Shown here: in pieces, positions 1-64,000 of the stretch
Position numbering within the stretch: position 1 is the first letter of the stretch
How the letters are laid out: each line of letters opens with the position of its first letter
UHGV virus genome: UHGV-0021337
Strand: one strand, 5' to 3'
Length of the DNA stretch: 64,000 bases
Source: a virus
The notes under the pieces: model-generated
What the model saw: only the letters and a program-made list of their open reading frames with translations
Database searches by the model: none
Told to the model about the DNA's origin: nothing
Made by a program: the position numbers and the translations under genes

Positions 1-58
1 CCGATAAGCTGAAGAAGCAGTTAACGGCAAGTGTTGGTTCAAGTCCAACTTCAATCAC
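1..58 (+). tRNA. 3' portion of a tRNA cut by the window edge; T-arm gttgg-ttcaagt-ccaac, then acceptor 3' strand, A, CCA
   Basis: T-loop GGTTCAAGTCC followed by ...tcaatc-a-cca. The anticodon lies before the window. Confidence 0.4.
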
Positions 59-182
59 CACAGACCCTACGGTAAGTATACATACGCGTAGTCCGAAGTT
101 AATGGTGGATAGAGAGGAGGACTCATTGTGCACAATGAGTGGAGCGAGCTACAAACCTCAACATGAACCTCGTAGCCTGAAT

Positions 183-256
183 GCGGAATTAGTGTAGTGG
201 TAACACAAGTGCCTTCCAAGCATTTATCACCAGTTCAAATCTGGTATTCCGCTCCA
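183..256 (+). tRNA. tRNA-Gly (anticodon TCC)
   Basis: Acceptor gcggaat pairs with attccgc. Anticodon stem agtgc/gcatt with loop cTTCCaa. T-loop cagttcaaatctgg. Encoded CCA. Confidence 0.7.
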
Positions 257-258
257 AT

Positions 259-341
259 CGGAGTATGGTGAAATTGGCAGACACGCCAGACTTAGGATCT
301 GGTGCGAAAGCGTAAGAGTTCGAGTCTCTTTATTCCGACCA
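259..341 (+). tRNA. tRNA-Leu (anticodon TAG), type II with long variable arm
   Basis: Acceptor cggagta/tattccg (one G-U pair). D-arm gtgaaattggcagacac. Anticodon stem ccaga/tctgg with loop cTTAGga. Variable arm gtgcgaaagcgt. T-arm aagag-ttcgagt-ctctt. A73 then CCA. Confidence 0.7.
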
Positions 342-604
342 CTGGGTTATTTGAGGTTGGGTTTCCCACGAAGTAGCTAATACAGCGCCTAGGTAAGTTG
401 TATTAGTTGCGTATTTGTTCTGACAAGAGTAATCTTGAAAGGTAACAAAATCTTAAACCTCCAGCCGTTGTTTTACGTTACTAGCCCGCCCCCAACGATA
501 AACGCAGGTGAACTAGACCGAGATGTTTGCTTATGTACAAAAGCGACATCTCGATAATGAGTCTTACTGACGTACTTAGTTTAAGTTTGATTCTTAAAAG
601 ACTC

Positions 605-633
605 TTGATTGTTTTGTATATTTATCATATAAT
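605..633 (+). promoter_or_regulatory. sigma70-type promoter TTGATT-17-TATAAT; the ATG at 640 sits about 7 nt after the -10, so the transcript is possibly leaderless
   Basis: ttgatt at 605-610, 17-nt spacer, tataat at 628-633. No RBS before the ATG at 640. Confidence 0.45.
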
Positions 634-639
634 GTAAGT

Positions 640-951
640 ATGAAGATAATTAGTATAACAATTGATAACAAGATATCACTAATTGAAATCTCGGAAATGA
701 AACACGAATTTCCGTATGCAAGAAGAATCCCTAACCAGAGCGAATATTACTACATATTTGATGACGGTGACGCTTTAGGCGAAGGAACTCCAGTAAATAA
801 TCTTTGTAGTAATCTTGCAAAAGATGAAGTTCTAGGTGATGCATATGTTGTTAAGTCAAACATTGATATAACAGGACTTGCATTTGAATCTGATTGTGTT
901 CCGTGTACGGATGTTGATTTAGCCATAGTAACTAAAATGTGTCTGGTGTAG
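640..951 (+). CDS. hypothetical protein
   Basis: ORF immediately downstream of the consensus promoter. Stop overlaps the next start (TAGTATG). Confidence 0.5.
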   Translation: MKIISITIDNKISLIEISEMKHEFPYARRIPNQSEYYYIFDDGDALGEGTPVNNLCSNLAKDEVLGDAYVVKSNIDITGLAFESDCVPCTDVDLAIVTKMCLV

Positions 952-952
952 T

Positions 953-1405
953 ATGAAAACGATAAGAGAATATTTTGAAGAATTGAATAAATTAGAAGAG
1001 ACTACATTTAGACCTTCATTGATAGGCAAACATTACAATAAGCACGTTGCAAAAGATTTAAAACAATACTTGTTAGATGAAACAGACGAATTATTTGACC
1101 CTATATCAGAAGAAGAATATGACTACGATGGAGATACTTTGTCAAAGATGACTGTTAACACTTCGGAGTATGATAGTGAAGACGATGTAATCGGTTTTGT
1201 CGGGCTAAATAATTTCAATGAAGAAAACGTGTATAAATTTCGTAAGTCAGAAAGCGATTTAGTTATATACAGAGCAGATAAAGATGCTGCGTATACTATA
1301 ACATATTTCAAAGCTTCAGGTGATGGCAGATCCAGATATGAACGATTGAAGAATAAGCACTACCTTCGTGAAATAAAACCTGAAGATGATTTTTATAACA
1401 GGTAA
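953..1405 (+). CDS. hypothetical acidic protein
   Basis: 150-aa ORF coupled to the upstream gene. Confidence 0.5.
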   Translation: MKTIREYFEELNKLEETTFRPSLIGKHYNKHVAKDLKQYLLDETDELFDPISEEEYDYDGDTLSKMTVNTSEYDSEDDVIGFVGLNNFNEENVYKFRKSESDLVIYRADKDAAYTITYFKASGDGRSRYERLKNKHYLREIKPEDDFYNR

Positions 1406-1411
1406 AAGTAT

Positions 1412-1440
1412 TTGATTTATTCTTTGATATATATTATAAT
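1412..1440 (+). promoter_or_regulatory. sigma70-type promoter TTGATT-17-TATAAT
   Basis: ttgatt at 1412-1417, 17-nt spacer, tataat at 1435-1440, then RBS agggag and the ATG at 1475. Confidence 0.45.
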
Positions 1441-1474
1441 GTATGTATAAAATAAATATTAGGGAGTAACAAAT

Positions 1475-1612
1475 ATGAAATTATATGCAACGAAGGAAGA
1501 ACTTTACGACACTTGTATGAAAAGCGAAGCTGGTATAACAGTTATTGCAGTTGCCGTTTATAGCGAGAACAGTGGTGAGTTTTTGGGCTACCGTAAAGAA
1601 TACTTGGAATAA
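1475..1612 (+). CDS. small hypothetical protein (45 aa)
   Basis: Promoter, RBS agggag 8 nt upstream, ATG, 45 codons, TAA. Not in the ORF track because it is under 60 aa. Confidence 0.3.
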   Translation: MKLYATKEELYDTCMKSEAGITVIAVAVYSENSGEFLGYRKEYLE

Positions 1613-1898
1613 CTTAAAGCCAACTGTCTTCGGCAAATCTAAATTCGTTGTAAGTTAGCTACAGAAAATCTTAAAGCTGTAAAATTTAATAATAGGTGCT
1701 ACGAAGCAACAAGGAGAAGCAAAACGTTTGAACCGTTAGTAAGCTTGCCTGAGAGTAGTAGAAGCTGTAGTAAATGGAATTTGATAAACAGCCTATTAAA
1801 TAATAAATAGTGGTGCTGATTACCAGACGCAGTTGGGCGTAAAGGGTAGACTCAAAAGGTCAGTTAAATGGTCTAGACGACAGCCACTATCATATTTC

Positions 1899-1949
1899 CC
1901 CAATCGTATTACTGGTTGTAATTAGGGTTCGATTCCCTCGGTTGGGCAG
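1899..1949 (+). ncRNA. tRNA-like minihelix: 8-bp acceptor-like stem plus a T-arm, with no D-arm or anticodon arm
   Basis: cccaatcg pairs with cggttggg. Between them lie tattactggttgtaatt and the T-arm aggg-ttcgatt-ccct. Confidence 0.3.
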
Positions 1950-1987
1950 AAAGTACGCGATGAACTTTCTGAATTATCGCACAAAAT

Positions 1988-2021
1988 CCTTATTTATAGT
2001 GACATCTTATTTATAGTGACA
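1988..2021. repeat. perfect tandem direct repeat, 2 x 17 bp (cttatttatagtgacat)
   Basis: Read directly: tccTTATTTATAGTGACATcTTATTTATAGTGACATtacg. Confidence 0.6.
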
Positions 2022-2331
2022 TTACGATTTAAGGCGGCGCGACATCGAAGTTGCGAGGGTTGAAGGACAAATCCCTAATAATAACCAAAATTTACGGGGT
2101 ATTCCCGTTACGGAAAGATCTGACCTACAAAAGGTTGGACTGAAACTCGCTTGTTTTACACAAGAGAGAACTCCTATTACAATATGGGTTACGGACGAAA
2201 AGAGGGGAAATCAATTCGTCAACTAACTTAGTAATAGGTTAGAAAATTAAAACCAGAATAACCCGAATGGTTTGGATCCTCTAGGCACGTGAGGTTTTAC
2301 CTGAAGTACAAAGGTGTAGGGTTATTTATAT

Positions 2332-2382
2332 GCTTCACAGTGTGTACGGCACGAAAGGACAGTTCGATTCTGTCGTGAAGCA
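2332..2382 (+). ncRNA. second tRNA-like minihelix: acceptor stem gcttcac/gtgaagc plus T-arm gacag-ttcgatt-ctgtc
   Basis: 7-bp acceptor pairing flanks an 18-nt segment and a canonical T-loop GTTCGATTC. No D-arm or anticodon arm. Confidence 0.3.
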
Positions 2383-2560
2383 AGTAGGGTGTTTATTATT
2401 TCAGGCCCTAAGTTATCCGTCAGAGATAAGCCATAAATGGAGAAACCGAAATAATCGATGTATTGAGTTGGCTTAGGTCGTAATAATTGAGAGCCGACAG
2501 TTGGGCACTTGCTTAAAATGTGTTATTCGCGAATGACGCCTCGGAAAGACGAGGATGCAT

Positions 2561-2635
2561 GGGGAACGTAGTGTAAAGGTAACACGGCAGTTTGTGGCAC
2601 TGCAATTTAAAGTTCGATTCTTTACTTTCCCACCA
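2561..2635 (+). tRNA. tRNA-His (anticodon GTG) with an extra 5' G(-1)
   Basis: Four G residues precede the acceptor, consistent with the His G-1 hallmark. Anticodon stem gcagt/actgc with loop ttGTGgc. T-arm taaag-ttcgatt-cttta. Acceptor 3' strand ctttccc, then A, then CCA. A hairpin cctcg-gaaaga-cgagg lies 6 nt upstream. Confidence 0.65.
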
Positions 2636-2801
2636 CTTGTCATTAGGTATTTAGTAGTTTTCCCAAGAGACAAGCAAATCAAACTACTCGGTAGGCCTCG
2701 CCGTTATCACGCCGCTGCAAGCATACTAGGAAAAGGAATGTGCTTCGGAGTTTCTTGTTTCTTCGTCAACGTGAAATTGCAAATCGCAAACAAGAATTTA
2801 T

Positions 2802-2886
2802 TGCCGAGTGGCGAAATTGGTAGACGCACCAGATTTTGATTCTGGCAACGAAAGTTATAGGGGTTCAAGTCCCTTCTCGGTAGCCA
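2802..2886 (+). tRNA. tRNA-Gln (anticodon TTG) with an unusually long variable region
   Basis: U1:A72 weak first pair and a G73 discriminator, which are E. coli Gln identity elements. The anticodon arm ccaga-ttTTGat-tctgg is near-identical to E. coli tRNA-Gln. A 13-nt variable region precedes the T-arm agggg-ttcaagt-ccctt. Confidence 0.55.
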
Positions 2887-2987
2887 ATGGTTGGAAGTTG
2901 AAAACATACCTTAAACTTCCTGATGTTATTAGGCTAAAAGCTAATACGGTGCGATTTTTGCTCGTCTTGCTCCGTTAAGGCAGACAT

Positions 2988-3081
2988 GGAAGTTTACTCA
3001 ATGTTGGCAAAGAGGACAGTTTGCTAAACTGTTAGGTCTTCGTAAGGGGGCGAGTAGGGTCGGCACCTACAACTTCCGCCA
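2988..3081 (+). tRNA. tRNA-Ser (anticodon GCT), type II
   Basis: Acceptor ggaagtt/aacttcc, then G73 and CCA. Anticodon stem acagt/actgt with loop ttGCTaa. Long variable arm. Atypical T-loop gtcggca in the T-arm gtagg/cctac. Confidence 0.5.
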
Positions 3082-3149
3082 TAAAGAATACAAAATAAAT
3101 TTCTAAGTTTTATAACAAAATTATTGTATATAACTTATATAAGAAATAT

Positions 3150-3225
3150 GCTGGTGTAGCTCAATTGGCAGAGCAGCTGATTTGTAATCAGCAGGTTGCG
3201 GGTTCGATTCCAGTCACCAGCTCCA
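3150..3225 (+). tRNA. tRNA-Thr (anticodon TGT)
   Basis: Acceptor gctggtg/caccagc. D-stem gctc/gagc. Anticodon stem gctga/tcagc with loop ttTGTaa. T-loop gggttcgattcc with one stem mismatch. CCA. Confidence 0.65.
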
Positions 3226-3323
3226 CAGGTTTTATTTTATAACATTTGTTGCACCAATGTAAAAAGCAATAAAGTTGTGTAGTACTTGCGCAATATGGAC
3301 AACTTGATAAATGTTATTTTTAT

Positions 3324-3400
3324 GGCCCCTTAGCGTAATTGGTTATCGTGTCTGACTGTCTATCAGAAGATTGCAGGTTCGAGTCCTGTAGGGGCCGCCA
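3324..3400 (+). tRNA. tRNA-Asp (anticodon GTC)
   Basis: Acceptor ggcccct/aggggcc, then G73 and CCA. Anticodon stem tctga/tcaga with loop cuGTCua, as in E. coli tRNA-Asp cuGUCac. T-arm caggttcgagtcctg. Confidence 0.6.
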
Positions 3401-3539
3401 AAAAGCAGCTGTTGTTCTTTTATTAAGAGGCAGAACAACTATTTCTTGCCTGAATGACAAGACAACAATGTTATTTCGTATCGAGTAATGTTGTTTGAGT
3501 TATTTAACGAGTAGGGATACGGAAACGCTCGTATTGTAT

Positions 3540-3614
3540 CGCAGAGTAGAGAAACGGCATCTCACTTGGCTCATAACCAAGGGACAATTGGTTCGACTCC
3601 AATCTTTGCAACCA
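3540..3614 (+). tRNA. tRNA-Met (anticodon CAT) with initiator-like features
   Basis: C1/A72 mismatch at the top of the acceptor stem and an A11:U24 pair in the D-stem gaga/tctc, both initiator hallmarks. Anticodon stem cttgg/ccaag with loop cuCATaa. T-arm attgg-ttcgact-ccaat. CCA. Confidence 0.6.
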
Positions 3615-3660
3615 CTCATACCTTCCATATTTGCACCTCCTTAGGAAGAAGAAAGCACTT

Positions 3661-3689
3661 CGTGTTACTACACGGGGTGTTTTCTTTTG
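3661..3689 (+). terminator. rho-independent terminator after the tRNA block
   Basis: Hairpin cgtgt-tact-acacg followed by gggtgttttctttt. Confidence 0.5.
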
Positions 3690-3715
3690 ATTGTTATATT
3701 GAAATACCTTATATT
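3687..3715 (+). promoter_or_regulatory. sigma70-type promoter TTGATT-17-TATATT
   Basis: ttgatt at 3687-3692, 17-nt spacer, tatatt at 3710-3715. RBS aagagg and the ATG at 3747 follow. Confidence 0.4.
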
Positions 3716-3746
3716 ATATGTGTAGAAAGAAATAAGAGGTGTATAT

Positions 3747-3983
3747 ATGAAAATCTACTATGAAGATTCTATTCAAAATTTCGAGTTTTGGGACGAAGCC
3801 AAAAAACACGCAGAATTGTTGACTGAATCTGAACTAGACCAGTTTGAAGATTTTGTAAATGAAGCTTATCCAGAAGGCATCGAAGACACAGAGTTAAACG
3901 ATTGGATGTGGTTCGATTTTGAAAGCGTATGTGCTGCAATTGGTCTTGAGTTTGACGCAGAAAATAACAAGGTACTACGATGA
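3747..3983 (+). CDS. hypothetical acidic protein
   Basis: ORF with RBS aagaggtg. Confidence 0.5.
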   Translation: MKIYYEDSIQNFEFWDEAKKHAELLTESELDQFEDFVNEAYPEGIEDTELNDWMWFDFESVCAAIGLEFDAENNKVLR

Positions 3984-4336
3984 AAAATACTTACATATAT
4001 GCAATCGAAGTTACTCCTATTGTTCAAAATGTGCTTAAAGAGCCAAAAATCTCTTGTGAAGCTTACCAAGATATAAACAATGCAGTTGACTTCATAGAGT
4101 CTAGAGCAGATAGTCCTAAACGCGTAAATAGCGAGTTTGTGTGGATAAGTAATTACAATAAGTATAGAATTCTTTTTATTAAGGTGGTGTTAAGACCTCT
4201 GGATGGTGCATATGTAACAAAAGCTCTTGATAGTCAGACAGGAGAAGTTATTCTTCGTAGATACGCTAGAAATCCAAGAGTTCGAGATAATATGTTAAAC
4301 ACAACAATTGCACAAGCTGAAAAAAATATTGTCTAA
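3980..4336 (+). CDS. hypothetical protein
   Basis: ATGA overlap with the upstream gene. Confidence 0.5.
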   Translation: MKNTYIYAIEVTPIVQNVLKEPKISCEAYQDINNAVDFIESRADSPKRVNSEFVWISNYNKYRILFIKVVLRPLDGAYVTKALDSQTGEVILRRYARNPRVRDNMLNTTIAQAEKNIV

Positions 4337-4348
4337 TAGAGGTGTTGT

Positions 4349-4756
4349 ATGAGAACATTAAGTAAAGACATCTTGATGATATGCAAGATGTGGTATGATA
4401 AAGATAACAATACAAGCGTTGTTAATGCTTTAAGCAAATATATTGAAACCTATACGTGGTGCGAACCAGATACAGATACTTTGAATCATTTCTTAGGCCA
4501 CGCAATTAAAAAGTTTATTGATACTAACACGCTGGTAAACATGTTGAAAGAACACAGTGAGTCAATGACACACAGAAACGAATTGCCCAAAATATTTATA
4601 CTACAAACATATATATCATTGTTACAACTTAAAGAAGTATCAGACATTGACTTAACTGAGTACGATAAAATAGAGAGCTATGTTCAAAATCCGGTAGTAA
4701 AGAATAAAGACTGGTGGGAGTATTTTGCTGACCCAGTAGAAGATGATAGAGATTAA
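4349..4756 (+). CDS. hypothetical protein
   Basis: ORF with RBS agaggtg. Confidence 0.5.
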   Translation: MRTLSKDILMICKMWYDKDNNTSVVNALSKYIETYTWCEPDTDTLNHFLGHAIKKFIDTNTLVNMLKEHSESMTHRNELPKIFILQTYISLLQLKEVSDIDLTEYDKIESYVQNPVVKNKDWWEYFADPVEDDRD

Positions 4757-4774
4757 ATAGAAGAGGTATATAAT

Positions 4775-5092
4775 ATGATATATGACGCAGAGAACGGTTA
4801 TGGATTACAATTTACAAAATTTGACGAACAATATGAAGATTGTATAATCTATCGTGAGAGTAAGGAACAGATAATTGAACTTGCAGACAAGATTATTAGA
4901 AGTTTTGGAGAACGCGGGCTGATGGATGAACTAAATGAAATGCAAGGTCACGCACTTTACAACGACAAAATGGCGGGAAAATTTACAGAAGCTGAATTAG
5001 AAAAGAGCTGTTGGTCAAACAAATTTGAAATTCCAAGTTACTTTATTGACTTACTACTTGCAAAATACAACATGTGTGTTCGTGGATGGTAA
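4775..5092 (+). CDS. hypothetical protein
   Basis: ORF with RBS agaggta. Confidence 0.5.
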   Translation: MIYDAENGYGLQFTKFDEQYEDCIIYRESKEQIIELADKIIRSFGERGLMDELNEMQGHALYNDKMAGKFTEAELEKSCWSNKFEIPSYFIDLLLAKYNMCVRGW

Positions 5093-5421
5093 ATATGATT
5101 TTTAGAACTGTTCTACAGAGAAACAAAAGAAACGAACACTACGTGAAATCATTAAAGAAAGTTTATGCAATAGTCTACAGAGCTGCGTACGGAGTTGACG
5201 AGTTTCCATTTAGTAATAAATACAAAGATAAAGCAAAATGTAGGCCATTAGTTTGGGATTATGACGACCATAATGGAACAACTGATGCTTACTATTTAAG
5301 AGAACTAGAACATATAACAACTGGAATCATTTACTTGTGGACATTTTCAAAAGAAGATGCAAAGAGGATTGCAGCTCAGAAAAATTTGAGTTTATCGCGT
5401 CGCGAAGAAGTACGTGAATAA
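5074..5421 (+). CDS. hypothetical protein; the start may instead be the internal ATG at 5095
   Basis: ORF overlapping the upstream gene end. Confidence 0.45.
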   Translation: MCSWMVNMIFRTVLQRNKRNEHYVKSLKKVYAIVYRAAYGVDEFPFSNKYKDKAKCRPLVWDYDDHNGTTDAYYLRELEHITTGIIYLWTFSKEDAKRIAAQKNLSLSRREEVRE

Positions 5422-5448
5422 TTAAAGCAAAGTATTTACAATTGATAG

Positions 5449-5486
5449 CCGCATAAGTTGATTCTTATGCGGATTTACTTTATAAT
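5449..5486 (+). promoter_or_regulatory. 9-bp hairpin ccgcataag/cttatgcgg with TTGATT in its loop, followed 17 nt later by TATAAT; terminator and promoter overlap
   Basis: agCCGCATAAGttgattCTTATGCGGatttactttataat. Confidence 0.45.
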
Positions 5487-5505
5487 AAAGATATAAAATA
5501 AAGAG

Positions 5506-5850
5506 GTGACAAACATGAAAAAATTTGCGAAAGGCACAGTTGTTAAAATTGTTGATGTAGGAGAACAGTATACTACTTACTGGAGTTGGGTAAGCAAAAA
5601 TGCTCCAGAGTATTTTGATGCGTGGTATAATCGTAAAAATGTTTTGAAGCAAGAGGATGCAGGAAAACACGCAGTTGTTATTAAACACGCTCCACATGGT
5701 CGTCAACACACAGAACTATATTTGATATTTGTCAACAATGAGTTTCAATTGATAGGTCATAAAGGGCTTAAACGTGCATATAAATCTCGTAAGCCTTTCG
5801 AGTTTGATTTTGAAACGCATTATTATAAGGTAAATGTAAACCATGATTAA
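5506..5850 (+). CDS. hypothetical protein
   Basis: RBS aagaggtg. Confidence 0.5.
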   Translation: MTNMKKFAKGTVVKIVDVGEQYTTYWSWVSKNAPEYFDAWYNRKNVLKQEDAGKHAVVIKHAPHGRQHTELYLIFVNNEFQLIGHKGLKRAYKSRKPFEFDFETHYYKVNVNHD

Positions 5851-6313
5851 GAAAATACCTGAAGATACAAAATGGTTTCATTTTAAGAACGTAAATCCCA
5901 AGGGACTTCGAACGACGGATTGTGTAGTACGTGGTCTTGCAGGAGCATTAAACCAAGAATGGGAAACAACTTATCGAGAAGTCTTTGAGTTAGGACTTAA
6001 ACTTTGCCGTCCTCCCGAAGATGATGTGGTAGTTGAAAAGTATTTACAGTCTAAAGGGGCTATAAAGATTGGACAGCCGAAAACTAAACTTGGAACAAAA
6101 CTATACGGTCAAGAAGTGTGCGGCTTAATCCAAACAGGAGAGTTTATAGATAATGACGGAGTTGTACTCCTGTATAAAAACTATTATCTTAATTTAGGCT
6201 CTGGACACGCGGCTTGTATTGTTGACGGAAAAGTACAAGACATCTGGAACTCCAGTTTTGAAAAAGTAGGAAAGATGTGGGCTATACCACAAGGAGGAAC
6301 TTATGATTACTAA
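5843..6313 (+). CDS. hypothetical protein; a conserved Cys (TDCVVRG) and His (GSGHAACIV) suggest a possible Cys-His hydrolase
   Basis: ORF. The motif reading is weak. Confidence 0.45.
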   Translation: MIKKIPEDTKWFHFKNVNPKGLRTTDCVVRGLAGALNQEWETTYREVFELGLKLCRPPEDDVVVEKYLQSKGAIKIGQPKTKLGTKLYGQEVCGLIQTGEFIDNDGVVLLYKNYYLNLGSGHAACIVDGKVQDIWNSSFEKVGKMWAIPQGGTYDY

Positions 6314-6773
6314 TAATCCCGAACTTAATCAATACATTGCAAACTTAAAAGCATACTGTGCTGACATACTCGTTATGGCAAACAGAGAAGCAATGAATAG
6401 TTCAACTGATTATATTCGTTGCGTTGAACTGAATGCGATAATCGTTGATTATCAAAACTTCATAAATATGCTTAACATGGAGGAGTTTTATCCAAAATCT
6501 GTACTCAACTCAACGCGGCGTGAGTTAGCTGTAGGAGATGAAGTGTACGTTATAACTAAAAGCGTTTCTTACGAGGACAGGTGTAAAGGAATAAGGCGCA
6601 ATGTAGTTAAAGGATATGTGAAGAAGTGCATAGCTAGTAAAAATAAAGCTCTATATGTTATAATGTCTGACAAGAAGAATGGATATCACATAGGTAACTT
6701 TGTTAAAACGTCCGTAGGTAAAACTATTTTCTACAGTAAAGAGGAAGCAGAACAAGCACTCAAAAAACATTGA
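6303..6773 (+). CDS. hypothetical protein
   Basis: ORF overlapping the upstream stop. Confidence 0.5.
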   Translation: MITNNPELNQYIANLKAYCADILVMANREAMNSSTDYIRCVELNAIIVDYQNFINMLNMEEFYPKSVLNSTRRELAVGDEVYVITKSVSYEDRCKGIRRNVVKGYVKKCIASKNKALYVIMSDKKNGYHIGNFVKTSVGKTIFYSKEEAEQALKKH

Positions 6774-6798
6774 TTGTTTTTCAGATTTATAATATAAT
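6770..6798 (+). promoter_or_regulatory. sigma70-type promoter TTGATT-17-TATAAT
   Basis: ttgatt at 6770-6775 and tataat at 6793-6798. Confidence 0.4.
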
Positions 6799-6829
6799 AC
6801 AAATGTAAAATCACGTTACAGGTGTGTAA

Positions 6830-7825
6830 ATGAAAGAATTTAAAATGTTTTGCGGACTTAGCGGGGCAGGCAAATCAAGCTATATACAAGACTTTGTACA
6901 CAAGCTAAGAGCCGAATGTTACAATGTTGAAGTGTTATCTTCAGACGCGCTACGAAAAGAAGTTTACGGAGATGTGAATGACCAAACGCACAATAAAGAA
7001 GTGTTTGACATCATCCACACAAAGATTAGACAGTGGGCAACAAGAGAATACAATAAGCGTGATATCTTAATTGTTGATGCTACAAATCTTACACGAAAGA
7101 ACCGAATGGCTATGCTCAACATTGTAAAACAATCGAAAGACGTTTCCGATATACATTGTAGTGTAGTGGTTATAGCTACTCCTGTTGAAAAGTGTATCGC
7201 AAATGATGCAATGAGAGAGCGAACAGTTGGTAGAGATGTTATCCTTAAGCAGCTATGTAAGTTTTCTGTACCACAAAGATTTGAAGGTTGGGACGAAATC
7301 GACTTTGTCCGTGACCAAGGAGTTGACTTCAAACATTCTTACGACATAATGGAAAGAATGATAGGGGTTGACCAAAATAATCCGCACCATAAATACACGC
7401 TATTCGAGCACTGTATGAAAGCAAGATACATTGCAGAAGCAATAACGCGGTGCAGAGAGGTTGCAGTAGCTGCTCAATATCACGACATAGGTAAGCTTTT
7501 TACTAAAACAACCGATGAAAACGGTGTGTCACACTACTATAATCACGCTAATGTGTCAGCATACTACATGATGGTAAACAGCGATTTGTTGAAAGAAACT
7601 TCTGCTTACTACATTGACGTAATGCGAGTGCTATTCTTAATCGAAAACCATATGATAATTAGAGACATCGACAAACATTGCTCAAAAAAGTATCGCAAAA
7701 TATGGGGTGACACTCTGTACGACGAAGTATTGTACTTTAGCAAGATTGATGAGGAAGCATCAAGTGTTAGCAGAGAAGAACACATTGAATTAGACAACAG
7801 GAAGAAAGAGAATGAAAATAACTAA
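6830..7825 (+). CDS. P-loop polynucleotide-kinase-like domain fused to an HD-superfamily phosphohydrolase; putative RNA/tRNA end-healing enzyme
   Basis: Walker A GLSGAGKSS and a kinase-like DATNLTRKNR segment in the N-terminal half. The C-terminal half has H..HH and the HD signature (HHKYTLFEH...QYHDIGK). Confidence 0.55.
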   Translation: MKEFKMFCGLSGAGKSSYIQDFVHKLRAECYNVEVLSSDALRKEVYGDVNDQTHNKEVFDIIHTKIRQWATREYNKRDILIVDATNLTRKNRMAMLNIVKQSKDVSDIHCSVVVIATPVEKCIANDAMRERTVGRDVILKQLCKFSVPQRFEGWDEIDFVRDQGVDFKHSYDIMERMIGVDQNNPHHKYTLFEHCMKARYIAEAITRCREVAVAAQYHDIGKLFTKTTDENGVSHYYNHANVSAYYMMVNSDLLKETSAYYIDVMRVLFLIENHMIIRDIDKHCSKKYRKIWGDTLYDEVLYFSKIDEEASSVSREEHIELDNRKKENENN

Positions 7826-8075
7826 AAGCGGACCAGAATATACAAGATTAGTTTTGATGAGAGAACCAGAATGGAATACGATTCAAAAAACTCATATAAC
7901 TTGTTTAGATATAGGCACGGAGGTCTTACAAAAACTTTTTGATTACGAAGACGTATTGCAAAACCACAACATTGAACAAAGTCCTGAAGGATTAGAAGAA
8001 TATATACAACTTGCAGAAAAAGGTATTCAGTGTTTGAAAATTGTCAAAAACAACGAAGAAATTCTTAAGAAATGA
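7812..8075 (+). CDS. hypothetical protein
   Basis: ORF overlapping the upstream end. Confidence 0.45.
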   Translation: MKITKSGPEYTRLVLMREPEWNTIQKTHITCLDIGTEVLQKLFDYEDVLQNHNIEQSPEGLEEYIQLAEKGIQCLKIVKNNEEILKK

Positions 8076-8217
8076 CAAACTTGTTATAAACTCAACATCG
8101 AGAGTTGAGTAGTTAGCGGAATAAATTATTAAGTTAAATACTATCGCCTGTTGCAACCGGGAATGCACTGGTTGCACATAGGAAATATCGTTAGTTCAAA
8201 GTAGAGGAGCAAAAATT

Positions 8218-8466
8218 ATGTTATCAGTCGTAAATCAAAACGAAGATACAAAGTTGGATGTGTCTTTGTACTATATGAAGAAAGTTGATTGCACTAAACC
8301 CTATGCAATATGTAGTTTAGATGCTGAACATAGTGTTCTATATCTTGCGATGTACACAAAGAAGAAACAGCAAGAAGAAGTATTCGAGGATATGATTTAC
8401 TGGGAAGAGAACAACAAGGACAAAATATACAGGATGCCTGATGACGAGCCGTTGAATTACGAATAA
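8218..8466 (+). CDS. hypothetical protein
   Basis: RBS agaggag. Preceded by the GTTGCA motif region. Confidence 0.45.
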   Translation: MLSVVNQNEDTKLDVSLYYMKKVDCTKPYAICSLDAEHSVLYLAMYTKKKQQEEVFEDMIYWEENNKDKIYRMPDDEPLNYE

Positions 8467-8699
8467 GAAAAGTTGTATGCGCGTGCGTATGCGCATTAAG
8501 TAAATATACTTCGTATATATTAACTTAATAAAACAAACAAGTATACATTACGTATACAATACATACATATATTCATTACATTCATATATGTATGTTATAG
8601 TATACTTCAGTATACTTAAATAAAAGAAAAAGATTTCTTGAATTTTACAGTAAGAAGTAAGACTCTTCTTACTAGTTCTGACGCGCTTGGAGGTAGAAT
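8467..8699. repeat. AT-rich non-coding region with a GC hairpin (atgcgc-gtgcgtat-gcgcat) and multiple GTATAC/TATAC iterons
   Basis: Read directly: tgcgcgtgcgtatgcgca, then repeated gtatac / agtatactt elements. Confidence 0.4.
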
Positions 8700-9074
8700 A
8701 TGGTTAAGTACATAAGATATAAAGATGACACTCACACACTTTATCCTGACCGATGTGTTAAAGTTAATTTTAATTTTGATATCAATAATCCCTATTTCAC
8801 TTTGTATTACAGTTATAAAGTCAACACAGTTGAGCAAATGAAGAACGCTCTTGAAAGTATTCATAAAGATACCTCATATACTGAACTAATGTCAACATAT
8901 GGCTACAACCGTGGGCTAAAAAGTGAATTAAGAAAGTGGAAAGCTCATAATATACTGCATAAGTTACATATAAAACCGGAAAAAACAAAACACACAAACT
9001 TTGCTAAGAACGAATCAAGATTTAGAAGACTTTGTTATTGTATATTATCAGGAATGTATTGGATGTTCAAATAA
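8700..9074 (+). CDS. hypothetical protein
   Basis: RBS ggaggtag. Confidence 0.45.
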   Translation: MVKYIRYKDDTHTLYPDRCVKVNFNFDINNPYFTLYYSYKVNTVEQMKNALESIHKDTSYTELMSTYGYNRGLKSELRKWKAHNILHKLHIKPEKTKHTNFAKNESRFRRLCYCILSGMYWMFK

Positions 9075-9083
9075 GGAGCAAGT

Positions 9084-9245
9084 ATGAAAGTATATGAGTT
9101 AAAAATCGAATTAAAAAACAACATCAATAAAGTAATAGTAACAGCCGACAATATGCAAGATGCACTAGACAAAGTATTCTACAACAATTTAGCCAGATCA
9201 AAAGTTATTAGATTAGAAATAGCTGAAAAAGAAGTACAAGGTTGA
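9084..9245 (+). CDS. small hypothetical protein (53 aa)
   Basis: Strong RBS aaggag 9 nt upstream of the ATG. Fills a gap between genes. Confidence 0.35.
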   Translation: MKVYELKIELKNNINKVIVTADNMQDALDKVFYNNLARSKVIRLEIAEKEVQG

Positions 9246-9315
9246 GCTAAACTTAGTGTAAAGTAATTAAAGGGTTTCAAAAAATGAAGCCCTTAGTTAT
9301 TAAAAGCAGGTAAAG

Positions 9316-11118
9316 ATGAGTTATTCAAGAGAGTTTTTAATAAAGCAATTTAAGAAAGGCGTTAAAGATTATTTGCCCATAGCAAGCGCAGCTGAGGCAA
9401 TGATTAACTACAAATTAAGTCAGTTGGATGAAGATGACTGGGCAAGAATAGAAGAATTCTTTAACTCGTTTAAGTTTCCACTTCACGTATACAGAGGCTT
9501 AAATGTTAAGTCAGAAAAAGACGTTGACTTCAAGAACCCTGGTAATAACTGGACAGTAGACACCGCTTTATTTCACGCTCCGTTATCTGCATTTAGAAAT
9601 AGCAATTACATACTCGAAGGCTACATTGATGAAGACCAAATAGATTGGCCTGAAACAGTACAAAACTTTATGTATTACTCAGTTAATGCAGCACGTAATC
9701 AACGTTACCCTGAAAATGAAGTCACACTCAAGAAAAGACAAGTACCTCACGACTTAACAGGGGCAATGAAAGAGTCTTTAACTGAAGATGTTGATGTTCC
9801 CGATAAACCATCTGCACAAGACAAGTTTAGATATTACTGGGAACTTGAATCAAGAGCTATTAAACAACCACAAGACTTGTTACGTAAATTCAAAAATAAG
9901 TTTCCTAATCAGTATGATATCTGGGGTGAGACATTTGAGTGGATGCTTGAGCATAATGAAGATAGTTTTGTAGAGCCTGAAAATTATGCTCTTTATCTTG
10001 AATACGATTTAGATACTAATTGGGGCTATATAGCAATTGTGGAGTTCAAAGGTCGTTATCAAGAATCACTCAATGAAGTTTATCCACAAAAGAATGAAAC
10101 TAAATCTGATTTTATTAACAGGTTTATGCGAGTAACAGCAAAAGAATATCCTGATGTAAAACAAAGATATGCTGTTGCTAATAGTTACTGGGACAATCGT
10201 GATAGGAAGAGATTAAACGAAGAAATAGATGATAAAGCTGTTGCACTTATATTTGGTAGTCTTGATTATTCTGAATTAAGAGGCAAAGTAATATTCACAC
10301 AAAAAGAAGATGTTGTTGATGTTGATGTAAATCTTGTTAATCTTCCGCAATCACAATTCTTAGGGTTTCATATTCATTCTGGTTCTGAATGTACAGGAAA
10401 TGAAAAAGATCCTTTCAAGAATGCTAAAACTCATTTCAATCCTTCTCGTAAGTCACATCCAGAACACGCTGGAGACTTGCCTGCTTTGTATAGTTCGAAC
10501 GGACAAATACATACAACTTTTGAAACTGATAAATTTACAATTGCTGATATAATTGGTAAAACTATCATCATACATTCCGACAGAGATGACTTTACTTCGC
10601 AACCTGCTGGCGATGCAGGGGACAAGATTGCTTGTGGTGTTATAAAGAAGTATACTTTAGAGGAAGCTTACCTAGATGCCGAAGAAAAGTTTTGGGATTA
10701 TAGAACAAAAGAAGTAGAACCAGGACAATACATTGATACAACTCGTAATGAAATTAGATGGGTTGACGATATGTTAGAAGATCCTGCTTACTATGAAAAG
10801 AAAGGTTATACTGCACGCATAGTTGAAATGTCTCCTGAAGAATACTTCGAACAGTGTGCTGAGTTGTTTGGTAACTCTATAGAAGCTCAAAAAAGACAGA
10901 TTGCTGCAGATACTGGCGTGTTAGATGACTTAACTCAAGTAATTAAAAAGTATCATAAAAGATTTCCGATACCATTTATAAACATAAAAGATAGAACTCA
11001 AGAAGGCAGGCATAGAATGTATGTACTTGGAGAGTTATTTGGATGGGACAAAAAAGTTCCTGTGCTTATAATTCAAGATGTAAATAATGTTCGTGTTACT
11101 GGCAAGGAGATAAAATGA
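9316..11118 (+). CDS. multidomain protein with a complete Cu/Zn superoxide dismutase (SodC) domain at about aa 340-440; the C-terminus has a ParB/sulfiredoxin-like EGRHR motif
   Basis: All Cu/Zn ligands are present: HIH, THFNP, HPEHAGDL (His, His, Asp), IIIHSDRDD and GDAGDKIACGVI. The disulfide cysteines are in SECTGN and IACGV. Confidence 0.7.
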   Translation: MSYSREFLIKQFKKGVKDYLPIASAAEAMINYKLSQLDEDDWARIEEFFNSFKFPLHVYRGLNVKSEKDVDFKNPGNNWTVDTALFHAPLSAFRNSNYILEGYIDEDQIDWPETVQNFMYYSVNAARNQRYPENEVTLKKRQVPHDLTGAMKESLTEDVDVPDKPSAQDKFRYYWELESRAIKQPQDLLRKFKNKFPNQYDIWGETFEWMLEHNEDSFVEPENYALYLEYDLDTNWGYIAIVEFKGRYQESLNEVYPQKNETKSDFINRFMRVTAKEYPDVKQRYAVANSYWDNRDRKRLNEEIDDKAVALIFGSLDYSELRGKVIFTQKEDVVDVDVNLVNLPQSQFLGFHIHSGSECTGNEKDPFKNAKTHFNPSRKSHPEHAGDLPALYSSNGQIHTTFETDKFTIADIIGKTIIIHSDRDDFTSQPAGDAGDKIACGVIKKYTLEEAYLDAEEKFWDYRTKEVEPGQYIDTTRNEIRWVDDMLEDPAYYEKKGYTARIVEMSPEEYFEQCAELFGNSIEAQKRQIAADTGVLDDLTQVIKKYHKRFPIPFINIKDRTQEGRHRMYVLGELFGWDKKVPVLIIQDVNNVRVTGKEIK

Positions 11119-11537
11119 AAACATTTAAGACTATTATTTTCTACATCCTTTCATTTACGTGGGGATTACCAATGACGCTCTTCGGAGGTCTTGTAGCATT
11201 AGGTTGCTTGATTGCAGGAATCAAACCCAAAAGATTTCATCAATTCATTTATTTTGAATTTGGCGAAGGCTGGGGCGGATTTGAAGGTGGTATATTCTTC
11301 TTCTGCAACAAGAATGGCAGCTTGCAAATGAAACAACACGAAGCGGGTCATGGGATACAGAATATTATGCTCGGTGTATTTATGCCGTTTGTAATCAGTA
11401 TTCCTTCTGCGATTCGTTACTGGTACAGAAACTGGCTTGTTAAATCTGGACGTAAACAGTATTCTGAGCTTGTTCCTTACAACAGCATTTGGTTTGAAAA
11501 ATGGGCTACTGAATTAGGACAAAAATATTTTAACTAA
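11115..11537 (+). CDS. small polytopic membrane protein with an HExxH motif (HEAGH); possible membrane-embedded zinc hydrolase
   Basis: Hydrophobic N-terminal segments and QHEAGHG. Confidence 0.45.
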   Translation: MKTFKTIIFYILSFTWGLPMTLFGGLVALGCLIAGIKPKRFHQFIYFEFGEGWGGFEGGIFFFCNKNGSLQMKQHEAGHGIQNIMLGVFMPFVISIPSAIRYWYRNWLVKSGRKQYSELVPYNSIWFEKWATELGQKYFN

Positions 11538-11612
11538 CTAGTATAAACAATTGAATCATTTAATAAGATACCTTATAATCAAAATGTAAAAAGATTATGA
11601 GGTATTTTTATT

Positions 11613-12137
11613 GTGAAAACATTTTTGATTATAAACCTTATTGCTCTTGTAGTTCTTGCAGCGTTTTTGACTGTACTTTTAATCAATTATCTTAAAACTA
11701 ATAAGGCATTGTTTCAAACTACAGCTGAGTTAGATATTGTTAAAGATGAAAAAGATAAGATTGAAGCAAAACTTAATGCTTATACTAAACCCAATCTAGC
11801 AAATATTTATCCTGAAATTTATAACATAATAGCTGCATGGTGTAAAGAAGTTGGAATTTATCAAGTAGCAGTTAAAACTAGATATGACTCTAAATCAAGT
11901 TGCTATAAACTCACTTTGTATACTGAAAGACCTGGAGCTTTTATTGGTAAAGCTGGAAGTACAATTGAGAAATATGAAAAGATGTTACAGGAATGCAGAG
12001 TTGGTCGCATGATTGGACAGATTGAGATAGAAGAAATCTCAGGCATAGTAAATCAGAATCAAGTTGATGTAGAAGATTATTATAGTTCTTATATGGCTAA
12101 TTGGTTTGCATATGAAGAGGCGGGAGAAGAATATTAA
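11613..12137 (+). CDS. membrane-anchored KH-domain protein
   Basis: GTG start with RBS gagg. N-terminal transmembrane helix. KH GXXG motif FIGKAGSTI. Confidence 0.45.
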   Translation: MKTFLIINLIALVVLAAFLTVLLINYLKTNKALFQTTAELDIVKDEKDKIEAKLNAYTKPNLANIYPEIYNIIAAWCKEVGIYQVAVKTRYDSKSSCYKLTLYTERPGAFIGKAGSTIEKYEKMLQECRVGRMIGQIEIEEISGIVNQNQVDVEDYYSSYMANWFAYEEAGEEY

Positions 12138-12397
12138 TGTATAATAGAAACTATTTTACAGATTTTGAATTCTGGAGTAAACAAAATATTAAAAGTAAAA
12201 AGCACTTTAAAACCGTAATGGCCGTTATGTACGGCAAGAAAAAAGACAGAGGCGGCATAAAGAAAAAGTATTTAGCTCTTATGAAAGAGCAAGAGGAAAC
12301 GCAGAGACTTATGAGAGAAGCTATAGATCACGTTTGTCCTCAATTAAGCGGTATACTCAGATACTTGGATTGTTTTGGTACTGGTGCCTATTATTAA
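12137..12397 (+). CDS. hypothetical basic protein
   Basis: ORF coupled by TAATG. Confidence 0.4.
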   Translation: MYNRNYFTDFEFWSKQNIKSKKHFKTVMAVMYGKKKDRGGIKKKYLALMKEQEETQRLMREAIDHVCPQLSGILRYLDCFGTGAYY

Positions 12398-12418
12398 AAT
12401 AATTAGAGGGATAGTTAT

Positions 12419-12970
12419 ATGGATTATATGACCAATTACGAGAAAAATATACAAATCAAACTCGATAGGAACGAGAAACTACTTCGAACTAAAACCGAGC
12501 AAATAGCCGATCTGCAATACGAAGCCGAGTTAATCACCAACATGTCAATTGAGATTATTCGTGGGATATCCGATCCAGTTCAAATAGTCGATTTACATCA
12601 AATTTGGCTTGATTTCGATAATGACAAAGGACAGTTCAAACTCGACTGCGAAGATAGCGAAGAGGAATTGAAGTTTATCGAAGAGAACTATATATTCAAT
12701 TGTAAAAGACCTGAAGGCGTAAAACTGAAAGAATTATCTATATATGAATATTGCTGGGAATTTTGGCTTAATTATACTTGCGGTGACAAAGAATTCAGGG
12801 TGGCACTTCCATGTTATAGAAATGCTAATAAAGCTAATTACAAAAATTTGTATTACGCCATTAGGACGGTTAATAAATACTGTTGTACAACTGTGTTCAA
12901 GACAAAGGATCTTTCGGAGCTAAAAGACGGAGTTACGAAGTTCTTAAATGGAGAGATCGGAAATGAATAA
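12419..12970 (+). CDS. hypothetical protein
   Basis: RBS gagggatag. Confidence 0.5.
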   Translation: MDYMTNYEKNIQIKLDRNEKLLRTKTEQIADLQYEAELITNMSIEIIRGISDPVQIVDLHQIWLDFDNDKGQFKLDCEDSEEELKFIEENYIFNCKRPEGVKLKELSIYEYCWEFWLNYTCGDKEFRVALPCYRNANKANYKNLYYAIRTVNKYCCTTVFKTKDLSELKDGVTKFLNGEIGNE

Positions 12971-13214
12971 GAGAGAATATGCAAAACTGAAAAAGTGGAC
13001 AGACACTTTAACTGACGAACAACTTAAGAAAGAATATTTCGACGCGCTGTACGATTCACTTGGCAGTCAAACTGAAGAAATGTATGAGCTTGGCTATGAT
13101 AGAGTTGATATAATAGAAAGGGAGAAATACGAAAGAGGCTGTCGCAGAAAAAGAGTTATGCTTGAAAAGATTTGCTCAGAAAGGGGAATTAAGTTATGGG
13201 GAACAGAGCAGTAA
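12948..13214 (+). CDS. hypothetical protein
   Basis: ORF. Confidence 0.45.
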   Translation: MERSEMNKREYAKLKKWTDTLTDEQLKKEYFDALYDSLGSQTEEMYELGYDRVDIIEREKYERGCRRKRVMLEKICSERGIKLWGTEQ

Positions 13215-13266
13215 TAACAGCAAGCAAGTCATGCGACAAATATGGACTATAGAAAGGAGAGGATTT

Positions 13267-13620
13267 ATGAAAGATTCTCAATATTGGTCTAAAATAGCAA
13301 AAGCCCACTTAGATGAAATAAATAAGAAAGAAGTAGAACTTCATGGTGATAGAGCTGTTATTCAAACTATGATAACTCAAGGCGACTTAGAGCTAATGGA
13401 AGAACTTTTTGATCTGTTTTGTGATAGACAAGCAATTGCTAAGAAGTTTGCTGACCTAGGCTATGGTCCCGGTTACTATCATAAATATGGATTCAAGCTT
13501 GTAATGGATAGACTTGATAGAGAAAGTCAAAGGTCTGATGCAATATTTAGAAAAGGTTATATTTGTTATAATGGAATCATTAATAGACCCACTAGATGTT
13601 TTGTTGTAATAGATAAGTAA
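13267..13620 (+). CDS. hypothetical protein; start moved to the ATG that has RBS aaaggagagg
   Basis: The track ORF begins at 13162, overlapping the upstream gene. The internal ATG has a strong RBS. Confidence 0.45.
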   Translation: MKDSQYWSKIAKAHLDEINKKEVELHGDRAVIQTMITQGDLELMEELFDLFCDRQAIAKKFADLGYGPGYYHKYGFKLVMDRLDRESQRSDAIFRKGYICYNGIINRPTRCFVVIDK

Positions 13621-13682
13621 TTAGTTGACTTATTTTTAGTTTTATATTATAATATAGTTGTAAATTAAAAGAGGTGTTATTT

Positions 13683-13916
13683 ATGAAAGTTAAAGAATTA
13701 TTTGAAGTTATTGATTGGACATCTACTTATCCTGATATAACGATAGTTAAAAATACTACTGATTTTCAAAGTGTTAAAACGTTCAAATACCCTTATGATT
13801 CTAATTATGTAGAAGAAATGCTTAAAGAACTCGGAGATAGAATTATTGAGCCTGATGGAGTTACATTTGGCACAGATGAACACGAGATTGATTATATCAT
13901 AATTCAGGTGAAATAA
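13683..13916 (+). CDS. hypothetical protein
   Basis: RBS aagaggtg 9 nt upstream of the ATG at 13683. Confidence 0.45.
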   Translation: MKVKELFEVIDWTSTYPDITIVKNTTDFQSVKTFKYPYDSNYVEEMLKELGDRIIEPDGVTFGTDEHEIDYIIIQVK

Positions 13917-13917
13917 T

Positions 13918-14127
13918 ATGAATAAGAATTTTGATATAAACGTTGATTTCAAAAACTACCCCGTGAGTGTCGAGTGCCCAAAAGCTAACGGCGACACTGC
14001 GATTTTCAACTGCGATGTTTGTGGTAGACATCGTTACTTCGCTTCTCCATGTACTCCAGATGATTGCGAGGCAAGGTTTGAAGAGTTTTGCGAAGATAAT
14101 GAAAATAAGGAGGAGTCATATGACTAA
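13918..14127 (+). CDS. small Cys-rich protein (putative zinc binding)
   Basis: CPKANG...CDVCGRH...C. Confidence 0.45.
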   Translation: MNKNFDINVDFKNYPVSVECPKANGDTAIFNCDVCGRHRYFASPCTPDDCEARFEEFCEDNENKEESYD

Positions 14128-14305
14128 TTTTGAAAAGATAAAAAATATGAGTATAGATGAAATGGTAGACAAATTTGATAAAGTATTCAACTGTTACGGT
14201 TGTCCTATCAGAGAATTTTGTGATGAAATCAATTCGGAACCTAATTCGTCTTGTACAAGTGTTTGGAAAGAATGGCTTAAAAGCGAGGTACAATGTCATG
14301 GCTAA
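14120..14305 (+). CDS. small Cys-rich protein MTNFEKIKNMS...CYGCPIREFC; paralog of 43176..43331
   Basis: Strong RBS aaggagg. Shares the N-terminus MTNxEKIKNMSxxE and a CxxCPI motif with the second copy. Confidence 0.5.
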   Translation: MTNFEKIKNMSIDEMVDKFDKVFNCYGCPIREFCDEINSEPNSSCTSVWKEWLKSEVQCHG

Positions 14306-14615
14306 AATTTGGGTTGATGATATAAGACCTGCACCTGAAGGTTATTATTGGGTCAAAACAGTTGACTTATGTAAAGATCTATTACGTTGGCATAAAATCC
14401 CATCCAGACTTGGAACTAGATTACTTATTGAAGAAATTTCTCTTGATCATGACTCTGGAGATTATTTCCAATACGGAGGAGATTATATTAAAATATTAGA
14501 CTATATGGAAGAACTTGAAATAAATGATATTCCTATTCATCTCCATACAGCAAATCCAGTTGGAAGAGAAAATATGAGAAGAATTATTCAGAAAAATGGC
14601 TGGAGGGAAGTATAA
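14298..14615 (+). CDS. hypothetical protein
   Basis: ATG overlaps the upstream stop (ATGGCTAA). The track ORF starts earlier, at 14175. Confidence 0.45.
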   Translation: MAKIWVDDIRPAPEGYYWVKTVDLCKDLLRWHKIPSRLGTRLLIEEISLDHDSGDYFQYGGDYIKILDYMEELEINDIPIHLHTANPVGRENMRRIIQKNGWREV

Positions 14616-14880
14616 AATACAAATGAAATATTATTATATTGTTTCACAGAACACAACATGCTTATGTTTACACAGAGAAAACATAGCAATTAAAGAAACT
14701 TTTCAAGAAGCTTTAAATAAATTAAACTCCTATTCAGACAAAGGTTATCAAATAGGAAGTGGTACAATTATTAAAATTAATGATGACTATGAGAGACAAT
14801 TTGTTTGGGTATATCATAAAGGTGCACTAATTTCAAAATTTGACTGTATAAATAGAAGATTTGATTATAGCGAGGATTAA
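14596..14880 (+). CDS. hypothetical protein; start uncertain, alternative ATG at 14623
   Basis: ORF. Confidence 0.35.
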   Translation: MAGGKYKIQMKYYYIVSQNTTCLCLHRENIAIKETFQEALNKLNSYSDKGYQIGSGTIIKINDDYERQFVWVYHKGALISKFDCINRRFDYSED

Positions 14881-14882
14881 AT

Positions 14883-15308
14883 GTGGAAAATTATAAAAGA
14901 TTAACAAACAACAACCGCGATGAATATGACCCCGAATACGATTTCTGTTGCGATTGTAAATACTTTGGTGAGCCTTGTGGTTGTAATAGACCAAATGGTA
15001 CTTGTGGTAATTATGACAGTTTTCTTGAAATATATAATCGCCTCACAAAGTTGGAAGATAAAATCGAAAATGGCACACTCGTTGAGTCGTCTTGCTGCAA
15101 TAAAAATATAAAATTTTATTTTAATAGAAAAGAAATTCCTTTTGAGGAATTAAGCGAGATTCCCCAAATGACAACTGATCGAGAAAATCATACGATTACA
15201 AATATAGTGTTGAATTATATGGATAAAGACGCAATATTCTTTTATACTAAAACAGAGCATTATACTGTGGCAGATGGGGCGGAAGAAGAGTATTATGACG
15301 AAATGTAA
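14883..15308 (+). CDS. Cys-rich protein; paralog of 42812..43183
   Basis: GTG start with RBS gagg. Shares NYKRLT and YNRLxxLEDKIExGTLVES. Extra CCDC...CGC...C cluster. Confidence 0.45.
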   Translation: MENYKRLTNNNRDEYDPEYDFCCDCKYFGEPCGCNRPNGTCGNYDSFLEIYNRLTKLEDKIENGTLVESSCCNKNIKFYFNRKEIPFEELSEIPQMTTDRENHTITNIVLNYMDKDAIFFYTKTEHYTVADGAEEEYYDEM

Positions 15309-15588
15309 ATATTATTCTGATTATGATTCTGACCCGCATGATTCTGGTGTATGTCATTATGATGAATATAAGTATGGTGGCTTTCCTATGATATGTACTC
15401 ACAAGGACGATGAGGATAACTGCACTTGCTTCGAACCAGTTAAAGGTCAAGGATTAGTTTTCTCTCCTTGTGAAAAAATTATTTTTATTCAAACTAAAGT
15501 TGGAGATTCTGTAGAATTAGACCCTAAGAAATTATCTGAGCTTGATTGGATAAATATAAATGGGATTAAATTTAAGAAGGCAAAATGA
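15295..15588 (+). CDS. small Cys/His-rich protein
   Basis: ORF. Start moved to an internal ATG to avoid a 35-nt overlap. Confidence 0.4.
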   Translation: MTKCKYYSDYDSDPHDSGVCHYDEYKYGGFPMICTHKDDEDNCTCFEPVKGQGLVFSPCEKIIFIQTKVGDSVELDPKKLSELDWININGIKFKKAK

Positions 15589-15896
15589 ATTGTATATATT
15601 ATTCTGAAGCGGCACGTGCTTGTATATTTGACGGCCCTTTAGATGAATGTCCGTATGAAGATGATTTCTGTAAGTGTGACTGTTTTAGACCTGGTGCACG
15701 AATTGAACGTGGAAGTAATGACGTGTACGAAGACAAAATGAAAACAACTCTAGAAAGTCAAAGAATCAAGCTTCCGAAATATACAGCAAAGATTACAATA
15801 GGTAATTGGACAATTAACTTGCTGGATAAAACCTTTACTAAAGAGCAGATCAAAAATACGAAAGAATTGTTAGGTTGGGATGTTGAGAACTTATAA
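15585..15896 (+). CDS. small Cys-rich protein
   Basis: ATGA overlap with the upstream gene. CxxC...CxC motifs. Confidence 0.45.
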   Translation: MNCIYYSEAARACIFDGPLDECPYEDDFCKCDCFRPGARIERGSNDVYEDKMKTTLESQRIKLPKYTAKITIGNWTINLLDKTFTKEQIKNTKELLGWDVENL

Positions 15897-15952
15897 AGGA
15901 CAATGTTAAATCAGCACTAAATTTACTTGAGTTATTGTAAATGAGAGAAAGT

Positions 15953-16108
15953 ATGAAATTAGAAAAGATTACACCTAATAAACAAAATAAAGATAGGGAC
16001 TATACTTTGCGAGAAGACGTTGCTAAAGAGATTGAAGACGCTATGAATGAGCCATGCCAAGAATTTAGTGACTTGGCTGAATTGTTCATATATCTGGGGC
16101 TAAGATGA
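15953..16108 (+). CDS. small protein (51 aa) overlapping the toxin-domain gene start by 4 nt; candidate antitoxin-like partner
   Basis: RBS gagagaaag. TGA overlaps the ATG at 16105. Confidence 0.4.
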   Translation: MKLEKITPNKQNKDRDYTLREDVAKEIEDAMNEPCQEFSDLAELFIYLGLR

Positions 16109-17079
16109 AATATACTGTATTACCACAAAAGCCGTTCAAGAAAGCGTTAGATAAGTTGATTGCAAATGGACTTAGCAAACAAGCTCAAGATAGAATAGAA
16201 ATTGCAATTGAACTACTTTCCAACGGTCAGCAACTTCCTCCTTATTACTGCGACCACGCACTTAAAGGTAAGAAGTTCAAAGGTGTAAGAGATTGTCACA
16301 TACAGGGTGACTTAGTTTTAATCTATAAGTACGAACACAAGAAACTACATCTGTTGTTATTAAAGATAGGAAGTCATAATCAAGTGTTCAATGAGTCACT
16401 TGAAACACATAAAGAACTCAATCCGAAACTGTTTGAAAATAACAAGCTAAAACAAGATGTAAGAAAAGCTCTGCTCGACATTGTTGTCACTTTTGTAAAA
16501 GATTTAGAAGAGAATGAAGTACCTTTACACGTTGTTGATGTTTGGTTAATCGGCAGTAACGCTTCTTTTAACTACACCGATAAGAGTGATATAGATTTAC
16601 ATATAATAACAAATAGTTCTGAACTATCCTGTGACCCGGCATTACTTAAAGTAGTTTATAACTATGCTAAAGCAGCGTTTAATCGTAATCACGACATAAC
16701 TATCAAAAATTTACCAGTCGAAGTATATATTCAAGATTGCGAAAGTACTGTTAATAGTAATGGTATTTATAGTGTAATCGACGATTGCTGGGTAAAAGAG
16801 CCTAAGCCTATAACAATTACCTATCCTGATCCGAAAAACCTTGCACAACTGGAGCAACTAGTTGCAACATATAAAGCACTAGACAGAAATGATTTAGATG
16901 CTGTAACTAACCTAATCGACTTAGCTTACAAGATAAGAAAAGAAGGTCAACTCGAGGGCGAATTTAGTGACGGCAATTTATCATTCAAAGAATTTAGAAA
17001 TCTTGGATACTTAGACGACCTAAAAGAATTGAGACTAGAATTAGAGTCAAAAGAGTTAACTTTAGAAAAGTTAAAGTAA
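16105..17079 (+). CDS. fusion of an N-terminal YafQ/RelE-family mRNA-interferase domain and a C-terminal minimal nucleotidyltransferase domain
   Basis: Residues 45-95 are YYCDHALKGKKFKGVRDCHIQGDLVLIYKY...LLLLKIGSHNQVF. They align with the E. coli YafQ catalytic region (DHPLQGSWKGYRDAHVEPDWILIYKL...GTHAALF). The C-terminal half carries the NTase signature LIGSNASFNYTDKSDIDLHII (G[GS]x9-13DxD). Confidence 0.65.
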   Translation: MKYTVLPQKPFKKALDKLIANGLSKQAQDRIEIAIELLSNGQQLPPYYCDHALKGKKFKGVRDCHIQGDLVLIYKYEHKKLHLLLLKIGSHNQVFNESLETHKELNPKLFENNKLKQDVRKALLDIVVTFVKDLEENEVPLHVVDVWLIGSNASFNYTDKSDIDLHIITNSSELSCDPALLKVVYNYAKAAFNRNHDITIKNLPVEVYIQDCESTVNSNGIYSVIDDCWVKEPKPITITYPDPKNLAQLEQLVATYKALDRNDLDAVTNLIDLAYKIRKEGQLEGEFSDGNLSFKEFRNLGYLDDLKELRLELESKELTLEKLK

Positions 17080-17140
17080 CATTTGATTGATTCTACAAAA
17101 TTATTTATAATATAAGTATATAATAAGACGAGGTAGTTTA

Positions 17141-17929
17141 ATGTACTACGAACTTAAATTTAGCTATGATGTAGACACTGTTTATACGCCGGAAGGGGAA
17201 AGTGTCGAAATTACGCGTGAAGATAAACAAGAATGTATTGATGATTTTGTGCATTATTTGACAGAACGTATTAAAGATTTTGAGTTAAATGACACAGACT
17301 TCGATGACGACAATCTATATATAAGATTCTTTTCTGACACAGCTCTAGATGACATAAATATTGACAAAGTAGTATTTGGTACATCTAATAATTATGTAGC
17401 AAGTACAACTAAAGAAATTGAATATGGTGAAGCTCACGACTACAGTTATTATGAAGAGCCTTACTATGACACTAAAGAAGTAGATGTTGAAATGGACATT
17501 TACAATGCCGAATTAACTATTGCGGAAGAATATGACACAGAAAAAGTAGTTGAAGAAAACATAAAAGATGACTGCGGAGATGTAGAAAAAGGAATCGAAG
17601 TTTTCAATACTGCAATGGGAGAGGACATAAATACTGGCACGATAAATGAAGCTGGTTATTGGTCAGGTAGACCTGTTAAATACAAAGTTTACTACAACAT
17701 ACATAATAATCAAGTTCTTGAGGGTGGCAGTAATGATTTAAGAGAAGCCGAACAGTTTGCAAAAGATTGTATCGATAGACTTGCTTCTAATCCTTGGGAA
17801 GATAAACACGATAAAATTGATGCTATCGACAGTGTTATGATATATGACCATTTACAGGAAGAAGATGTTACAACAACTAACATTGAAAAATATGCTGATA
17901 TAGCAGTCAGAGAATTACTAGCAAAATAA
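17141..17929 (+). CDS. hypothetical acidic protein
   Basis: RBS cgaggtag. Confidence 0.5.
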   Translation: MYYELKFSYDVDTVYTPEGESVEITREDKQECIDDFVHYLTERIKDFELNDTDFDDDNLYIRFFSDTALDDINIDKVVFGTSNNYVASTTKEIEYGEAHDYSYYEEPYYDTKEVDVEMDIYNAELTIAEEYDTEKVVEENIKDDCGDVEKGIEVFNTAMGEDINTGTINEAGYWSGRPVKYKVYYNIHNNQVLEGGSNDLREAEQFAKDCIDRLASNPWEDKHDKIDAIDSVMIYDHLQEEDVTTTNIEKYADIAVRELLAK

Positions 17930-17955
17930 CTAACTTCTTTATTTATTATTTGTAA

Positions 17956-17990
17956 AAAGCACTAGCAGAAATGTTAGTGCTTTTTTTATT
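17956..17990 (+). terminator. rho-independent terminator
   Basis: aaaagcactagcagaaatgttagtgcttttttt. Confidence 0.6.
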
Positions 17991-18053
17991 TTATCGGTTC
18001 GCAAGTAGTTTTAAGTTACTAAAATTATTGTAATATATAATGAGAGGTATTAT

Positions 18054-18833
18054 ATGGCTGACGCTAAAATAAAAGTTAAAAGAACTGATACAGAAACTAA
18101 TAGAGCAAATTCTTCAGCTTTACTTGAATATGGTCAACCCTTGTATGTAAAAGACTCAAATCATTTATACGTAGGGGACGGTACTACACAAGCAAAGAAT
18201 TTGAAATACATCAACCAGAAAGAAGTTGAAGATATTAACAATACAATAGGCGGTGTTACTCAAGGTAAAACTGTTGTCGAAATGATTTCTGACACTCAAA
18301 CAGCTGCTGCTCAAGATGCTACTACTAAAGTTAATAGCCTTGCTAATGGTCAAGTAACAACAAATAAAAATGATATAGCAAATATCAAAACCACATTACT
18401 ACCTAATGAAACAAGTGCTCGCGAACAAGCGGACACTGAATTATCTAACAAGATTGATACTACAAAATCGGAATTAGAATCAAAAATAACTGAAGAGACA
18501 CAACGTGCACAAACCGCTGAAAACACATTAAGTAACGACAAGTTAGATAAGAAGACGGGTTATACTGGGGTTTATGTGAACGATGGTGTTGATAATCCTG
18601 TGCTAATTGGATTTAGCTCTGGTGATGACGGAACAACTGAGTTATTAAAAGACACATTTGTACAGCGTTCATCAGCTGGTCAAGGTTCATCAGGAGGGCG
18701 AGTTAGGGCAAATGCAGCAATTGCAGATCACGACTGTATGATAAAAAAGCAATTTCAAGTAACGACTGAAACTGATTACAATGGGCTTCCATCAAAAGAT
18801 GCTAATACGTTCTATTTTATTACTAATGCATAA
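18054..18833 (+). CDS. tail-fibre-like protein with a HylP-type N-terminal motif
   Basis: K.K.KR.TDTE.N...LL..GQPLYV.D...LYVGDGTT. Thr/Asn-rich fibrous body. Confidence 0.5.
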   Translation: MADAKIKVKRTDTETNRANSSALLEYGQPLYVKDSNHLYVGDGTTQAKNLKYINQKEVEDINNTIGGVTQGKTVVEMISDTQTAAAQDATTKVNSLANGQVTTNKNDIANIKTTLLPNETSAREQADTELSNKIDTTKSELESKITEETQRAQTAENTLSNDKLDKKTGYTGVYVNDGVDNPVLIGFSSGDDGTTELLKDTFVQRSSAGQGSSGGRVRANAAIADHDCMIKKQFQVTTETDYNGLPSKDANTFYFITNA

Positions 18834-18853
18834 ATTTGAGGAGAAACTAATAC

Positions 18854-21800
18854 ATGGCTACAAAATTAACAGCCCCCACGTGTTACGATTCAGATAATAG
18901 TGTTATAAAGTTTTCACAAGTCGACCATGCTACATACTATAATATATTAGTTGACGGAGCTACTTATGGTACATATAATCCTCCCTTGACTTCATATACT
19001 ATAGTAGGAAAGTTGACAAATTGTAGTTTTTCTACCGCCCCTCCTAGCTCAATACAAAAGTGGCACAGAGCAGTTGTAAAGATTAAAGCAAACACTAATT
19101 ATAAATTTACAACTTCAACAGTAGTTAAGATAGAAGGTGCTCCTAGTAGTAATTATTTTATTGATTTAGCTACTAATGTTATTACAATAAATGTTATAGA
19201 CCCTGAAAGTAACGTTATAATTACAGCTTCTGCAGTTAGTACAACACCTAAATTAGCTACTCCTAATCTTAATTACATTACTGGCAATCGACTATATGGA
19301 TCTTCAGTTTCTAATGCTACAAGCTACACAATTAAAGCCGGAGATACAGAGATTGGTAGCTCAAGTACACTAAATGATGTAGACCTAACACAATTACTTA
19401 ATTTCAATAAATTAAGCCCTTCAACTAAGTATGAGATACGAGCTAAAGCAACGGCAGTAGGGTACAATGATAGTGATTGGTCTAATCCGCTTAGTTATAC
19501 AACTCCTACAAAGCAACTAGGAACACCTCAGAACTTAACAATAGAAGGCAAACAGCTTAGTTGGAGCAAAGTCTCTTCGACAACTGATGGAGGAACAGTT
19601 CCAAACACAATCGCAATAGATTACAACATCTATGCTAAAACGAGCACTACAGATTATATTAAATTAGGAACTACTAATCGTTTATTTGTTGAGAATATTG
19701 AGACACTAGCTGGTTATAGTAGCTTAACTAAGGAAGAAACTTATCAGATATCTGTAACAGCAAGTTCAACTGCTACAGGATATACTACTAGTGAGCATTC
19801 AAACACTGTTGACTACACAGTTCCAAACTTCCCACAGCTGTCATCTCCTGTTATTCAAGGCACGTCAGAAACTGTACTTTCGTGGTCAGCCGTAACTACA
19901 GACACGGAAGGAAACTCTATTAAACAAGGTACAATAGTAACATACAGTATATCTGTTGATGGAGCAGCAAGAACTACTACAACAAATTTATCAATAGATC
20001 TAGCAAACTTGTCGTTAACAGGAGGCGTAACATACACTATTGGTGTCAGTGCTACAGCTGAGGAGTATCTACCTAGTAGTGCTTCTGAATTTAGTTATAC
20101 AGCGCCTGAACCTCCAACGCCACCTACTCCAGAACCATCTCGTTTTTGGGTATACGGAGGACTCTATAAACTCAAAGACAATTATGCAGAATTCCCGATA
20201 TCGGACAACCAACTAAGCTGTGTACTGAACTGTGTTGTTATTAAGGGAAATGAAATTCAGTATAATCAACAAACATTAAACTCTTGGGTGAATGATGGGG
20301 GCACATTATTCGTTGGCAACATTGATATAGCGTCATCTGATAAGTTATATTTTGGATTTAGCGGACAGGAAATTATTTGTAAAGACAGTTCAGGTCAAGC
20401 ATCAATAAACTCTGCAAAAAGTGTTTACGAATGGTTTGAAAGCAATGTCGAAGAAATTGTTGATATATCAGCTAAGAATTATATTCGTCTTAAAGTTTCT
20501 AGTGTTGACGAATTGCTGGACTCTATACCAAATGAAATGGTGACTACTAATACTAACTATCCTGTTAGGTTAACTTCTTATGCAGGATTTGAAACAACAG
20601 ACGGAAACTTATTCATTGAAGATTATGAACATAATCTAACTAATGTCGAACAGTGGGGCAATCTCGATGGTACGGATATGTCTGACCCTGCTCAACATAT
20701 AGAGTATGTACAACCTGCTATAGACTGTAGTTATCCTACTCTGGGTCTTAGTGATAATCTGCAAACAAAATTTATAGAGATGATGGGATATCAATTAGGA
20801 CTTGAATCTGATGAAACATCAGTTGAGTATCACGATTATGGTCACGAGTTGATACAGTCGTGGTATGAATCAGTAAGTGATACTAATGGTGAAATTTATT
20901 TATTCAAAGACACAGTAGAATTTACAGAGGCAGATAATGTGAGTTATTCTTTTGACGCCGCAGCTCCGTCTGAAATATATACCGCTCTATATGATGCCAA
21001 TGATAAAGTATTACTACCAAGTTTTGAGGCAATGTCAGCTAATAATGTTACTCTATTGTCGAATATTTATTTAGACTCTACAGCTCAAAGTTTACGTATA
21101 TTTCAATTAGACACTGAGACAACTGGGGGTTATAGAACAATACAATACCTTAATGGAGCTTGGGGTTTACGCACTAGTAGTGGTTATTATAGCTCTTATT
21201 CAGTTCCTGTTTATAACAGAGTGGTAGTGTTGTTTAATCAAAAAATACTTGACCCTTTGCCGGAGTGGTTAACAAATTGTACTCAATCAACATATTCAGG
21301 AGTTCAAGAATTCGTTGGACAAATAGAATACACATATGTTCAATCAACTAATTCAGCACGTAGAGCTGTAAGAATGAAATCAAGAGCACGATTAGTTGCA
21401 CTATCAAACGATGCTACTACTGAAAATTGGAAAGTTGATTTATCAATTTATGCTAAGTATACTAACTTAACTCCTGGAGAACACCCATACATCATCACTG
21501 CCTCTTCTATCTATACAGAAGATTATGAAACATCTTCTCCTTCCGAGCAACGAAAATTCAAAAAACTACCAACGTTGACACTTATGATAGGAACACAACG
21601 AGTAAAAGCTATTTATTCTGGAAATAAAGTTGTGAAAGCGATATATCTTGGAGAAACTAAAGTTTATGATGGAGCGTTAAGAATTACTGTTATACCCTAT
21701 TCAAGCTCATCGAATATAGAATTCAATCCGTCTGCTTTAGAGGTCTACACATCGGACCCTGACGCTCCTCTGTGGGTCACAGCATACAAAGATGGAGCCG

Positions 21801-21961
21801 TATACACAGATGTAATATATGAAGGATTTCAGGTTTATCAAGGACCAAATATTGTTACAGACGCTCCTATCGACGTTGTACAAGAAGGTTCTGCGTTTGG
21901 AATAGTCGTAACAGAGATACGTGCTGGTGAGACATACATAGTTAAACTTATAGTCAGCTGA
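18854..21961 (+). CDS. large virion protein (baseplate or tail) with fibronectin-III-like repeats
   Basis: Repeated LSWSKVSS / VLSWSAVTT FN3-type motifs and a PTPPTPEP linker. 1035 aa. Confidence 0.5.
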   Translation: MATKLTAPTCYDSDNSVIKFSQVDHATYYNILVDGATYGTYNPPLTSYTIVGKLTNCSFSTAPPSSIQKWHRAVVKIKANTNYKFTTSTVVKIEGAPSSNYFIDLATNVITINVIDPESNVIITASAVSTTPKLATPNLNYITGNRLYGSSVSNATSYTIKAGDTEIGSSSTLNDVDLTQLLNFNKLSPSTKYEIRAKATAVGYNDSDWSNPLSYTTPTKQLGTPQNLTIEGKQLSWSKVSSTTDGGTVPNTIAIDYNIYAKTSTTDYIKLGTTNRLFVENIETLAGYSSLTKEETYQISVTASSTATGYTTSEHSNTVDYTVPNFPQLSSPVIQGTSETVLSWSAVTTDTEGNSIKQGTIVTYSISVDGAARTTTTNLSIDLANLSLTGGVTYTIGVSATAEEYLPSSASEFSYTAPEPPTPPTPEPSRFWVYGGLYKLKDNYAEFPISDNQLSCVLNCVVIKGNEIQYNQQTLNSWVNDGGTLFVGNIDIASSDKLYFGFSGQEIICKDSSGQASINSAKSVYEWFESNVEEIVDISAKNYIRLKVSSVDELLDSIPNEMVTTNTNYPVRLTSYAGFETTDGNLFIEDYEHNLTNVEQWGNLDGTDMSDPAQHIEYVQPAIDCSYPTLGLSDNLQTKFIEMMGYQLGLESDETSVEYHDYGHELIQSWYESVSDTNGEIYLFKDTVEFTEADNVSYSFDAAAPSEIYTALYDANDKVLLPSFEAMSANNVTLLSNIYLDSTAQSLRIFQLDTETTGGYRTIQYLNGAWGLRTSSGYYSSYSVPVYNRVVVLFNQKILDPLPEWLTNCTQSTYSGVQEFVGQIEYTYVQSTNSARRAVRMKSRARLVALSNDATTENWKVDLSIYAKYTNLTPGEHPYIITASSIYTEDYETSSPSEQRKFKKLPTLTLMIGTQRVKAIYSGNKVVKAIYLGETKVYDGALRITVIPYSSSSNIEFNPSALEVYTSDPDAPLWVTAYKDGAVYTDVIYEGFQVYQGPNIVTDAPIDVVQEGSAFGIVVTEIRAGETYIVKLIVS

Positions 21962-21982
21962 AAATATATTAAGTAACTAATT

Positions 21983-22015
21983 AAGCACAGCCAAACAGCT
22001 GTGCTTTTTATTTTA
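21983..22015 (+). terminator. rho-independent terminator
   Basis: aagcacagccaaacagctgtgctttttatttt. Confidence 0.6.
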
Positions 22016-22129
22016 ATAAAAATTAGATTATACTGATGAAATTACAACATATAAACTAAATTATACTATACAACTTGAATATTTGTATAAAACAATATAT
22101 AATAATAAACGAAGAGGTAATCAATTATT

Positions 22130-23050
22130 ATGTTTGAACTTAGAGACACAATCAGACGCTTAGACGCTGAAACTGATTACAAATATGACCTTGTGGGTAT
22201 GTATGAAGCAACTGAACTAAGCGAGCCTGAAAAGAAACTAATTGCTACTATGATAGCTGACGCTAAAGACACTGAAGAAATTGCAGGGGAGTTATTCAAA
22301 ATCTTTAATACTCAGAATGCAATGAATATGGATGAAGATTGTGATAACACATTGACGGAAGACGTTGAAGAAGAAATTCAAGACGGAGATGAAATAGTTT
22401 ACAATGGTGAACATTTATTCGTAACTAACTCCGACTATATGGATCTTGGCAAATGGCTGTGGGTAACAGATAAAGAAGAAGATAGATATAACAAAAAGGC
22501 TGCAGGCTGGTCACTCGCTAAAGAACTTGTAGATGAAGTTATTGGACAGCCTGAAGATCTAGACGAAGACACAGTTAAACAAGACGGTAAATGGGTCAAC
22601 AAAGGTAAAGAAGGAACTCACGGCGAATTTGCTACAAAGAAAGAAGCTGACGCTCAAAGAAAAGCGATGTTTGCTAACGGCTATAAAGAAGAATTGAAGG
22701 AAGATGTAAATATGACTCGTAAAGAAATGATTGATTGGATAGAAGACAATTGGAACAGTGATACTGAAAGTGCTAACATTTTATATCAAACATTAGATGA
22801 CCTCGGATTCCACATTGAAGATGATTCTGATGAGGAAGAAGGATTTTACGCTAATCTTACTGACGAAGATCTTAAAAGAGCGGTAGATGAATTACACAAA
22901 AAAGAATCGCTTAAGAAGATTAGACAGACCTTAGAAGGTATAGGAACTGTTCATGACTGGAAAGGACGTAGCTACGGATCGGAAGCAGATATATTTGATT
23001 TAAGATTAGAGAATGGAGATACATTTAGAGTTCAAGTTTATAAGATGTAA
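22130..23050 (+). CDS. highly acidic hypothetical protein
   Basis: ORF. Extreme Asp/Glu content. Confidence 0.5.
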   Translation: MFELRDTIRRLDAETDYKYDLVGMYEATELSEPEKKLIATMIADAKDTEEIAGELFKIFNTQNAMNMDEDCDNTLTEDVEEEIQDGDEIVYNGEHLFVTNSDYMDLGKWLWVTDKEEDRYNKKAAGWSLAKELVDEVIGQPEDLDEDTVKQDGKWVNKGKEGTHGEFATKKEADAQRKAMFANGYKEELKEDVNMTRKEMIDWIEDNWNSDTESANILYQTLDDLGFHIEDDSDEEEGFYANLTDEDLKRAVDELHKKESLKKIRQTLEGIGTVHDWKGRSYGSEADIFDLRLENGDTFRVQVYKM

Positions 23051-23065
23051 TAGAGGTAAATTAAA

Positions 23066-24016
23066 ATGAATAAAGAAAGATATAAGAAATTTAAAATAAT
23101 GAATGAATCCTTAGCTTCAAGAGCTGCAGATACAGATAAACTTGAAGAAGCTTTGAATAAATCGCAGCTTGATGAATTACTTAAACTTTGTAAACAAGTA
23201 GGAATTAAAACTCTTGGCGACTTGGAAAGGTTTATGAATGAACAAGGTAAAGGTAAAGAACCTATTGAAGCCTTGAAATACTACTTAGAAAATGAGCTTA
23301 AAGACATCAATTTCCAAGCTAAAGACGAATGTCTGAATGAAGATACTCAAGAAGATGACCAGTTTAATAGAGCTGTAGAAGCAATGAAAACTTATTGGAA
23401 CTATGACATGTCTTTAGAACAGCTTCATAAATTACTTTTGAAAATCTACAATAACGACGCTGAAAAGGCATTTACTGTTTTTGCTACTTACGGTGACGCG
23501 GCTAGAAGAACTAAAAATGAATGCTTAAATGAAGACGTTGCTGATACTTGGGAAGAAGTCGCTGCTAAAACAGTTGAGGATTCAGACGGCTTCTTGACTG
23601 ATTATGTTTGGTATACAAACGGTGATAAACACGTATTTATTTTCGGCGATTCTGATATTTATAGACCTGAAGACGAAGACTTTGATTGGGAAATAGATGT
23701 TGTAGAAGGCAAAGAAGCTGAAGCTTACAAAGAAGCTCAAGACTGGTTTGATTCCTATAACGGGTTTTCTGATGAATTAAATGAAGCTCAAAATATATAT
23801 GACATTCAAGGCCAAGCTGTCCGTGACTCTAAACGCAAAGAAGTTCTAGATGAATTCAAAGACATATTCGGAACTGGTGACAACGGTGAAGTAAACATCG
23901 ATAATGAAGAGACCCTTGAATATGTAAGAGGTTATTTAGAAGATCAGGGATACACAGTTACAGTTTCTGAAAGCTCAAATGCAGAACATCCTATTCATAT
24001 TGAATGGTTCAAATAA
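23066..24016 (+). CDS. highly acidic hypothetical protein
   Basis: ORF. Confidence 0.5.
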   Translation: MNKERYKKFKIMNESLASRAADTDKLEEALNKSQLDELLKLCKQVGIKTLGDLERFMNEQGKGKEPIEALKYYLENELKDINFQAKDECLNEDTQEDDQFNRAVEAMKTYWNYDMSLEQLHKLLLKIYNNDAEKAFTVFATYGDAARRTKNECLNEDVADTWEEVAAKTVEDSDGFLTDYVWYTNGDKHVFIFGDSDIYRPEDEDFDWEIDVVEGKEAEAYKEAQDWFDSYNGFSDELNEAQNIYDIQGQAVRDSKRKEVLDEFKDIFGTGDNGEVNIDNEETLEYVRGYLEDQGYTVTVSESSNAEHPIHIEWFK

Positions 24017-24078
24017 GTATATAATTAAGCAGGGCTTGAAATATAGTCCTGCTTAAAACTATGAAGCGAGGTATTAAA

Positions 24079-24651
24079 ATGATACTAGACGAAGGTTTAT
24101 TCGAGCCTTACGAGGACGATAAGGTAAATATTAACGACAAGGACTTACACCTGTTACAACCGGAAGCACAAGGCGCAACACCTGATATCGACGACAGTAC
24201 AATATATGTATTTGAAGTAGCTCCTGACAGAGAAACTTGTCCTGATACGTACAGAGATGAAACAGCTGCTAGAGAAGCTGCACAAGCCGCTGGCTACAAT
24301 AAGATGTACAAAATTGGTTATACTCTTAAAGACGGAGCTTATGTACCCAGTGGGTATGAACAAGTTATTGAAATCAATATTCCAGTTTTAGAAAGTAAAA
24401 TAAAAGACATTGATATTGAAATTCAAAATGCTGGTGGAAGAGACGCATGGTTACAACAAGCTTACGATACTATCGACGACACTAAAGATTATATTCGTTA
24501 CCTTAATACTTATGCAAGAAGTGAAGTTGGTAGAGGCGGAAATTTCGACAATAATGAAGAGCTTGAAGACACTATTGCTCGTCAACAAGACATTTTAAGT
24601 AATCTAACAGCAAAAATTAAAGTTGTCGAAGATTCTTTTGAAAATAATTAA
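24079..24651 (+). CDS. acidic hypothetical protein
   Basis: RBS gcgaggt before the internal ATG. The track ORF starts at 24061. Confidence 0.45.
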   Translation: MILDEGLFEPYEDDKVNINDKDLHLLQPEAQGATPDIDDSTIYVFEVAPDRETCPDTYRDETAAREAAQAAGYNKMYKIGYTLKDGAYVPSGYEQVIEINIPVLESKIKDIDIEIQNAGGRDAWLQQAYDTIDDTKDYIRYLNTYARSEVGRGGNFDNNEELEDTIARQQDILSNLTAKIKVVEDSFENN

Positions 24652-24718
24652 AAAATCGCTTGACTTTTGAATACAGATACCTTATAATCTATATATCAAG
24701 TTAAGGAAGGTAGTTAAT

Positions 24719-25747
24719 ATGAAATTAGTTAACAATAAAAAATTGATGGAAGCTGTAAACAGCATTGGACTTAGCAACGTTGAAACAACTATTGCCGATA
24801 GTAATGCAGAAGGGATTGTAACTGAAATTGAAATTCCTATCGGTATGGGAGACAATTATGCTACCAGTCAGAAATCTAAAAAGCATTTTATGCAAGTTGT
24901 AGAAGAAAAAGAAAAAGAGGCTGAAGAAGTAGTGCCTGAAAATCCAGGGACAGGTAAAGCTTTAGAAAAGAATATGTATACTAAAAATACACTTGACGAA
25001 AGTCTTTTTGAAGCTATTTCGGATTTGTCTTCTGACAACATTGAACAAAAACCAGGATTTCAAGATTGGCCTGAAGATGAAAAAGAAGCAAAAGCTCTTA
25101 CAAAACAATTTATAGGTAAATGGATAAGCGAACTTGATGATGGCGAATATGATTTATACAACACAGTTTATCAAGACTTAGTTCACAACCCTACTGCAGC
25201 CGGTGGAAATATTCCTGGTCCTAAAGGTTATAGAGCTACTGCAGATATGGAACTTCAAGATATAGACTCACAAGTAACAACGTTTGATGGCGGCATCAAG
25301 GTTAAAGGTAAAGATACAGAAGCTCTTGAAAAAGCAAAAAGAATTGCTATGCGCTATTATGATTATGGTGTATTCTATGAATTGAAAGACTTCTACGATA
25401 GAAATAAATACTATACTAAAGAATTATATATCTTTATCCCTGAAGCTGACGACTATGACGAAACAACTCCTATTAAAAGAACAGGTGTTGAAGAGGTTGA
25501 AGAGTCCGTTAAAAAACCTATTAAAGAAGCAAACGTTATTCAAGACATTGACTTAAATGTTTATGAAAGTAATGAAGATGGTCAAGTTACTCTTGACAGA
25601 ATTAAGGAAGAAGGCAAGATAGCTGACTTTGAAGCACTGCTAGAAGATATGTATCCAAATGGTATAAACGAAGCTACTCTTGATGATTTACTTAAATTTG
25701 AAAGCGATTGGCTCTTCGATATGCTTGGAATAAGTAACGAAGACTAA
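24719..25747 (+). CDS. highly acidic hypothetical protein
   Basis: RBS aaggaaggtag. Confidence 0.5.
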   Translation: MKLVNNKKLMEAVNSIGLSNVETTIADSNAEGIVTEIEIPIGMGDNYATSQKSKKHFMQVVEEKEKEAEEVVPENPGTGKALEKNMYTKNTLDESLFEAISDLSSDNIEQKPGFQDWPEDEKEAKALTKQFIGKWISELDDGEYDLYNTVYQDLVHNPTAAGGNIPGPKGYRATADMELQDIDSQVTTFDGGIKVKGKDTEALEKAKRIAMRYYDYGVFYELKDFYDRNKYYTKELYIFIPEADDYDETTPIKRTGVEEVEESVKKPIKEANVIQDIDLNVYESNEDGQVTLDRIKEEGKIADFEALLEDMYPNGINEATLDDLLKFESDWLFDMLGISNED

Positions 25748-25768
25748 CATAGCTTGGAGGTTTGGTTA

Positions 25769-25969
25769 ATGAAAGACTACTTGAAAGAACACGTTTTAAC
25801 AGAAGCTGAACAAAAAGCGCTATATGACGCTACTAAACAGCTTGACGATGCTGTAGATAACTTTTCGTTTGAGATACGGGGCTATGTTGATGAAGAAGGC
25901 AGGACGTGCGTCCCTGCAGAAGATTTTTATGATTCTGATTGGCCTGTTATTGAAGAGGATAACCTGTGA
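25769..25969 (+). CDS. small acidic protein
   Basis: RBS ggagg 8 nt upstream. Confidence 0.4.
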   Translation: MKDYLKEHVLTEAEQKALYDATKQLDDAVDNFSFEIRGYVDEEGRTCVPAEDFYDSDWPVIEEDNL

Positions 25970-26943
25970 GTTTGTTAAGATACGATATTTGTTATACCCG
26001 CATTTATTTCGAAGATAAATTGGAGTATAAGGTACGTCCTGTTTGTATTTGTCAAGTTAATGGGTCTGAAGCATACGTATGGAAAATCACAAAAAATACA
26101 GATACTAACATAACTCATTACGCGATAGAGGACATACGCGCAGCGGGATTGAAGCTTGAATCAGTTTTGGATATTAAGCATCTATATAAAGTTAGACTTG
26201 ATCAAATTGTTGCTCGTGTTGGCAGACTATCTGCCTTAGATAGAATTTGTATGTCATTATTTCTACAAAGCTACGATAATCCACGTATTGTTAACCAAAC
26301 CAAATTAGAAGGTATTAAAATGAAAAGAGATAAAGAATTACAAGAAGCTTGTCAGCAAGCTAAAATAAAATACTTAAGTAAAAAATTACACGAAGCTAGT
26401 ACTCCTGAATGGGCAATATGGGTAAAAACGGCTAAAGATGAGTGGAGGCCTTGGGGAGCACGCGATGAATTTCCAACCAAACAAGAATTAAAAGAGTTAC
26501 AAGACTGGTTGTTTGATAGAGGATACAAAGATATTACTGTAATTAAAAATAACGGTACTAGACCTGTTGTTGGAATGAATGAAAGTTTTGAAGATGAGCA
26601 TTTAGGTAAAGAGATTAAAGAATTAGAAGATACTCCAAACACTCCTGATACACCGAATGAGTTTAGTGCTGCTACAATCATAAATAATCTTATACAGGAC
26701 GAGTGGCAGGCTATACAAGGCTACAACGATGCTGTTGCAACTTTTGCATCTATGGGTATTGATGAAAACATAATCAATATATTCAAAGATATTGCTAATG
26801 AAGAAAATGTTCACGTAGGTCAATTACAAAAAGCTCTTGAATCTGTTTCTCCTAATGTAGAATCAATAAAAGATGGAGAACAAGAAGGTTCAAAACAACT
26901 TAAAGCTCCTGTCGAGGATGGAACTATTGTTGATAAGGATTAA
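25966..26943 (+). CDS. hypothetical protein
   Basis: GTGA overlap with the upstream gene. 325 aa. Confidence 0.45.
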   Translation: MSLLRYDICYTRIYFEDKLEYKVRPVCICQVNGSEAYVWKITKNTDTNITHYAIEDIRAAGLKLESVLDIKHLYKVRLDQIVARVGRLSALDRICMSLFLQSYDNPRIVNQTKLEGIKMKRDKELQEACQQAKIKYLSKKLHEASTPEWAIWVKTAKDEWRPWGARDEFPTKQELKELQDWLFDRGYKDITVIKNNGTRPVVGMNESFEDEHLGKEIKELEDTPNTPDTPNEFSAATIINNLIQDEWQAIQGYNDAVATFASMGIDENIINIFKDIANEENVHVGQLQKALESVSPNVESIKDGEQEGSKQLKAPVEDGTIVDKD

Positions 26944-26946
26944 CTT

Positions 26947-27348
26947 ATGGCTCGAATAGATATGTTTGAAAAATATGACAATCTAGACCCTAACTATATT
27001 CCTGTAAATACGCATTGGCCTAAGTGTAAATGTTGCTGTCCCGCTGCTGTATTAACTACACCTGCAATAACACGTGGTGATACTTATGCTATAACTTTCA
27101 AGTTAAATGAGTACATCGTTGAGAATTATGAACATAAAGAAGTTAGTTTAGATATTCTAACATTTAGAGGAGAACGTGTTGTGTCTCTGAAATCTGTAGT
27201 CACTGATAGTTTTGCAGAGTTTGAAATAAGTCCTGAAATATATGAGTTACTACTACCAGATGTCTATTACTTAGTTTTAGCGTTACATTCAGCCGAAGAA
27301 GTGTATACTCTATATGATAGGGCATCTCCTTGTCTAACTATTACCTAA
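26947..27348 (+). CDS. hypothetical protein
   Basis: ORF. Confidence 0.45.
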   Translation: MARIDMFEKYDNLDPNYIPVNTHWPKCKCCCPAAVLTTPAITRGDTYAITFKLNEYIVENYEHKEVSLDILTFRGERVVSLKSVVTDSFAEFEISPEIYELLLPDVYYLVLALHSAEEVYTLYDRASPCLTIT

Positions 27349-27365
27349 TACATCTTAATTGAATG

Positions 27366-27400
27366 AAGGCGACTTGCATATTTAGTGAGTCGTCTTTTAT
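27366..27400 (+). terminator. rho-independent terminator
   Basis: aaggcgacttgcatatttagtgagtcgtctttt. Confidence 0.5.
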
Positions 27401-27511
27401 GTTGTTTTGTAGTACGATTCTAACTAAATTAAATATATAAGTAGGCTTGAAATTGATAGCTACTCAATAAAAGCCTCCTGATTTTGAAATTGATAAATTA
27501 CAGGAGTTCAT

Positions 27512-30500
27512 ATGAATCTTGATGATGCAAAAATGTATGCTCTCGTGCACAACAGGCAAAAGTGCGCATGTGATGAAATCTATCGATTAGTTCAAAAGCA
27601 TGACACAGAAGCTAACTGGAATAAAGCAGTTAACTTTAAGCCTAAAGCAGGGGAGCTAATTGTTTATGATGTTGATGCAACACATAATGCTCCTCGACTT
27701 AAAGTAGGAGACGGTAAAACAGTTGTATTTGACTTGCCGTTTTTCTTTGAAGGAGCATTGGAAGAACTAAGTGCTAAACTTGACCAAGAAATACTTGACA
27801 GAATTAAAGCAGTCTCTGATGCTATAAAAGTCGCTGCAGAAGATGCAACTAAAAAAGCAAATGTTGCAGAGTTGAATGCTAAGAACTACACAGACAATGC
27901 AGTTACTACTCTGTCGACTGAAATTCAAACAAAATTAGACACTAAGTATGATAAAACTGGAGGCACAGTAGGCGGAGATGTTACCATTACTGGAGACCTT
28001 ACAGTCAACGGAACGCAACATATAAACAACACTGAAAACCTTAATGTTGAAAATGCAATGATTTATTCAAATGCAAATGGAGCAACATTAGCAACAAATG
28101 GTGGTATTGGTATTAAAACTAATGCCACTGACGTGTACGGTATTGTTTATGACCCTAGTGCTGATAGCGTAAAACTTGGTTTAGGTAAAGCTGATTCTAA
28201 CGGTGTATTTACATTCAACGCAGATGAGGGTGAGCCTATTGCAGTAAGAGACGACAGTTCTAAGCTTACTAATAATCATCTTATAAAATGGGACAGTGTA
28301 AATAACAAACTTTCTGACAGCGGTAAAACAATTGATGACTTACTAACTAAAGAGGAAGGTAACTCTTTATATGTGGCTCACTCAGAAGATCAGGACAGTA
28401 AGTTTGTTTTATATAGTAGAACCGGTGAAAATGTCGATACTGTTACAGTTTTAGGTACAACTGAAGACTTATCTGTTCCTACAAATGTTCCTGTATATAG
28501 AAACTCGAATAGTGGCACTGCTGTAAATGGATACTTACTAACAAATACTCCTGTAAATGATTATCAAGCATCAAATAAAAAGTATGTTGATGATAATGAT
28601 AATTTGATTAAAACAGAGCTTAAAAACAAGTTAGATATAGAAAAAGGTTCTAATTTAGTTTATGTAAATGGAGGACTTGGTACTCCTACTGTAATCGGAT
28701 TTGCTGCTAATAGTTCTGTAAAGAATTCTATTCCAAGACGCACAGAAGAAGGTGCTTTATTTGCTTCTAACATAGGTAATCCTTTCAATAACATTGCACT
28801 ACTAGCGAATGATTTAGGTAAACGAGTAGTATACGTTGGTGGTGATAAAACATTATCTAAACAGAGTAAGATTACAATAAATTCCGACATATATGATGTT
28901 GACTTCAATGGTGCTACAATAAAGATTAACCAAGGTGAATTAGGACTTGTTGCAGGTACATTTGACGGATTGATAAAAGGACACAGTCACTGCATAATTC
29001 GTAATTTGAACCTAATCGTTAACATTGCCCCTTATTCTACTAACACTACTTTAACTGGGTACAATGTTTTAGATAAATTTGGTGGAATTGAAAATGTTCT
29101 AGTAACTATAAACAGCTCTGCAACCTCTTCCGGCTCAGTTAATATCACATTACGTGGTATTGCTAATGCAGATCATATCAGTAATACAAAGGTAAATTTA
29201 GATTGCAATACTGATAAAGTTACTTCAATTTGTTACTCTTACTGCAATTATTTAGTGTGGGCGAGAGCGGACGGACAAAGTGATTATGCATTTGCAGAAT
29301 GTAACTACTTGACAAATTGTTTGAGCATGTATAACTTGTTCGAAGATGAACAATCCTTCTTGAACTGTTCGATGTTGTCCAACTGTACTTACAGAACTTT
29401 TACTCGTGATGAGCAAGGAGGTGGTTACTATGTTACAAGGTATACTTCTACTGTTGGTAAGTCTCCTTTAGACAGTATTCAATACACTAATAGTGGTAAA
29501 ACAAAAGCCTACGTAAAACCTGCAGGCGGTAGTGGTATAACACCAGCGATTGATGTTGACACTGAACCTAATGGTGGAACTATTGTAAGAAGATTGACAA
29601 ATGGACAAATTCGTGCTGCAGATGCAAAAGCTGCTGCAGACTTAACTACATTAGCGCAAGTCAATACAATTGTATCTTCATATGTACAAGGTAATCCTGA
29701 ACAAGCTGGAACTGCAAACTTAACAAAAGTCAAAATCGGAAGTGTTATCTATAATCTAGCACAAGATATTGATGCGTATACCAAGACTGAAACAGATACA
29801 TTACTTAATAATAAACAAGATAATTTAACTCAAGGCACAGGTATAAAAATTGACAACAATGTTATAAGTATAACAGGTGATGTATTTACGGCTTCAAATT
29901 ACTATAATAAAACGGACACTAATGAGTTACTTAACACAAAAGCAAATACTTCGGATATTCCTACAGTATCAACTCTCGGAGAAACAGGTCAGTTAAAAGA
30001 CGGTATAGAAGACGCTACGCACAGACTTGTAACGGATACAGAAAAGTCCACTTGGAATGATAAACAAACACAACTTACAGATACTCAATTAGATGCTGTA
30101 AATTCAGGAATAACATCTGCAAAAGTTACTACCTATGATAATTATGCGGCAAGTATAGAAAACAAAGTTGATAAAGTCGATGGAAAAAGTCTTTCGACAA
30201 ATGACTTTACTGATGCAGATGTTGCTAAACTTAATGGTATTGAAAGTGGTGCTCAAGTTAATACAATTACTAGTATAAATAATAAAACAGGGGTAGTGGT
30301 ATTAACAGCAGCTGATGTTAGTGCATCTCCTATAAACCACGCAAGTAATGAAGTAACTTATGGTGTAGGAACAACAACAAACTATGGTCACGTCAAACTT
30401 GCAACAGGTGACCAGAATGGTGTAACTGCAACAGATGGAGTAGCTACTGCCGAAGGGCATACTCATAGCCAGTATTTACTAACATCTGGTGGCTCTATTA

Positions 30501-30997
30501 CAGGTAATCTAACCGTTGGTGGTAATTTAACTATAAATGGTACAACAACTACAATCGAAAGTCAAACCTTAGCAGTCAAGGATAAACTAATTGAAGTAGC
30601 AAGTGGCAATACTGAAAAATTAACAACTCCTGCAGGATTAGTTGTTCCAAAATATGACGGTGTTACTAATGGCGCACTAGTTTTTGATGGTGATGGTACA
30701 GCTTATGTAGGCGATGTAGCACTAGACACTGCAGGTAACATAGATGTTAATAATTCTGACTTAGTAGCTCTAGCAGCTCGATCTGCAACTATTGCTGATG
30801 GTAACATTGTCAAGTGGAACAATACAAATCTAACTCTTGTTGATACAGGTATAAATGTTGACAATGTTGCAACGAAAACAGATTTAGTCGAAGTTGTCGC
30901 AAATCCCACTCTTTCTGGAAATGAAGCTAACTTAACAGCTATACAAGTTGGCGACAAAAAGTACGCAATTAAAGCCTTAAACGTAGTGGTGTGGTAA
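27512..30997 (+). CDS. tail fibre or tailspike protein (1161 aa)
   Basis: HylP-like N-terminal motif (EANW...GELIVYD...RLKVGDGKT). Central domain about 60% identical to 34776..36959. Repeated K.DGKSLSTNDFT...KL.GIE.GAQVN fibre motifs. Confidence 0.65.
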   Translation: MNLDDAKMYALVHNRQKCACDEIYRLVQKHDTEANWNKAVNFKPKAGELIVYDVDATHNAPRLKVGDGKTVVFDLPFFFEGALEELSAKLDQEILDRIKAVSDAIKVAAEDATKKANVAELNAKNYTDNAVTTLSTEIQTKLDTKYDKTGGTVGGDVTITGDLTVNGTQHINNTENLNVENAMIYSNANGATLATNGGIGIKTNATDVYGIVYDPSADSVKLGLGKADSNGVFTFNADEGEPIAVRDDSSKLTNNHLIKWDSVNNKLSDSGKTIDDLLTKEEGNSLYVAHSEDQDSKFVLYSRTGENVDTVTVLGTTEDLSVPTNVPVYRNSNSGTAVNGYLLTNTPVNDYQASNKKYVDDNDNLIKTELKNKLDIEKGSNLVYVNGGLGTPTVIGFAANSSVKNSIPRRTEEGALFASNIGNPFNNIALLANDLGKRVVYVGGDKTLSKQSKITINSDIYDVDFNGATIKINQGELGLVAGTFDGLIKGHSHCIIRNLNLIVNIAPYSTNTTLTGYNVLDKFGGIENVLVTINSSATSSGSVNITLRGIANADHISNTKVNLDCNTDKVTSICYSYCNYLVWARADGQSDYAFAECNYLTNCLSMYNLFEDEQSFLNCSMLSNCTYRTFTRDEQGGGYYVTRYTSTVGKSPLDSIQYTNSGKTKAYVKPAGGSGITPAIDVDTEPNGGTIVRRLTNGQIRAADAKAAADLTTLAQVNTIVSSYVQGNPEQAGTANLTKVKIGSVIYNLAQDIDAYTKTETDTLLNNKQDNLTQGTGIKIDNNVISITGDVFTASNYYNKTDTNELLNTKANTSDIPTVSTLGETGQLKDGIEDATHRLVTDTEKSTWNDKQTQLTDTQLDAVNSGITSAKVTTYDNYAASIENKVDKVDGKSLSTNDFTDADVAKLNGIESGAQVNTITSINNKTGVVVLTAADVSASPINHASNEVTYGVGTTTNYGHVKLATGDQNGVTATDGVATAEGHTHSQYLLTSGGSITGNLTVGGNLTINGTTTTIESQTLAVKDKLIEVASGNTEKLTTPAGLVVPKYDGVTNGALVFDGDGTAYVGDVALDTAGNIDVNNSDLVALAARSATIADGNIVKWNNTNLTLVDTGINVDNVATKTDLVEVVANPTLSGNEANLTAIQVGDKKYAIKALNVVVW

Positions 30998-31043
30998 TGA
31001 AGACAACATTAGTAAACTTAAGATAAACAATAGTGTGTAACAA

Positions 31044-31076
31044 AAACCAACAGTTTAAATAATTGTTGGTTTTTCT
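31044..31076 (+). terminator. rho-independent terminator
   Basis: aaaccaacagtttaaataattgttggtttttc. Confidence 0.6.
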
Positions 31077-31133
31077 TACGAATTCTGCTGCACATAAACT
31101 AAATTATAATGTAGATAAGATAGAGGAAATTCA

Positions 31134-31430
31134 ATGAGTGAACGTTATATAAATAAGCTCCATGGTATACTAATTCACGATGTTCGTGTCGATGAACTAG
31201 AGGAGCGTGTTGAAACCCTTGAAGATTCTGGCGGCGGTGGTGAAGGCGTTAAAGCAATCACTGTTGATAGTGTTGATAAACTTCCTATCCCTGGAAACTC
31301 TTCGGGGGTTTATTTTATTCGAGAACCAAGTTCCATTTATAGATGGGACAATATAACAAAGTCATACGTATGCGTTGGTTCAGACGTAGATGAAATACAA
31401 GTCATCATTGGCGGAAACGCTTTCGTATAA
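31134..31430 (+). CDS. hypothetical protein
   Basis: RBS agaggaaat. Confidence 0.45.
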   Translation: MSERYINKLHGILIHDVRVDELEERVETLEDSGGGGEGVKAITVDSVDKLPIPGNSSGVYFIREPSSIYRWDNITKSYVCVGSDVDEIQVIIGGNAFV

Positions 31431-31456
31431 ACTACTAAATAGGAGAACTACAAACA

Positions 31457-32719
31457 ATGGCAAAAAAAGAACTTAGAACACAGATTCTCTTAAGGAATGA
31501 CAGCCTTAATAATTGGGAATCTTCCTCCTTAGTTTTAGGTCAAGGCGAAGTTGCTTGGGCGAATGACGCAGGCAAATTCAAAATCGGCGACGGTAGTAAG
31601 ACGTGGTCACAGATAACCTCTTACTATACAGATTTTGCTGCAGTACAAACTGCAATAAATGCCGCTGTTAAAGGCTTGTCTAGAACAGAGGTTTATCAAG
31701 CAGAAATCGAGAAAGGCGCTAACAAAGTTGCAGCGCTTCAAGCGGTTGCTGAAAACCCTGTAAAAGGAGACATCGGTATTGTTAAAGAGGCAATAACGGG
31801 AGACCTGAAAGAATATACTGCTTATGTATACAATGGCAGTGCTTGGGCGGCAATGGATGGAAATTATGACGCAGACAACGTGTATTTTTCAAAAGACATT
31901 GTTATTACTGCACCTCTTGGTGTTCACACTGTTGGGTCGTCTGGCTCCGCAACACTTGCAGCTACAGGTAAAAATATAACGTCTTTTATGCAATATCTTG
32001 GAGCAGAAGAAAAAGATCCTACTATAACGCAACCTTCTGTTAGTATTTCATTAACTAATGCTGGAGCAAAAGAAGTTGGGTCTTCAATAACTCCCGCTTA
32101 CAAAGTCACATTTGGAGCAGGCAAGTACGAGTTTGGTCCTGCAACCGGTGTAACAGCTGAATATGCAGTATCTGACACAGCTTCTCATACAGCAACTACA
32201 GCGGAAGGCTCTTTCGATGCATTTACAGTTGAGGATGCTACAAATTACAAAGTATCTGTAACTGCAACATACACGAATGGTGCAACTCCTGTAACAAATC
32301 TTCAAACTGAAAAACCCGCTCTTGCAATTAAAGCAGGAAGTAAGAGTGCCACATCCAGCGCGGTAACTGGATTCCGTGGATGGTTCTACGGGTATAAAAC
32401 AAACAATACGATTAACCCTGAGACAATGACTTCCGCTCAAGTTAGAGCATTAGGAACTGCAAGAAATGGTAGTTTTGCTACAACTGTAACAACAAATAAG
32501 ATGCAACAGATGTTCTTTGCTGCTCCTAAAGGTCTTGTTAAAAACATTCAAGTTGCAAACTCTAAGACAACTGCTCCACAAGTTGTTACAAAGAGAACTG
32601 CTGAATTGATGGTTGAAGGGGCTAATAGTTATCAGGCTGTTGCATATGATTTATTCTATGTAAACAATGCTGCACCTGAAGGTGGCAGTACTACATTCAC
32701 TGTAACGGTAACGAAATAA
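31457..32719 (+). CDS. tail fibre protein
   Basis: N-terminal motif NDSLNNWESSSLVLGQGEVAWANDAGKFKIGDGSKTW. Ala/Thr-rich body. Confidence 0.55.
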   Translation: MAKKELRTQILLRNDSLNNWESSSLVLGQGEVAWANDAGKFKIGDGSKTWSQITSYYTDFAAVQTAINAAVKGLSRTEVYQAEIEKGANKVAALQAVAENPVKGDIGIVKEAITGDLKEYTAYVYNGSAWAAMDGNYDADNVYFSKDIVITAPLGVHTVGSSGSATLAATGKNITSFMQYLGAEEKDPTITQPSVSISLTNAGAKEVGSSITPAYKVTFGAGKYEFGPATGVTAEYAVSDTASHTATTAEGSFDAFTVEDATNYKVSVTATYTNGATPVTNLQTEKPALAIKAGSKSATSSAVTGFRGWFYGYKTNNTINPETMTSAQVRALGTARNGSFATTVTTNKMQQMFFAAPKGLVKNIQVANSKTTAPQVVTKRTAELMVEGANSYQAVAYDLFYVNNAAPEGGSTTFTVTVTK

Positions 32720-32735
32720 GGAGTAAATTAGCAAT

Positions 32736-34640
32736 ATGATAACACGTGAAGAATTACTACAAAAATTAGCAAATGACCCTAAATGGGACGTTGGCGTTGC
32801 GATTAACCGTACTAACCCGGTACCCACAGATGCTACTGCGGTAGTTGAATCTGTTGAAGCATTAAACGCGTATGCAACTAGCAACCCTATTGCGTATCCC
32901 GGCCAAATTGTTACAGTTTTAGGTGAAACTGAAATTGCAGCGTACTTGATTAAAACAGTCGGAGAAAATTCTGCTATCAGTAAACTTGCTGCTTCTACAG
33001 CGTCCGGAGACATTGCAACAGATGTTGAAAATTTGAAAACTCAAGTCGCTAAGATAATTAGTGGTGAACAAGTTGTTGGTGCAGCTACAAAAGCTACTCA
33101 AGACGGAGCTGGAAATGTAATTGCTACTACTTATGCAACTGTCAGCGCGCTTAATGATGTTAAAACAACTGCAGAACAAGGTGTTACTGACGCTGCTGCA
33201 GCTAAATCGGCGGCTGATGCTGCTAAAGAAGTTGCCGACGCAAAAATTGGTGCAGTTTCTCTCGCTTCTGGTACAAACAACGGAACATTAAAACTTACGA
33301 TTGATGGTACAGCGACTGATAACATTGCAGTAACAGGTCTCGGTTCTGCGGCTTACAAAGCAGACACAGCTTTTGACGCTGCAGGTAAAGCAGAAGAACT
33401 TGTTAATGCACACAATAGCTCGAATGCTGCTCATAGTGACATAAGAGAATCAATAACTGCTCTTTCAGAAAAAGTTAGTGGTCGTGCTACTAACTATGTA
33501 TTTGCAAATAAATTAGACGCAGAGTATGTTGCAGCAATTGGTAAAGCTGGTTCATTTGGTATTGGTGATACAATTTACTTTACTGATACTAATATTCCAG
33601 ATGAATGGGTAACAGCAGTTAACGAATCTGCTCCTTTCTATACATTCCAAGAAATTGAAACTGAGAAACCTGACCTTTCTGGTTATGTTAAAGACACTAG
33701 AAAAATCAATGGGAAAGACTTAAAAGCTGATATTACACTTGGTGTTGCAGATATCAGTGGTGCTGCTTCTACAACTGATGTTTCAACTGCTAAAGAAGAA
33801 GTCCTTGGCACAGTAGACACTAAACTCGAAAATTATGTAACAAATACTACTCTTGATGGTAAAGGTTACATTACTAAAGAAGTCAACAACCTTACAAATT
33901 ACACAACAACAACTGAACTTAATACCGCACTTGGTAACAAACAAGATAAGAATCAAACTCTAACAGACATTGCTGCGCTTGAAGGGACAGGTCTTGTAAA
34001 GAAAACAGCTGACGGAGTTGAGCTTGATACAAATAGCTATCTTGTTGAAGCTGATTTAACTAGCGCATTAGAACCTTATGCAAAGAGTGCTGATGTAACG
34101 TCAGAAATAGAAACAGCTGTTGCTGATAAACAAACAGCAGCTCAAGTTAATGCATTGATTGCTGCTGCAACTATTGACGGAAGTAAAGTAAATGGTGCAG
34201 TTGCAAGTGCAACAAATGCTGACACTGCTGCAAAAGTTGCTAATAAACTGACAGTTGGTGATAAGGAATTTGATGGTTCCACAGCAGTAGAAATTACTGC
34301 AGCAGACCTAGGCGCTATTACCGCTATTCCTGAAGCAACTGCGGAAGCCCTTGGTGGCATTAAAGTTGGATTTAATAAAGCAGGCAACAAGCTTCCTGTT
34401 CAGCTCGAAGAAGGAAAAGCATTTGTAGAAATACCTGCTGCGGTTCAATATCAAGCAGGTGACGGTCTTGCATTAGACAGTGCAACACATACGTTCTCTA
34501 TTGCAGAAAACGGTGTTGTTTCTACAATGATTGCGGACAATAGTGTAACTAATGCTAAAATCCAAAATGTAAATGTAATGAAACTTGAACAGGGTGAAGC
34601 TGACATACTAGTTCTAAACGGTGGTAATGCTACTGCTTAA
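32736..34640 (+). CDS. fibrous tail protein (Ala/Thr/Val-rich, 634 aa)
   Basis: Low-complexity fibrous composition. Sits inside the fibre cluster. Confidence 0.5.
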   Translation: MITREELLQKLANDPKWDVGVAINRTNPVPTDATAVVESVEALNAYATSNPIAYPGQIVTVLGETEIAAYLIKTVGENSAISKLAASTASGDIATDVENLKTQVAKIISGEQVVGAATKATQDGAGNVIATTYATVSALNDVKTTAEQGVTDAAAAKSAADAAKEVADAKIGAVSLASGTNNGTLKLTIDGTATDNIAVTGLGSAAYKADTAFDAAGKAEELVNAHNSSNAAHSDIRESITALSEKVSGRATNYVFANKLDAEYVAAIGKAGSFGIGDTIYFTDTNIPDEWVTAVNESAPFYTFQEIETEKPDLSGYVKDTRKINGKDLKADITLGVADISGAASTTDVSTAKEEVLGTVDTKLENYVTNTTLDGKGYITKEVNNLTNYTTTTELNTALGNKQDKNQTLTDIAALEGTGLVKKTADGVELDTNSYLVEADLTSALEPYAKSADVTSEIETAVADKQTAAQVNALIAAATIDGSKVNGAVASATNADTAAKVANKLTVGDKEFDGSTAVEITAADLGAITAIPEATAEALGGIKVGFNKAGNKLPVQLEEGKAFVEIPAAVQYQAGDGLALDSATHTFSIAENGVVSTMIADNSVTNAKIQNVNVMKLEQGEADILVLNGGNATA

Positions 34641-34648
34641 CTTACAGA

Positions 34649-34690
34649 GTAACAAAGAGGGATAAATCCCTCTTTGTTACTTGTATTATT
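34649..34690 (+). terminator. rho-independent terminator
   Basis: gtaacaaagagggataaatccctctttgttac followed by ttgtattattt. Confidence 0.6.
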
Positions 34691-34775
34691 TATAAAAGAG
34701 CTCTATAAAAGATGAATTTAAAACACACTTTAACAGAGTTAAGCATTAGTACAGATAACTATGGAGATACATTAG

Positions 34776-36959
34776 ATGGCTACAAAAACTCTTAAAGCAC
34801 GAATCAAGCTTAAATATGACACGTATGAAAATTGGAGTGCTGCAGATAATCAGTTTAAACTTGAAGCAGGAGAGGTTGCTGTAACAAGTGTACTAAATGT
34901 TGTAGATCCTGTAAATAATCCTCCAACAATTATGTTTAAGGTAGGTGATGGAACAAAAACATACAACCAGTTAGGTTGGGCTTCAGCTCTTGCAGCTGAT
35001 GTGTATGCGTGGGGAAAAGCAGCTAAAGCTCCTGTTGCAGACATTCTTAGTAGCGGAAGTAATGTGCACGTTACTAAAAACGAAAATAACGTTTATACTA
35101 TCGGCGTAGATGAGCAAAGTTTTGTTGATACAAATACATTATATCGTATAAAACTTGATGGTTATACGTTGACGTTAGAAAGTAGTGAAGATGGTAATGC
35201 TTGGACTACACAAGACACTTTAACGTTACCTGATAACAATACAACATATACATTTGACTCTACAGCTACTTCAGGTGCAAGTTTTAACGTAACACCTTCT
35301 GGAGGCAATACTCAAACAGTTTATATCGATGGTTTAGGTAGTGCGGCATTCAAATCAGATACTTATTTTGCAACTGCACAATCGGTCACTGATATCAAAG
35401 GAGACGTAGAGTCCTGTGTCAGCGAATTAGATAAGAAACTAAACAAAGCTACAGGCAAAAGTGTTGTTTATGTGAACGGTGGAAATGGTGCGCCTACAAC
35501 TATAGGGTTTGCAGAAAACACCGCCCCTGCGTCCTCAATGGTTAGAAGAAATACAGACGGAGCAGTCGTTGCTACAAACCTTGCAGCCCCTTTCAATGAT
35601 ATAACGAAGTTAGGTGACAATCTCGGTAAAAGACTTATTTATGTTGGTGGTGACAAGACTATAAACGGTGGTTTAAGCAAAATAACGATTAACTCTAACA
35701 TTTACGACATTGATTTTAACGGTGCAACTATAACCTTAAATTTTGACGAACGTCAACTTGTCGCAAATACTTATGACGGATTGTTGAATGGTCACAGTCA
35801 TTGCGTAATCCGCAATTTGAACTTAAAAGTAGTCATTAAACCTTTTTCTACAAATACTGCAGTAACAGGATATAACGTGCTTGATACGTTTGGCGGTATA
35901 GAGAACTCTCTTATCACTATTAACAGTAATGAAGTCACAGGTGGGACAGTTAACATTACTTTAAGAGGTATCGCAAATGCTGACCATATCAATAACACGA
36001 AAGTAAATTTTAATTGTTATACGCCAAAGGTTACTGCTGTATGTTATTCTTACTGCAATTATTTGTTTTGGTGTAGAGCTGATAAAAACAACAATTATTC
36101 GTTTGCTGAATGTAACTATCTAGTCAACTGTTCAAGTATGACTAATAGTACAACTAAAGTAAGAGAAAAATCTGCATCATACCTGAATTGTAGTGCATTA
36201 CAAAATTGTTCTTATTACATAGTTGCAAGCGACCCTAATGATTCGAGTCATAATCCTGCCTTGACAGCTACATTAAAATACACATCAACTGTTGGAAAAT
36301 CTCCGCTTGATAATATTCAGGAAGTAAATGATGGCAAAACAAAAGCATATGTAAAACCTGCAAATGGAAGTGGTATAACTGCAGTAATCGACGTTGACAC
36401 AGATGCTAATGCAAATACAATTGTTCGTAGGTTAACTGATGGTCGAGTTCGTGGAACAATTGCAAAAGACGCTAATGACCTTACCACTTTATCTCAAGTT
36501 ACTTCTTATACACAAGGCAACCCGACCGAAAATGGCACAGAAGATTTAACAAAGATTAAAATTGCAGATGTTGTTTATAACATACCACAAGGTCAAACAA
36601 TTGATGCATATACTAAAGATGAAACAAACACTTTATTGAATGCAAAGCAAAATACTTTAACCCAACCACAACTTAATGCCGCTAATTCAGGAATTACTGC
36701 AAATAAAGTGTCGATATATGACAACTACGCAAACACCATTAACAACAAGGTAGATAAGGTCACAGGGAAAGGTTTATCTACAAACGATTTTACAACTGCT
36801 GAAAAGACAAAACTTGCTGGAATAGAAACGGGAGCAGAAGTTAATGAGATTGACACGATTACAGCAGGCGAAAACGTAACAGTGTCGAAAAGCGGTAAGA
36901 CTGTGACTATCTCGGCAACAGGCAGTGGGGGTAATTCCTTAAAAGTTACTATATGGTAG
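34776..36959 (+). CDS. tail fibre or tailspike paralog (727 aa)
   Basis: N-terminal motif YDTYENWSAADNQFKLEAGEVAV...FKVGDGTKTYNQL. Central domain is a paralog of 27512..30997. Confidence 0.65.
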   Translation: MATKTLKARIKLKYDTYENWSAADNQFKLEAGEVAVTSVLNVVDPVNNPPTIMFKVGDGTKTYNQLGWASALAADVYAWGKAAKAPVADILSSGSNVHVTKNENNVYTIGVDEQSFVDTNTLYRIKLDGYTLTLESSEDGNAWTTQDTLTLPDNNTTYTFDSTATSGASFNVTPSGGNTQTVYIDGLGSAAFKSDTYFATAQSVTDIKGDVESCVSELDKKLNKATGKSVVYVNGGNGAPTTIGFAENTAPASSMVRRNTDGAVVATNLAAPFNDITKLGDNLGKRLIYVGGDKTINGGLSKITINSNIYDIDFNGATITLNFDERQLVANTYDGLLNGHSHCVIRNLNLKVVIKPFSTNTAVTGYNVLDTFGGIENSLITINSNEVTGGTVNITLRGIANADHINNTKVNFNCYTPKVTAVCYSYCNYLFWCRADKNNNYSFAECNYLVNCSSMTNSTTKVREKSASYLNCSALQNCSYYIVASDPNDSSHNPALTATLKYTSTVGKSPLDNIQEVNDGKTKAYVKPANGSGITAVIDVDTDANANTIVRRLTDGRVRGTIAKDANDLTTLSQVTSYTQGNPTENGTEDLTKIKIADVVYNIPQGQTIDAYTKDETNTLLNAKQNTLTQPQLNAANSGITANKVSIYDNYANTINNKVDKVTGKGLSTNDFTTAEKTKLAGIETGAEVNEIDTITAGENVTVSKSGKTVTISATGSGGNSLKVTIW

Positions 36960-37023
36960 GTGTGAACAATGAATGAAATAACTACTTATAGCAATAGAAC
37001 AATTGTTAAAGGAGAAAAATAAT

Positions 37024-38652
37024 ATGCCTAGTATGCCTATGTTGTATCATTTAGGTAGTATAATACTTTTAGTCGATTTAGTTCCCACAGAGATAGGGTA
37101 TGATTCAAATGATTCTTTTACAAAAGAACAAGTAACTGTTGCAAAAAATAAATTAACCTCTACTACAGCAAGTTTTTCTAATATTACAAATAATGATTAT
37201 GTTGAAGCAAGTTCAGACTACAAAGAACTTTTAACGAAAGCAGGTTGGGAAATCAAATCTGTACAATATCCGAAGATGGCGGGCGAGGGTGGAACCGTTT
37301 ATCATCCTGGCGATACTTTTGACGAGATATCAGGCGCCGATGCGACATACATCACTATCGAAGCGGTGACGCCTGCAACGCCTGAAACTTGGATGCTTAA
37401 TAAACTTGGAACGTCGACATTAGGCAATGAAACTTTCAACGTATCATTTAAGTCAAACAACACTACATATAGTAAAATTGTTTGTGATAGATTTGAAACA
37501 GAGGCATTGTATTATGATAGTACAAAGGCGTGGCAGACAGGAGAATGGCGTAACGAAGCCTATCGCACAATCATATTTGACAGCCCCGTAACCGACACAA
37601 CTCTTTTAACGTGGTTACAAGCAAACGGCACGAAACAAGAAACAGACATTTCAAAAAAACTTACAAAACTAAAATACAAAGTAAGCGACGTATGTCAGTT
37701 GTTCGATAAAGACAAGTATTTCGCTACGAGAACGGCGCACGGCGTGGTTTTTACAAATAACGGCGACGGCAGTTTTACCATAAACGGCACTTGCGATAGC
37801 GACGCGGACGCGGACACCCCGTTGTTTTTACCACCTACGGGATACAGCGTTACATTTGATTTATATTCCATAGAGGGTCATAAGTATTTGCTTATTCCGT
37901 TGCCGCAAGCGTTCAGTTATAGTACGTTGTGTTTTATTTTCGGAAGCCAAGCGACACCTTACTACGAAACTTCCGACACTTATAAGATTTATACTGCTAC
38001 TAAAACGGGAACTTATCCTTGTTATGCAATTTACAGAGTAGGAAAAGGCACGACGATAAATAACCTTACGGTTAAACCTCAACTTTTTGACCTTACAGAA
38101 ATGTACGGGGCGGCCAACGAACCGACTACTCTTGCGGAATTTAGGCAGAAATACCCAAATGATTTATATCCGTATAGTCCGCAATGTTGGTATTCAATTA
38201 ACAAAACAAGATATATAACACCTACAAAAAACTTATTTAATATAAATAACGGTTTTATACGACAAACACGCTGCAATGGTGTTATTGAAAACGGAGTTGC
38301 AACTATAACAGCAACAGCAGTAAATGCAAGTTATTATTTTGCAAAAGTAGATGTAGAAGTAGGAAAAACTTATATTGTAAGTGCTGACTGGACAACTACT
38401 GGCTACTCGTTAGGTTTATTTGTATCTAACGAATCCAGTTATGATACATTTAGTTATGGAAGGATAACTGAGACTACAAGTTCTATCAAAATCGTGGCAA
38501 CTGGAACAGAGTTGTATTTGAAAGGTTATGTTACCTACGATGTGTTGCCTGCGGTAGCAAGGATTAGTAATATTCAAGTGGAAGAAAATTCTGTTAAAAC
38601 CAATTATGTTCCATACGGTTATCTACCACTAAATAAAGGAGTAAAAATATGA
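37024..38652 (+). CDS. putative distal fibre or receptor-binding protein; locally GC-enriched
   Basis: RBS aaaggag before the ATG at 37024. The track ORF starts at a TTG at 37003. Confidence 0.45.
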   Translation: MPSMPMLYHLGSIILLVDLVPTEIGYDSNDSFTKEQVTVAKNKLTSTTASFSNITNNDYVEASSDYKELLTKAGWEIKSVQYPKMAGEGGTVYHPGDTFDEISGADATYITIEAVTPATPETWMLNKLGTSTLGNETFNVSFKSNNTTYSKIVCDRFETEALYYDSTKAWQTGEWRNEAYRTIIFDSPVTDTTLLTWLQANGTKQETDISKKLTKLKYKVSDVCQLFDKDKYFATRTAHGVVFTNNGDGSFTINGTCDSDADADTPLFLPPTGYSVTFDLYSIEGHKYLLIPLPQAFSYSTLCFIFGSQATPYYETSDTYKIYTATKTGTYPCYAIYRVGKGTTINNLTVKPQLFDLTEMYGAANEPTTLAEFRQKYPNDLYPYSPQCWYSINKTRYITPTKNLFNINNGFIRQTRCNGVIENGVATITATAVNASYYFAKVDVEVGKTYIVSADWTTTGYSLGLFVSNESSYDTFSYGRITETTSSIKIVATGTELYLKGYVTYDVLPAVARISNIQVEENSVKTNYVPYGYLPLNKGVKI

Positions 38653-39167
38653 GTGAATTTACACAAGTCGATTTACAAATCGGCACAGAAGCACAGTTTG
38701 AGACAAAGAAAGCGGATTTATCCGAAGGCATTCTTGTAGGACTTACAGACCCGATACACGAAAGTGAGTTGGATAGTGCTTTGCAGACGAAGATTGACGG
38801 GATAAAAAAGGTGTATCTACATCGTATACTAATCGAAGGAACAGACAACCCATCACGCATCGCTTGTATAAACATTATAAACACAGAAGTGACTCCTTAT
38901 ACGTTTGATACTTTTAGAGCGGCGTTAGCGACTAGTTGGTCTTATGACCTTCCTTTCAACGGTTTACCTGTTGTATCAACAAGAAAATTTAATGGAGGTC
39001 CTCCTACTTATTATGACATATTTGATGCAATACAAACAACAAATGAATCAAGTTCAATATCTACTATTACTGTCTACTATAAAGAAGCGTATGATACAAA
39101 CATTTCAAATATGTCGACACAAGAATTTACTCCCGGACAATTTACAGATACAGTAATTGAATTATGA
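38649..39167 (+). CDS. hypothetical protein
   Basis: ATGA overlap with the upstream gene. Confidence 0.45.
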   Translation: MSEFTQVDLQIGTEAQFETKKADLSEGILVGLTDPIHESELDSALQTKIDGIKKVYLHRILIEGTDNPSRIACINIINTEVTPYTFDTFRAALATSWSYDLPFNGLPVVSTRKFNGGPPTYYDIFDAIQTTNESSSISTITVYYKEAYDTNISNMSTQEFTPGQFTDTVIEL

Positions 39168-39181
39168 AAGGAGAAAACTAT

Positions 39182-39640
39182 ATGTATTATTACAAACAAA
39201 CAATTGATGGAAACACTTTTTACTTCACAAGCGAAGAAGCCGTTTCATACGACGGGGCAACGCAAGTAACGAAAGAAGAATACGACGCTTATATGGAAGA
39301 GCAACGCAAAATTGCCGAAGCGTTAAAAAACAAACGTTACTACTACAAGAAAGATAATTCATATCTTAATTTGAAGTCTCCACTCACAAAAGACGGCTAC
39401 GAAGAGATTACCAAAGAAGAGTATGAATTAGCAACAATCAAGACTGTTGAAATTACATACACTAAAGAACAACAATATCCAAAATTAGTAGAAAAATACA
39501 TTAGAGAAAAATATTCTTTATCTGATGAATTAGCAATTTTAAGACAAAGAGATACAAAGTCAGAAGAGTTTACTAATTACTATAACTATGCTGAAGAATG
39601 TAAAGCAAAAGCAAAACAAGAACTTAACATAACAGAATAG
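39182..39640 (+). CDS. hypothetical protein
   Basis: RBS aaaggag before the ATG at 39182. Confidence 0.45.
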   Translation: MYYYKQTIDGNTFYFTSEEAVSYDGATQVTKEEYDAYMEEQRKIAEALKNKRYYYKKDNSYLNLKSPLTKDGYEEITKEEYELATIKTVEITYTKEQQYPKLVEKYIREKYSLSDELAILRQRDTKSEEFTNYYNYAEECKAKAKQELNITE

Positions 39641-39649
39641 TTTACATCT

Positions 39650-39955
39650 ATGAAAGCTCGTTTAATTATAATCTACATTCTTTCTTTAGTGGATTTAGCT
39701 TTTACGTTATATCTAACACATCGATTTGGTGACATTGAAGCAAATCCTGTTGGAAAACTACTTCTTAAAGACACTTTGTTAGCAATCTTATACAAAGTGT
39801 TTGTAGTTGGTATTGCACTTATTCTGCTGTATCATTACCGCGATAATACATTGTCACAAGTTATGTCGTGGATATTGCTCGTAGTCTTTATTTGTCTAGT
39901 TATATATCACATTATACTTGTAGGCATTGTTCACTATATCCTTTTCATTTCTTAA
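39650..39955 (+). CDS. small 3-TM membrane protein
   Basis: Three hydrophobic helices in 101 aa. Confidence 0.45.
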   Translation: MKARLIIIYILSLVDLAFTLYLTHRFGDIEANPVGKLLLKDTLLAILYKVFVVGIALILLYHYRDNTLSQVMSWILLVVFICLVIYHIILVGIVHYILFIS

Positions 39956-40085
39956 TAACCAGTGCAATCGTTGATTATTTCGAGAATAACTAGTACATAT
40001 ATAAATTATTAACAACTTCCGTAACTCCTGTTTTAACCGGGTTGCACTAAGTTGCACAGGTATTATAACAGGTTATCTACTAATA

Positions 40086-40121
40086 AAACGCTAGCAGTAA
40101 AAATGTTAGCGTTTTCTTTTT
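40086..40121 (+). terminator. rho-independent terminator
   Basis: aacgctagcagtaaaaatgttagcgttttcttttt. Confidence 0.55.
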
Positions 40122-40177
40122 GATTGTTCTACTTAAATCCTTTATAATAATAGTATAAATAAGGAAGGTAGTCAAGT

Positions 40178-41365
40178 ATGAAATATCAAGTTTTGAAGAG
40201 TTTGGTTCCTACAATTAAGACTAAGATTGAATCTTATCAGCACAGATTTAGTAGATATAAGTTTGGTCACATTGACTTTACTGTATCCGAACCTTATATA
40301 ATTAGAACTTCTGATAATAGAACTATTCAAGTTGTTGATGTCGATGTTGAAGGAGAGTATAAAATTCCAGGCTGGATATTTGTAGCAAGTCTTGAATGGG
40401 TTCCGGAAGCAGGAACAAACTTAGTTAAACGTGTTGGCAATGATTTACAAATTCCTGAACGCTATCTTAATTCTACCGATTGTGAACATTGTCGCTCAAA
40501 TAGAGACAGAAAGTATACAATTGTTATTTATAACGAGCAAACGAACGAGTTCAAACAAGTAGGCAGACAATGCGTCAAAGATTACATCGGTGCTGATGTT
40601 GAAGATTATCTTTCGTATTTATCTTTATTTGAAAGTATGCAAGAATGGTTCAATAATTTACCGAAAGAAGGAAGAAACAAAGAAGACGCTATTTTCAAAA
40701 CAGATGATATTCTTACACAGACAGTTGAAGAAGTTAACCATGCTGGATATGTAAGTCAGCAAACCATTGCTAACTGGTATGATAGAAATGGATATGATGA
40801 TGCAATGTGTCCGTTAGAAAAAACTTCTTCACAAGTTTACAAAATAATGAATAAAGTTACTGGATATTCAAGTTATGAATTAGTTAGACCTGAGTATGAA
40901 GTTACAGATAAAACGTTAGGTCAAGTTCAAAATATCAAGCACTTTGTAGACGACTTGGTGGATAACAATGAGTATATTCATAACATTAAAGCTCTTTTCA
41001 AAACCGAATACGTTGACAATTCTAAGCTGGGCCTTGTAGTTAGTGCTGTTGGATATTACTTAAGAGAAACGGCTGCAAGAGTTGAAGCAGAAAAAGAAAG
41101 TACTTCTGAATACATAGGAGACATTGGCGATAAGATTGAATTTACTTCAAAACCTGTTGTAGTTAGTAGTTATGAAAACGAGTATGGTGTAAGTGTCCTT
41201 TACAAATTTGTCGACGGTGGTAACGTGATTATGTGGAGAACTGGTAAGCGCCTCGATCCTGATGTTGAATACACGATAAAGGCAACAATAAAAGAACATT
41301 CCGATTTTAGAAATGTTAAACAAACAGTTGTAACCAGAGGTAAAGTTTTAGATGAGCAAGTATAA
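40178..41365 (+). CDS. hypothetical protein (395 aa)
   Basis: RBS aaggaaggtag. Confidence 0.5.
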   Translation: MKYQVLKSLVPTIKTKIESYQHRFSRYKFGHIDFTVSEPYIIRTSDNRTIQVVDVDVEGEYKIPGWIFVASLEWVPEAGTNLVKRVGNDLQIPERYLNSTDCEHCRSNRDRKYTIVIYNEQTNEFKQVGRQCVKDYIGADVEDYLSYLSLFESMQEWFNNLPKEGRNKEDAIFKTDDILTQTVEEVNHAGYVSQQTIANWYDRNGYDDAMCPLEKTSSQVYKIMNKVTGYSSYELVRPEYEVTDKTLGQVQNIKHFVDDLVDNNEYIHNIKALFKTEYVDNSKLGLVVSAVGYYLRETAARVEAEKESTSEYIGDIGDKIEFTSKPVVVSSYENEYGVSVLYKFVDGGNVIMWRTGKRLDPDVEYTIKATIKEHSDFRNVKQTVVTRGKVLDEQV

Positions 41366-41510
41366 AGTATGGGTTTCTATACCACAAGCAATAGATGTAG
41401 AAGCAGAGTCTGAAGAAAATGCAAAGGAAAAAGTTTTAACTTACTTAGTTAATACAAAGCAAATAAAACCAGCTGATTATATCGAGTTAGAAGTAACTCA
41501 GATAAGATAG
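41352..41510 (+). CDS. small hypothetical protein (52 aa)
   Basis: The ATG overlaps the upstream gene end. Not in the track. Confidence 0.3.
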   Translation: MSKYKVWVSIPQAIDVEAESEENAKEKVLTYLVNTKQIKPADYIELEVTQIR

Positions 41511-41563
41511 TTGATTTATCTATAAACATTAACTATGTCAAAGTATATAAGTTAGAGGATTAT

Positions 41564-41911
41564 ATGAATGACTTTAATAAACTTTGGGAAGAACTAAACA
41601 AACAAGAAAAAGAAGAGTTTATCGACGAAAGTGATTTCAATGCATTTCAATCTTACATATCCGAACCTAGCACAGTTTTGATGGAAATGGCTAATGTAAG
41701 AGGAATGGATGTAAAAGTAGACTCGTACTTACCATTTTCGTTTCATTTTTGTAGTAAAGATGCAGTTGATCAACAACACGGAATAAGAGCAAAGATAATA
41801 TGGAATCCATCAAAAGCTCCGTATAGTGCAGATGGATATATGGAACTGCACGGTAACTATGACTACGTTGTAGGAAGCCATAAATACAAACCCAGTGAAA
41901 AAAGAGATTAA
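41564..41911 (+). CDS. hypothetical protein
   Basis: RBS agaggatta. Confidence 0.45.
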   Translation: MNDFNKLWEELNKQEKEEFIDESDFNAFQSYISEPSTVLMEMANVRGMDVKVDSYLPFSFHFCSKDAVDQQHGIRAKIIWNPSKAPYSADGYMELHGNYDYVVGSHKYKPSEKRD

Positions 41912-42143
41912 AATAGCAAGAGATTTCTTTAAGAAATACAAAGTTCTTTTTGCAGCTGTTTGGGAAAATGTTTTGTATGACGGAGACCTACAAGATTACT
42001 TTAGAGGTAGAGTTGATTTCAAACAACTATTAACACTTTTCGACCTGAAAGGAAAAGATTACTACAACGTGAATCACTGTAAGACAATTCAAGAATTAGA
42101 GACATGTATTCGTAGAAATAAAATTTTCAGTTTGAATGATTAA
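41895..42143 (+). CDS. hypothetical protein (GTG start)
   Basis: ORF. Confidence 0.4.
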   Translation: MKKEIKIARDFFKKYKVLFAAVWENVLYDGDLQDYFRGRVDFKQLLTLFDLKGKDYYNVNHCKTIQELETCIRRNKIFSLND

Positions 42144-42167
42144 ACTGCATACTATACAAGTTTATTT

Positions 42168-42202
42168 TTAAGAACCAGGTTATCTACTTGGTTCTTTTTT
42201 AA
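42168..42202 (+). terminator. rho-independent terminator
   Basis: aagaaccaggttatctacttggttctttttt. Confidence 0.55.
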
Positions 42203-42247
42203 TTTTACTATATAATATAATTGTAAAATAAATAAAGAGGTGCGTAT

Positions 42248-42568
42248 ATGAACAATTATATGAAGAATGATTTAGCTATGTTTCACGATTACATTAGCAA
42301 CTTACAATTAGGTGATGCTATAATTCCTGTGTATCCGAAAGAACTTAGAGGAAAGATAGTTAAGATTTGGAATGGTAGATACCAGGCTATTGCTATAGTG
42401 CCTGAAAGTAGCCCGAATAAGGTTAAACTTTACTCTGCTAATGGGGCTGAAGGTCGTTTTAAGCCTGTTTATTACAAAGACGAACTTTATTCAGAAATGA
42501 CTTCTGAAGAAGCAGCAGAGTGGAAACAGTTTCTCCGTAATTACTCTAAAACATTGAAAAATAAATAA
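42248..42568 (+). CDS. hypothetical protein
   Basis: RBS aagaggtg. Confidence 0.45.
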   Translation: MNNYMKNDLAMFHDYISNLQLGDAIIPVYPKELRGKIVKIWNGRYQAIAIVPESSPNKVKLYSANGAEGRFKPVYYKDELYSEMTSEEAAEWKQFLRNYSKTLKNK

Positions 42569-42587
42569 TAGATACAGAGGTATAATT

Positions 42588-42815
42588 ATGTCTGAAGTAC
42601 GTTTTATAGAATGGTGTTTTATTCCAGTTCTCTTTATAGCGTCGCTTGGTAGTGGAATCTTTGCACTCATTAACTGGCAGAACGCGAGTGTAGACTGGGC
42701 TTGCCCCATTGTATTTATTCTTGGAGTTGTATCGTTGATACTCGCAGGAATGTTACTTGCTATCTGGATTATACTTTTCGCGATATGCGAGAGTGATGAT
42801 GAGGCATTAAAATGA
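42588..42815 (+). CDS. small 2-TM membrane protein
   Basis: Two hydrophobic helices. Confidence 0.45.
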   Translation: MSEVRFIEWCFIPVLFIASLGSGIFALINWQNASVDWACPIVFILGVVSLILAGMLLAIWIILFAICESDDEALK

Positions 42816-43183
42816 GTGTGGAAACTGTAGATTTGAAAAACTATAAGCGTTTGACTAAACAAGAAAAGTTAATTGCAATAACTACTCTTAAACCTATTTA
42901 TAGCGGAAAACCTTCGGAAGATGCCTTATATAATAGACTTGCTGAATTAGAAGATAAGATTGAAGATGGAACTTTAGTTGAGTCTTCCGAAGTATTATCT
43001 CAACAGGAACTCAAAGAAATACGACAAGAAGTGATAAAAGAATTTATTCAAGAAATTTGTAAAGAGCTTTGGGATGTAAGAAGAACTCCTGACGGAAAAA
43101 AGATTCATTGCGGTGACATAACTAGTATTGACCTTTGGAGAATTGCAAAAAACAAGTTTGGTATTGAGGTGAAAAATGACTAA
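42812..43183 (+). CDS. paralog of 14883..15308 (NYKRLT...YNRLAELEDKIEDGTLVES)
   Basis: Shared motifs read in both translations. Confidence 0.5.
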   Translation: MSVETVDLKNYKRLTKQEKLIAITTLKPIYSGKPSEDALYNRLAELEDKIEDGTLVESSEVLSQQELKEIRQEVIKEFIQEICKELWDVRRTPDGKKIHCGDITSIDLWRIAKNKFGIEVKND

Positions 43184-43331
43184 TCTTGAAAAGATAAAGA
43201 ATATGAGTCTTGAAGAGTTTGCTGAATACATTTATCGATTAGCAGATTGCAGAGAATGTCCTATCTACTGTACTAGTGGAGATTGTAAGACTGCATGGAA
43301 AGATTATCTAAACAAGGAGACAGATCTATGA
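43176..43331 (+). CDS. small Cys-rich protein MTNLEKIKNMS...CRECPIYC; paralog of 14120..14305
   Basis: ATG overlaps the upstream stop. Not in the ORF track (51 aa). Confidence 0.45.
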   Translation: MTNLEKIKNMSLEEFAEYIYRLADCRECPIYCTSGDCKTAWKDYLNKETDL

Positions 43332-43579
43332 TATATCTGGGCAATTTATCAGTGGAGCAGATTGAAAGAGAATATGACGTTGTATTCTCTGAAGAAGATA
43401 AACAATGGCTGAATGAACATCATCAAGACAACGCCGACAATATCCGGAAAGACAAGTATCATTTTTTCGATATACCAAGAATTATAGTTGCAGGCAGTGC
43501 TGAATTTGCGAAAGAACTTTACAACAGACTTACTAAATATCAATTTAACGGTCAGTTTAGGATAGGAGTGGAAGAATGA
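43328..43579 (+). CDS. hypothetical protein
   Basis: RBS acaaggagacag. The track ORF starts earlier, at 43295. Confidence 0.45.
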   Translation: MIYLGNLSVEQIEREYDVVFSEEDKQWLNEHHQDNADNIRKDKYHFFDIPRIIVAGSAEFAKELYNRLTKYQFNGQFRIGVEE

Positions 43580-43998
43580 TAAAGTGTAAATTTTATTCGA
43601 AAAAGATTATTGAAACCATGCTGGCTTTAACGATTGCCGTAATGATGATTTTTACTTTTGGTTGCAGTCAAGCAGAAACAATGAAACACAATATCCAACA
43701 GGAAGCGAACAAGTTCAATGTCTATCGAAAGATTACGTTTGTAAATCTATATACGGGGCAACTTCTTTATAGCGCGGAAGGCTATTTTTCTTTACAGACT
43801 ACATACGAAAACGATTATCAAGGGCAGCAGGAAATAGGTCTTGTATTTAACGTCGCTAAGGACAAGTATAAAATGGACTATTTCAGTATCGCCGAAAACG
43901 TATGCTATGTTATCGAGCAAACCGAAAACACTACAGGCAATCCGTATTACTGGAAAATCGTTTGGTATATAGCAATTCCCGAAAACGTAGGCGGTTAA
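43576..43998 (+). CDS. putative lipoprotein
   Basis: Signal peptide with K-rich n-region, hydrophobic core and lipobox IFTFG-C-S. Confidence 0.5.
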   Translation: MIKCKFYSKKIIETMLALTIAVMMIFTFGCSQAETMKHNIQQEANKFNVYRKITFVNLYTGQLLYSAEGYFSLQTTYENDYQGQQEIGLVFNVAKDKYKMDYFSIAENVCYVIEQTENTTGNPYYWKIVWYIAIPENVGG

Positions 43999-44017
43999 AG
44001 CAAGGAATATAAAATAA

Positions 44018-44284
44018 ATGATTGAAGTTATTAAAACAGGAAATACTCGTTTTACTATGGAATGTGATAGATGTGGCTACGAGTTTACATATAACTTAAG
44101 TGACTTAAATTGTATGGACCACATAGATTGCCCGTGCTGTGGGAAATCCTTGTATCATATAGGTTATAAAAAGAATAAAAAAGCAGATTCTGGTGACGAG
44201 TTTTTCAAGATTATAAAAGCTATCCAAGAAACAGGAAAAGCAGATTTTTCAAAAATAAGTATTCCCACATATAAAATTTTGTAA
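44018..44284 (+). CDS. zinc-ribbon protein
   Basis: CDRCGY...CPCCG. Confidence 0.45.
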   Translation: MIEVIKTGNTRFTMECDRCGYEFTYNLSDLNCMDHIDCPCCGKSLYHIGYKKNKKADSGDEFFKIIKAIQETGKADFSKISIPTYKIL

Positions 44285-44299
44285 TACGGAGAAGAAACA

Positions 44300-44773
44300 A
44301 TGACGAAAGAACAGCAGATTGAAGAAACAGGAAAGAAAAACGTAGTTAAAGAGTGCGAACAAAATAAAAGTTTATACGATTGTTCGCAAGGTGCTTTTAT
44401 GACTTCTAAAATTGGGGATTTACCTTTAACAGTTGAAGGATTAAGAAAAGCAGTTGACGAGATTACGAGACTTAATAACGTTGAAGCCGAACTGCAAGAA
44501 CTTAATATGAAATATTACAACGAAGCGAAAGATTTAAGGCGAGAATTAGCAAAAGCAGAAGCCGAAAACGAAAAGCGATTAAAGGCTAACGAAGATTTTG
44601 CAACAAAACATTGCCGTATGAAATGTGAAATTGCAAAACTGCGTGTCAAAGAGTTCGCGATAAATTTGAAAAAAGTAATACACGAAAGAGATTATGTCCA
44701 AGGATACGCGGAAATAGGTTTAATCGAAGAAATCGACGAACTACTAAAGGAGTACGAAAGTGGAAATGACTAA
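44300..44773 (+). CDS. coiled-coil protein
   Basis: Heptad-like, charged helical sequence. Confidence 0.45.
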   Translation: MTKEQQIEETGKKNVVKECEQNKSLYDCSQGAFMTSKIGDLPLTVEGLRKAVDEITRLNNVEAELQELNMKYYNEAKDLRRELAKAEAENEKRLKANEDFATKHCRMKCEIAKLRVKEFAINLKKVIHERDYVQGYAEIGLIEEIDELLKEYESGND

Positions 44774-45257
44774 TTTATATTTAGAAAGAATTGGGCTCAT
44801 AAGACCAACGATAGTTAAACGCAATAACAATGGAGAAATCGAACGACTTGAGTCAATTGGTCTTGACATAGCAAGTTTGGTCGCTTTTTGGAGGAAGTGC
44901 TTTGATTTGAACGAGCCTCTTTTCGAGAAAATTATTCTTCATTGTAAGTCGAAAGATTTTAATGCAATGGGTCAGCGAACATTGGCGACGCGCCGTAGCG
45001 TAAGAGAATTGCTCGCAGAACAGGGCGTTGAGTGTGTGATAGATGACGAGTGGTTTGAAAATCGTGAAGTTAAAAGCGAAAACGAAAGAATTGCAGTAAA
45101 GAGAGCTATTAAAGAGTTTGCGGGGAAGTTAACAGACTATGTCAATAATAAAGTAATGGAAGATTTTGACGATAGCGAAAGTGTGAAATATTATACCATT
45201 GATTTAGACGAGTTTGAAAGCAAAATCGACGAACTGTTAAAGGACTACGAGAAATGA
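44760..45257 (+). CDS. hypothetical protein
   Basis: ORF. Confidence 0.45.
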   Translation: MEMTNLYLERIGLIRPTIVKRNNNGEIERLESIGLDIASLVAFWRKCFDLNEPLFEKIILHCKSKDFNAMGQRTLATRRSVRELLAEQGVECVIDDEWFENREVKSENERIAVKRAIKEFAGKLTDYVNNKVMEDFDDSESVKYYTIDLDEFESKIDELLKDYEK

Positions 45258-45536
45258 TTAACCAGAAAATAGTAGGGTGCGAACATATTGCCGATACCAT
45301 TAACGAAATAGGTGAAGATAAAATTTTGAGCATTGTTCCTATACATTCTTATGATGGTAGTTTAATTGTAATTCTTTACAAAGACAAGATATAGGAATTG
45401 TTAAAAACTACTGTTGATAATTCGGTTAATTCTACTCAAACACTTAACTAAAATAAAACACGCACTGTAATTTTGTATATGAATTGATAACGAATTCAAC
45501 GTATCAATTCATTTTATTGAATAAGGAGATTACATT

Positions 45537-45740
45537 ATGGATAACTTAATACTATACACAATACATTGTCCCAAATGCATAGTTCTACAAAAGAAACTTG
45601 ATGCAAAAGGACTAAACTACATCACTTGTGAAGACACGAATACTATGCAAAAACTTGGTATTAACATACTTCCTGTTTTGCAAGTTAACAACAAATTTTT
45701 ATCGTTTTCAGAAGCAGTACAATACATAGAACTACAATAA
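45537..45740 (+). CDS. nrdH: glutaredoxin-like (NrdH-type) small redoxin
   Basis: YTIHCPKC CxxC motif at the N-terminus of a 67-aa protein. Sits immediately upstream of nrdD. Confidence 0.5.
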   Translation: MDNLILYTIHCPKCIVLQKKLDAKGLNYITCEDTNTMQKLGINILPVLQVNNKFLSFSEAVQYIELQ

Positions 45741-45759
45741 TAAAACTAGAAGGACTAAT

Positions 45760-47688
45760 ATGAATATTGAACTTAAACTTAACACTGATTTTGAACGTTG
45801 CCTTGACGAACTTAGAAATAAGTACGGCGAAGATTTTGAAAAGATAAATGGTCTTCATCCGAGCCAGCAAGATAGTACCGAATTTTTAGCTATGTTTACA
45901 AATAATGATACGTTAGCTGATACAACTGTTGACCCGAATGCTAATGCTAATCACAGAGACATACATTCTTTTATAACAGAAAAAGGAAAGAGTCAAGATA
46001 AGTTATTTGGATTGAATAAGATATTTATTGAGATAAAGAAGAAGTGGGGTCTTAGAACCGCAAAACAATGGTTTGAAGCTGAATTTAGTAAAGCACTTTA
46101 TTTGAATGACGCTGCTAGCTGTAGTTATATTCCATACTGCTGGGCAAACGACTTAACGCGACTTGCAAAAGAAGGACTATTCTTTTTAACTAACTACAAT
46201 AATCAAGGTCCTAAACATCTTACAACATTTCTGGACGATATTATTGAGTTTGTGTCTTTTCTATCAAATAGGCAAAGTGGAGCTGTAGGACTACCTAACT
46301 TAATTGTTTGGTCATATTATTTCTGGAAAAAGGATTGCGAAACTGGTTACTATATAAAAGATAAAGATTACTATCTTAGACAGTGTTTTCAGAAGCTTAT
46401 ATATAGACTTAATCAGCCTTTCTTGAGACTTGACCAAACTGCGTTCACAAATGTCTCTATATTTGACAGACCTTACATCGAAGCATTATTTGGAGGAGTC
46501 GAATTTCCTGACGGGTCATTTGTTATTGATGAAGTAGAGGAAATAATTGCGTGTGAAAAAGTGTTCATGGAAGTTGTAAGTGAAATAAGAGCCGAATCTA
46601 TGTTTACTTTCCCTGTAATAACTGATAGTTTGCTTGTAGATAAAGATAAACATTTTGTTGACCAGGAATTTGCTAGATGGTGCTCTGACCACAATGTTAA
46701 GTGGCAGGATGCTAACTTCTTTATTAGTGAAGATGTTGGAACACTTAGTAATTGTTGTCGACTTTTAAGTTCAACTAAAAAATTGTCTGGATTCCAGAAT
46801 AGTATTGGTGGTAGTGCATTAAGTATAGGGTCATGTAGAGTTTCAACTATAAATCTTGCTCGTATAGCTTATGAATCCAAACTAAATAAGAAAAAGTATT
46901 TGCAAATTCTTGCCGACCGTGTTACACTAGATTGTAAAGCTCTTTATTCAATGCGCCACATATTAAAACGAAACATAGAAAAAGGTTTGTTGCCTAACTA
47001 TCAAGAAGGAGCTCTTGAATTAGATAAGCAGTATTGCACTGTTGGTATTTTAGGATTATACGAAGTTATGGATATGTTTGGTCTTATCAACACAGACGAA
47101 TTTGGAAATAAGTCCTACACAGACGAAGCGGTTGAATTTGCAAAAGACATATTCAAAACTATAAACGACATCAAAGATAATTTTACGGACGAATTTTCTT
47201 TCAACGTTGAGCAGATACCCGGAGAAAATACTTGTGGAGTTCTTGCAACTGCAGACAATTTATTGTATGAACAAAACAAATACTACATATACGCAAACCA
47301 GTGGCTCCCGTTGCGTGAAAAATGTACACTGCAAGAAAAATGCAGACTTAGTTCTATTTTTGACAATCTTTGTTCAGGTGGAGCAATTGCTCATATAAAC
47401 ATTGAGGGCAGATTCCCAACTAAAGACACTGCTTGGGATATGCTTAATTATATAGCGCAACAAGGAGTTATTTATTCTGCATTCAACACAAAAATAAATG
47501 TATGCAAACATAAACATGCTTTCATAGGTAGTAATACCTGTCCTAGATGCGGTGAGCCGGTTGCAGACAGGTTCACGAGAGTAGTTGGGTTCTATGTTCC
47601 GGTAACAAATTTCCAGAAGATTCGGAAAAAAGAATTCGACGAAAGAAAATGGTACAATGTGCTAAATAGCAAAGATATTATAAATTAA
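45760..47688 (+). CDS. nrdD: anaerobic ribonucleoside-triphosphate reductase
   Basis: 642 aa. C-terminal Zn-ribbon CPRCGEPV and glycyl-radical-type motif TRVVGFY at the C-terminus. Confidence 0.75.
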   Translation: MNIELKLNTDFERCLDELRNKYGEDFEKINGLHPSQQDSTEFLAMFTNNDTLADTTVDPNANANHRDIHSFITEKGKSQDKLFGLNKIFIEIKKKWGLRTAKQWFEAEFSKALYLNDAASCSYIPYCWANDLTRLAKEGLFFLTNYNNQGPKHLTTFLDDIIEFVSFLSNRQSGAVGLPNLIVWSYYFWKKDCETGYYIKDKDYYLRQCFQKLIYRLNQPFLRLDQTAFTNVSIFDRPYIEALFGGVEFPDGSFVIDEVEEIIACEKVFMEVVSEIRAESMFTFPVITDSLLVDKDKHFVDQEFARWCSDHNVKWQDANFFISEDVGTLSNCCRLLSSTKKLSGFQNSIGGSALSIGSCRVSTINLARIAYESKLNKKKYLQILADRVTLDCKALYSMRHILKRNIEKGLLPNYQEGALELDKQYCTVGILGLYEVMDMFGLINTDEFGNKSYTDEAVEFAKDIFKTINDIKDNFTDEFSFNVEQIPGENTCGVLATADNLLYEQNKYYIYANQWLPLREKCTLQEKCRLSSIFDNLCSGGAIAHINIEGRFPTKDTAWDMLNYIAQQGVIYSAFNTKINVCKHKHAFIGSNTCPRCGEPVADRFTRVVGFYVPVTNFQKIRKKEFDERKWYNVLNSKDIIN

Positions 47689-47699
47689 CGCAAAAAAAA

Positions 47700-47732
47700 A
47701 TAGGCAAGCTAAAATGCTGCTTGCCTATTTGA
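47700..47732 (+). terminator. hairpin terminator
   Basis: taggcaagctaaaatgctgcttgcctattt. Confidence 0.45.
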
Positions 47733-47776
47733 TTGTTTTACAGGTATTTTATATAATCTATATAAGAGGTAAACTT

Positions 47777-48187
47777 ATGCGATTAACCGAAGTAAGAAAG
47801 GAAGAGGATTTATACTTTGTAGGTCCATTCTGGATAATCGGGAGTTCTTTGTCAGAAATAAACAAAGGTAACTTTAACATTCTTGCTGAAAAATTCTTAG
47901 TTAATTATAGCGGTATACCTATTCAACGAGTGTCTAAATCTGAGTTTACGCATAAAGGAATATGGGAAACACGTTATAGAAAGATATACAACAAAGAGTA
48001 CAACTATTACCCAAGAGGGAGAATAAGTTTCAAGGAAGGAAAGTGGTATCTTAACATACCTGACAAACTAGATAAAAACATTGTTGTACCAAAGATACAA
48101 AAAGAATATGATATAAAAGAATCCTTTGAGAGGATAAAAAGTACAGATCCTACAACAGGCAATCATTACTCATTTGAACTAACGTAA
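47777..48187 (+). CDS. hypothetical protein
   Basis: RBS aagaggtaaa before the ATG at 47777. The track start at 47714 lies inside the terminator. Confidence 0.45.
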   Translation: MRLTEVRKEEDLYFVGPFWIIGSSLSEINKGNFNILAEKFLVNYSGIPIQRVSKSEFTHKGIWETRYRKIYNKEYNYYPRGRISFKEGKWYLNIPDKLDKNIVVPKIQKEYDIKESFERIKSTDPTTGNHYSFELT

Positions 48188-48347
48188 ATCTTATTGCTCA
48201 ACCGTGTGCTTCCCGGTTGCAACAGGTGTTACATATTCTCTTAATAATTTATATTACATAGATAAAGTGACTGTTTAATCCAGTCACTTTCTTTTTGATT
48301 GTTATGTATAAATATAATATAATTATAGTGTAGATAGGAGGTAATAT

Positions 48348-48875
48348 ATGACTAACAAACAACTCATAGCATTTCACAAAAGATTTGCAAATGGTGAACA
48401 ACATATCGTGATTGATAGATTCGGCAAAATTGTTGAGGAAGATAGACGCTATTTCTGGCAACAGAATGCTATTTATAATCAAATAGGTCCGATGGTCGAA
48501 GTATTTTCTAAGCAGTACAGAAATACATTTAATACGGACAAAGAGTTTGAAAACGCTGTATACGGCAAAAACGGACTTGTAGCTCGACTTATTCCTTTGC
48601 AGAGAGCGTATAACGCTATTAAAAATAGAAAATACGAATTTTTGAATAGGTTTGCTACTGGGATACTTGTTGTAGAAGATGGCTCTGTAGACGTTGATGA
48701 ACTACAGGAAGAAGGGCTTGCTCCTGGCAAAGTTATAGTATATCGTCAAGGTAGTGTACCACCCACTTTACTATATGCGTCTTTGCAAGAAATAGAAGGC
48801 TTTGAAAAAGAATTGGTAACTATCCACAAAGAAATGATTGATATATTTGAAGGATTTAAGTGGTTGTATGATTAA
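48348..48875 (+). CDS. hypothetical protein
   Basis: RBS ataggaggta. Confidence 0.5.
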   Translation: MTNKQLIAFHKRFANGEQHIVIDRFGKIVEEDRRYFWQQNAIYNQIGPMVEVFSKQYRNTFNTDKEFENAVYGKNGLVARLIPLQRAYNAIKNRKYEFLNRFATGILVVEDGSVDVDELQEEGLAPGKVIVYRQGSVPPTLLYASLQEIEGFEKELVTIHKEMIDIFEGFKWLYD

Positions 48876-49269
48876 AGCTGTTGTGTTTGTAGATGATACT
48901 CTAAATCAGTACTATCGTATTTATAAAGCTCTTGAAAAGATTATGTCTTCTAAGTGTATGCTTGAATATATAGACGCTAAATATGGATATTCCTCGAATC
49001 AAGAAGACATAGACACTGTATTAAGATGCGATTATGACGCTATCGTGATTACAAACTCGCTAATAGTTTTCAATGACTCGAGATTGAAAGTTGCTGTGTC
49101 CGAGAACATGGTGCTTAAGAACTACTATATAGTAGACCGTGAAAACTATGAGTTAAAATCCGTCGATGAACTTACACACAAAGAAGTTCGTGTGACGCAT
49201 AACTTAGAGAGTATGTACATCAATAATGCATTTGAAAATAACAATAAAGGTGGCATAAATAATGACTAA
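48868..49269 (+). CDS. hypothetical protein
   Basis: Internal ATG. Overlaps the upstream stop. Confidence 0.4.
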   Translation: MIKAVVFVDDTLNQYYRIYKALEKIMSSKCMLEYIDAKYGYSSNQEDIDTVLRCDYDAIVITNSLIVFNDSRLKVAVSENMVLKNYYIVDRENYELKSVDELTHKEVRVTHNLESMYINNAFENNNKGGINND

Positions 49270-49465
49270 ATATCCTATCAAAGAAGAATGGAATGATTAT
49301 TATCAAACTCTTGAGAATATCAGATGGTCTGGAATCACTAATATGTGGGGCGCAGCTCCTTATCTTGCAGACTACGAGAATATATCTAAGAGCTTGGCTA
49401 AAGAAGTTCTTCTTAGCTGGATTGATAACTATGATGAACTTTGTGAAAAATTTTCTTGGAGGTAA
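49262..49465 (+). CDS. hypothetical protein
   Basis: ORF. Confidence 0.4.
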   Translation: MTKYPIKEEWNDYYQTLENIRWSGITNMWGAAPYLADYENISKSLAKEVLLSWIDNYDELCEKFSWR

Positions 49466-49471
49466 ATGTAT

Positions 49472-49762
49472 ATGACATATAAAGAAATCGTAAACGCAAT
49501 TGACAAATTAAAAGTAAAATATCGAGATGTAGAAATAGCATTGAATTTAGAAGCTGAAATAGATTTCGATTTAACAGATGAAGAATTCAACAAATTATGT
49601 GATTACGCCAAACGTGTATTAGCTAGGACTGACGTAACAGAATATGCGATTGCAAAATGTATCGACGACTTACTGAATGAGGAAGACGAAACTGTAGAAA
49701 GTATTCTTAAAATGGACGTACTTCTCTTTGCAGATAAAGCGGCGCTTTGGATGGATTGGTAA
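49472..49762 (+). CDS. hypothetical protein
   Basis: RBS ggagg 9 nt upstream of the ATG at 49472. Confidence 0.4.
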   Translation: MTYKEIVNAIDKLKVKYRDVEIALNLEAEIDFDLTDEEFNKLCDYAKRVLARTDVTEYAIAKCIDDLLNEEDETVESILKMDVLLFADKAALWMDW

Positions 49763-50061
49763 GTAGTATGACTGATTTAGAACACGACTTAGCCATGAGC
49801 GTTGAATGGGAGAATACTAAATTTGGAGTTGATACTGCTGCCACTGCAGAAAATCTATCTAAAATGGGTTATCAGAAGATTGTTTGGCATGATGTAAGAA
49901 AAGAATTGCCACATAGGTTGATACCAGTTTTAGGTTATAATGCGGCTTACCAAGATTTTGTAGTTGTTTCTTGGGATGGTATAGATTGGGTTGACACTGA
50001 AGAAATTTGTTATAATATAGATTATTGGACTGAATTGCCAAATATCGAAACGGAGAGGTAA
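49747..50061 (+). CDS. hypothetical protein
   Basis: ORF. Confidence 0.4.
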   Translation: MDGLVSSMTDLEHDLAMSVEWENTKFGVDTAATAENLSKMGYQKIVWHDVRKELPHRLIPVLGYNAAYQDFVVVSWDGIDWVDTEEICYNIDYWTELPNIETER

Positions 50062-50792
50062 TGAATTTATATAATGGTGATTGCTTAGAAATAATGCAAT
50101 CTATAAAAGATAATTCAATAGATCTTATTCTATGTGATCTCCCATACGGTTGTACGTCTTGTGCATGGGATGTAATTATACCTTTTGATAAATTATGGGA
50201 ACAATATAAAAGAATTATCAAACCCAACGGGAATATAGTTTTGTTTTCTTCTGGTTTATTTACCTATAAGTTGATAGAAAGCAATTTAAAAGACTTTAAA
50301 TACAAACTCATCTGGAAGAAAAATGTCCCTACAGGTATGAGTTCAGCTAAATATAGACCTATGAAATATTATGAAGAAATTTGTATATTCAATTTTGGTA
50401 GATCATCAACTTATAATCCTATTATGAAAGATAGGGTTGGAGTAGGTAAAGATTGTTATAATTACGACCACTACTGCAATCCAAATAATCATATCAATAT
50501 GAATAAAGTTAAGAAAAGATATGATCCGGATAAAGTTCAACCTAGTGATGTTCTTGAGTTTAATGTGGTTCCAAATAGAAATGGAAAACTTCATCCAACA
50601 CAGAAACCTGTAGAGTTAGTAGAATATTTGATAAAGACTTATTCAAATGATGGTGATGTGGTTCTTGATAATTGTATGGGAAGTGGTAGCACGGGAGTTG
50701 CTTGCATAAATACTAATAGGGATTTTATTGGTATTGAATTGGATAAAAAATATTTTGATATAGCTAAGGAGAGGCTGAATTATGACAGCTAA
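50061..50792 (+). CDS. DNA methyltransferase, beta-class (N6-adenine or N4-cytosine)
   Basis: Motif IV DLPYG (LCDLPYGCT) is N-terminal to motif I VLDNCMGSGSTGVA. This is the beta-class order. Confidence 0.75.
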   Translation: MNLYNGDCLEIMQSIKDNSIDLILCDLPYGCTSCAWDVIIPFDKLWEQYKRIIKPNGNIVLFSSGLFTYKLIESNLKDFKYKLIWKKNVPTGMSSAKYRPMKYYEEICIFNFGRSSTYNPIMKDRVGVGKDCYNYDHYCNPNNHINMNKVKKRYDPDKVQPSDVLEFNVVPNRNGKLHPTQKPVELVEYLIKTYSNDGDVVLDNCMGSGSTGVACINTNRDFIGIELDKKYFDIAKERLNYDS

Positions 50793-51084
50793 AGAGGCGC
50801 TAAATAAAATAAATACAGTTGTAGGAACGCTAAGTCCGGTTACAGCAGATCTATGTTGTATTATACATCAAGAATTAGAAAAAGTAATATGCACTAAGTG
50901 CAAAAAATTTGTAGATTATAGTATTGAGTATAAACAAGAAAAAACAACCATTAAAGAAAAAGAAATAACGTATTTTAAGGCAGAAGCGCATTGTAAAGAG
51001 TGTGGAGCAATTGTTTGGGTGGAAGAAATTGAAGAGCAAAATATTCTTGCGCCTATTGATCAATATTGTGTGGATCAAATATGA
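50782..51084 (+). CDS. Cys-rich hypothetical protein
   Basis: CTKCKKF...CKECG. Confidence 0.45.
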   Translation: MTAKEALNKINTVVGTLSPVTADLCCIIHQELEKVICTKCKKFVDYSIEYKQEKTTIKEKEITYFKAEAHCKECGAIVWVEEIEEQNILAPIDQYCVDQI

Positions 51085-51120
51085 ACTTACTCCCATTGAT
51101 AGATTTATTAGAGAATTAAA

Positions 51121-51558
51121 ATGGAAAATACAAGTTTAACAACAAAACAACTGTTAGAAAGATGGAAATTACTTATTGAACATAAGAATGATGATTTACC
51201 AGTAGTTCTATTAAAAGATGCTACTATTACTTATTTTGATAATAATATGGCTGAAATTAAAAAAGATGGAAATAAATATTATGGTATGGTTCCTGAAGAT
51301 CTATCAGAAGATGGTAAAACCATAAAAGTTAAAGTTAAATTTGGCACTAATATAGAAGAAGTCATCTACAATAAAAATCTTAATGAGGATCAAAATGGAA
51401 AAAGAACCGATTTTCTTCCAGCTTCTAAAGATCCAAGCGGTCCAAGGGGCTCTGAAGCATCGTCAGTAATGACAGATGGCAATGCAGAAATTTTAGAATA
51501 TAATGATGATAGTATTTTTAAAGTAGGTGAACATACCGTACACATTATTGTAAAGTAA
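51121..51558 (+). CDS. hypothetical protein
   Basis: ORF. Confidence 0.45.
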   Translation: MENTSLTTKQLLERWKLLIEHKNDDLPVVLLKDATITYFDNNMAEIKKDGNKYYGMVPEDLSEDGKTIKVKVKFGTNIEEVIYNKNLNEDQNGKRTDFLPASKDPSGPRGSEASSVMTDGNAEILEYNDDSIFKVGEHTVHIIVK

Positions 51559-51661
51559 AACAAGATCTTAGCAGATTAAAAATGGAAAATATAAATTTAA
51601 ATTTTATTTGTAATTGATATGATTTATAGTAAAGAAGAAGGCTGTTTAAAGGAGCTAATCA

Positions 51662-52138
51662 GTGAAGATAAAAGGGTTAACTGACGAAGAGTTTTTACAG
51701 TATAAAAAACCGTCTATGTTTATAATAACATCTTTCTGCTCATTCAAATGCGAAAAAGAAGCCCACTGTCCTGGAATGTGTCAAAATAATTCTTTAACGA
51801 CCGCAAAGATTATTGAAGTAGAAGATGAAAAACTTGTTAAAAGGTTTATGGATAATCCTATTACTAATGCAATTGTATTCGGTGGACTAGAGCCGTTTGA
51901 CCAAAAAGAGGAATTATACAATCTAGTAGAATGTTTTAGAAACCACACAGACTGCGACATCGTTATATACACAGGGTATACGGAACCAGAGTTAGTCTAC
52001 GAATTAAGTTACCTGAAACGATTTCCAAACATCATAATCAAATTTGGGAGATATATCCCCAACAAACGTCCTATTTTTGACAAGGTTCTTGGAGTAGAAT
52101 TAGCATCGAATAATCAATACGCAAAAAAGATTTCATAA
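51662..52138 (+). CDS. nrdG: anaerobic ribonucleotide reductase activating enzyme (radical SAM, small phage type)
   Basis: GTG start with RBS aaggag. Cys cluster FCSFKCEKEAHCPGMC and the GGEP-like motif VFGGLEPF. Confidence 0.55.
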   Translation: MKIKGLTDEEFLQYKKPSMFIITSFCSFKCEKEAHCPGMCQNNSLTTAKIIEVEDEKLVKRFMDNPITNAIVFGGLEPFDQKEELYNLVECFRNHTDCDIVIYTGYTEPELVYELSYLKRFPNIIIKFGRYIPNKRPIFDKVLGVELASNNQYAKKIS

Positions 52139-52232
52139 TCTATAAACAAAAAGTTCATCTCATTCGCTAAACTATCTATAAATCATATAGATAGTTTTAT
52201 TATGATTGAAATTTCAATAAGGAGCGACTACA

Positions 52233-54551
52233 ATGAGCAGAGACTTATTAGCTATAAAGTTGAACTCAATAGAGACACTTATCGGTGCCGAAACAGCCCC
52301 TCCCATCAATGCTACTGATAAGTTAGGCTGGCATCTTGATAACATTAAAAATGCAATTGAATCTGGTGGTACCGGAGGAAGCGTACAGAAAGAATACGTA
52401 GACAGTGAATTAGAAAAGAAGGTCGACAAAGTTACAGAAACTTCAGCAAATCCGCGGCTCTACGGTGTTAAAGAAGATGGAACGCAAACTACTTACTTTG
52501 CAACTCAGACGTCGAATGCAAATACAGTTGTCCAAAGAGACGCGACAGGACGTTCTCAAATAGAAGATGGAATTGCACCTAAGCAGATTATAAATAAGGG
52601 CCAGCTTGATGCTGCAGTAAAAGAACTACCTAAATTAGATGATACAAATACATTTACAGGTCAAAATATATTTACAGCAGAAACAGTTTTTTCAAGTGCG
52701 GTTGAATTTTCAGATACATTAAAACTTAATGACACAGTTTTAACTGCTTATGACACTGTTCATGACACTGTAACAACATATTCGGCTGATGAAATAGTTT
52801 TGCAGTCTGATGGTAATTCAAATAGCTATAACATGAAGTTTCCAAAAGCATCAGGAACATTTGCATTAACAAAATTTTCAACAATATCTTCATTTGAGAC
52901 TTCTGCAGAAGATAAAGAAGATGCTTGGAGCACATCTGACCCGAATGCTGCTATAACGATATATCATGAAGACTCAAATGCTCATGCGGGTATCGCGGTA
53001 CAAAAAGGCTTTGTTGAATTATCACACATATCCGACGGTACAGGGCAAAATCCTTCTGCAGCAAAAATATCAATTGATTCATTGAATAACATAACAATGG
53101 ACGCTGAAGATAGCGAAGGTAATAAAACAACACTTGCGATAACTCCAACTGATGCTAAGATAAATAACAAAGATGTAATAACTTCAATTGGCGGTATATT
53201 TGAGCAGAAGCCAGAGGTAAAAACTAATGGCGAGAACTCACCTGTAGCTGTTATGCAAGACCTTCAAAGTTATGTTCCTATTCAAAGTGAAGAAGGTCTG
53301 TTATATGCTCAAGTTAACAATGAAAAGGGACAAATATCTTTCAGAGTATTTAGAAACGGCGAAGAAACTGATAAACAAAACATCATTATTGCAGAAGATA
53401 GAATAACAACAAATGGTGTAAGTATAGCGACAGAAAATGATTTATTCGGTAAATTAGATAAAGTTTCTGTTCCTAATCAAGTTTATGGAACTGATGAAGA
53501 AGGCAAACAAAAATTATACACAGTAGATGCTGAATTGAGTCTAACATCTACAGATTTAGTTCAAAACAAAGTTATTAGAGAAGCGCTCGACGGTAAATTA
53601 AACGTTGCAGAACAATCAGCCACAAAACGTGTGTATGCAAGAACTGACGCAGGAACAGACACAAACATTAGCTACACATATTCAGCAGAGGCAGACACTA
53701 TAGCATATAGATCTTCTTCAGGTACACTCGCTGTTGAGACGCCTACACAGCCAAAAGATGCTGCAAATAAAGAGTACGTTGACTCAAAAATTCCAGCTGC
53801 TTTGGTTGTTGATTCCGCATTGTCAGATAGTAGCGAAAATGCTATACAAAACAAAGTAGTTAATGAGGCTATGAATAATCGTGTAGTGTGTCAACAATCT
53901 GGAAATCTCTTGAAAGCTTATTGTACATCACCTAATAATGTAAATGACGTATGCGTTGTGTCAAATACAGGGGTGGCTAATTCCATAACAAGATATACCG
54001 GAAGTGGTCAAGTAGTTGTTAACAGCGACCCAACGGAAGGAAATCATGTATGCAATCGAAATTATGTTAATGGATTAGCTACACGATATGGTTCTGGTTT
54101 ACCTACTCAAGGTATTGGAACAACATATAAAACCGGATGTACTTACATTGATACAACTACAGGCGGAGTATATGTATTAACCAAATCAGGAGATGCTTAT
54201 TCGTGGCAACTACAAACAACTTTTGAAAAGCCATCGTGGAAGAATATAAAACCAGAAAATACATCGAAGATATTGTTTACAAAAGTCACGTTAATCACGC
54301 AGGATAGCATAAACTTCCCAGGTATGAATGGAAAATCAGTATTAGTACAAGGATATTCTAGCGACGGGTTTAATTCTGGCACTGTTGTGTGCGATGAATT
54401 ATCAACGGGAGATATAACGTTCTCACCTTCATTCATAGGCAGTATTTCTTCAACAAAAGCTTCTGGTGTAATGATTAAAGGTAGTAATTCTATAGTAGTC
54501 ACTAGCATACCCAATCCAGAAATTACATTTTCATATGAATACTTGTGGTAA
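52233..54551 (+). CDS. tail fibre protein (772 aa)
   Basis: Motif TVVQRDATGRSQIEDGIAPKQIINKGQLD and repeated N(K/R)xYV(D/N) fibre motifs. Thr/Ser-rich. Confidence 0.55.
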   Translation: MSRDLLAIKLNSIETLIGAETAPPINATDKLGWHLDNIKNAIESGGTGGSVQKEYVDSELEKKVDKVTETSANPRLYGVKEDGTQTTYFATQTSNANTVVQRDATGRSQIEDGIAPKQIINKGQLDAAVKELPKLDDTNTFTGQNIFTAETVFSSAVEFSDTLKLNDTVLTAYDTVHDTVTTYSADEIVLQSDGNSNSYNMKFPKASGTFALTKFSTISSFETSAEDKEDAWSTSDPNAAITIYHEDSNAHAGIAVQKGFVELSHISDGTGQNPSAAKISIDSLNNITMDAEDSEGNKTTLAITPTDAKINNKDVITSIGGIFEQKPEVKTNGENSPVAVMQDLQSYVPIQSEEGLLYAQVNNEKGQISFRVFRNGEETDKQNIIIAEDRITTNGVSIATENDLFGKLDKVSVPNQVYGTDEEGKQKLYTVDAELSLTSTDLVQNKVIREALDGKLNVAEQSATKRVYARTDAGTDTNISYTYSAEADTIAYRSSSGTLAVETPTQPKDAANKEYVDSKIPAALVVDSALSDSSENAIQNKVVNEAMNNRVVCQQSGNLLKAYCTSPNNVNDVCVVSNTGVANSITRYTGSGQVVVNSDPTEGNHVCNRNYVNGLATRYGSGLPTQGIGTTYKTGCTYIDTTTGGVYVLTKSGDAYSWQLQTTFEKPSWKNIKPENTSKILFTKVTLITQDSINFPGMNGKSVLVQGYSSDGFNSGTVVCDELSTGDITFSPSFIGSISSTKASGVMIKGSNSIVVTSIPNPEITFSYEYLW

Positions 54552-54578
54552 TCCTTGTATAATAATTGCGAGGTATAT

Positions 54579-54761
54579 ATGCGTATAAAGTTAAACAATG
54601 ATAAAGAACTTGTTGCAAAGATAACTGAAAAGCTAAAAGAGAATGATGGATATTGCCCTTGTAGAATACAACGCACTGAAGAAACAAAATGTATGTGTAA
54701 AGATTTCAGAGATAAACAAGATGTAGGTGAATGTCATTGCGGACTGTATATCAAATACTAA
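54579..54761 (+). CDS. small Cys-rich protein
   Basis: RBS gcgaggt before the internal ATG. CPC...CMC...CHC. Confidence 0.4.
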   Translation: MRIKLNNDKELVAKITEKLKENDGYCPCRIQRTEETKCMCKDFRDKQDVGECHCGLYIKY

Positions 54762-54852
54762 ATAGGTATATAAACTAAATTACAACGTTTATCCGCTGAC
54801 GCATAAATCAAAAATGTTGTCGGCGGATTGTTTTAATTGAAAGAGGTTTAAA

Positions 54853-55899
54853 ATGAATACGAAAACTTTGTTCCAGAAATATCACGAAAGGCTCACGCGC
54901 GAAGGAATTCTTAAATCCGTTCTTTTCTCGTTTATAGCGTCTTTTATACTGCTATTCGTTTCGTCTTTGATTTTTTGGTTTTTCGGTATAAAGAACTTTT
55001 GGATTCCGATAGTTTTAAGCGCGGTATTTTTCGCCGCCGCTTGCCCGATTGTATATTCTAAAAAATTTAAGCCTACCACGAAAGCAATCGCTAAAAGAAT
55101 TGACGAGTTGGGACTCGAAGAAAGACTTCTCACCATGACCGAACTTGAAAACGATACTTCCTTTATCGCCATGAAGCAAAGGGAAGACGCGCTTTCCGCG
55201 TTGAAATCGGTTAATTCCGGTCTTATAAAAATAATCGTTACCGTTCCCGTATGGGTGGCGTTCGGTATCTCGGCGGTATTCGGCGTCGGAATGACTACGG
55301 CTTCCGCTCTTGCCGAAAAAAATATTATTAAAAACGGTATCGCGATAGTTGACCCCGAACCCGACCCGATTTATTACGAACTCGAATACGAAGCGGGCGA
55401 AGGCGGTTTTATAGAAGGCGAAATTTTCCAGACGGTAGTCGAAGGCGAAGACGGTTCTATGGTTATCGCTATAGCCGACGAAGGATATATTTTCGTTGGT
55501 TGGTCGGATATGCTTGAAAAAGGCGAAAAAGCCGAAAGCCCCGAAAGAACGGATCTTGACGTTCACGGAAACGTAAAAGTAACCGCGATATTTATCGAAA
55601 CGGACGAAACCGACGGCAAACCCGACGAAGGTCCCAAAGACGGCGAAGCGGACGACGCGCCCGATAAACCGAGTGACGGAGGGCAGACGGGCGGTAAACC
55701 CTCAGAAGGCAGCGGAGAAGGAGGCGGCGGAGGCGTGTACGAAGCCAACGATAATATTATCGACAATGAAACAGATTACGGCGATTTTTACGACAATGCA
55801 TACGGCGAAGCCATGGATTCTATATCCAAAAACGGCGAACTCAGCGACCTTGAAAAGAAAATTATCAGCGATTACTATAACTCGATCGCTAAAAACTAA
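54853..55899 (+). CDS. membrane protein with an extracytoplasmic region containing a GYIFVGW repeat-like motif and a Gly/Asp/Glu-rich tail; gene is strongly GC-enriched
   Basis: Two or three N-terminal TM helices. Sampled 60-nt stretches inside the gene run at 40% and 65% GC, against about 32% in a sampled neighbouring window. Confidence 0.5.
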   Translation: MNTKTLFQKYHERLTREGILKSVLFSFIASFILLFVSSLIFWFFGIKNFWIPIVLSAVFFAAACPIVYSKKFKPTTKAIAKRIDELGLEERLLTMTELENDTSFIAMKQREDALSALKSVNSGLIKIIVTVPVWVAFGISAVFGVGMTTASALAEKNIIKNGIAIVDPEPDPIYYELEYEAGEGGFIEGEIFQTVVEGEDGSMVIAIADEGYIFVGWSDMLEKGEKAESPERTDLDVHGNVKVTAIFIETDETDGKPDEGPKDGEADDAPDKPSDGGQTGGKPSEGSGEGGGGGVYEANDNIIDNETDYGDFYDNAYGEAMDSISKNGELSDLEKKIISDYYNSIAKN

Positions 55900-55905
55900 A
55901 CTAAA

Positions 55906-55945
55906 TAAAGCACACGTTTATTCAACGTGTGCTTTATTTTTTATA
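55906..55945. terminator. bidirectional terminator between convergent genes
   Basis: aaagcacacgtttattcaacgtgtgctttatttttt. Confidence 0.6.
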
Positions 55946-57084
55946 AAGTTGTAATCATCAAACAAGTATTCTTGCTTTGCATACCAGCTTTGTTTTGTTT
56001 TAACTGCTTGCTCAACAGCTTTACTTATTTTTGAATATGCGGACTCGTAATCGTTTGACCACGCAGCAATATCTGCATCAATCTGCAACATTTTCCACTC
56101 TGAACGATAATGTGAAAATAATTTCCAGTCATTCAGTTCAAAATTCGCACGACACTGTGCATAATCCCAGAAATGTTTAGCTTCATCTATACGACCTTGA
56201 TATATAAGAGCTTGTACAAGGGCAACATATCCATCTAATATTTCAGGATATTTTTCAACTGCTTTTTTGTAACAAGAAATGCTTAATTCTTGTTGATGAA
56301 GTGTTTCGTAAAATTTGCCCATATAGATATATAAGGCAGTACTCATATAATCATCATGAGGTTTTTGATTTACATCTAATTCATAAAGTAATTTGTTACA
56401 GATATTCAATCCTTCAATTGCTTTATTGTTAAACCAGTATTCTCGTATAAGATAGAATAAACTAAAAATTTCGGTCGGATTTTCTTTTAATCTCAATTCT
56501 AACAAAGGAAGATAATCTGTTCTCGGTTTATCAGTAGGAAAATGAAATAGATATATCTTATTCTTATCTAGATATATATCTCCAGAGTAATCATCTCTGG
56601 TTGTAGTTAAGGTTTCGTGAACAGGGAATTGCCATTTCCATCCAAATCTTTGATGACACTTGTTATTCCAAAACCAGCGGTTAACGCAAACTGTGTTGTT
56701 GTCCACAACATTGTCACTGGCAAATCTATACCAGATATGTTTGAAATTAGGCATCTTTTCAACAGCCGATCTAACATCTGTAAAGAATTCAGGTATCACA
56801 ACTTCGTCAATGTCACTACAAAAACACACATCGGCATCTTCAGGTATCATTTTTAGACTGTCATTTCTAGGAACATCAAACCGCCAATCTAAATAACAAA
56901 CACTATTGACTATCAACTTGCCTTGAAATAACTTTTTGACACGCAATAAAAATTTAGTTGCTTTTGACATATTTGTTGTACAGCGAACAACTATATAATC
57001 AGCATAGGAAATTGCTCTTAACCATCGTTTAACAAACTGTAGTGGCTCGTCACCGCATATTGCATAAGCACAAATCTTAACCAT
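55918..57084 (-). CDS. GT-A fold glycosyltransferase with C-terminal TPR-like repeats
   Basis: N-terminal ICGDEP...YIVV and a DxD-like CSDIDEV. C-terminal helical TPR-like repeats. Confidence 0.5.
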   Translation of the reverse strand: MVKICAYAICGDEPLQFVKRWLRAISYADYIVVRCTTNMSKATKFLLRVKKLFQGKLIVNSVCYLDWRFDVPRNDSLKMIPEDADVCFCSDIDEVVIPEFFTDVRSAVEKMPNFKHIWYRFASDNVVDNNTVCVNRWFWNNKCHQRFGWKWQFPVHETLTTTRDDYSGDIYLDKNKIYLFHFPTDKPRTDYLPLLELRLKENPTEIFSLFYLIREYWFNNKAIEGLNICNKLLYELDVNQKPHDDYMSTALYIYMGKFYETLHQQELSISCYKKAVEKYPEILDGYVALVQALIYQGRIDEAKHFWDYAQCRANFELNDWKLFSHYRSEWKMLQIDADIAAWSNDYESAYSKISKAVEQAVKTKQSWYAKQEYLFDDYNFIKNKAHVE

Positions 57085-57556
57085 ATATATGATACTTTAC
57101 AACCTTTGCATCTTTATGACCGTTATTTTTAATCTTTTGAGCTTTTTTATACGCGCCCGAATAAGAATAGTATCCGCAATAACTATCCCAAAGAGCAGTT
57201 TTATCGCGTTCTGCAAAGTCATTGAACGAGGAATATGTTTTACCATACTGCCCTTCGCGTACACAATCACAACCAGGTATTATTGAGCTAGAATACTGTA
57301 CACAATAACGTGTTGCCATCGGTATTCTTACGCTTATAACTTCTGTGTTTTTCCAGACAGTGTCTTTCTTTATGCGCTGCATTGCTTTGTAAGCAGTACT
57401 ATAAGAACTATATCCACAATCAACTATGTTAGATTTTATTTTCTGCTCTTCTTGCGACATAGAGTCATAAGGTACAAAAATTTTGCCTTCTTTTGTAGCT
57501 AAACAACTTTCCTGACCAGGATTAGTACATCTTATATAGTATTTCATATTCAACAC
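57077..57556 (-). CDS. hypothetical protein with two tandem repeats of about 35 aa (YSSYSTAYKAMQRIKK / YSYSGAYKKAQKIKNN)
   Basis: The internal repeat is read directly from the translation. ATGA overlap with the glycosyltransferase gene. Confidence 0.45.
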   Translation of the reverse strand: MLNMKYYIRCTNPGQESCLATKEGKIFVPYDSMSQEEQKIKSNIVDCGYSSYSTAYKAMQRIKKDTVWKNTEVISVRIPMATRYCVQYSSSIIPGCDCVREGQYGKTYSSFNDFAERDKTALWDSYCGYYSYSGAYKKAQKIKNNGHKDAKVVKYHIYG

Positions 57557-57678
57557 CTCTTCATTTATTATATACTTATATTATATAATGAAAAAGAAGA
57601 AGAATCAAGTAGTTATATGATAATCTAAATTTGTCTTATTTTTGTAAACTAAATTTATATATCATAGTGAGGAAAATA

Positions 57679-58053
57679 ATGTATCAGATTTCAACTAACA
57701 ACATAATATCTCTTAGTAGAGGTGATTCTTTTATTGTTCCTCTATTCATAAACCTTGGCTCAAGATGTAAGTTAATACGGTATAACTTAAATACGCATAA
57801 ACAGTTTGAACTATACTTAGGTGTTATGGAAGCTAACCAAAAGTTTGAAGATGCTGTTATACGTAAGAAGTGGACCTATGATACAGGGCTTATAAATCAA
57901 TTCGGAGACTTAATGATTACGTTAACTTCCGATGACACTATTTTACTACACCCTGGTAAGTATTACTATCAAATAAAAATGAAATATCAAACAAAAGATG
58001 GAGAAAAAATAACTTCAGTTACTCCATCAACAGAGTTCTGGGTTTTAGATTAA
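57679..58053 (+). CDS. hypothetical virion-associated protein
   Basis: RBS tgagga before the ATG at 57679. Confidence 0.45.
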   Translation: MYQISTNNIISLSRGDSFIVPLFINLGSRCKLIRYNLNTHKQFELYLGVMEANQKFEDAVIRKKWTYDTGLINQFGDLMITLTSDDTILLHPGKYYYQIKMKYQTKDGEKITSVTPSTEFWVLD

Positions 58054-58062
58054 GGAGTTATA

Positions 58063-58611
58063 ATGGACTATATATATGGCAGTATAGATGCGGGCAATAT
58101 CGACTACATTGGATTGTCAAGTGACACAGCTGATGTTTTGGTTGATAATGAAGCTCGAACAATAAAATGTAATGTTCACGACGATGCAGGGTTTGACATT
58201 AGAAAAACTTTGCCAAAAGACGAGCAAGGAAAGTATATTACTGGAGACTACAAATTGACTGTAACAATAATGAATAACGTTCCGACATTTGTTTGGACCC
58301 CAGTTGGAGAAGGTCATGTTTACTATGGCGTAACAGACGCAGATGTTGTGAGTAGTTTTATTGTAACATCTTTGACTGACATAGGCTCAGGTAAACCGAC
58401 GTTTGAACTTGTGTTTGAACCTGTTAAACAAAAATCTGTTTTTGCATACCCTCAAGCGTTAGGCAGACTTTCTAGCATTAGACATAAAGAAACAGGGCTA
58501 GAAGTTTTGTCTGGTTGGGACATAACTACAACACAAGTTAATGATACTCCTTATTATGTGTATTCAACAACAAAAAGTACTGGTAGATACACATATATAT
58601 TCACATTTTAA
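58063..58611 (+). CDS. hypothetical protein
   Basis: RBS taaggag. Confidence 0.45.
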   Translation: MDYIYGSIDAGNIDYIGLSSDTADVLVDNEARTIKCNVHDDAGFDIRKTLPKDEQGKYITGDYKLTVTIMNNVPTFVWTPVGEGHVYYGVTDADVVSSFIVTSLTDIGSGKPTFELVFEPVKQKSVFAYPQALGRLSSIRHKETGLEVLSGWDITTTQVNDTPYYVYSTTKSTGRYTYIFTF

Positions 58612-58634
58612 CTAAACTCTTAAGGAGATTCTAA

Positions 58635-60677
58635 GTGGCAAGTAATTTTATTGACTTTCAATTTGGATTCAAAGTTCTTGCATCTAACGCTCTAGACTAT
58701 CGTTATGTTGGAGAAACAAAAGAGTTTCTAAACGAATTGATTGATTTAGATGCGGCATATGAAGGTCTTAGAGTATTCATAAAAGACGAAAACGAATACT
58801 ACGCTTACATAAAAAATGCTGATGGTGTTTATCAATTCGTTCTTGATAAAGGACCAGTTGGTCCTACAGGCCCGACAGGTCCTCAAGGCATTCAAGGACC
58901 AACTGGTCCTCAAGGTATCCAAGGCGAACAAGGTCCTGTAGGTTTACAAGGACCTCAAGGACCTAAAGGCGAGCAAGGAGAAAAAGGTCTAATCGGGCCC
59001 AGAGGTCTGCAAGGACCTGCCGGAGATACAGGTCCTAAAGGTGAACAAGGCAGTGTAGGTCCACAAGGACCTCAAGGCGTGGCTGGTAATAACGGTAGAG
59101 ACGGTGTAACCGGACCTAGAGGTTTACAGGGCGACACAGGACCGCAAGGTCCACAAGGAGATACAGGCCCACAAGGACCTCAAGGTCCAAGAGGTGAACG
59201 AGGACTTCAAGGTATTCAGGGTGAGACTGGTAAAGAAGGTCCTGAAGGCCCACAAGGCATTCAAGGCGCTACAGGACCAAAAGGTGCAGATGGTAAAGAT
59301 GGTACAAGCATAAATGTACAAGCTACAAAAGCACAATGCACAAAATCTGGGGACGGATATATAGCCGACGGAACTGACGCTCGACCTGGAATTGTGGGAC
59401 ATCTATACATATTTGTAACAGACACTGAATTCACAGATGCTGGTCAGATTCAAGGTCCTAAAGGCGATACTGGGGCTACTGGTGAACAAGGACCGAGAGG
59501 ACTTCAAGGCGAGCAAGGTGCGTACATAACAAAAATAGAAACAGGAGATGTTCAAACTTCTGCAGATTATACACTTACTCCTGTTACTGTTTCGTATAGT
59601 AATAATCTGCAAGATAACTTTACAATAAGCGCAGCGAATGGGGTTGACGGAATAAGAGGTGCAACAGGCGCGACCGGTGCAACACTTATTCCTCAAGTTA
59701 ATGAAACTACTACTCTATCTCCTGGAGAGGCTGCTACGGTGTCTGTTGATACTATAACAAATCCTTCAAAAGCTATGTTTACGTTTGGCATACCCAAAGG
59801 AGATACAGGACCGCAAGGTCCACAAGGTATTCAAGGACCTAAGGGAGATCAAGGTATTCAAGGAGATACAGGCCCTAAAGGAGACACTGGAAACCCTGCG
59901 TACAATCTGTCATTTCCTGTGTTTAAAGGAAGAGCAGACTCAGTACATGGAATTTATGCCTCAAGTCAACTTCCACAAGTCACTGCAACGGCAAATGCTC
60001 CAAAAGGTGACTTAACACCCGAAGGAAAACAGAACGTATACTTAACGTATGAGTTCGAGAATATAATTGGTAATGGTGTAGAGAAAGTTACTGAGTCCGC
60101 AAACCCTGACGATTTGCTTGGTACAGACTACACGCTTAAATTTTTCGGACCGCTAGATATCAACTCTGAGGATGATCCAAACTACCACGAAGAAATTTTT
60201 GATGACCCTAGTAAGAAGAATATCTATACATACACCCTTCATGTTCGAAACGGTGCAAGTTTGAAAAAAATAACTCCTACAAACTTAATTAACTTTCCTA
60301 CTGACTCTTATGCGTATGTTGTAAACAATACAGTATTAACAGGAGCTACAGAAGAGGGAACTACAGGACCGTCGTTTAATTCTCCTTTAATTGTTTTGAC
60401 CGATGATGTAGGTAAATCATCTATTGCTCTTGATACAACAGGCACAACAAAATCATTAAGCTTTAATTACAATACTGAAAAGTTTAACACAGAAACAGGA
60501 AGGTTGCCCGTAAGTGCAAAAATCACGCTACCTGCTGTTTATGCTACTTCTGGAACAAGCTCTTTAACAGTTCCTGTCGACATAACAGCTAAAAATCAGT
60601 TCTACATACGTAATATGCTAGGTAACTTCCAAAAAATCGATATGAGTCTTGATGACGGCATTCTTGAACTCGACTAA
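58635..60677 (+). CDS. collagen-like tail fibre protein
   Basis: GTG start with RBS aaggag. More than 60 G-X-Y triplets ([19 protein letters not shown]...). A second G-X-Y block lies at aa ~395-415. Confidence 0.7.
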
Positions 60678-60698
60678 ATACAGACGAAAAACTTAAAT

Positions 60699-60735
60699 GA
60701 GAGCTTACTAGAAGTAGTAAGCTCTTTTATTTTAT
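60699..60735 (+). terminator. rho-independent terminator
   Basis: gagagcttactagaagtagtaagctcttttatttt. Confidence 0.6.
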
Positions 60736-60837
60736 TATTTTTAAATTATTATTACTAAATTATTATATAAATCATATTTCGTCGTATTCTTTCATAATAG
60801 AGCAAGAGATATGAAATAATAAGATAAGGAATATCAC

Positions 60838-61272
60838 ATGTCTCCGATAGTCACAATATTACTAACATCAGGCCTAGGAACATTACTAGCACTGATTGTT
60901 ACCAGTATTTATAACTGGGTGAAAGATAAACGACACGTTGGCGGTAAGAAGTTGAGCGCCAGATTTGACGCAATAACTGACAGTTTAGACTCATTGAATA
61001 AAAAAATTGATGACGTTAAAGTGACGGTTGAAAAGTCACAGGAACACGTTACTGAAACAACAGATAAGGCATTGCAAGCATTGTTAAGAAATAAACTTTA
61101 TGAAATTTATGATACGTGGGTGCCTAAAAAATATGCTCCAACAGACGCGAAAGAAAATTTTGAAAACTTATATCAAAGATATCATATATTAGGAAAAAAT
61201 GGTGTAATGGATGAAAAACGAAAAGTGTTCATGCAATTACCAGATATAAAGAAAAAGACGGAGGCTAAATAA
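60838..61272 (+). CDS. membrane protein (N-terminal TM) with a coiled-coil
   Basis: RBS aaggaat. Confidence 0.45.
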   Translation: MSPIVTILLTSGLGTLLALIVTSIYNWVKDKRHVGGKKLSARFDAITDSLDSLNKKIDDVKVTVEKSQEHVTETTDKALQALLRNKLYEIYDTWVPKKYAPTDAKENFENLYQRYHILGKNGVMDEKRKVFMQLPDIKKKTEAK

Positions 61273-61601
61273 TGAACTGGTTAGAAACTACACAAGGTAT
61301 TATAACTTTAATTTCGAGTGGTGTTGTGTTGTTAGGCACGCTAATAGGTTTAGGTGTAAACTTATACAAAGCTATAAAAGAACTTGTTAAAAACAAAGAT
61401 TGGGCAAAGATTATTAAAATTGCAGACGCGGCAATGATTGCAGCAGAAGCAGCTGGAAAGTCTGGTACAGATAAAAAGGCAATGGTTATTGAAGCAGTAG
61501 AAGCTGGGTGCAAGGAACTTGGAATAACTGTTGACTTAACACAGTTAAGTACTTATATTGATGAATGTATTGCATTCGCAAATAAGCTTAACAAGAAATA
61601 A
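61272..61601 (+). CDS. holin-like small membrane protein (resembles the LL-H holin family)
   Basis: N-terminal TM helix. IADAAMIAAEAAGKSGTDKKAMVIEAVEAG segment. Confidence 0.45.
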   Translation: MNWLETTQGIITLISSGVVLLGTLIGLGVNLYKAIKELVKNKDWAKIIKIADAAMIAAEAAGKSGTDKKAMVIEAVEAGCKELGITVDLTQLSTYIDECIAFANKLNKK

Positions 61602-61620
61602 ACTCTCATAAGGATTCTAG

Positions 61621-63681
61621 TTGTCAATGACAAAAGAATTTGAAAAACTAAATATCAAAGGACTAGAAGACCTTAATCAACTCGATGAGAAGTCGCGTAA
61701 ATTAGCCCTTGACATTCTTAAAGAGTATTCGGATACCGGGTACTCTGAAACTATGAATAAAATAGTCTATGATGACTATAAAGAAATTCCTGTTGACATT
61801 GAAACATTCTTACACGACCCAACATATCTTGGTAAGGGTTTAGTTAATCAAGAAGGAAAATTTACCGTGTTTCCTTACTGGGTTGATGTTTTGAAAAAGA
61901 TATTTCCAGATAATGTAACAACCGCTTATAGAACTCTTGTTTTATCAGGAGCTATTGGTCTTGGTAAATCCTTTGTTGCAGTATTATGCATACTATATCA
62001 GCTGTATAGAATGTTATGTTTGAAAGACCCTTATTTACATTATGGGTTACAACCGATTGACAAAATAACATTTTCTGTAATGAACATAACTATGGAAGCA
62101 GCGAAAGGTGTTGCTTGGGACAAATTACAGCAACTTGTTCAATCCAGTCCTTGGTTTATGGCTCATGGAAGAGTTTCTGGTAGGGATACGTTAGAATGGC
62201 AACCATTACCAGGCATTGAACTTATATATGGTTCTCAACCTCGACACGTTATAGGTCGTGCTGTATTTTCTTCTTTTGAGGATGAAATTTCATTTCAGCT
62301 TAATCAAGATGTAGAGAAGCAAAAAGAAAAAGCAACACTTCTAATAAGCTCAATTGATGCTCGTATGCAGTCAAGATTTATGAAAGGTGAATATTTACCT
62401 ACATTGCACATACTTGCATCGTCAAAAAGGACTGACCAGTCATTTCTAGAAAGTTACATCGAGAATAAAAAGAAGAACGAAAGTAAAACTACACTTATAA
62501 TCGATGAACCACAATGGGTAATCAGAACCGACAAAGATAGTCCAAATAAATTCTATGTTGCTGTTGGCAACAAGTTTATGGATTCTGAAGTTCTGCCGTT
62601 AGATGTAAGTGACGCAGACTTAAAAATTTATACAGATAAAGGCTATACGTTACTTCGTGTACCTATGGGATACAGAGAACAATTTGTTGATGATATTGAT
62701 ATCGCATTAACAGACATCGCAGGTATATCAACATCAAATACAATGCGTTATTTATCTGGACCAAGAATACTTGAAGTAAAAGATAGAACTCTGAAAAATC
62801 CGTTTTCAAAAGACATAATAACTGTTGGAGACGGACTTGAAGATAACACACAGTATAGTGATTTCTTCGATATGAATAATGTCGATAAGTCGCTCATGTC
62901 ACACCCGTTGTTTATACATCTAGATATGTCTATATCGGGAGATAAAACTGGTATTGCAGGTGTTTGGATAAAAGGTAAGAAGCCTACAAAAGAAGGACAA
63001 GCTCCATCAAAAGAACTATATTTCCAACTTGCATTCAGCGTAGCAATAAAAGCGCCTAAAGGACATCAGATATCTTTTGAAAAGAATCGTGAGTTTATAC
63101 GCTGGCTGCGAAGTGTAGGATTTAATATAGCAGGAGTATCCAGCGATACATTCCAAAGTGCTCAAATACAGCAACAACTAAAAGCAGAACAGTTTAATTG
63201 CTCTATTATATCCGTTGACCGTGTAGATGCTGAAAGCAGAGTTTGCTTACCTTATCAATATCTGAAGTCAACTATCTATGAACACCGTATAATAATATAT
63301 GACTCTAACTTACTAACTGAAGAGTGGGTAGGACTTGTTCGCGATAATAATGGTCGTGTAGATCATGACCCCAGTGGAATAAATTCGAAAGATACAAGTG
63401 ACGCTGTTTGCGGAGCACTATTCAATGCCTCAAAAAACGCAGAACAGTTTGCATTTGACTTTGGTGAAGACTTAGATGAAATAGTAAGTCATAATGCGAC
63501 AGACGAACGGCAACAAGTAACAATACAACTCGAAGATGAGATGAAGAACTTACTTGACCCTGTTCAAAAATCAAAGAAAGAGCCAGAAAAAAGTCCATTC
63601 AAAGATTTCGGATTTGGAGCTGCTCAACAAACTGGATTCAATCCATATATCTCGCAAGGGATTATGTATTGGGGAGACTAA
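61621..63681 (+). CDS. terL: terminase large subunit
   Basis: Walker A GAIGLGKSF. Walker B / DE box FSSFEDEIS. C-terminal nuclease-like acidic motifs. Position upstream of the portal-like gene. The start may be the TTG at 61621 or the ATG at 61627. Confidence 0.7.
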   Translation: MSMTKEFEKLNIKGLEDLNQLDEKSRKLALDILKEYSDTGYSETMNKIVYDDYKEIPVDIETFLHDPTYLGKGLVNQEGKFTVFPYWVDVLKKIFPDNVTTAYRTLVLSGAIGLGKSFVAVLCILYQLYRMLCLKDPYLHYGLQPIDKITFSVMNITMEAAKGVAWDKLQQLVQSSPWFMAHGRVSGRDTLEWQPLPGIELIYGSQPRHVIGRAVFSSFEDEISFQLNQDVEKQKEKATLLISSIDARMQSRFMKGEYLPTLHILASSKRTDQSFLESYIENKKKNESKTTLIIDEPQWVIRTDKDSPNKFYVAVGNKFMDSEVLPLDVSDADLKIYTDKGYTLLRVPMGYREQFVDDIDIALTDIAGISTSNTMRYLSGPRILEVKDRTLKNPFSKDIITVGDGLEDNTQYSDFFDMNNVDKSLMSHPLFIHLDMSISGDKTGIAGVWIKGKKPTKEGQAPSKELYFQLAFSVAIKAPKGHQISFEKNREFIRWLRSVGFNIAGVSSDTFQSAQIQQQLKAEQFNCSIISVDRVDAESRVCLPYQYLKSTIYEHRIIIYDSNLLTEEWVGLVRDNNGRVDHDPSGINSKDTSDAVCGALFNASKNAEQFAFDFGEDLDEIVSHNATDERQQVTIQLEDEMKNLLDPVQKSKKEPEKSPFKDFGFGAAQQTGFNPYISQGIMYWGD

Positions 63682-63684
63682 CAC

Positions 63685-64000
63685 ATGGATAATATAAATC
63701 AAACAGACACAGCTTTTGTACAAGATGACTCTGTCTATAATAAGAAAATAGAGGTACAACCTGCTCCAAAACTTGAGATAGGTGCTGATACTGAAAATAA
63801 ATTCTTCGACAATATTATACAAGCTGGACTATCTAACAAACTAGATTTATCCACTTTGGAAAACTTTACAACAGTTTCTCAACGTCGTGATCAACTTTAC
63901 AGTTTGATAGACACTATGTGTCAAGACTCTACAATTGCAGCGATACTTGAAACATACGCAGAAGATGCAACTGAGTATAATGATTCTCAACAAATAGTTT
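63685..64000 (+). CDS. portal protein (N-terminal fragment, continues beyond the window)
   Basis: RBS ggggag. Open frame to the window end. Position immediately after terL. Confidence 0.45.
   Translation, partial: MDNINQTDTAFVQDDSVYNKKIEVQPAPKLEIGADTENKFFDNIIQAGLSNKLDLSTLENFTTVSQRRDQLYSLIDTMCQDSTIAAILETYAEDATEYNDSQQIV

Follow-up and report, generated by a model that had tools for sequence, protein, structure and literature searches.

A YafQ-type RNase domain joined in frame to a Pol-beta-type nucleotidyltransferase, with a small overlapping upstream gene, in a phage genome

The 64,000-nt stretch of DNA from a large uncultured phage analysed here (UHGV virus genome UHGV-0021337; hereafter the window) encodes, on its plus strand at positions 16105-17079, a 324-aa protein in which a YafQ/RelE-type endoribonuclease domain is followed directly by a Pol-beta-type nucleotidyltransferase (NTase). 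The fusion gene begins with ATG and shares four bases (ATGA, 16105-16108) with a 51-aa open reading frame immediately upstream (15953-16108, plus strand; read from the sequence). Normally this phage NTase is encoded by a standalone gene, to which YafQ has been added in frame rarely but repeatedly. RelE/YafQ toxins are classically monodomain RNases borne on chromosomes or plasmids. An earlier reading made from the sequence alone (the sequence-only reading) had reported the two overlapping ORFs, which are present, and had regarded a RelE-fold RNase joined to an NTase as outside the standard toxin-antitoxin (TA) architectures. No prior description of a YafQ-NTase fusion was found in the literature, including in a dedicated survey of multidomain RelE/ParE toxins in which nucleotidyltransferases are not mentioned (Gerdes 2025, PMC11980606).

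The assignment of residues 1-95 (16105-16389) to the YafQ/RelE (BECR-fold) endoribonucleases is made on sequence profile evidence, which by itself is judged decisive. The Pfam profile PF15738 matches residues 3-96 over its full length (profile positions 1-88 of 88) with an E-value of 5.6e-21 and 75.1 bits (cutoff 30), a similarity far beyond chance, and the N-terminal YafQ match proposed from the sequence is thus significant. The NCBIfam model RelE_StbE (TIGR02385) scores 60.4 against a cutoff of 27.9, the stricter YafQ subfamily model TIGR00053 scores 62.2 and stays below its cutoff of 87.25, and PHROG 7251 ('RelE-like toxin') matches with E=3.7e-18. Five solved YafQ-family structures are matched by sequence (e.g., Helicobacter pylori HP0894, E=5e-13; Escherichia coli YafQ, E=2e-6). 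Alignment with the PDB-validated E. coli sequence places the catalytic residues H50, H63, D67, H87, and F91 of YafQ at H51, H65, D69, H91, and F95 of the window protein, all five of them kept; the roles of these positions, including the stacking F91 (E. coli numbering), have been described (PMC4652777). The window residue D63, equivalent to D61 of E. coli YafQ, is likewise retained. In an AlphaFold model of the full-length fusion, the N-domain reaches a pLDDT of only ~50 because just three sequences cover it; when the fusion and standalone YafQs were aligned together in MAFFT, the short toxins were misplaced inside the NTase domain, and that alignment was discarded. The secondary structure predicted at this confidence (two helices followed by three strands) is compatible with the RelE/BECR fold. 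Rather than the small monodomain form of ~90 aa, this YafQ domain (pI 9.5, basic) is part of a 324-aa protein with 229 aa of NTase after it. The best 150 YafQ homologues are mostly 63-125 aa long, with about ten of 145-336 aa that include further fusions, and elsewhere YafQ is also fused to unrelated partners (e.g., Gp49 or a coiled coil). A word-indexed search with the N-domain returned eight matches, and the other fusions were found by an exhaustive HMMER scan.

The remainder of the protein (residues 98-324; 16396-17076) comprises a Pol-beta-superfamily NTase domain with a C-terminal helical lobe. It matches phrog_36119 with E=5e-40, and PHROG 36119 is an abundant, uncharacterised phage family with at least 581 viral loci. 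The motif LIGSNASFNYTDKSDIDLHII at residues 148-168 contains the NTase signature G150-S151-x10-D162-x-D164 (16552-16596) with the metal-binding carboxylates; G150, S151, D162, and D164 are invariant across 40 aligned family sequences, and this GS..DxD region is the stretch matched by the Polbeta, NTP_transf_2, and MTPAP profiles. In the alignment of the NTase family, E206 is invariant and D211 nearly so, and the strand VEVYIQD on which they lie (16720-16737) carries, judged by its position in the NTase fold, the candidate third carboxylate. Pfam scores for the window protein fall just short of their cutoffs, for NTP_transf_2 (PF01909; 20.2-20.8 bits against 21) and for Polbeta (21-21.8 bits against 26.9). 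Such sub-threshold matches are common to 28 of 33 family members, and one member (P0093) clears PF01909 with 25.2 against the cutoff of 21. The AlphaFold model of the C-domain is confident (pLDDT 90.6), and the top 50 PDB matches to it in Foldseek are all Pol-beta NTases, so that the predicted structure has a Pol-beta-superfamily NTase fold, as the sequence-only reading had expected for the C-terminal half. The individual structural matches in the PDB are weak (E of ~1e-3 to 1e-2, TM 0.2-0.3, 11-16% identity), and a search of PDB sequences with the C-domain profile found nothing.

Several more specific identities for the C-domain were considered and rejected at the sequence level. The RlaP profile PF10127 matches none of the 33 family members, and hhalign against T4 NrdC.11 gave a probability of 0.25%, aligning just the 18-residue GS..DxD motif. 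The MntA equivalog NF047752 scores 14.5 bits against a cutoff of 60, and Pfam and PHROG profile searches returned no HEPN matches in the fusion protein or its neighbours. Judged by sequence, the C-domain is not RlaP, MntA, or a CD-NTase; PADLOC returned weak matches alone, to candidate minimal-NTase models. Standalone PHROG 36119 proteins occur in T4-like cyanophages, Lak megaphages, Cr30, and Molly, and the family is also represented in gut phages. Around the standalone NTase genes of Cr30, S-CRM01, and Molly, no consistent functional or RNA-repair context was seen, and in a non-systematic set of loci no RNA ligase was called beside the gene. The family tolerates many other extensions.

The two domains are almost contiguous. 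The junction (residues 96-104, NESLETHKE; 16390-16416), located by alignment with E. coli YafQ and with the NTase family, leaves an effective linker of at most nine residues before the family-invariant LNPKLF motif, and homology with standalone NTase relatives restarts at ~16390-16399. A homologue of the fusion with 95% identity (P0001) is present on two independent contigs from different samples (L010 from ENA and L011 from Logan). The 97 nucleotide differences between the window gene and that of P0001 are mostly synonymous, giving a dN/dS of 0.044 across the whole fusion gene (omega of 0.03 in the YafQ part and 0.05 in the NTase part; dS 0.4-1.1). These comparisons confirm that the fused frame is real and that both domains are under strong purifying selection. 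The junction contains no conserved internal start, and the NTase would thus be made only as part of the fusion.

In the nearest relatives (82-89% identical in the NTase), an in-frame block of ~400-460 nt, comprising the small ORF and the YafQ domain, is cleanly missing. DNA alignments place this missing block at 15925-16398, its left edge lying at ~15925 against the P0002 loci and at ~15982 against the P0003 locus and its right edge at ~16390-16399. Two junction alignments against P0003 are about equally good, leaving the direction (insertion or deletion) ambiguous. Between the window and L010, the cassette is only 70-85% identical in DNA versus 92% in the flanks (p=3e-11), with pS of 0.58-0.79 versus 0.32, which points to a separate history of the cassette.

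Among 121 sampled loci of the NTase family, none has a YafQ gene near the NTase gene, and none shows the separate-gene intermediate in which YafQ adjoins the NTase. Even so, the fusion is found repeatedly, in at least three lineages that are polyphyletic, and in every one of them a partner peptide is encoded upstream. The NTases of the different fusions are 40-48% identical to one another versus 89%, 56%, and 51% to the nearest unfused relative of each lineage, their YafQ domains are 26-41% identical, and the nearest relative of the window YafQ is a standalone protein (P0129); the lineages are accordingly regarded as polyphyletic in both domains, which hints at a functional coupling of RNase and NTase. 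In the other lineages, the P0088 fusion is preceded by a 53-aa ORF with a 1-nt overlap, P0253 has a 101-aa partner upstream, and a 755-aa protein ends 5 nt before the P0179 fusion, its C-terminus being the tail sequence of the P0253 partner (z=11.8). Truncated forms that keep YafQ and have lost most of the NTase also exist (P0231 and P0253). Catalytic positions have been lost in some of these lineages (D to G in P0179, H to Q in P0253), and the terminal F is replaced.

The 51-aa product of the small ORF is a putative antitoxin-like partner, a role suggested by context alone (position, overlap, size, and charge). It is acidic (pI 4.6), as against the basic YafQ domain, and is conserved in L010/L011 as a 49-aa protein (38 of 51 residues identical) with a pN/pS of 0.17. 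A longer reading of the ORF would start at 15941 and give 55 aa; since the corresponding codon of the homologue in L010 is not ATG, 15953 is taken as the conserved start. The bicistronic arrangement of upstream partner and overlap is seen in the window, in L010/L011, and in L012. No DNA-binding (RHH or HTH) domain is present, and 51 aa are too few for an RHH domain plus a toxin-binding region. The peptide has no match in Pfam or NCBIfam at E up to 10, its pairwise comparison with DinJ is not significant in a shuffle test (z=1.2), and a seven-sequence profile of partner tails found nothing relevant in the PDB and gave a probability of 0.15% against DinJ. The partners of the nearest standalone YafQs show no significant resemblance to its tail, and a database of 5.8 billion clusters returns only the peptide itself, an orphan. 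A likeness seen by eye between DLAELFIYLGLR and the DinJ tail DADDLFDKLGI is insignificant in all tests, and homology to DinJ/RelB was rejected. The antitoxin-toxin arrangement suggested by the sequence-only reading is therefore upheld in position, overlap, size, and charge, and not in homology to DinJ/RelB or any other family.

A Shine-Dalgarno-like GGGG within the end of the small ORF (16096-16099, plus strand) lies 5 nt upstream of the ATG at 16105, a placement consistent with translational coupling of the two genes. Just 3' of the fusion gene, a sigma-70-like promoter match (10 of 12 positions; 17083-17111, plus strand; by consensus alone) likely marks the 3' limit of the transcription unit. 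A scan for promoters and terminators around the locus gave a total count not above chance and no informative signals, and the window shows no enrichment in the conserved intergenic word CTAAATTTA. The fusion gene is surrounded by small non-structural genes; the position in an early block and the role in host takeover suggested by the sequence-only reading are conjectural. Megablast of the region against cultured phages gave no match, and NrdD is at most 40% identical to that of any cultured phage.

Comparison with known systems places the RNase half close to type II TA pairs. In E. coli DinJ-YafQ and H. pylori HP0895-HP0894 and HP0893-HP0892, as in the window, a PF15738 toxin domain with the same catalytic residues is encoded after an acidic upstream partner, the genes overlapping and the toxin being basic. 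In contrast to these pairs, the window toxin carries a 229-aa NTase straight after the catalytic Phe, its 51-aa partner has neither an RHH/HTH domain nor detectable DinJ/RelB homology, and the module is located on a large phage of lytic type rather than on a chromosome or plasmid. The multidomain RelE/ParE toxins of the Gerdes survey likewise combine a RelE domain in a larger protein with a small adjacent partner gene; that survey covers fused toxin-antitoxin proteins, RelE-YiaG, YefM-YoeB, BrnTA, PtuXYZ, and membrane ToxM (PMC11980606). T4 RegB, which cuts early mRNAs, likewise belongs to the BECR/RelE-fold RNases and is encoded by a large lytic phage; it inactivates mRNAs at or close to the ribosome (PMC5512222). 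Unlike the window fusion, RegB is standalone and has neither an antitoxin-like partner nor an NTase, and the analogy is one of function. The phage polyvalent proteins (Iyer et al. 2017) are large multi-domain proteins, usually virion-associated (MuF/portal) and often with a peptidase, whereas the window fusion has two domains only and no peptidase or MuF.

For the NTase half, structure comparison matches the two-lobed C-domain best, with weak scores, to CD-NTases (CdnE/CdnD), ANT(9), ANT(6), AadA, LinB, and KNTase; RNA ends are not the substrate of some of the best-matching enzymes (CD-NTases, aminoglycoside and lincosamide NTases, and MntA). Unlike the CD-NTases and drug-resistance NTases, the fusion has no CBASS or resistance context and no sequence-level relation to any solved structure. 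HepT-MntA (a type VII TA system) and the fused MNT-HEPN proteins (PMC13000451) likewise combine an RNase toxin and a minimal Pol-beta NTase, in some cases within a single chain; there the RNase is HEPN rather than RelE-fold, and the window NTase differs from MntA in being larger, two-lobed, and normally standalone. RlaP (PF10127; T4 NrdC.11) shares the layout of NTase core, helical lobe, and closing C-terminal helix and occurs in the same kind of genomes. RlaP adds one or two NMPs to RNA 3'-OH ends (PMC12776372) and, by analogy, may serve as a model for the action of the C-domain. NTases of RNA 3' ends (RlaP, CCA-adding enzyme) are common in large phages (PMC7824862, PMC12776372).

The explanation that best accommodates these observations, held tentatively and at somewhat less than even confidence, is an antitoxin-gated bifunctional RNA-targeting enzyme that would combine mRNA cleavage with nucleotidyl transfer to RNA ends and be used by the phage to inactivate mRNA. 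The 51-aa peptide would bind and mask the YafQ domain, much as DinJ covers YafQ with its C-terminal half (residues ~45-86). Once unmasked, the YafQ domain would enter the ribosomal A site and cut mRNA, leaving a 3'-phosphate as YafQ cleavage does (PMC4652777), and the tethered NTase would then have as its target an RNA 3' end on or close to that ribosome, possibly after end-healing by the phage's PNK-like kinase+HD enzyme, whose gene is also present in the window (6830-7825). Host or early mRNAs would in this way be inactivated at a time set by the phage, by analogy with T4 RegB. In this scheme we infer the antitoxin role of the peptide, the ribosome dependence, the RNA substrate of the NTase, and the biological role. 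Several observations speak against it. An NTase cannot directly extend the 3'-phosphate left by YafQ; F95, the counterpart of the residue that stacks on the A-site nucleotide in YafQ, lies only ~9 residues from the NTase, and the 229-residue appendage might hinder entry into the A site; the peptide is an orphan with no detectable homology; some of the weak structural matches to the NTase are enzymes with substrates other than RNA ends; the surroundings of standalone NTase genes lack a consistent link to RNA repair; and the N-domain model is of low confidence. Joint action also need not be obligatory, since both domains work alone elsewhere (standalone NTases are the rule, and truncated YafQ forms exist). 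The narrower proposal of a ribosome-docked, two-step 'cut-and-tail' or cut-and-modify enzyme, gated by a minimal antitoxin peptide either free-standing or appended to another protein, is considered unlikely.

The main rival, possible though doubtful, is a selfish or hitch-hiking TA cassette, a mobile pair with its antitoxin trimmed to the toxin-binding part, that entered the conserved NTase gene by recombination at its 5' end, where insertions are tolerated, and is retained either because loss of the antitoxin or of the frame is harmful or for a benefit in phage-phage or phage-host competition; the NTase would then work as in its standalone relatives, with no joint function. The clean in-frame indel against relatives of 82-89% identity fits such a history, as do the significantly greater divergence of the cassette than of its flanks (window vs L010), the occurrence of each domain alone and of truncated YafQ forms with an NTase remnant, the fusion of YafQ to unrelated partners (Gp49, coiled coil), the rarity of the fusion in the NTase family (0 of 121), and the many other extensions that this family accepts. 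Chance insertion, however, does not predict that one partner family would be hit in at least three polyphyletic lineages and each time at its N-terminus, and the almost absent linker, the strong purifying selection on the fused frame, and the lack of a YafQ-beside-NTase intermediate in 121 loci also argue against it. An artefact, in which two genes only seem to be joined through faulty assembly, a frameshift error, or the recent decay of a gene into a pseudogene, might be suspected for a metagenome-derived sequence with unfused closest relatives; the identical architecture in the independent assemblies L010 and L011, with mostly synonymous differences, and its presence in two more divergent lineages have effectively refuted this reading.

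Two further readings give the domains a joint function of another kind. Self-regulation resembling type VII systems, in which the NTase would AMPylate the attached YafQ domain or the peptide and so keep the RNase off (cf. MntA acting on HepT), is improbable. MNT antitoxins and the HepT-MntA complex do match the NTase core (target TM 0.43-0.47), a weak NCBIfam MntA match runs across the NTase motif, and fused MNT-HEPN systems under oligoAMPylation control have been described (PMC13000451); yet the MntA equivalog score is far below its cutoff (14.5 vs 60), neither a HEPN domain nor an Rx4-6H motif can be read from the alignment, a separate partner peptide exists, and in phages the great majority of NTases of this family stand alone and have no toxin gene nearby, so that antitoxin activity would not be its ancestral job. 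Less probable again is a YafQ domain that serves as a non-catalytic ribosome-docking module, bringing the NTase to the A site to modify tRNA, mRNA, or rRNA. The A site of the 30S subunit is indeed where RelE-family toxins bind (PMC4652777), so short a linker would put the NTase beside the mRNA-binding face, and some catalytic positions are lost in other fusion lineages, but the window protein keeps the five catalytic positions as well as D63 at an omega of 0.03, and a harmless docking domain would need no partner peptide. The use of the RelE fold purely for ribosome targeting, one of the possibilities raised in the sequence-only reading, is disfavoured because all catalytic residues are conserved under purifying selection.

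The presence of an intact YafQ domain with an NTase in at least three independent phage lineages suggests that phages employ toxin domains to build composite enzymes for RNA processing, beyond their use in addiction modules, and the fusion points to ribosome-associated RNA as a substrate class for an uncharacterised family of phage NTases. An antitoxin-like peptide of ~50 residues, found in one lineage on the tail of an unrelated 755-aa protein, bears on the minimal size of a functional antitoxin. The parts of the module are all small, look soluble, and should express readily. If true, a cut-and-tail enzyme would constitute a new class of bifunctional toxin and would offer a first functional handle on an abundant orphan NTase family of phages.

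The 324-aa fusion ORF (16105-17079, + strand) and the 51-aa ORF preceding it (15953-16108, + strand) are both found in the ORF listing and the raw sequence, where they overlap by ATGA, the stop of one falling on the ATG of the other, exactly as described in the sequence-only reading. That reading also assigned the N-terminus to the YafQ toxins, and profile searches bear this out: Pfam YafQ_toxin (PF15738) covers residues 3-96 over the whole model (E=5.6e-21; 75.1 bits against a cutoff of 30), the NCBIfam RelE_StbE match exceeds its cutoff, and there is a further match to a PHROG carrying the annotation RelE-like toxin. A sequence search of the PDB with this N-domain returned H. pylori HP0894 and HP0892 (E=5e-13 to 1e-10) and E. 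coli YafQ (about 2e-6), with alignments extending to the C-terminal GSHxxxF motif. In E. coli YafQ, His50/His63 act as general base and His87 as general acid, together with Asp67 and a stacking Phe91 (Maehigashi et al., PMC4652777). In a multiple alignment using the E. coli sequence identical to PDB 4ml2 residues 4-95, all of these residues are kept in the window protein (H51/H65, H91, D69 and F95), as is E. coli D61 (D63). The AlphaFold model of the N-domain is of low confidence (pLDDT about 50) because just three sequences cover it; the secondary structure it shows is consistent with the fold.

Residues 98-320 match PHROG 36119, a family unannotated in function (E=5e-40). Several Pfam Pol-beta nucleotidyltransferase (NTase) models match this C-domain below threshold, all across the GS..DxD region; the same sub-threshold matches occur in 28 of 33 family members, and one member, P0093, clears the curated PF01909 cutoff. 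G150, S151, D162, D164 and E206 are invariant in the family alignment, and D211 is nearly so. Modeled alone, the C-domain reaches a pLDDT of 90.6 and a pTM of 0.76, and its best 50 PDB matches are all Pol-beta NTases (including CdnE/CdnD, ANT(9), ANT(6), AadA, LinB, CutA, KNTase, MNT antitoxins, CCA-adding enzyme and TUT7); a structural search with the full-length model had the same outcome. The family hits, invariant residues and model make the NTase assignment solid at the superfamily level, and the Pol-beta-like fold anticipated for the C-terminal half is recovered by structure prediction. Since the structural matches are all distant (E about 1e-3, TM 0.2-0.3, 11-20% identity) and the family profile found no solved structure among PDB sequences, the C-domain constitutes a distinct, uncharacterised family. 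Identity with RlaP (PF10127, T4 NrdC.11), an RNA-repair NTase of large phages (PMC7824862, PMC12776372), was rejected at the sequence level, as PF10127 is matched by no family member tested and hhalign against NrdC.11 aligns just an 18-residue motif (probability 0.25%). The MntA model is likewise not matched (14.5 bits against a cutoff of 60).

The fusion is real and under selection. A 95%-identical homologue (P0001) occurs on two contigs of independent source, with a 49-aa upstream ORF arranged alike, and in a comparison of the window with one of these contigs (L010) the YafQ and NTase parts have dN/dS values of 0.031 (dS 1.12) and 0.05 (dS 0.41), respectively. The sole candidate internal start at the junction, a GTG at V94, is GTA in L010, so the NTase is produced only as a fusion. 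The small ORF has two possible starts (15941 or 15953), and since DNA comparison shows that the former is not ATG in the homologue, 15953 is the conserved start. A GGGG element lies within the small ORF, 5 nt ahead of the 16105 ATG, and with the overlap would form a layout usual for translational coupling. The classic antitoxin-toxin arrangement proposed earlier fits in position, overlap and charge (pI 4.6 for the acidic small ORF versus 9.5 for the basic YafQ domain), but not in homology: the tail of the small ORF resembles the end of DinJ by eye, yet every homology test against DinJ/RelB or any family was non-significant, and a database search returned only the small ORF itself. An antitoxin role for the small ORF is inferred from where it lies, its overlap and charge, the selection on it and its recurrence, and not from homology. 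Between the window and L010 its pN/pS is 0.17, with synonymous sites saturated, and its protein identity is 75% compared with 95% for the toxin gene, a pattern usual for a fast-evolving antitoxin beside a conserved toxin.

In phages, this NTase is normally encoded by a gene of its own. In tblastn searches the C-domain was found in 45 cultured-phage records, each time without the N-terminal part (e.g., T4-like cyanophages, Lak megaphages, Caulobacter phage Cr30 and Maribacter phage Molly). Among 280 relatives of the fusion protein in a large protein database, the closest after P0001 are 238-242-aa proteins whose C-domain is 82-89% identical and which lack YafQ. At least 581 family loci were found in a viral contig collection and 41 in genome bins, chiefly animal-gut Firmicutes bins, and a YafQ HMM matched within 2.5 kb of a family gene at none of 121 loci from these two sources. 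In Cr30 (L021 2779-4727) the standalone gene is flanked by tRNA-Pro and tRNA-Met genes; no such tRNA context was found in S-CRM01 or Molly. About 28% of 76 family members from IMG/VR loci carry C-terminal additions of >100 aa (up to 565 aa), and three members from these loci carry N-terminal extensions of 373-748 aa. The motif GD..KGI..FNT..MGE of the 262-aa gene downstream of the fusion (17141-17929) is common to the C-terminal extensions of P0093 and of P0088 (residues ~340-370), another fusion; with a BLASTP E=0.002 for one of these comparisons, it could amount to a weak Rosetta-stone connection of the NTase with the gene downstream of it.

Two more fusion lineages with this NTase family came to light through the first search and an exhaustive HMMER scan with the N-domain, which gave 1297 hits. 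P0088 (513 aa) lies on a T4-like contig adjoining portal and prohead protease genes, and its start is overlapped by 1 base by a 53-aa acidic ORF; P0179 (336 aa) occurs on 18 contigs beside a T4 gp13-like gene. In P0231 and P0253 the YafQ domain is followed by a remnant of a PHROG 36119-family NTase. The NTases of the three lineages share 40-48% identity, whereas each has a closer unfused relative (89%, 56% and 51%); YafQ identity across fusion lineages is 26-41%, and the nearest to that of the window is the standalone P0129 (47%). The fusions are thus polyphyletic in both domains: fusion either arose independently several times or is old and was lost many times. The small ORF is absent from P0179 loci, where a 755-aa protein without a Pfam match (L013 2728-4995; its end reads ...NGYTKEEEEAILKAAEGPF...) stops 5 nt upstream of the fusion. 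Its last ~30 residues match the C-terminal part of the 101-aa partner that precedes P0253 (score 107 versus 38.5 +/- 5.8 for shuffles, z=11.8), and this tail resembles an antitoxin-like peptide joined to the end of a large unrelated protein. A partner peptide therefore stands beside the YafQ domain in every lineage whose locus was examined, namely those of the window, P0088, P0179 and P0253. The catalytic positions, complete in the window lineage, are partly altered in others (P0179, D to G; P0253, H to Q; terminal Phe replaced). The scan also returned other N-terminal YafQ fusions, with a Pfam Gp49 (HigB-like) domain in P0145 and P0218, i.e., two BECR-fold toxin domains per chain, and with a low-complexity/coiled-coil tail in P0228.

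DNA homology to loci of the standalone relatives runs to about 15924, where it takes in the intergenic region and the last part of the 103-aa gene upstream, and resumes from about 16390. Loci of P0002, one of the closest standalone NTases, have about 55 nt where the window has about 465 nt. At the locus of another, P0003, the left homology takes in the ribosome-binding site and continues over 6-10 codons at the start of the small ORF (MKLEKI...), with which P0003 itself begins; the window has about 400 nt extra, in frame. These alignments fit insertion of the block right behind the start of a P0003-like gene, the small ORF having taken over that start, and equally fit descent of P0003 from a fusion by in-frame deletion between two AAGAT(T/A) (Lys-Ile) sites. 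DNA identity between window 15850-17929 and L010 1710-3780 rises from 70-72% across the intergenic region and small ORF to 85% across YafQ and 92% across the NTase and downstream gene. The cassette is more diverged than its flanks (p=3e-11; pS of 0.58-0.79 versus 0.32), so its history is partly separate, and the gradient suggests recombination or a different cassette age.

No close cultured phage was found for the window, a large phage region with almost everything on one strand. The window starts with a cluster of eight tRNA genes (Gly, Leu, His, Gln, Ser, Thr, Asp and Met; 183-3614), followed by a 331-aa P-loop kinase (AAA_33/KTI12; PHROG 'polynucleotide kinase') with an HD domain (6830-7825), also present in relatives without the YafQ block (L001/L002). 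A 600-aa protein (9316-11118), of unusual size for a phage SodC, carries a Cu/Zn superoxide dismutase domain in its second half (PF00080, E=1e-29). As previously noted, the module sits behind a run of small Cys-rich proteins: three such ORFs (141, 104 and 103 aa; 14883-15896), without Pfam or PHROG matches, directly precede it, the last being intact in L009 and a remnant in L008 and L010. A promoter-like site follows the module, and then the 262-aa gene, which ends in a strong terminator; 'early' expression is plausible. The anaerobic ribonucleotide reductase NrdD (45760-47688; best cultured match Clostridium phage c-st, 40%), an N6/N4 DNA methylase (50061-50792) and a collagen-repeat protein (58635-60677), together with the family's occurrence in animal-gut Firmicutes bins, point to a gut anaerobe as host.

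A survey of multidomain RelE/ParE toxins contains no mention of an NTase fusion, polyvalent-protein and jumbo-phage surveys do not describe a YafQ-NTase fusion, and a literature search combining YafQ, nucleotidyltransferase, phage and fusion gave nothing relevant. As both parts fall in known superfamilies, the fusion is not categorically new.

Our tentative preference is for a module acting as an antitoxin-gated bifunctional RNA enzyme. The main rival, a selfish toxin-antitoxin cassette whose domains lack functional coupling, is only somewhat less likely. In its favour, the indel is clean, the cassette has a separate history and the fusion is rare; against it, the partner family is the same each time and at the same end, the linker is almost nil, and the fused frame is strongly selected. 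MntA-like self-nucleotidylation is improbable, a role for YafQ as a non-catalytic docking module slightly more so, and an artefact scarcely credible. In an antitoxin-gated enzyme, the peptide would mask the YafQ domain, which once unmasked would cleave A-site mRNA and leave a 3'-phosphate; the tethered NTase would then work on a nearby RNA 3' end, possibly once healed by the phage kinase and HD enzyme, which could be an RNA end-healing enzyme turning YafQ 3'-phosphate ends into NTase substrates. By analogy, the phage would thereby gain a RegB-like means of mRNA inactivation.

Follow-up and report, generated by a model that had tools for sequence, protein, structure and literature searches.

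Two modular tail-fibre genes with a predicted beta-helix domain in an uncultured phage

Described relatives of the fibre genes

The hyaluronidase HylP of streptococcal prophages (PL16; PDB 6x3m, 2c3f) and the Mtd protein of Bordetella phage BPP-1 share a motif of the form (R/K).D....W......L..GE......KxGDG...(F/W)..L in their first ~55 residues with four genes of the viral DNA analysed here (UHGV-0021337; "the window" denotes the whole stretch of 64,000 nucleotides), and the likeness of the window fibres to HylP and Mtd is limited to this N-terminus. In HylP, three chains together form the catalytic part, a triple-stranded beta-helix (PMC11669647), whereas the helix of two of our genes, g27512 and g34776, is predicted to be single-chain and right-handed. 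In Mtd, a DGR diversifies a variable domain of the C-type-lectin kind, while no DGR was found in 16-40 kb of the window. A parallel to the helix itself is the N-terminal domain of the fucoidan lyase FdlA (PDB 7xz7; PMC9410043), which has 11% sequence identity to it and contains a cysteine ladder beneath the substrate groove (PMC9410043). The family described here carries a cysteine ladder too, in our case read from the sequence, but FdlA is a secreted bacterial enzyme and the beta-helices of the window are predicted domains of phage fibres. Finally, the mosaic fibres of uncultured gut phages (BspA-type LRR PF13306, YadA-like, collagen-like) contain the same shaft module (module X), N-terminal modules and fibre repeats as the window proteins, at 40-83% identity and in hundreds of proteins, and have the C-terminal tag ALKVT(I/V)W in common with them. 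A scan of IMG/VR for A-L-K-V-T-[IV]-W-stop returned five matches, about the number expected by chance according to a rough estimate from information content. The host-facing domain of these mosaic fibres is LRR, YadA or collagen, whereas that of the window fibres is a rare Cys-ladder beta-helix.

The presence of a large terminase, tRNAs and tail genes, together with public contigs of 142-165 kb, identifies the source as a phage; an identical copy of the g27512 protein is encoded by public contigs reaching 165 kb in length. We propose, with a probability of roughly 70%, that g27512 and g34776 encode two separate, intact and modular receptor-binding (tailspike-like) fibres, belonging to old lineages, of an uncultured phage of ~145-165 kb. 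The host is probably a gut Firmicute, as indicated by a few MAG contigs and one match at 33%; among species-representative genomes, the N-terminal module matched three MAG contigs and the single beta-helix domain found no relative.

Organization of the locus and the N-terminal motif

The original prediction that g18054, g27512, g31457 and g34776 begin with the same motif was borne out. The six-frame translation of the window contains exactly four occurrences, each starting no later than residue 30 of a large + strand ORF, and D, N, G and GDG are invariant across the four-way alignment. The motif was absent from 200 residue shuffles, which is a sanity check only, the regular expression having been drawn up from the four sequences themselves. 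Its description as HylP-like holds as a resemblance: the N-terminal profile (A4) aligns to residues 3-56 of hyaluronidase 6x3m with a borderline E of 0.017, and aa 2-88 of g31457 match the PHROG 'hyaluronidase' family and tail-fibre families. It does not hold at the level of Pfam Mtd_N (PF18454), for which all four genes score under the gathering threshold of 26.3 bits (g31457, 23.4; g27512, 17.8-19.1; g18054, 17.5; g34776, 14.3). Two homologues, P0012 (39.4 bits) and P0107, pass this cut-off. A fold search with a structure model of the N-terminus returned no significant match, and nothing specific was found in the literature on Mtd_N in tail fibres or on PF24243.

The first of the four, g18054 (18054..18833, +), codes for a small fibre-like protein of 259 aa with the weakest form of the motif (NR for NW, GQ for GE), a coiled-coil-like middle, one ~55-aa 'YV..G...R..G' motif and a Phage_tail_C tip (PF24243, 32.8 bits, over the cut-off). 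The longer of the two mosaic beta-helix fibres, g27512 (27512..30997, +; 1161 aa), follows a terminator-like hairpin with a T-run (27365..27397, +; 13-pair stem, -16.4 kcal/mol, z -4.4). Its HylP/Mtd_N-like motif (27584..27721, aa 25-70) is followed by a first copy of module X (27953..28381, aa 148-290), common to more than 100 fibres with LRR_5, YadA or collagen domains. The beta-helix core (28775..29407, aa ~422-632), a homologue of the core that was modelled in g34776, lies between two ~55-aa flank motifs, KGSNLVYVNGG...RR..G on the N-terminal side (28643..28813, aa 378-434) and GKTKAYVKPAGG...RR..G...D.TTL.QV on the C-terminal side (29492..29671, aa ~662-721). Beyond it lie a fibre-repeat insertion of ~85 aa relative to g34776 (29837..30091, about aa 776-860), a single 'GKSLSTNDFTDADVAKLNGIESGAQVN' fibre motif (30182..30256, from aa 891), a second copy of module X (30464..30886, aa ~985-1125) and the C-terminal heptapeptide ALNVVVW (30974..30994), all on the + strand. 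The second copy is an internal repeat of aa 148-290 (26% identity, E 2e-9) and shares 70% identity with a segment of a collagen-like fibre from the related locus L002.

A further terminator-like hairpin with a T-run lies just 3' of g27512 (31044..31075, +; -14.8 kcal/mol, z -5.35). It is followed by g31134 (31134..31430, +; 98 aa, no function assigned), which weakly resembles the C-terminal end of the 192-aa protein that related loci carry at this position, and by g31457 (31457..32719, +; 420 aa), which joins the N-terminal motif, with the highest Mtd_N score of the four, to the C-terminal domain of phrog_35541 and is kept in the related loci L002 and L003 (49% identity). The next gene, g32736 (32736..34640, +), codes for a 634-aa tail protein that lacks the motif and is also kept in related loci (67% identity in L003). 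A strong terminator-like hairpin (34647..34682, +; 16-pair stem, -25.7 kcal/mol, z -8.1) lies directly upstream of g34776, so that such hairpins stand on both sides of g27512 and ahead of g34776.

The shorter beta-helix fibre, g34776 (34776..36959, +; 727 aa), consists of an N-terminal module (34776..35489, aa 1-238) with the motif at aa 9-59, a flank motif (35451..35621, aa 226-282), the beta-helix core modelled with confidence (35583..36230, aa ~270-485), the second flank motif (36330..36509, aa ~519-578), a single 'GKGLSTNDFTTAEKTKLAGIETGAEVN' fibre motif (36765..36839, from aa 664) and the C-terminal heptapeptide SLKVTIW (36936..36956), all on the + strand. The 'GKGLSTNDFTTAEKTKLAGIETGAEVN' motif matches phrog_18608 and an ORF of a Methanomassiliicoccales virus. 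The sole tblastn match was again in a Methanomassiliicoccales virus, to a fibre motif of 43 aa, and a nucleotide search against 50,697 phage records gave no match.

A predicted beta-helix family with conserved charged residues

Structure prediction agrees with the proposal of a pectate-lyase-like beta-helix in the central domain, as opposed to Ig-like stalks alone. In the AlphaFold2 model of the g34776 core, a monomer built from an 18-sequence alignment with flanks of low confidence, the mean pLDDT is 75-95 per 10-residue block, and structure comparison describes a single-chain right-handed solenoid of three-sheet coils, so that the domain is predicted to be a pectate-lyase-like right-handed beta-helix. 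Structurally it most resembles lyases and enzymatic tailspikes; Foldseek matches in BFVD are weaker (best E 4.5e-3) and are to the same kinds of protein. The same fold is likely for the g27512 core, given its 60% identity to the modelled domain. The helix is short (~210 residues modelled confidently) and cysteine-rich, and in both genes it lies mid-fibre with 140 to 430 fibre residues behind it, being neither the bulk nor the end of the protein.

The family is rare, with 30 clusters among 1.84 billion representatives in an exhaustive HMMER scan and two proteins only in a word-indexed homologue search with the isolated domain. The isolated central domains have no Pfam match even at E <= 10, no PHROG or NCBIfam match, and no PDB sequence match, either as single proteins or as a family profile (A2, E <= 10); the sole PDB sequence match of the single proteins is between a fibre repeat of FtbO (9j1l) and aa 918-956 of g27512. 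The domain thus falls outside the known PL, GH and Pfam beta-helix families considered (such as Pectate_lyase_3, Beta_helix, PL6 and GH28). Within the family, a hydrophobic-x-x-C-x-x-L-x-N-C repeat recurs four to five times, C128, C212, C231, C237, N132, N162 and N192 are invariant or nearly so, and an internal stacking ladder with the periodicity of the coils can be read from the alignment. In each of the columns for D98, H125, E161/N162, N192, K194 and R219 (domain numbering), 16 or more of the 17-18 aligned sequences carry the same residue, and this conservation extends to sequences of 28% identity; D98, H125, E161, K194 and R219 are candidate catalytic residues.

It is quite possible, at somewhat less than an even chance, that the helix is an adhesin-type solenoid that serves for binding or structure and has no catalytic role, and that the host is recognized through it or through the distal parts with no degradation. 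The lyases and enzymatic tailspikes among the best structural matches speak against this, as does the conservation across the family of charged D98, H125, E161, K194 and R219, even at 28% identity, because such conservation would be unusual for a purely adhesive, host-diversifying surface. K194 and R219 also appear, from a reading of the repeat register, to occupy equivalent positions on consecutive coils. A bolder reading, which we put forward tentatively and regard as rather doubtful in its full form, is that the Cys-ladder beta-helix is the hallmark of a new family of polysaccharide lyases or hydrolases carried on the virion, with FdlA-like architecture and conserved Lys, Arg, His and Asp, inserted mid-fibre as a 'plug-in' between two ~55-aa trimeric linker motifs, and that the phage carries two such enzymes of different glycan specificities against a gut Firmicute.

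Old divergence and exchange of modules

The prediction of paralogous tail-fibre or tailspike genes was supported, aa 368-922 of g27512 being homologous to aa 216-695 of g34776 (BLASTP E 6e-176; 52% identity over 565 columns, gaps counted). The shared region has the predicted boundaries (VYVNGG... and CYSYCNYL...) and the predicted central identity of about 60% (60-62% over a 370-aa central domain), but is longer than the ~450 aa first given. To call the central domain a near-duplicate was an overstatement, as DNA identity is at most 70% and, over 471 codons, identity is 74% at positions 1+2 and 41% at position 3. The helices are most divergent at their C-terminal end. The STNDFT motif had been taken as a repeat proper to each gene; each protein has it once (at aa 891 in g27512 and at aa 664 in g34776), and these single copies are homologues. 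The C-termini diverge as described insofar as g27512 has ~240 extra residues, yet both proteins finish in [AS]L[KN]V[TV][IV]W.

By sequence comparison, g27512 and g34776 are old paralogues or xenologues. The genes lie within 7 kb on the same strand and have more than 500 aligned residues in common, as would be expected from a recent duplication within the genome that left one copy redundant or decaying and a single functional fibre. We nevertheless consider this very improbable, and the tree and synteny largely refute it. While the two genes are 62% identical to each other, g34776 falls together with P0002-4 (75-77% identity), found at the matching synteny position in L003 and L004, and g27512 with P0149 (83%), likewise at the matching position in L015; each is thus less like its partner than like copies in other phages, and each has a separate conserved slot. 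Both ORFs are intact and are kept in near-identical contigs from other samples, and, with positions 1+2 conserved, identity at third positions is close to saturation. The lack of local near-duplication follows from the age of the copies, each being nearer to fibres of other phages.

Exchange of modules is visible among the homologues. The N-terminal module of g34776 is found in more than 100 proteins that lack the beta-helix (mostly ~575 aa, 40-70% identity), and the helix is central or C-terminal in proteins of 325 to 1284 aa, where it is joined, for instance, to an LRR_5 domain in P0012 or to a Phage_tail_C tip in P0007. In the short members P0124 and P0126 the order is beta-helix, flank motif and ALKVTVW-COOH, the helix being the distal domain. 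In L002, a g27512-like N-terminus bears the beta-helix and a g34776-like N-terminus is on another gene. The beta-helix is therefore found in many different fibre contexts, from which we conclude that modules were shuffled over evolutionary time.

The original prediction also spoke of a cassette system. Active switching of host range, by an invertible shufflon, a DGR or programmed recombination with the two copies as alternative cassettes, could be suspected from the naming of the N-terminal motif after the DGR target protein Mtd, from the phage integrase amid the fibre genes of the relative L002, and from a conserved DNA stretch of ~32 nt (D2) where the flank motif begins, in g18054 (18555-18586), g27512 and g34776. 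However, D2 is just 66-75% identical among the three, and all genes run in the same direction. At their longest, inverted repeats measure 20-28 nt with 71-85% complementarity, as chance would give, no near-identical template/variable pair is present (the best direct repeat is 70% identical), and no reverse transcriptase, invertase or integrase was detected in 16-40 kb, nor any recombinase in 17-40 kb. With no invertase, DGR or inverted repeats in this interval, there is therefore no sign of an active switching cassette, and its probability is close to negligible.

Under our preferred reading of two old and separate fibres, each protein would be a chain of exchangeable modules from N-terminus to C-terminus. 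A short HylP/Mtd_N-type N-terminus, which probably serves to trimerise the protein or to anchor it to the tail, would be followed by shaft modules, by the beta-helix bracketed on both sides by the ~55-aa motif, by more fibre repeats and by a conserved C-terminal end. Incorporated into the virion as trimers, as we infer, the fibres would most likely bind a host surface polysaccharide through the beta-helix, which may also cleave it. The differences between the helices, most marked at their C-terminal end, and between the distal parts would give two related but distinct specificities per virion. The pair represents two old module lineages, each in its own conserved genomic slot, and not a recent tandem duplication; diversity would arise as phages recombine modules with one another in the course of evolution, with no programmed switch.

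Modular beta-helix fibres are an ordinary means of host recognition in phages, and as it stands the locus is a well-behaved case of the known mosaic evolution of phage fibres that raises no new question; the sequence family itself is unannotated. If the plug-in enzyme reading were true, one polypeptide would combine an enzyme with a separate binding tip further out. Should the beta-helix be catalytic, an unannotated family of glycan-degrading enzymes of gut phages would be gained, which would help to predict hosts and to take apart the capsules or wall polysaccharides of little-cultured Firmicutes. Chimeric receptor-binding proteins could also be designed around the clear module boundaries, namely the flank motif and the C-terminal tag.

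Phage setting and N-terminal motif

The window has a G + C content of about 35% and is coded entirely on the plus strand, except for a glycosyltransferase gene (55918-57084, minus). Eight tRNA genes (Gly, Leu, His, Gln, Ser, Thr, Asp and Met) are clustered at its start (183-3614), and it also encodes an anaerobic ribonucleotide reductase, many tail-like genes and a large terminase (61621-63681) with at most 38% identity to that of any cultured phage. A comparison with 50,697 deposited phage genomes gave no nucleotide-level relative. Public metagenome contigs of 142-165 kb encode proteins that match window proteins exactly. Weak hints on the host come from MAG contigs with relatives of one module, labelled Clostridiales, Lachnospiraceae and Acholeplasmatales, and from a protein of the Faecalibacterium phage FP_Brigit with 33% identity to the C-terminal domain of g31457 (genes are named by their start).

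The phage appears to harbor at least eight fibre-like genes. Well away from the main fibre block, two putative receptor-binding genes code for a 772-aa minor-tail-like protein (52233-54551, C-terminus ...YEYLW) and a collagen-like tail fibre of 680 aa (58635-60677). Interleaved among them are the glycosyltransferase gene and a gene for a 348-aa protein (54853-55899); a homologue of that protein at 31% identity, from the related locus L002, has a listed match to Flg_new_2 (PF18998). Just upstream of the fibre genes, a 324-aa ORF (16105-17079) fuses a YafQ/RelE-type toxin domain (aa 3-96; PF15738, 75 bits) to a nucleotidyltransferase-like domain (weak Polbeta and NTP_transf_2 matches; phrog_36119). 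In locus L003 of a related phage (contig ERZ28573733 scaffold_311), the syntenic fibre block is immediately preceded by a gene for a 3725-aa tape-measure-like protein (PhageMin_Tail; 1-2611), implying a very long tail; the fibre block of the window has no counterpart of this gene upstream.

Four ORFs predicted to share an N-terminal motif, g18054 (259 aa), g27512 (27512-30997, 1161 aa), g31457 (420 aa) and g34776 (34776-36959, 727 aa), were all confirmed. In the six-frame translation the corresponding regular expression matches exactly four times, each match starting no later than residue 30 of a large ORF, and never in residue shuffles; since it was composed after the sequences were seen, this count is a sanity check only. 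In an alignment of the four N-termini, D, N, G and GDG are invariant. All four score below the 26.3-bit cut-off of Pfam Mtd_N (g31457 23.4, g27512 19.1, g18054 17.5 and g34776 14.3 bits), residues 2-88 of g31457 match PHROG “hyaluronidase” and “tail fiber” families, and a profile of the N-terminus retains the motif in its alignment with the phage-type hyaluronidase 6x3m (residues 3-56, E 0.017), a protein treated as a hyaluronan-degrading enzyme (PMC11669647). From these matches, calling the N-terminus HylP-like is reasonable but borderline, and applies to the first ~55 residues only.

Predicted central beta-helix domain

The g27512 and g34776 proteins align with an E-value of 6e-176, and their central domains are 60-62% identical over 370 residues, in agreement with the ~60% of the original prediction. 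The shared stretch is real and extends further than noted, to aa 922 and 695, respectively, with an insertion of ~85 aa in g27512. The term “near-duplicate” does not apply to the DNA, where identity is at most 70% (41% at third codon positions versus 74% at positions 1 + 2). The STNDFT motif, thought to be repeated within each gene, is present as one copy per protein, the two being mutually homologous.

Neither single sequences nor a profile of the central domain hit anything in Pfam (even at E 10), PHROGs, NCBIfam or the PDB sequences. The family is rare: when 1.84 billion cluster representatives were scanned exhaustively with HMMER, only 30 relatives came up. Structure comparison of the predicted model supports the proposed beta-helix, rather than Ig-like stalks only, with FdlA as the best match; BFVD Foldseek matches are weak and concern the same kinds of protein (lyases, enzymatic tailspikes). 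FdlA has a cysteine ladder under its groove, and Lys, Tyr, His and Arg take part in a metal-independent beta-elimination (PMC9410043). The beta-helix family likewise retains a ladder of cysteine, together with asparagine, at repeat positions. In an alignment reaching down to 28% identity, the polar residues D98, H125, E161/N162, N192, K194 and R219 (domain numbering) are conserved in 16 or more of the 17-18 sequences covering those columns, and our reading of the repeat register would place K194 and R219 at equivalent positions of consecutive coils. As modelled, this unannotated Cys-ladder beta-helix resembles tailspike depolymerases structurally. A BspA-type leucine-rich repeat, first suggested by C..L.NC repeats, proved wrong; the LRR_5 match of the homologue P0012 falls in another part of that protein than its beta-helix.

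Module order and shared C-terminus

Both fibres consist of modules in series. A ~55-aa motif (K..YV..G.G...I......I.RR..G.......D..T..Q) stands on both sides of the beta-helix in g27512 and g34776 and is also present in g18054; in all three genes a short conserved DNA stretch (family D2) lies at its start. An internal repeat of g27512 (aa 148-290 versus 985-1125, E 2e-9) is common to more than 100 fibres with LRR_5, YadA-like or collagen-like domains, and more than 100 proteins without the beta-helix, mostly of ~575 aa, share residues 1-238 of g34776 (40-70% identity). The beta-helix is central or C-terminal among proteins of 325 to 1284 residues, and in locus L002 it follows a g27512-like N-terminus while a g34776-like N-terminus belongs to a different gene. 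Phage receptor-binding proteins are well known to evolve as such mosaics.

The C-termini were said to diverge; g27512 and g34776 nevertheless share a final heptapeptide, [AS]L[KN]V[TV][IV]W-COOH (30974-30994 and 36936-36956), which also ends the fibre proteins P0002-5, P0123, P0124, P0126, P0149, P0153, P0196, P0212 and P0219, after unrelated preceding domains. It could form a terminal strand or serve as a tag for assembly or docking. Scanning IMG/VR with a degenerate DNA pattern for it gave five matches, the chance level only. The short members P0124 and P0126 have the order beta-helix, flank motif and, only a few residues further, ALKVTVW-COOH; their beta-helix is distal and presumably host-facing.

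A further motif, NPT..G.E..LT.I.(V/I)......Y.I, is found twice in g27512 (aa 724-750 and 1130-1155) and once in g34776 (aa 582-606). In short relatives (P0123) it stands directly before the ALKVTIW tag, so the longer proteins look like nested insertions splitting one C-terminal module. His-x-His motifs bind metal in T4-type fibres, and one (GHTHSQY) lies in the GHTHSQYL of g27512, after a fibre repeat “ITSINNKTGVVVLTAADV..” (aa 918-956; window 30260-30380) that matches the fibre protein FtbO (PDB 9j1l, E 8e-5).

Divergence of the two copies

In a neighbour-joining tree of the beta-helix domain, g34776 clusters with P0002-4 (75-77% identity), which occupy its position in the related loci L003 and L004 (418-aa Mtd_N gene, 623-aa gene, 765-aa gene, beta-helix fibre, 410-aa gene), and g27512 with P0149 (83%) and P0005 (74%), P0149 holding the same upstream slot in locus L015. 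Loci L002-L004 each have a single beta-helix gene within 10 kb. The tree, the synteny, these single-copy relatives and the 62% identity of the window copies show two old lineages, each with its own slot; the second copy was gained either through ancient duplication or through acquisition. Terminator-like hairpins directly before and after g27512 and directly before g34776 suggest separate transcription units.

The proposed cassette system holds only as evolutionary module exchange. An active cassette is not supported: across 16-40 kb, inverted repeats stay at chance level, no two repeats form a template/variable pair, and genes for a reverse transcriptase, invertase or integrase were not detected. 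The two genes are intact, anciently diverged, modular tail fibres with a HylP/Mtd_N-type N-terminus. This kind of system is well known, and moderate novelty lies only in the beta-helix family, which lacks annotation, and in the mid-fibre position of the helix.
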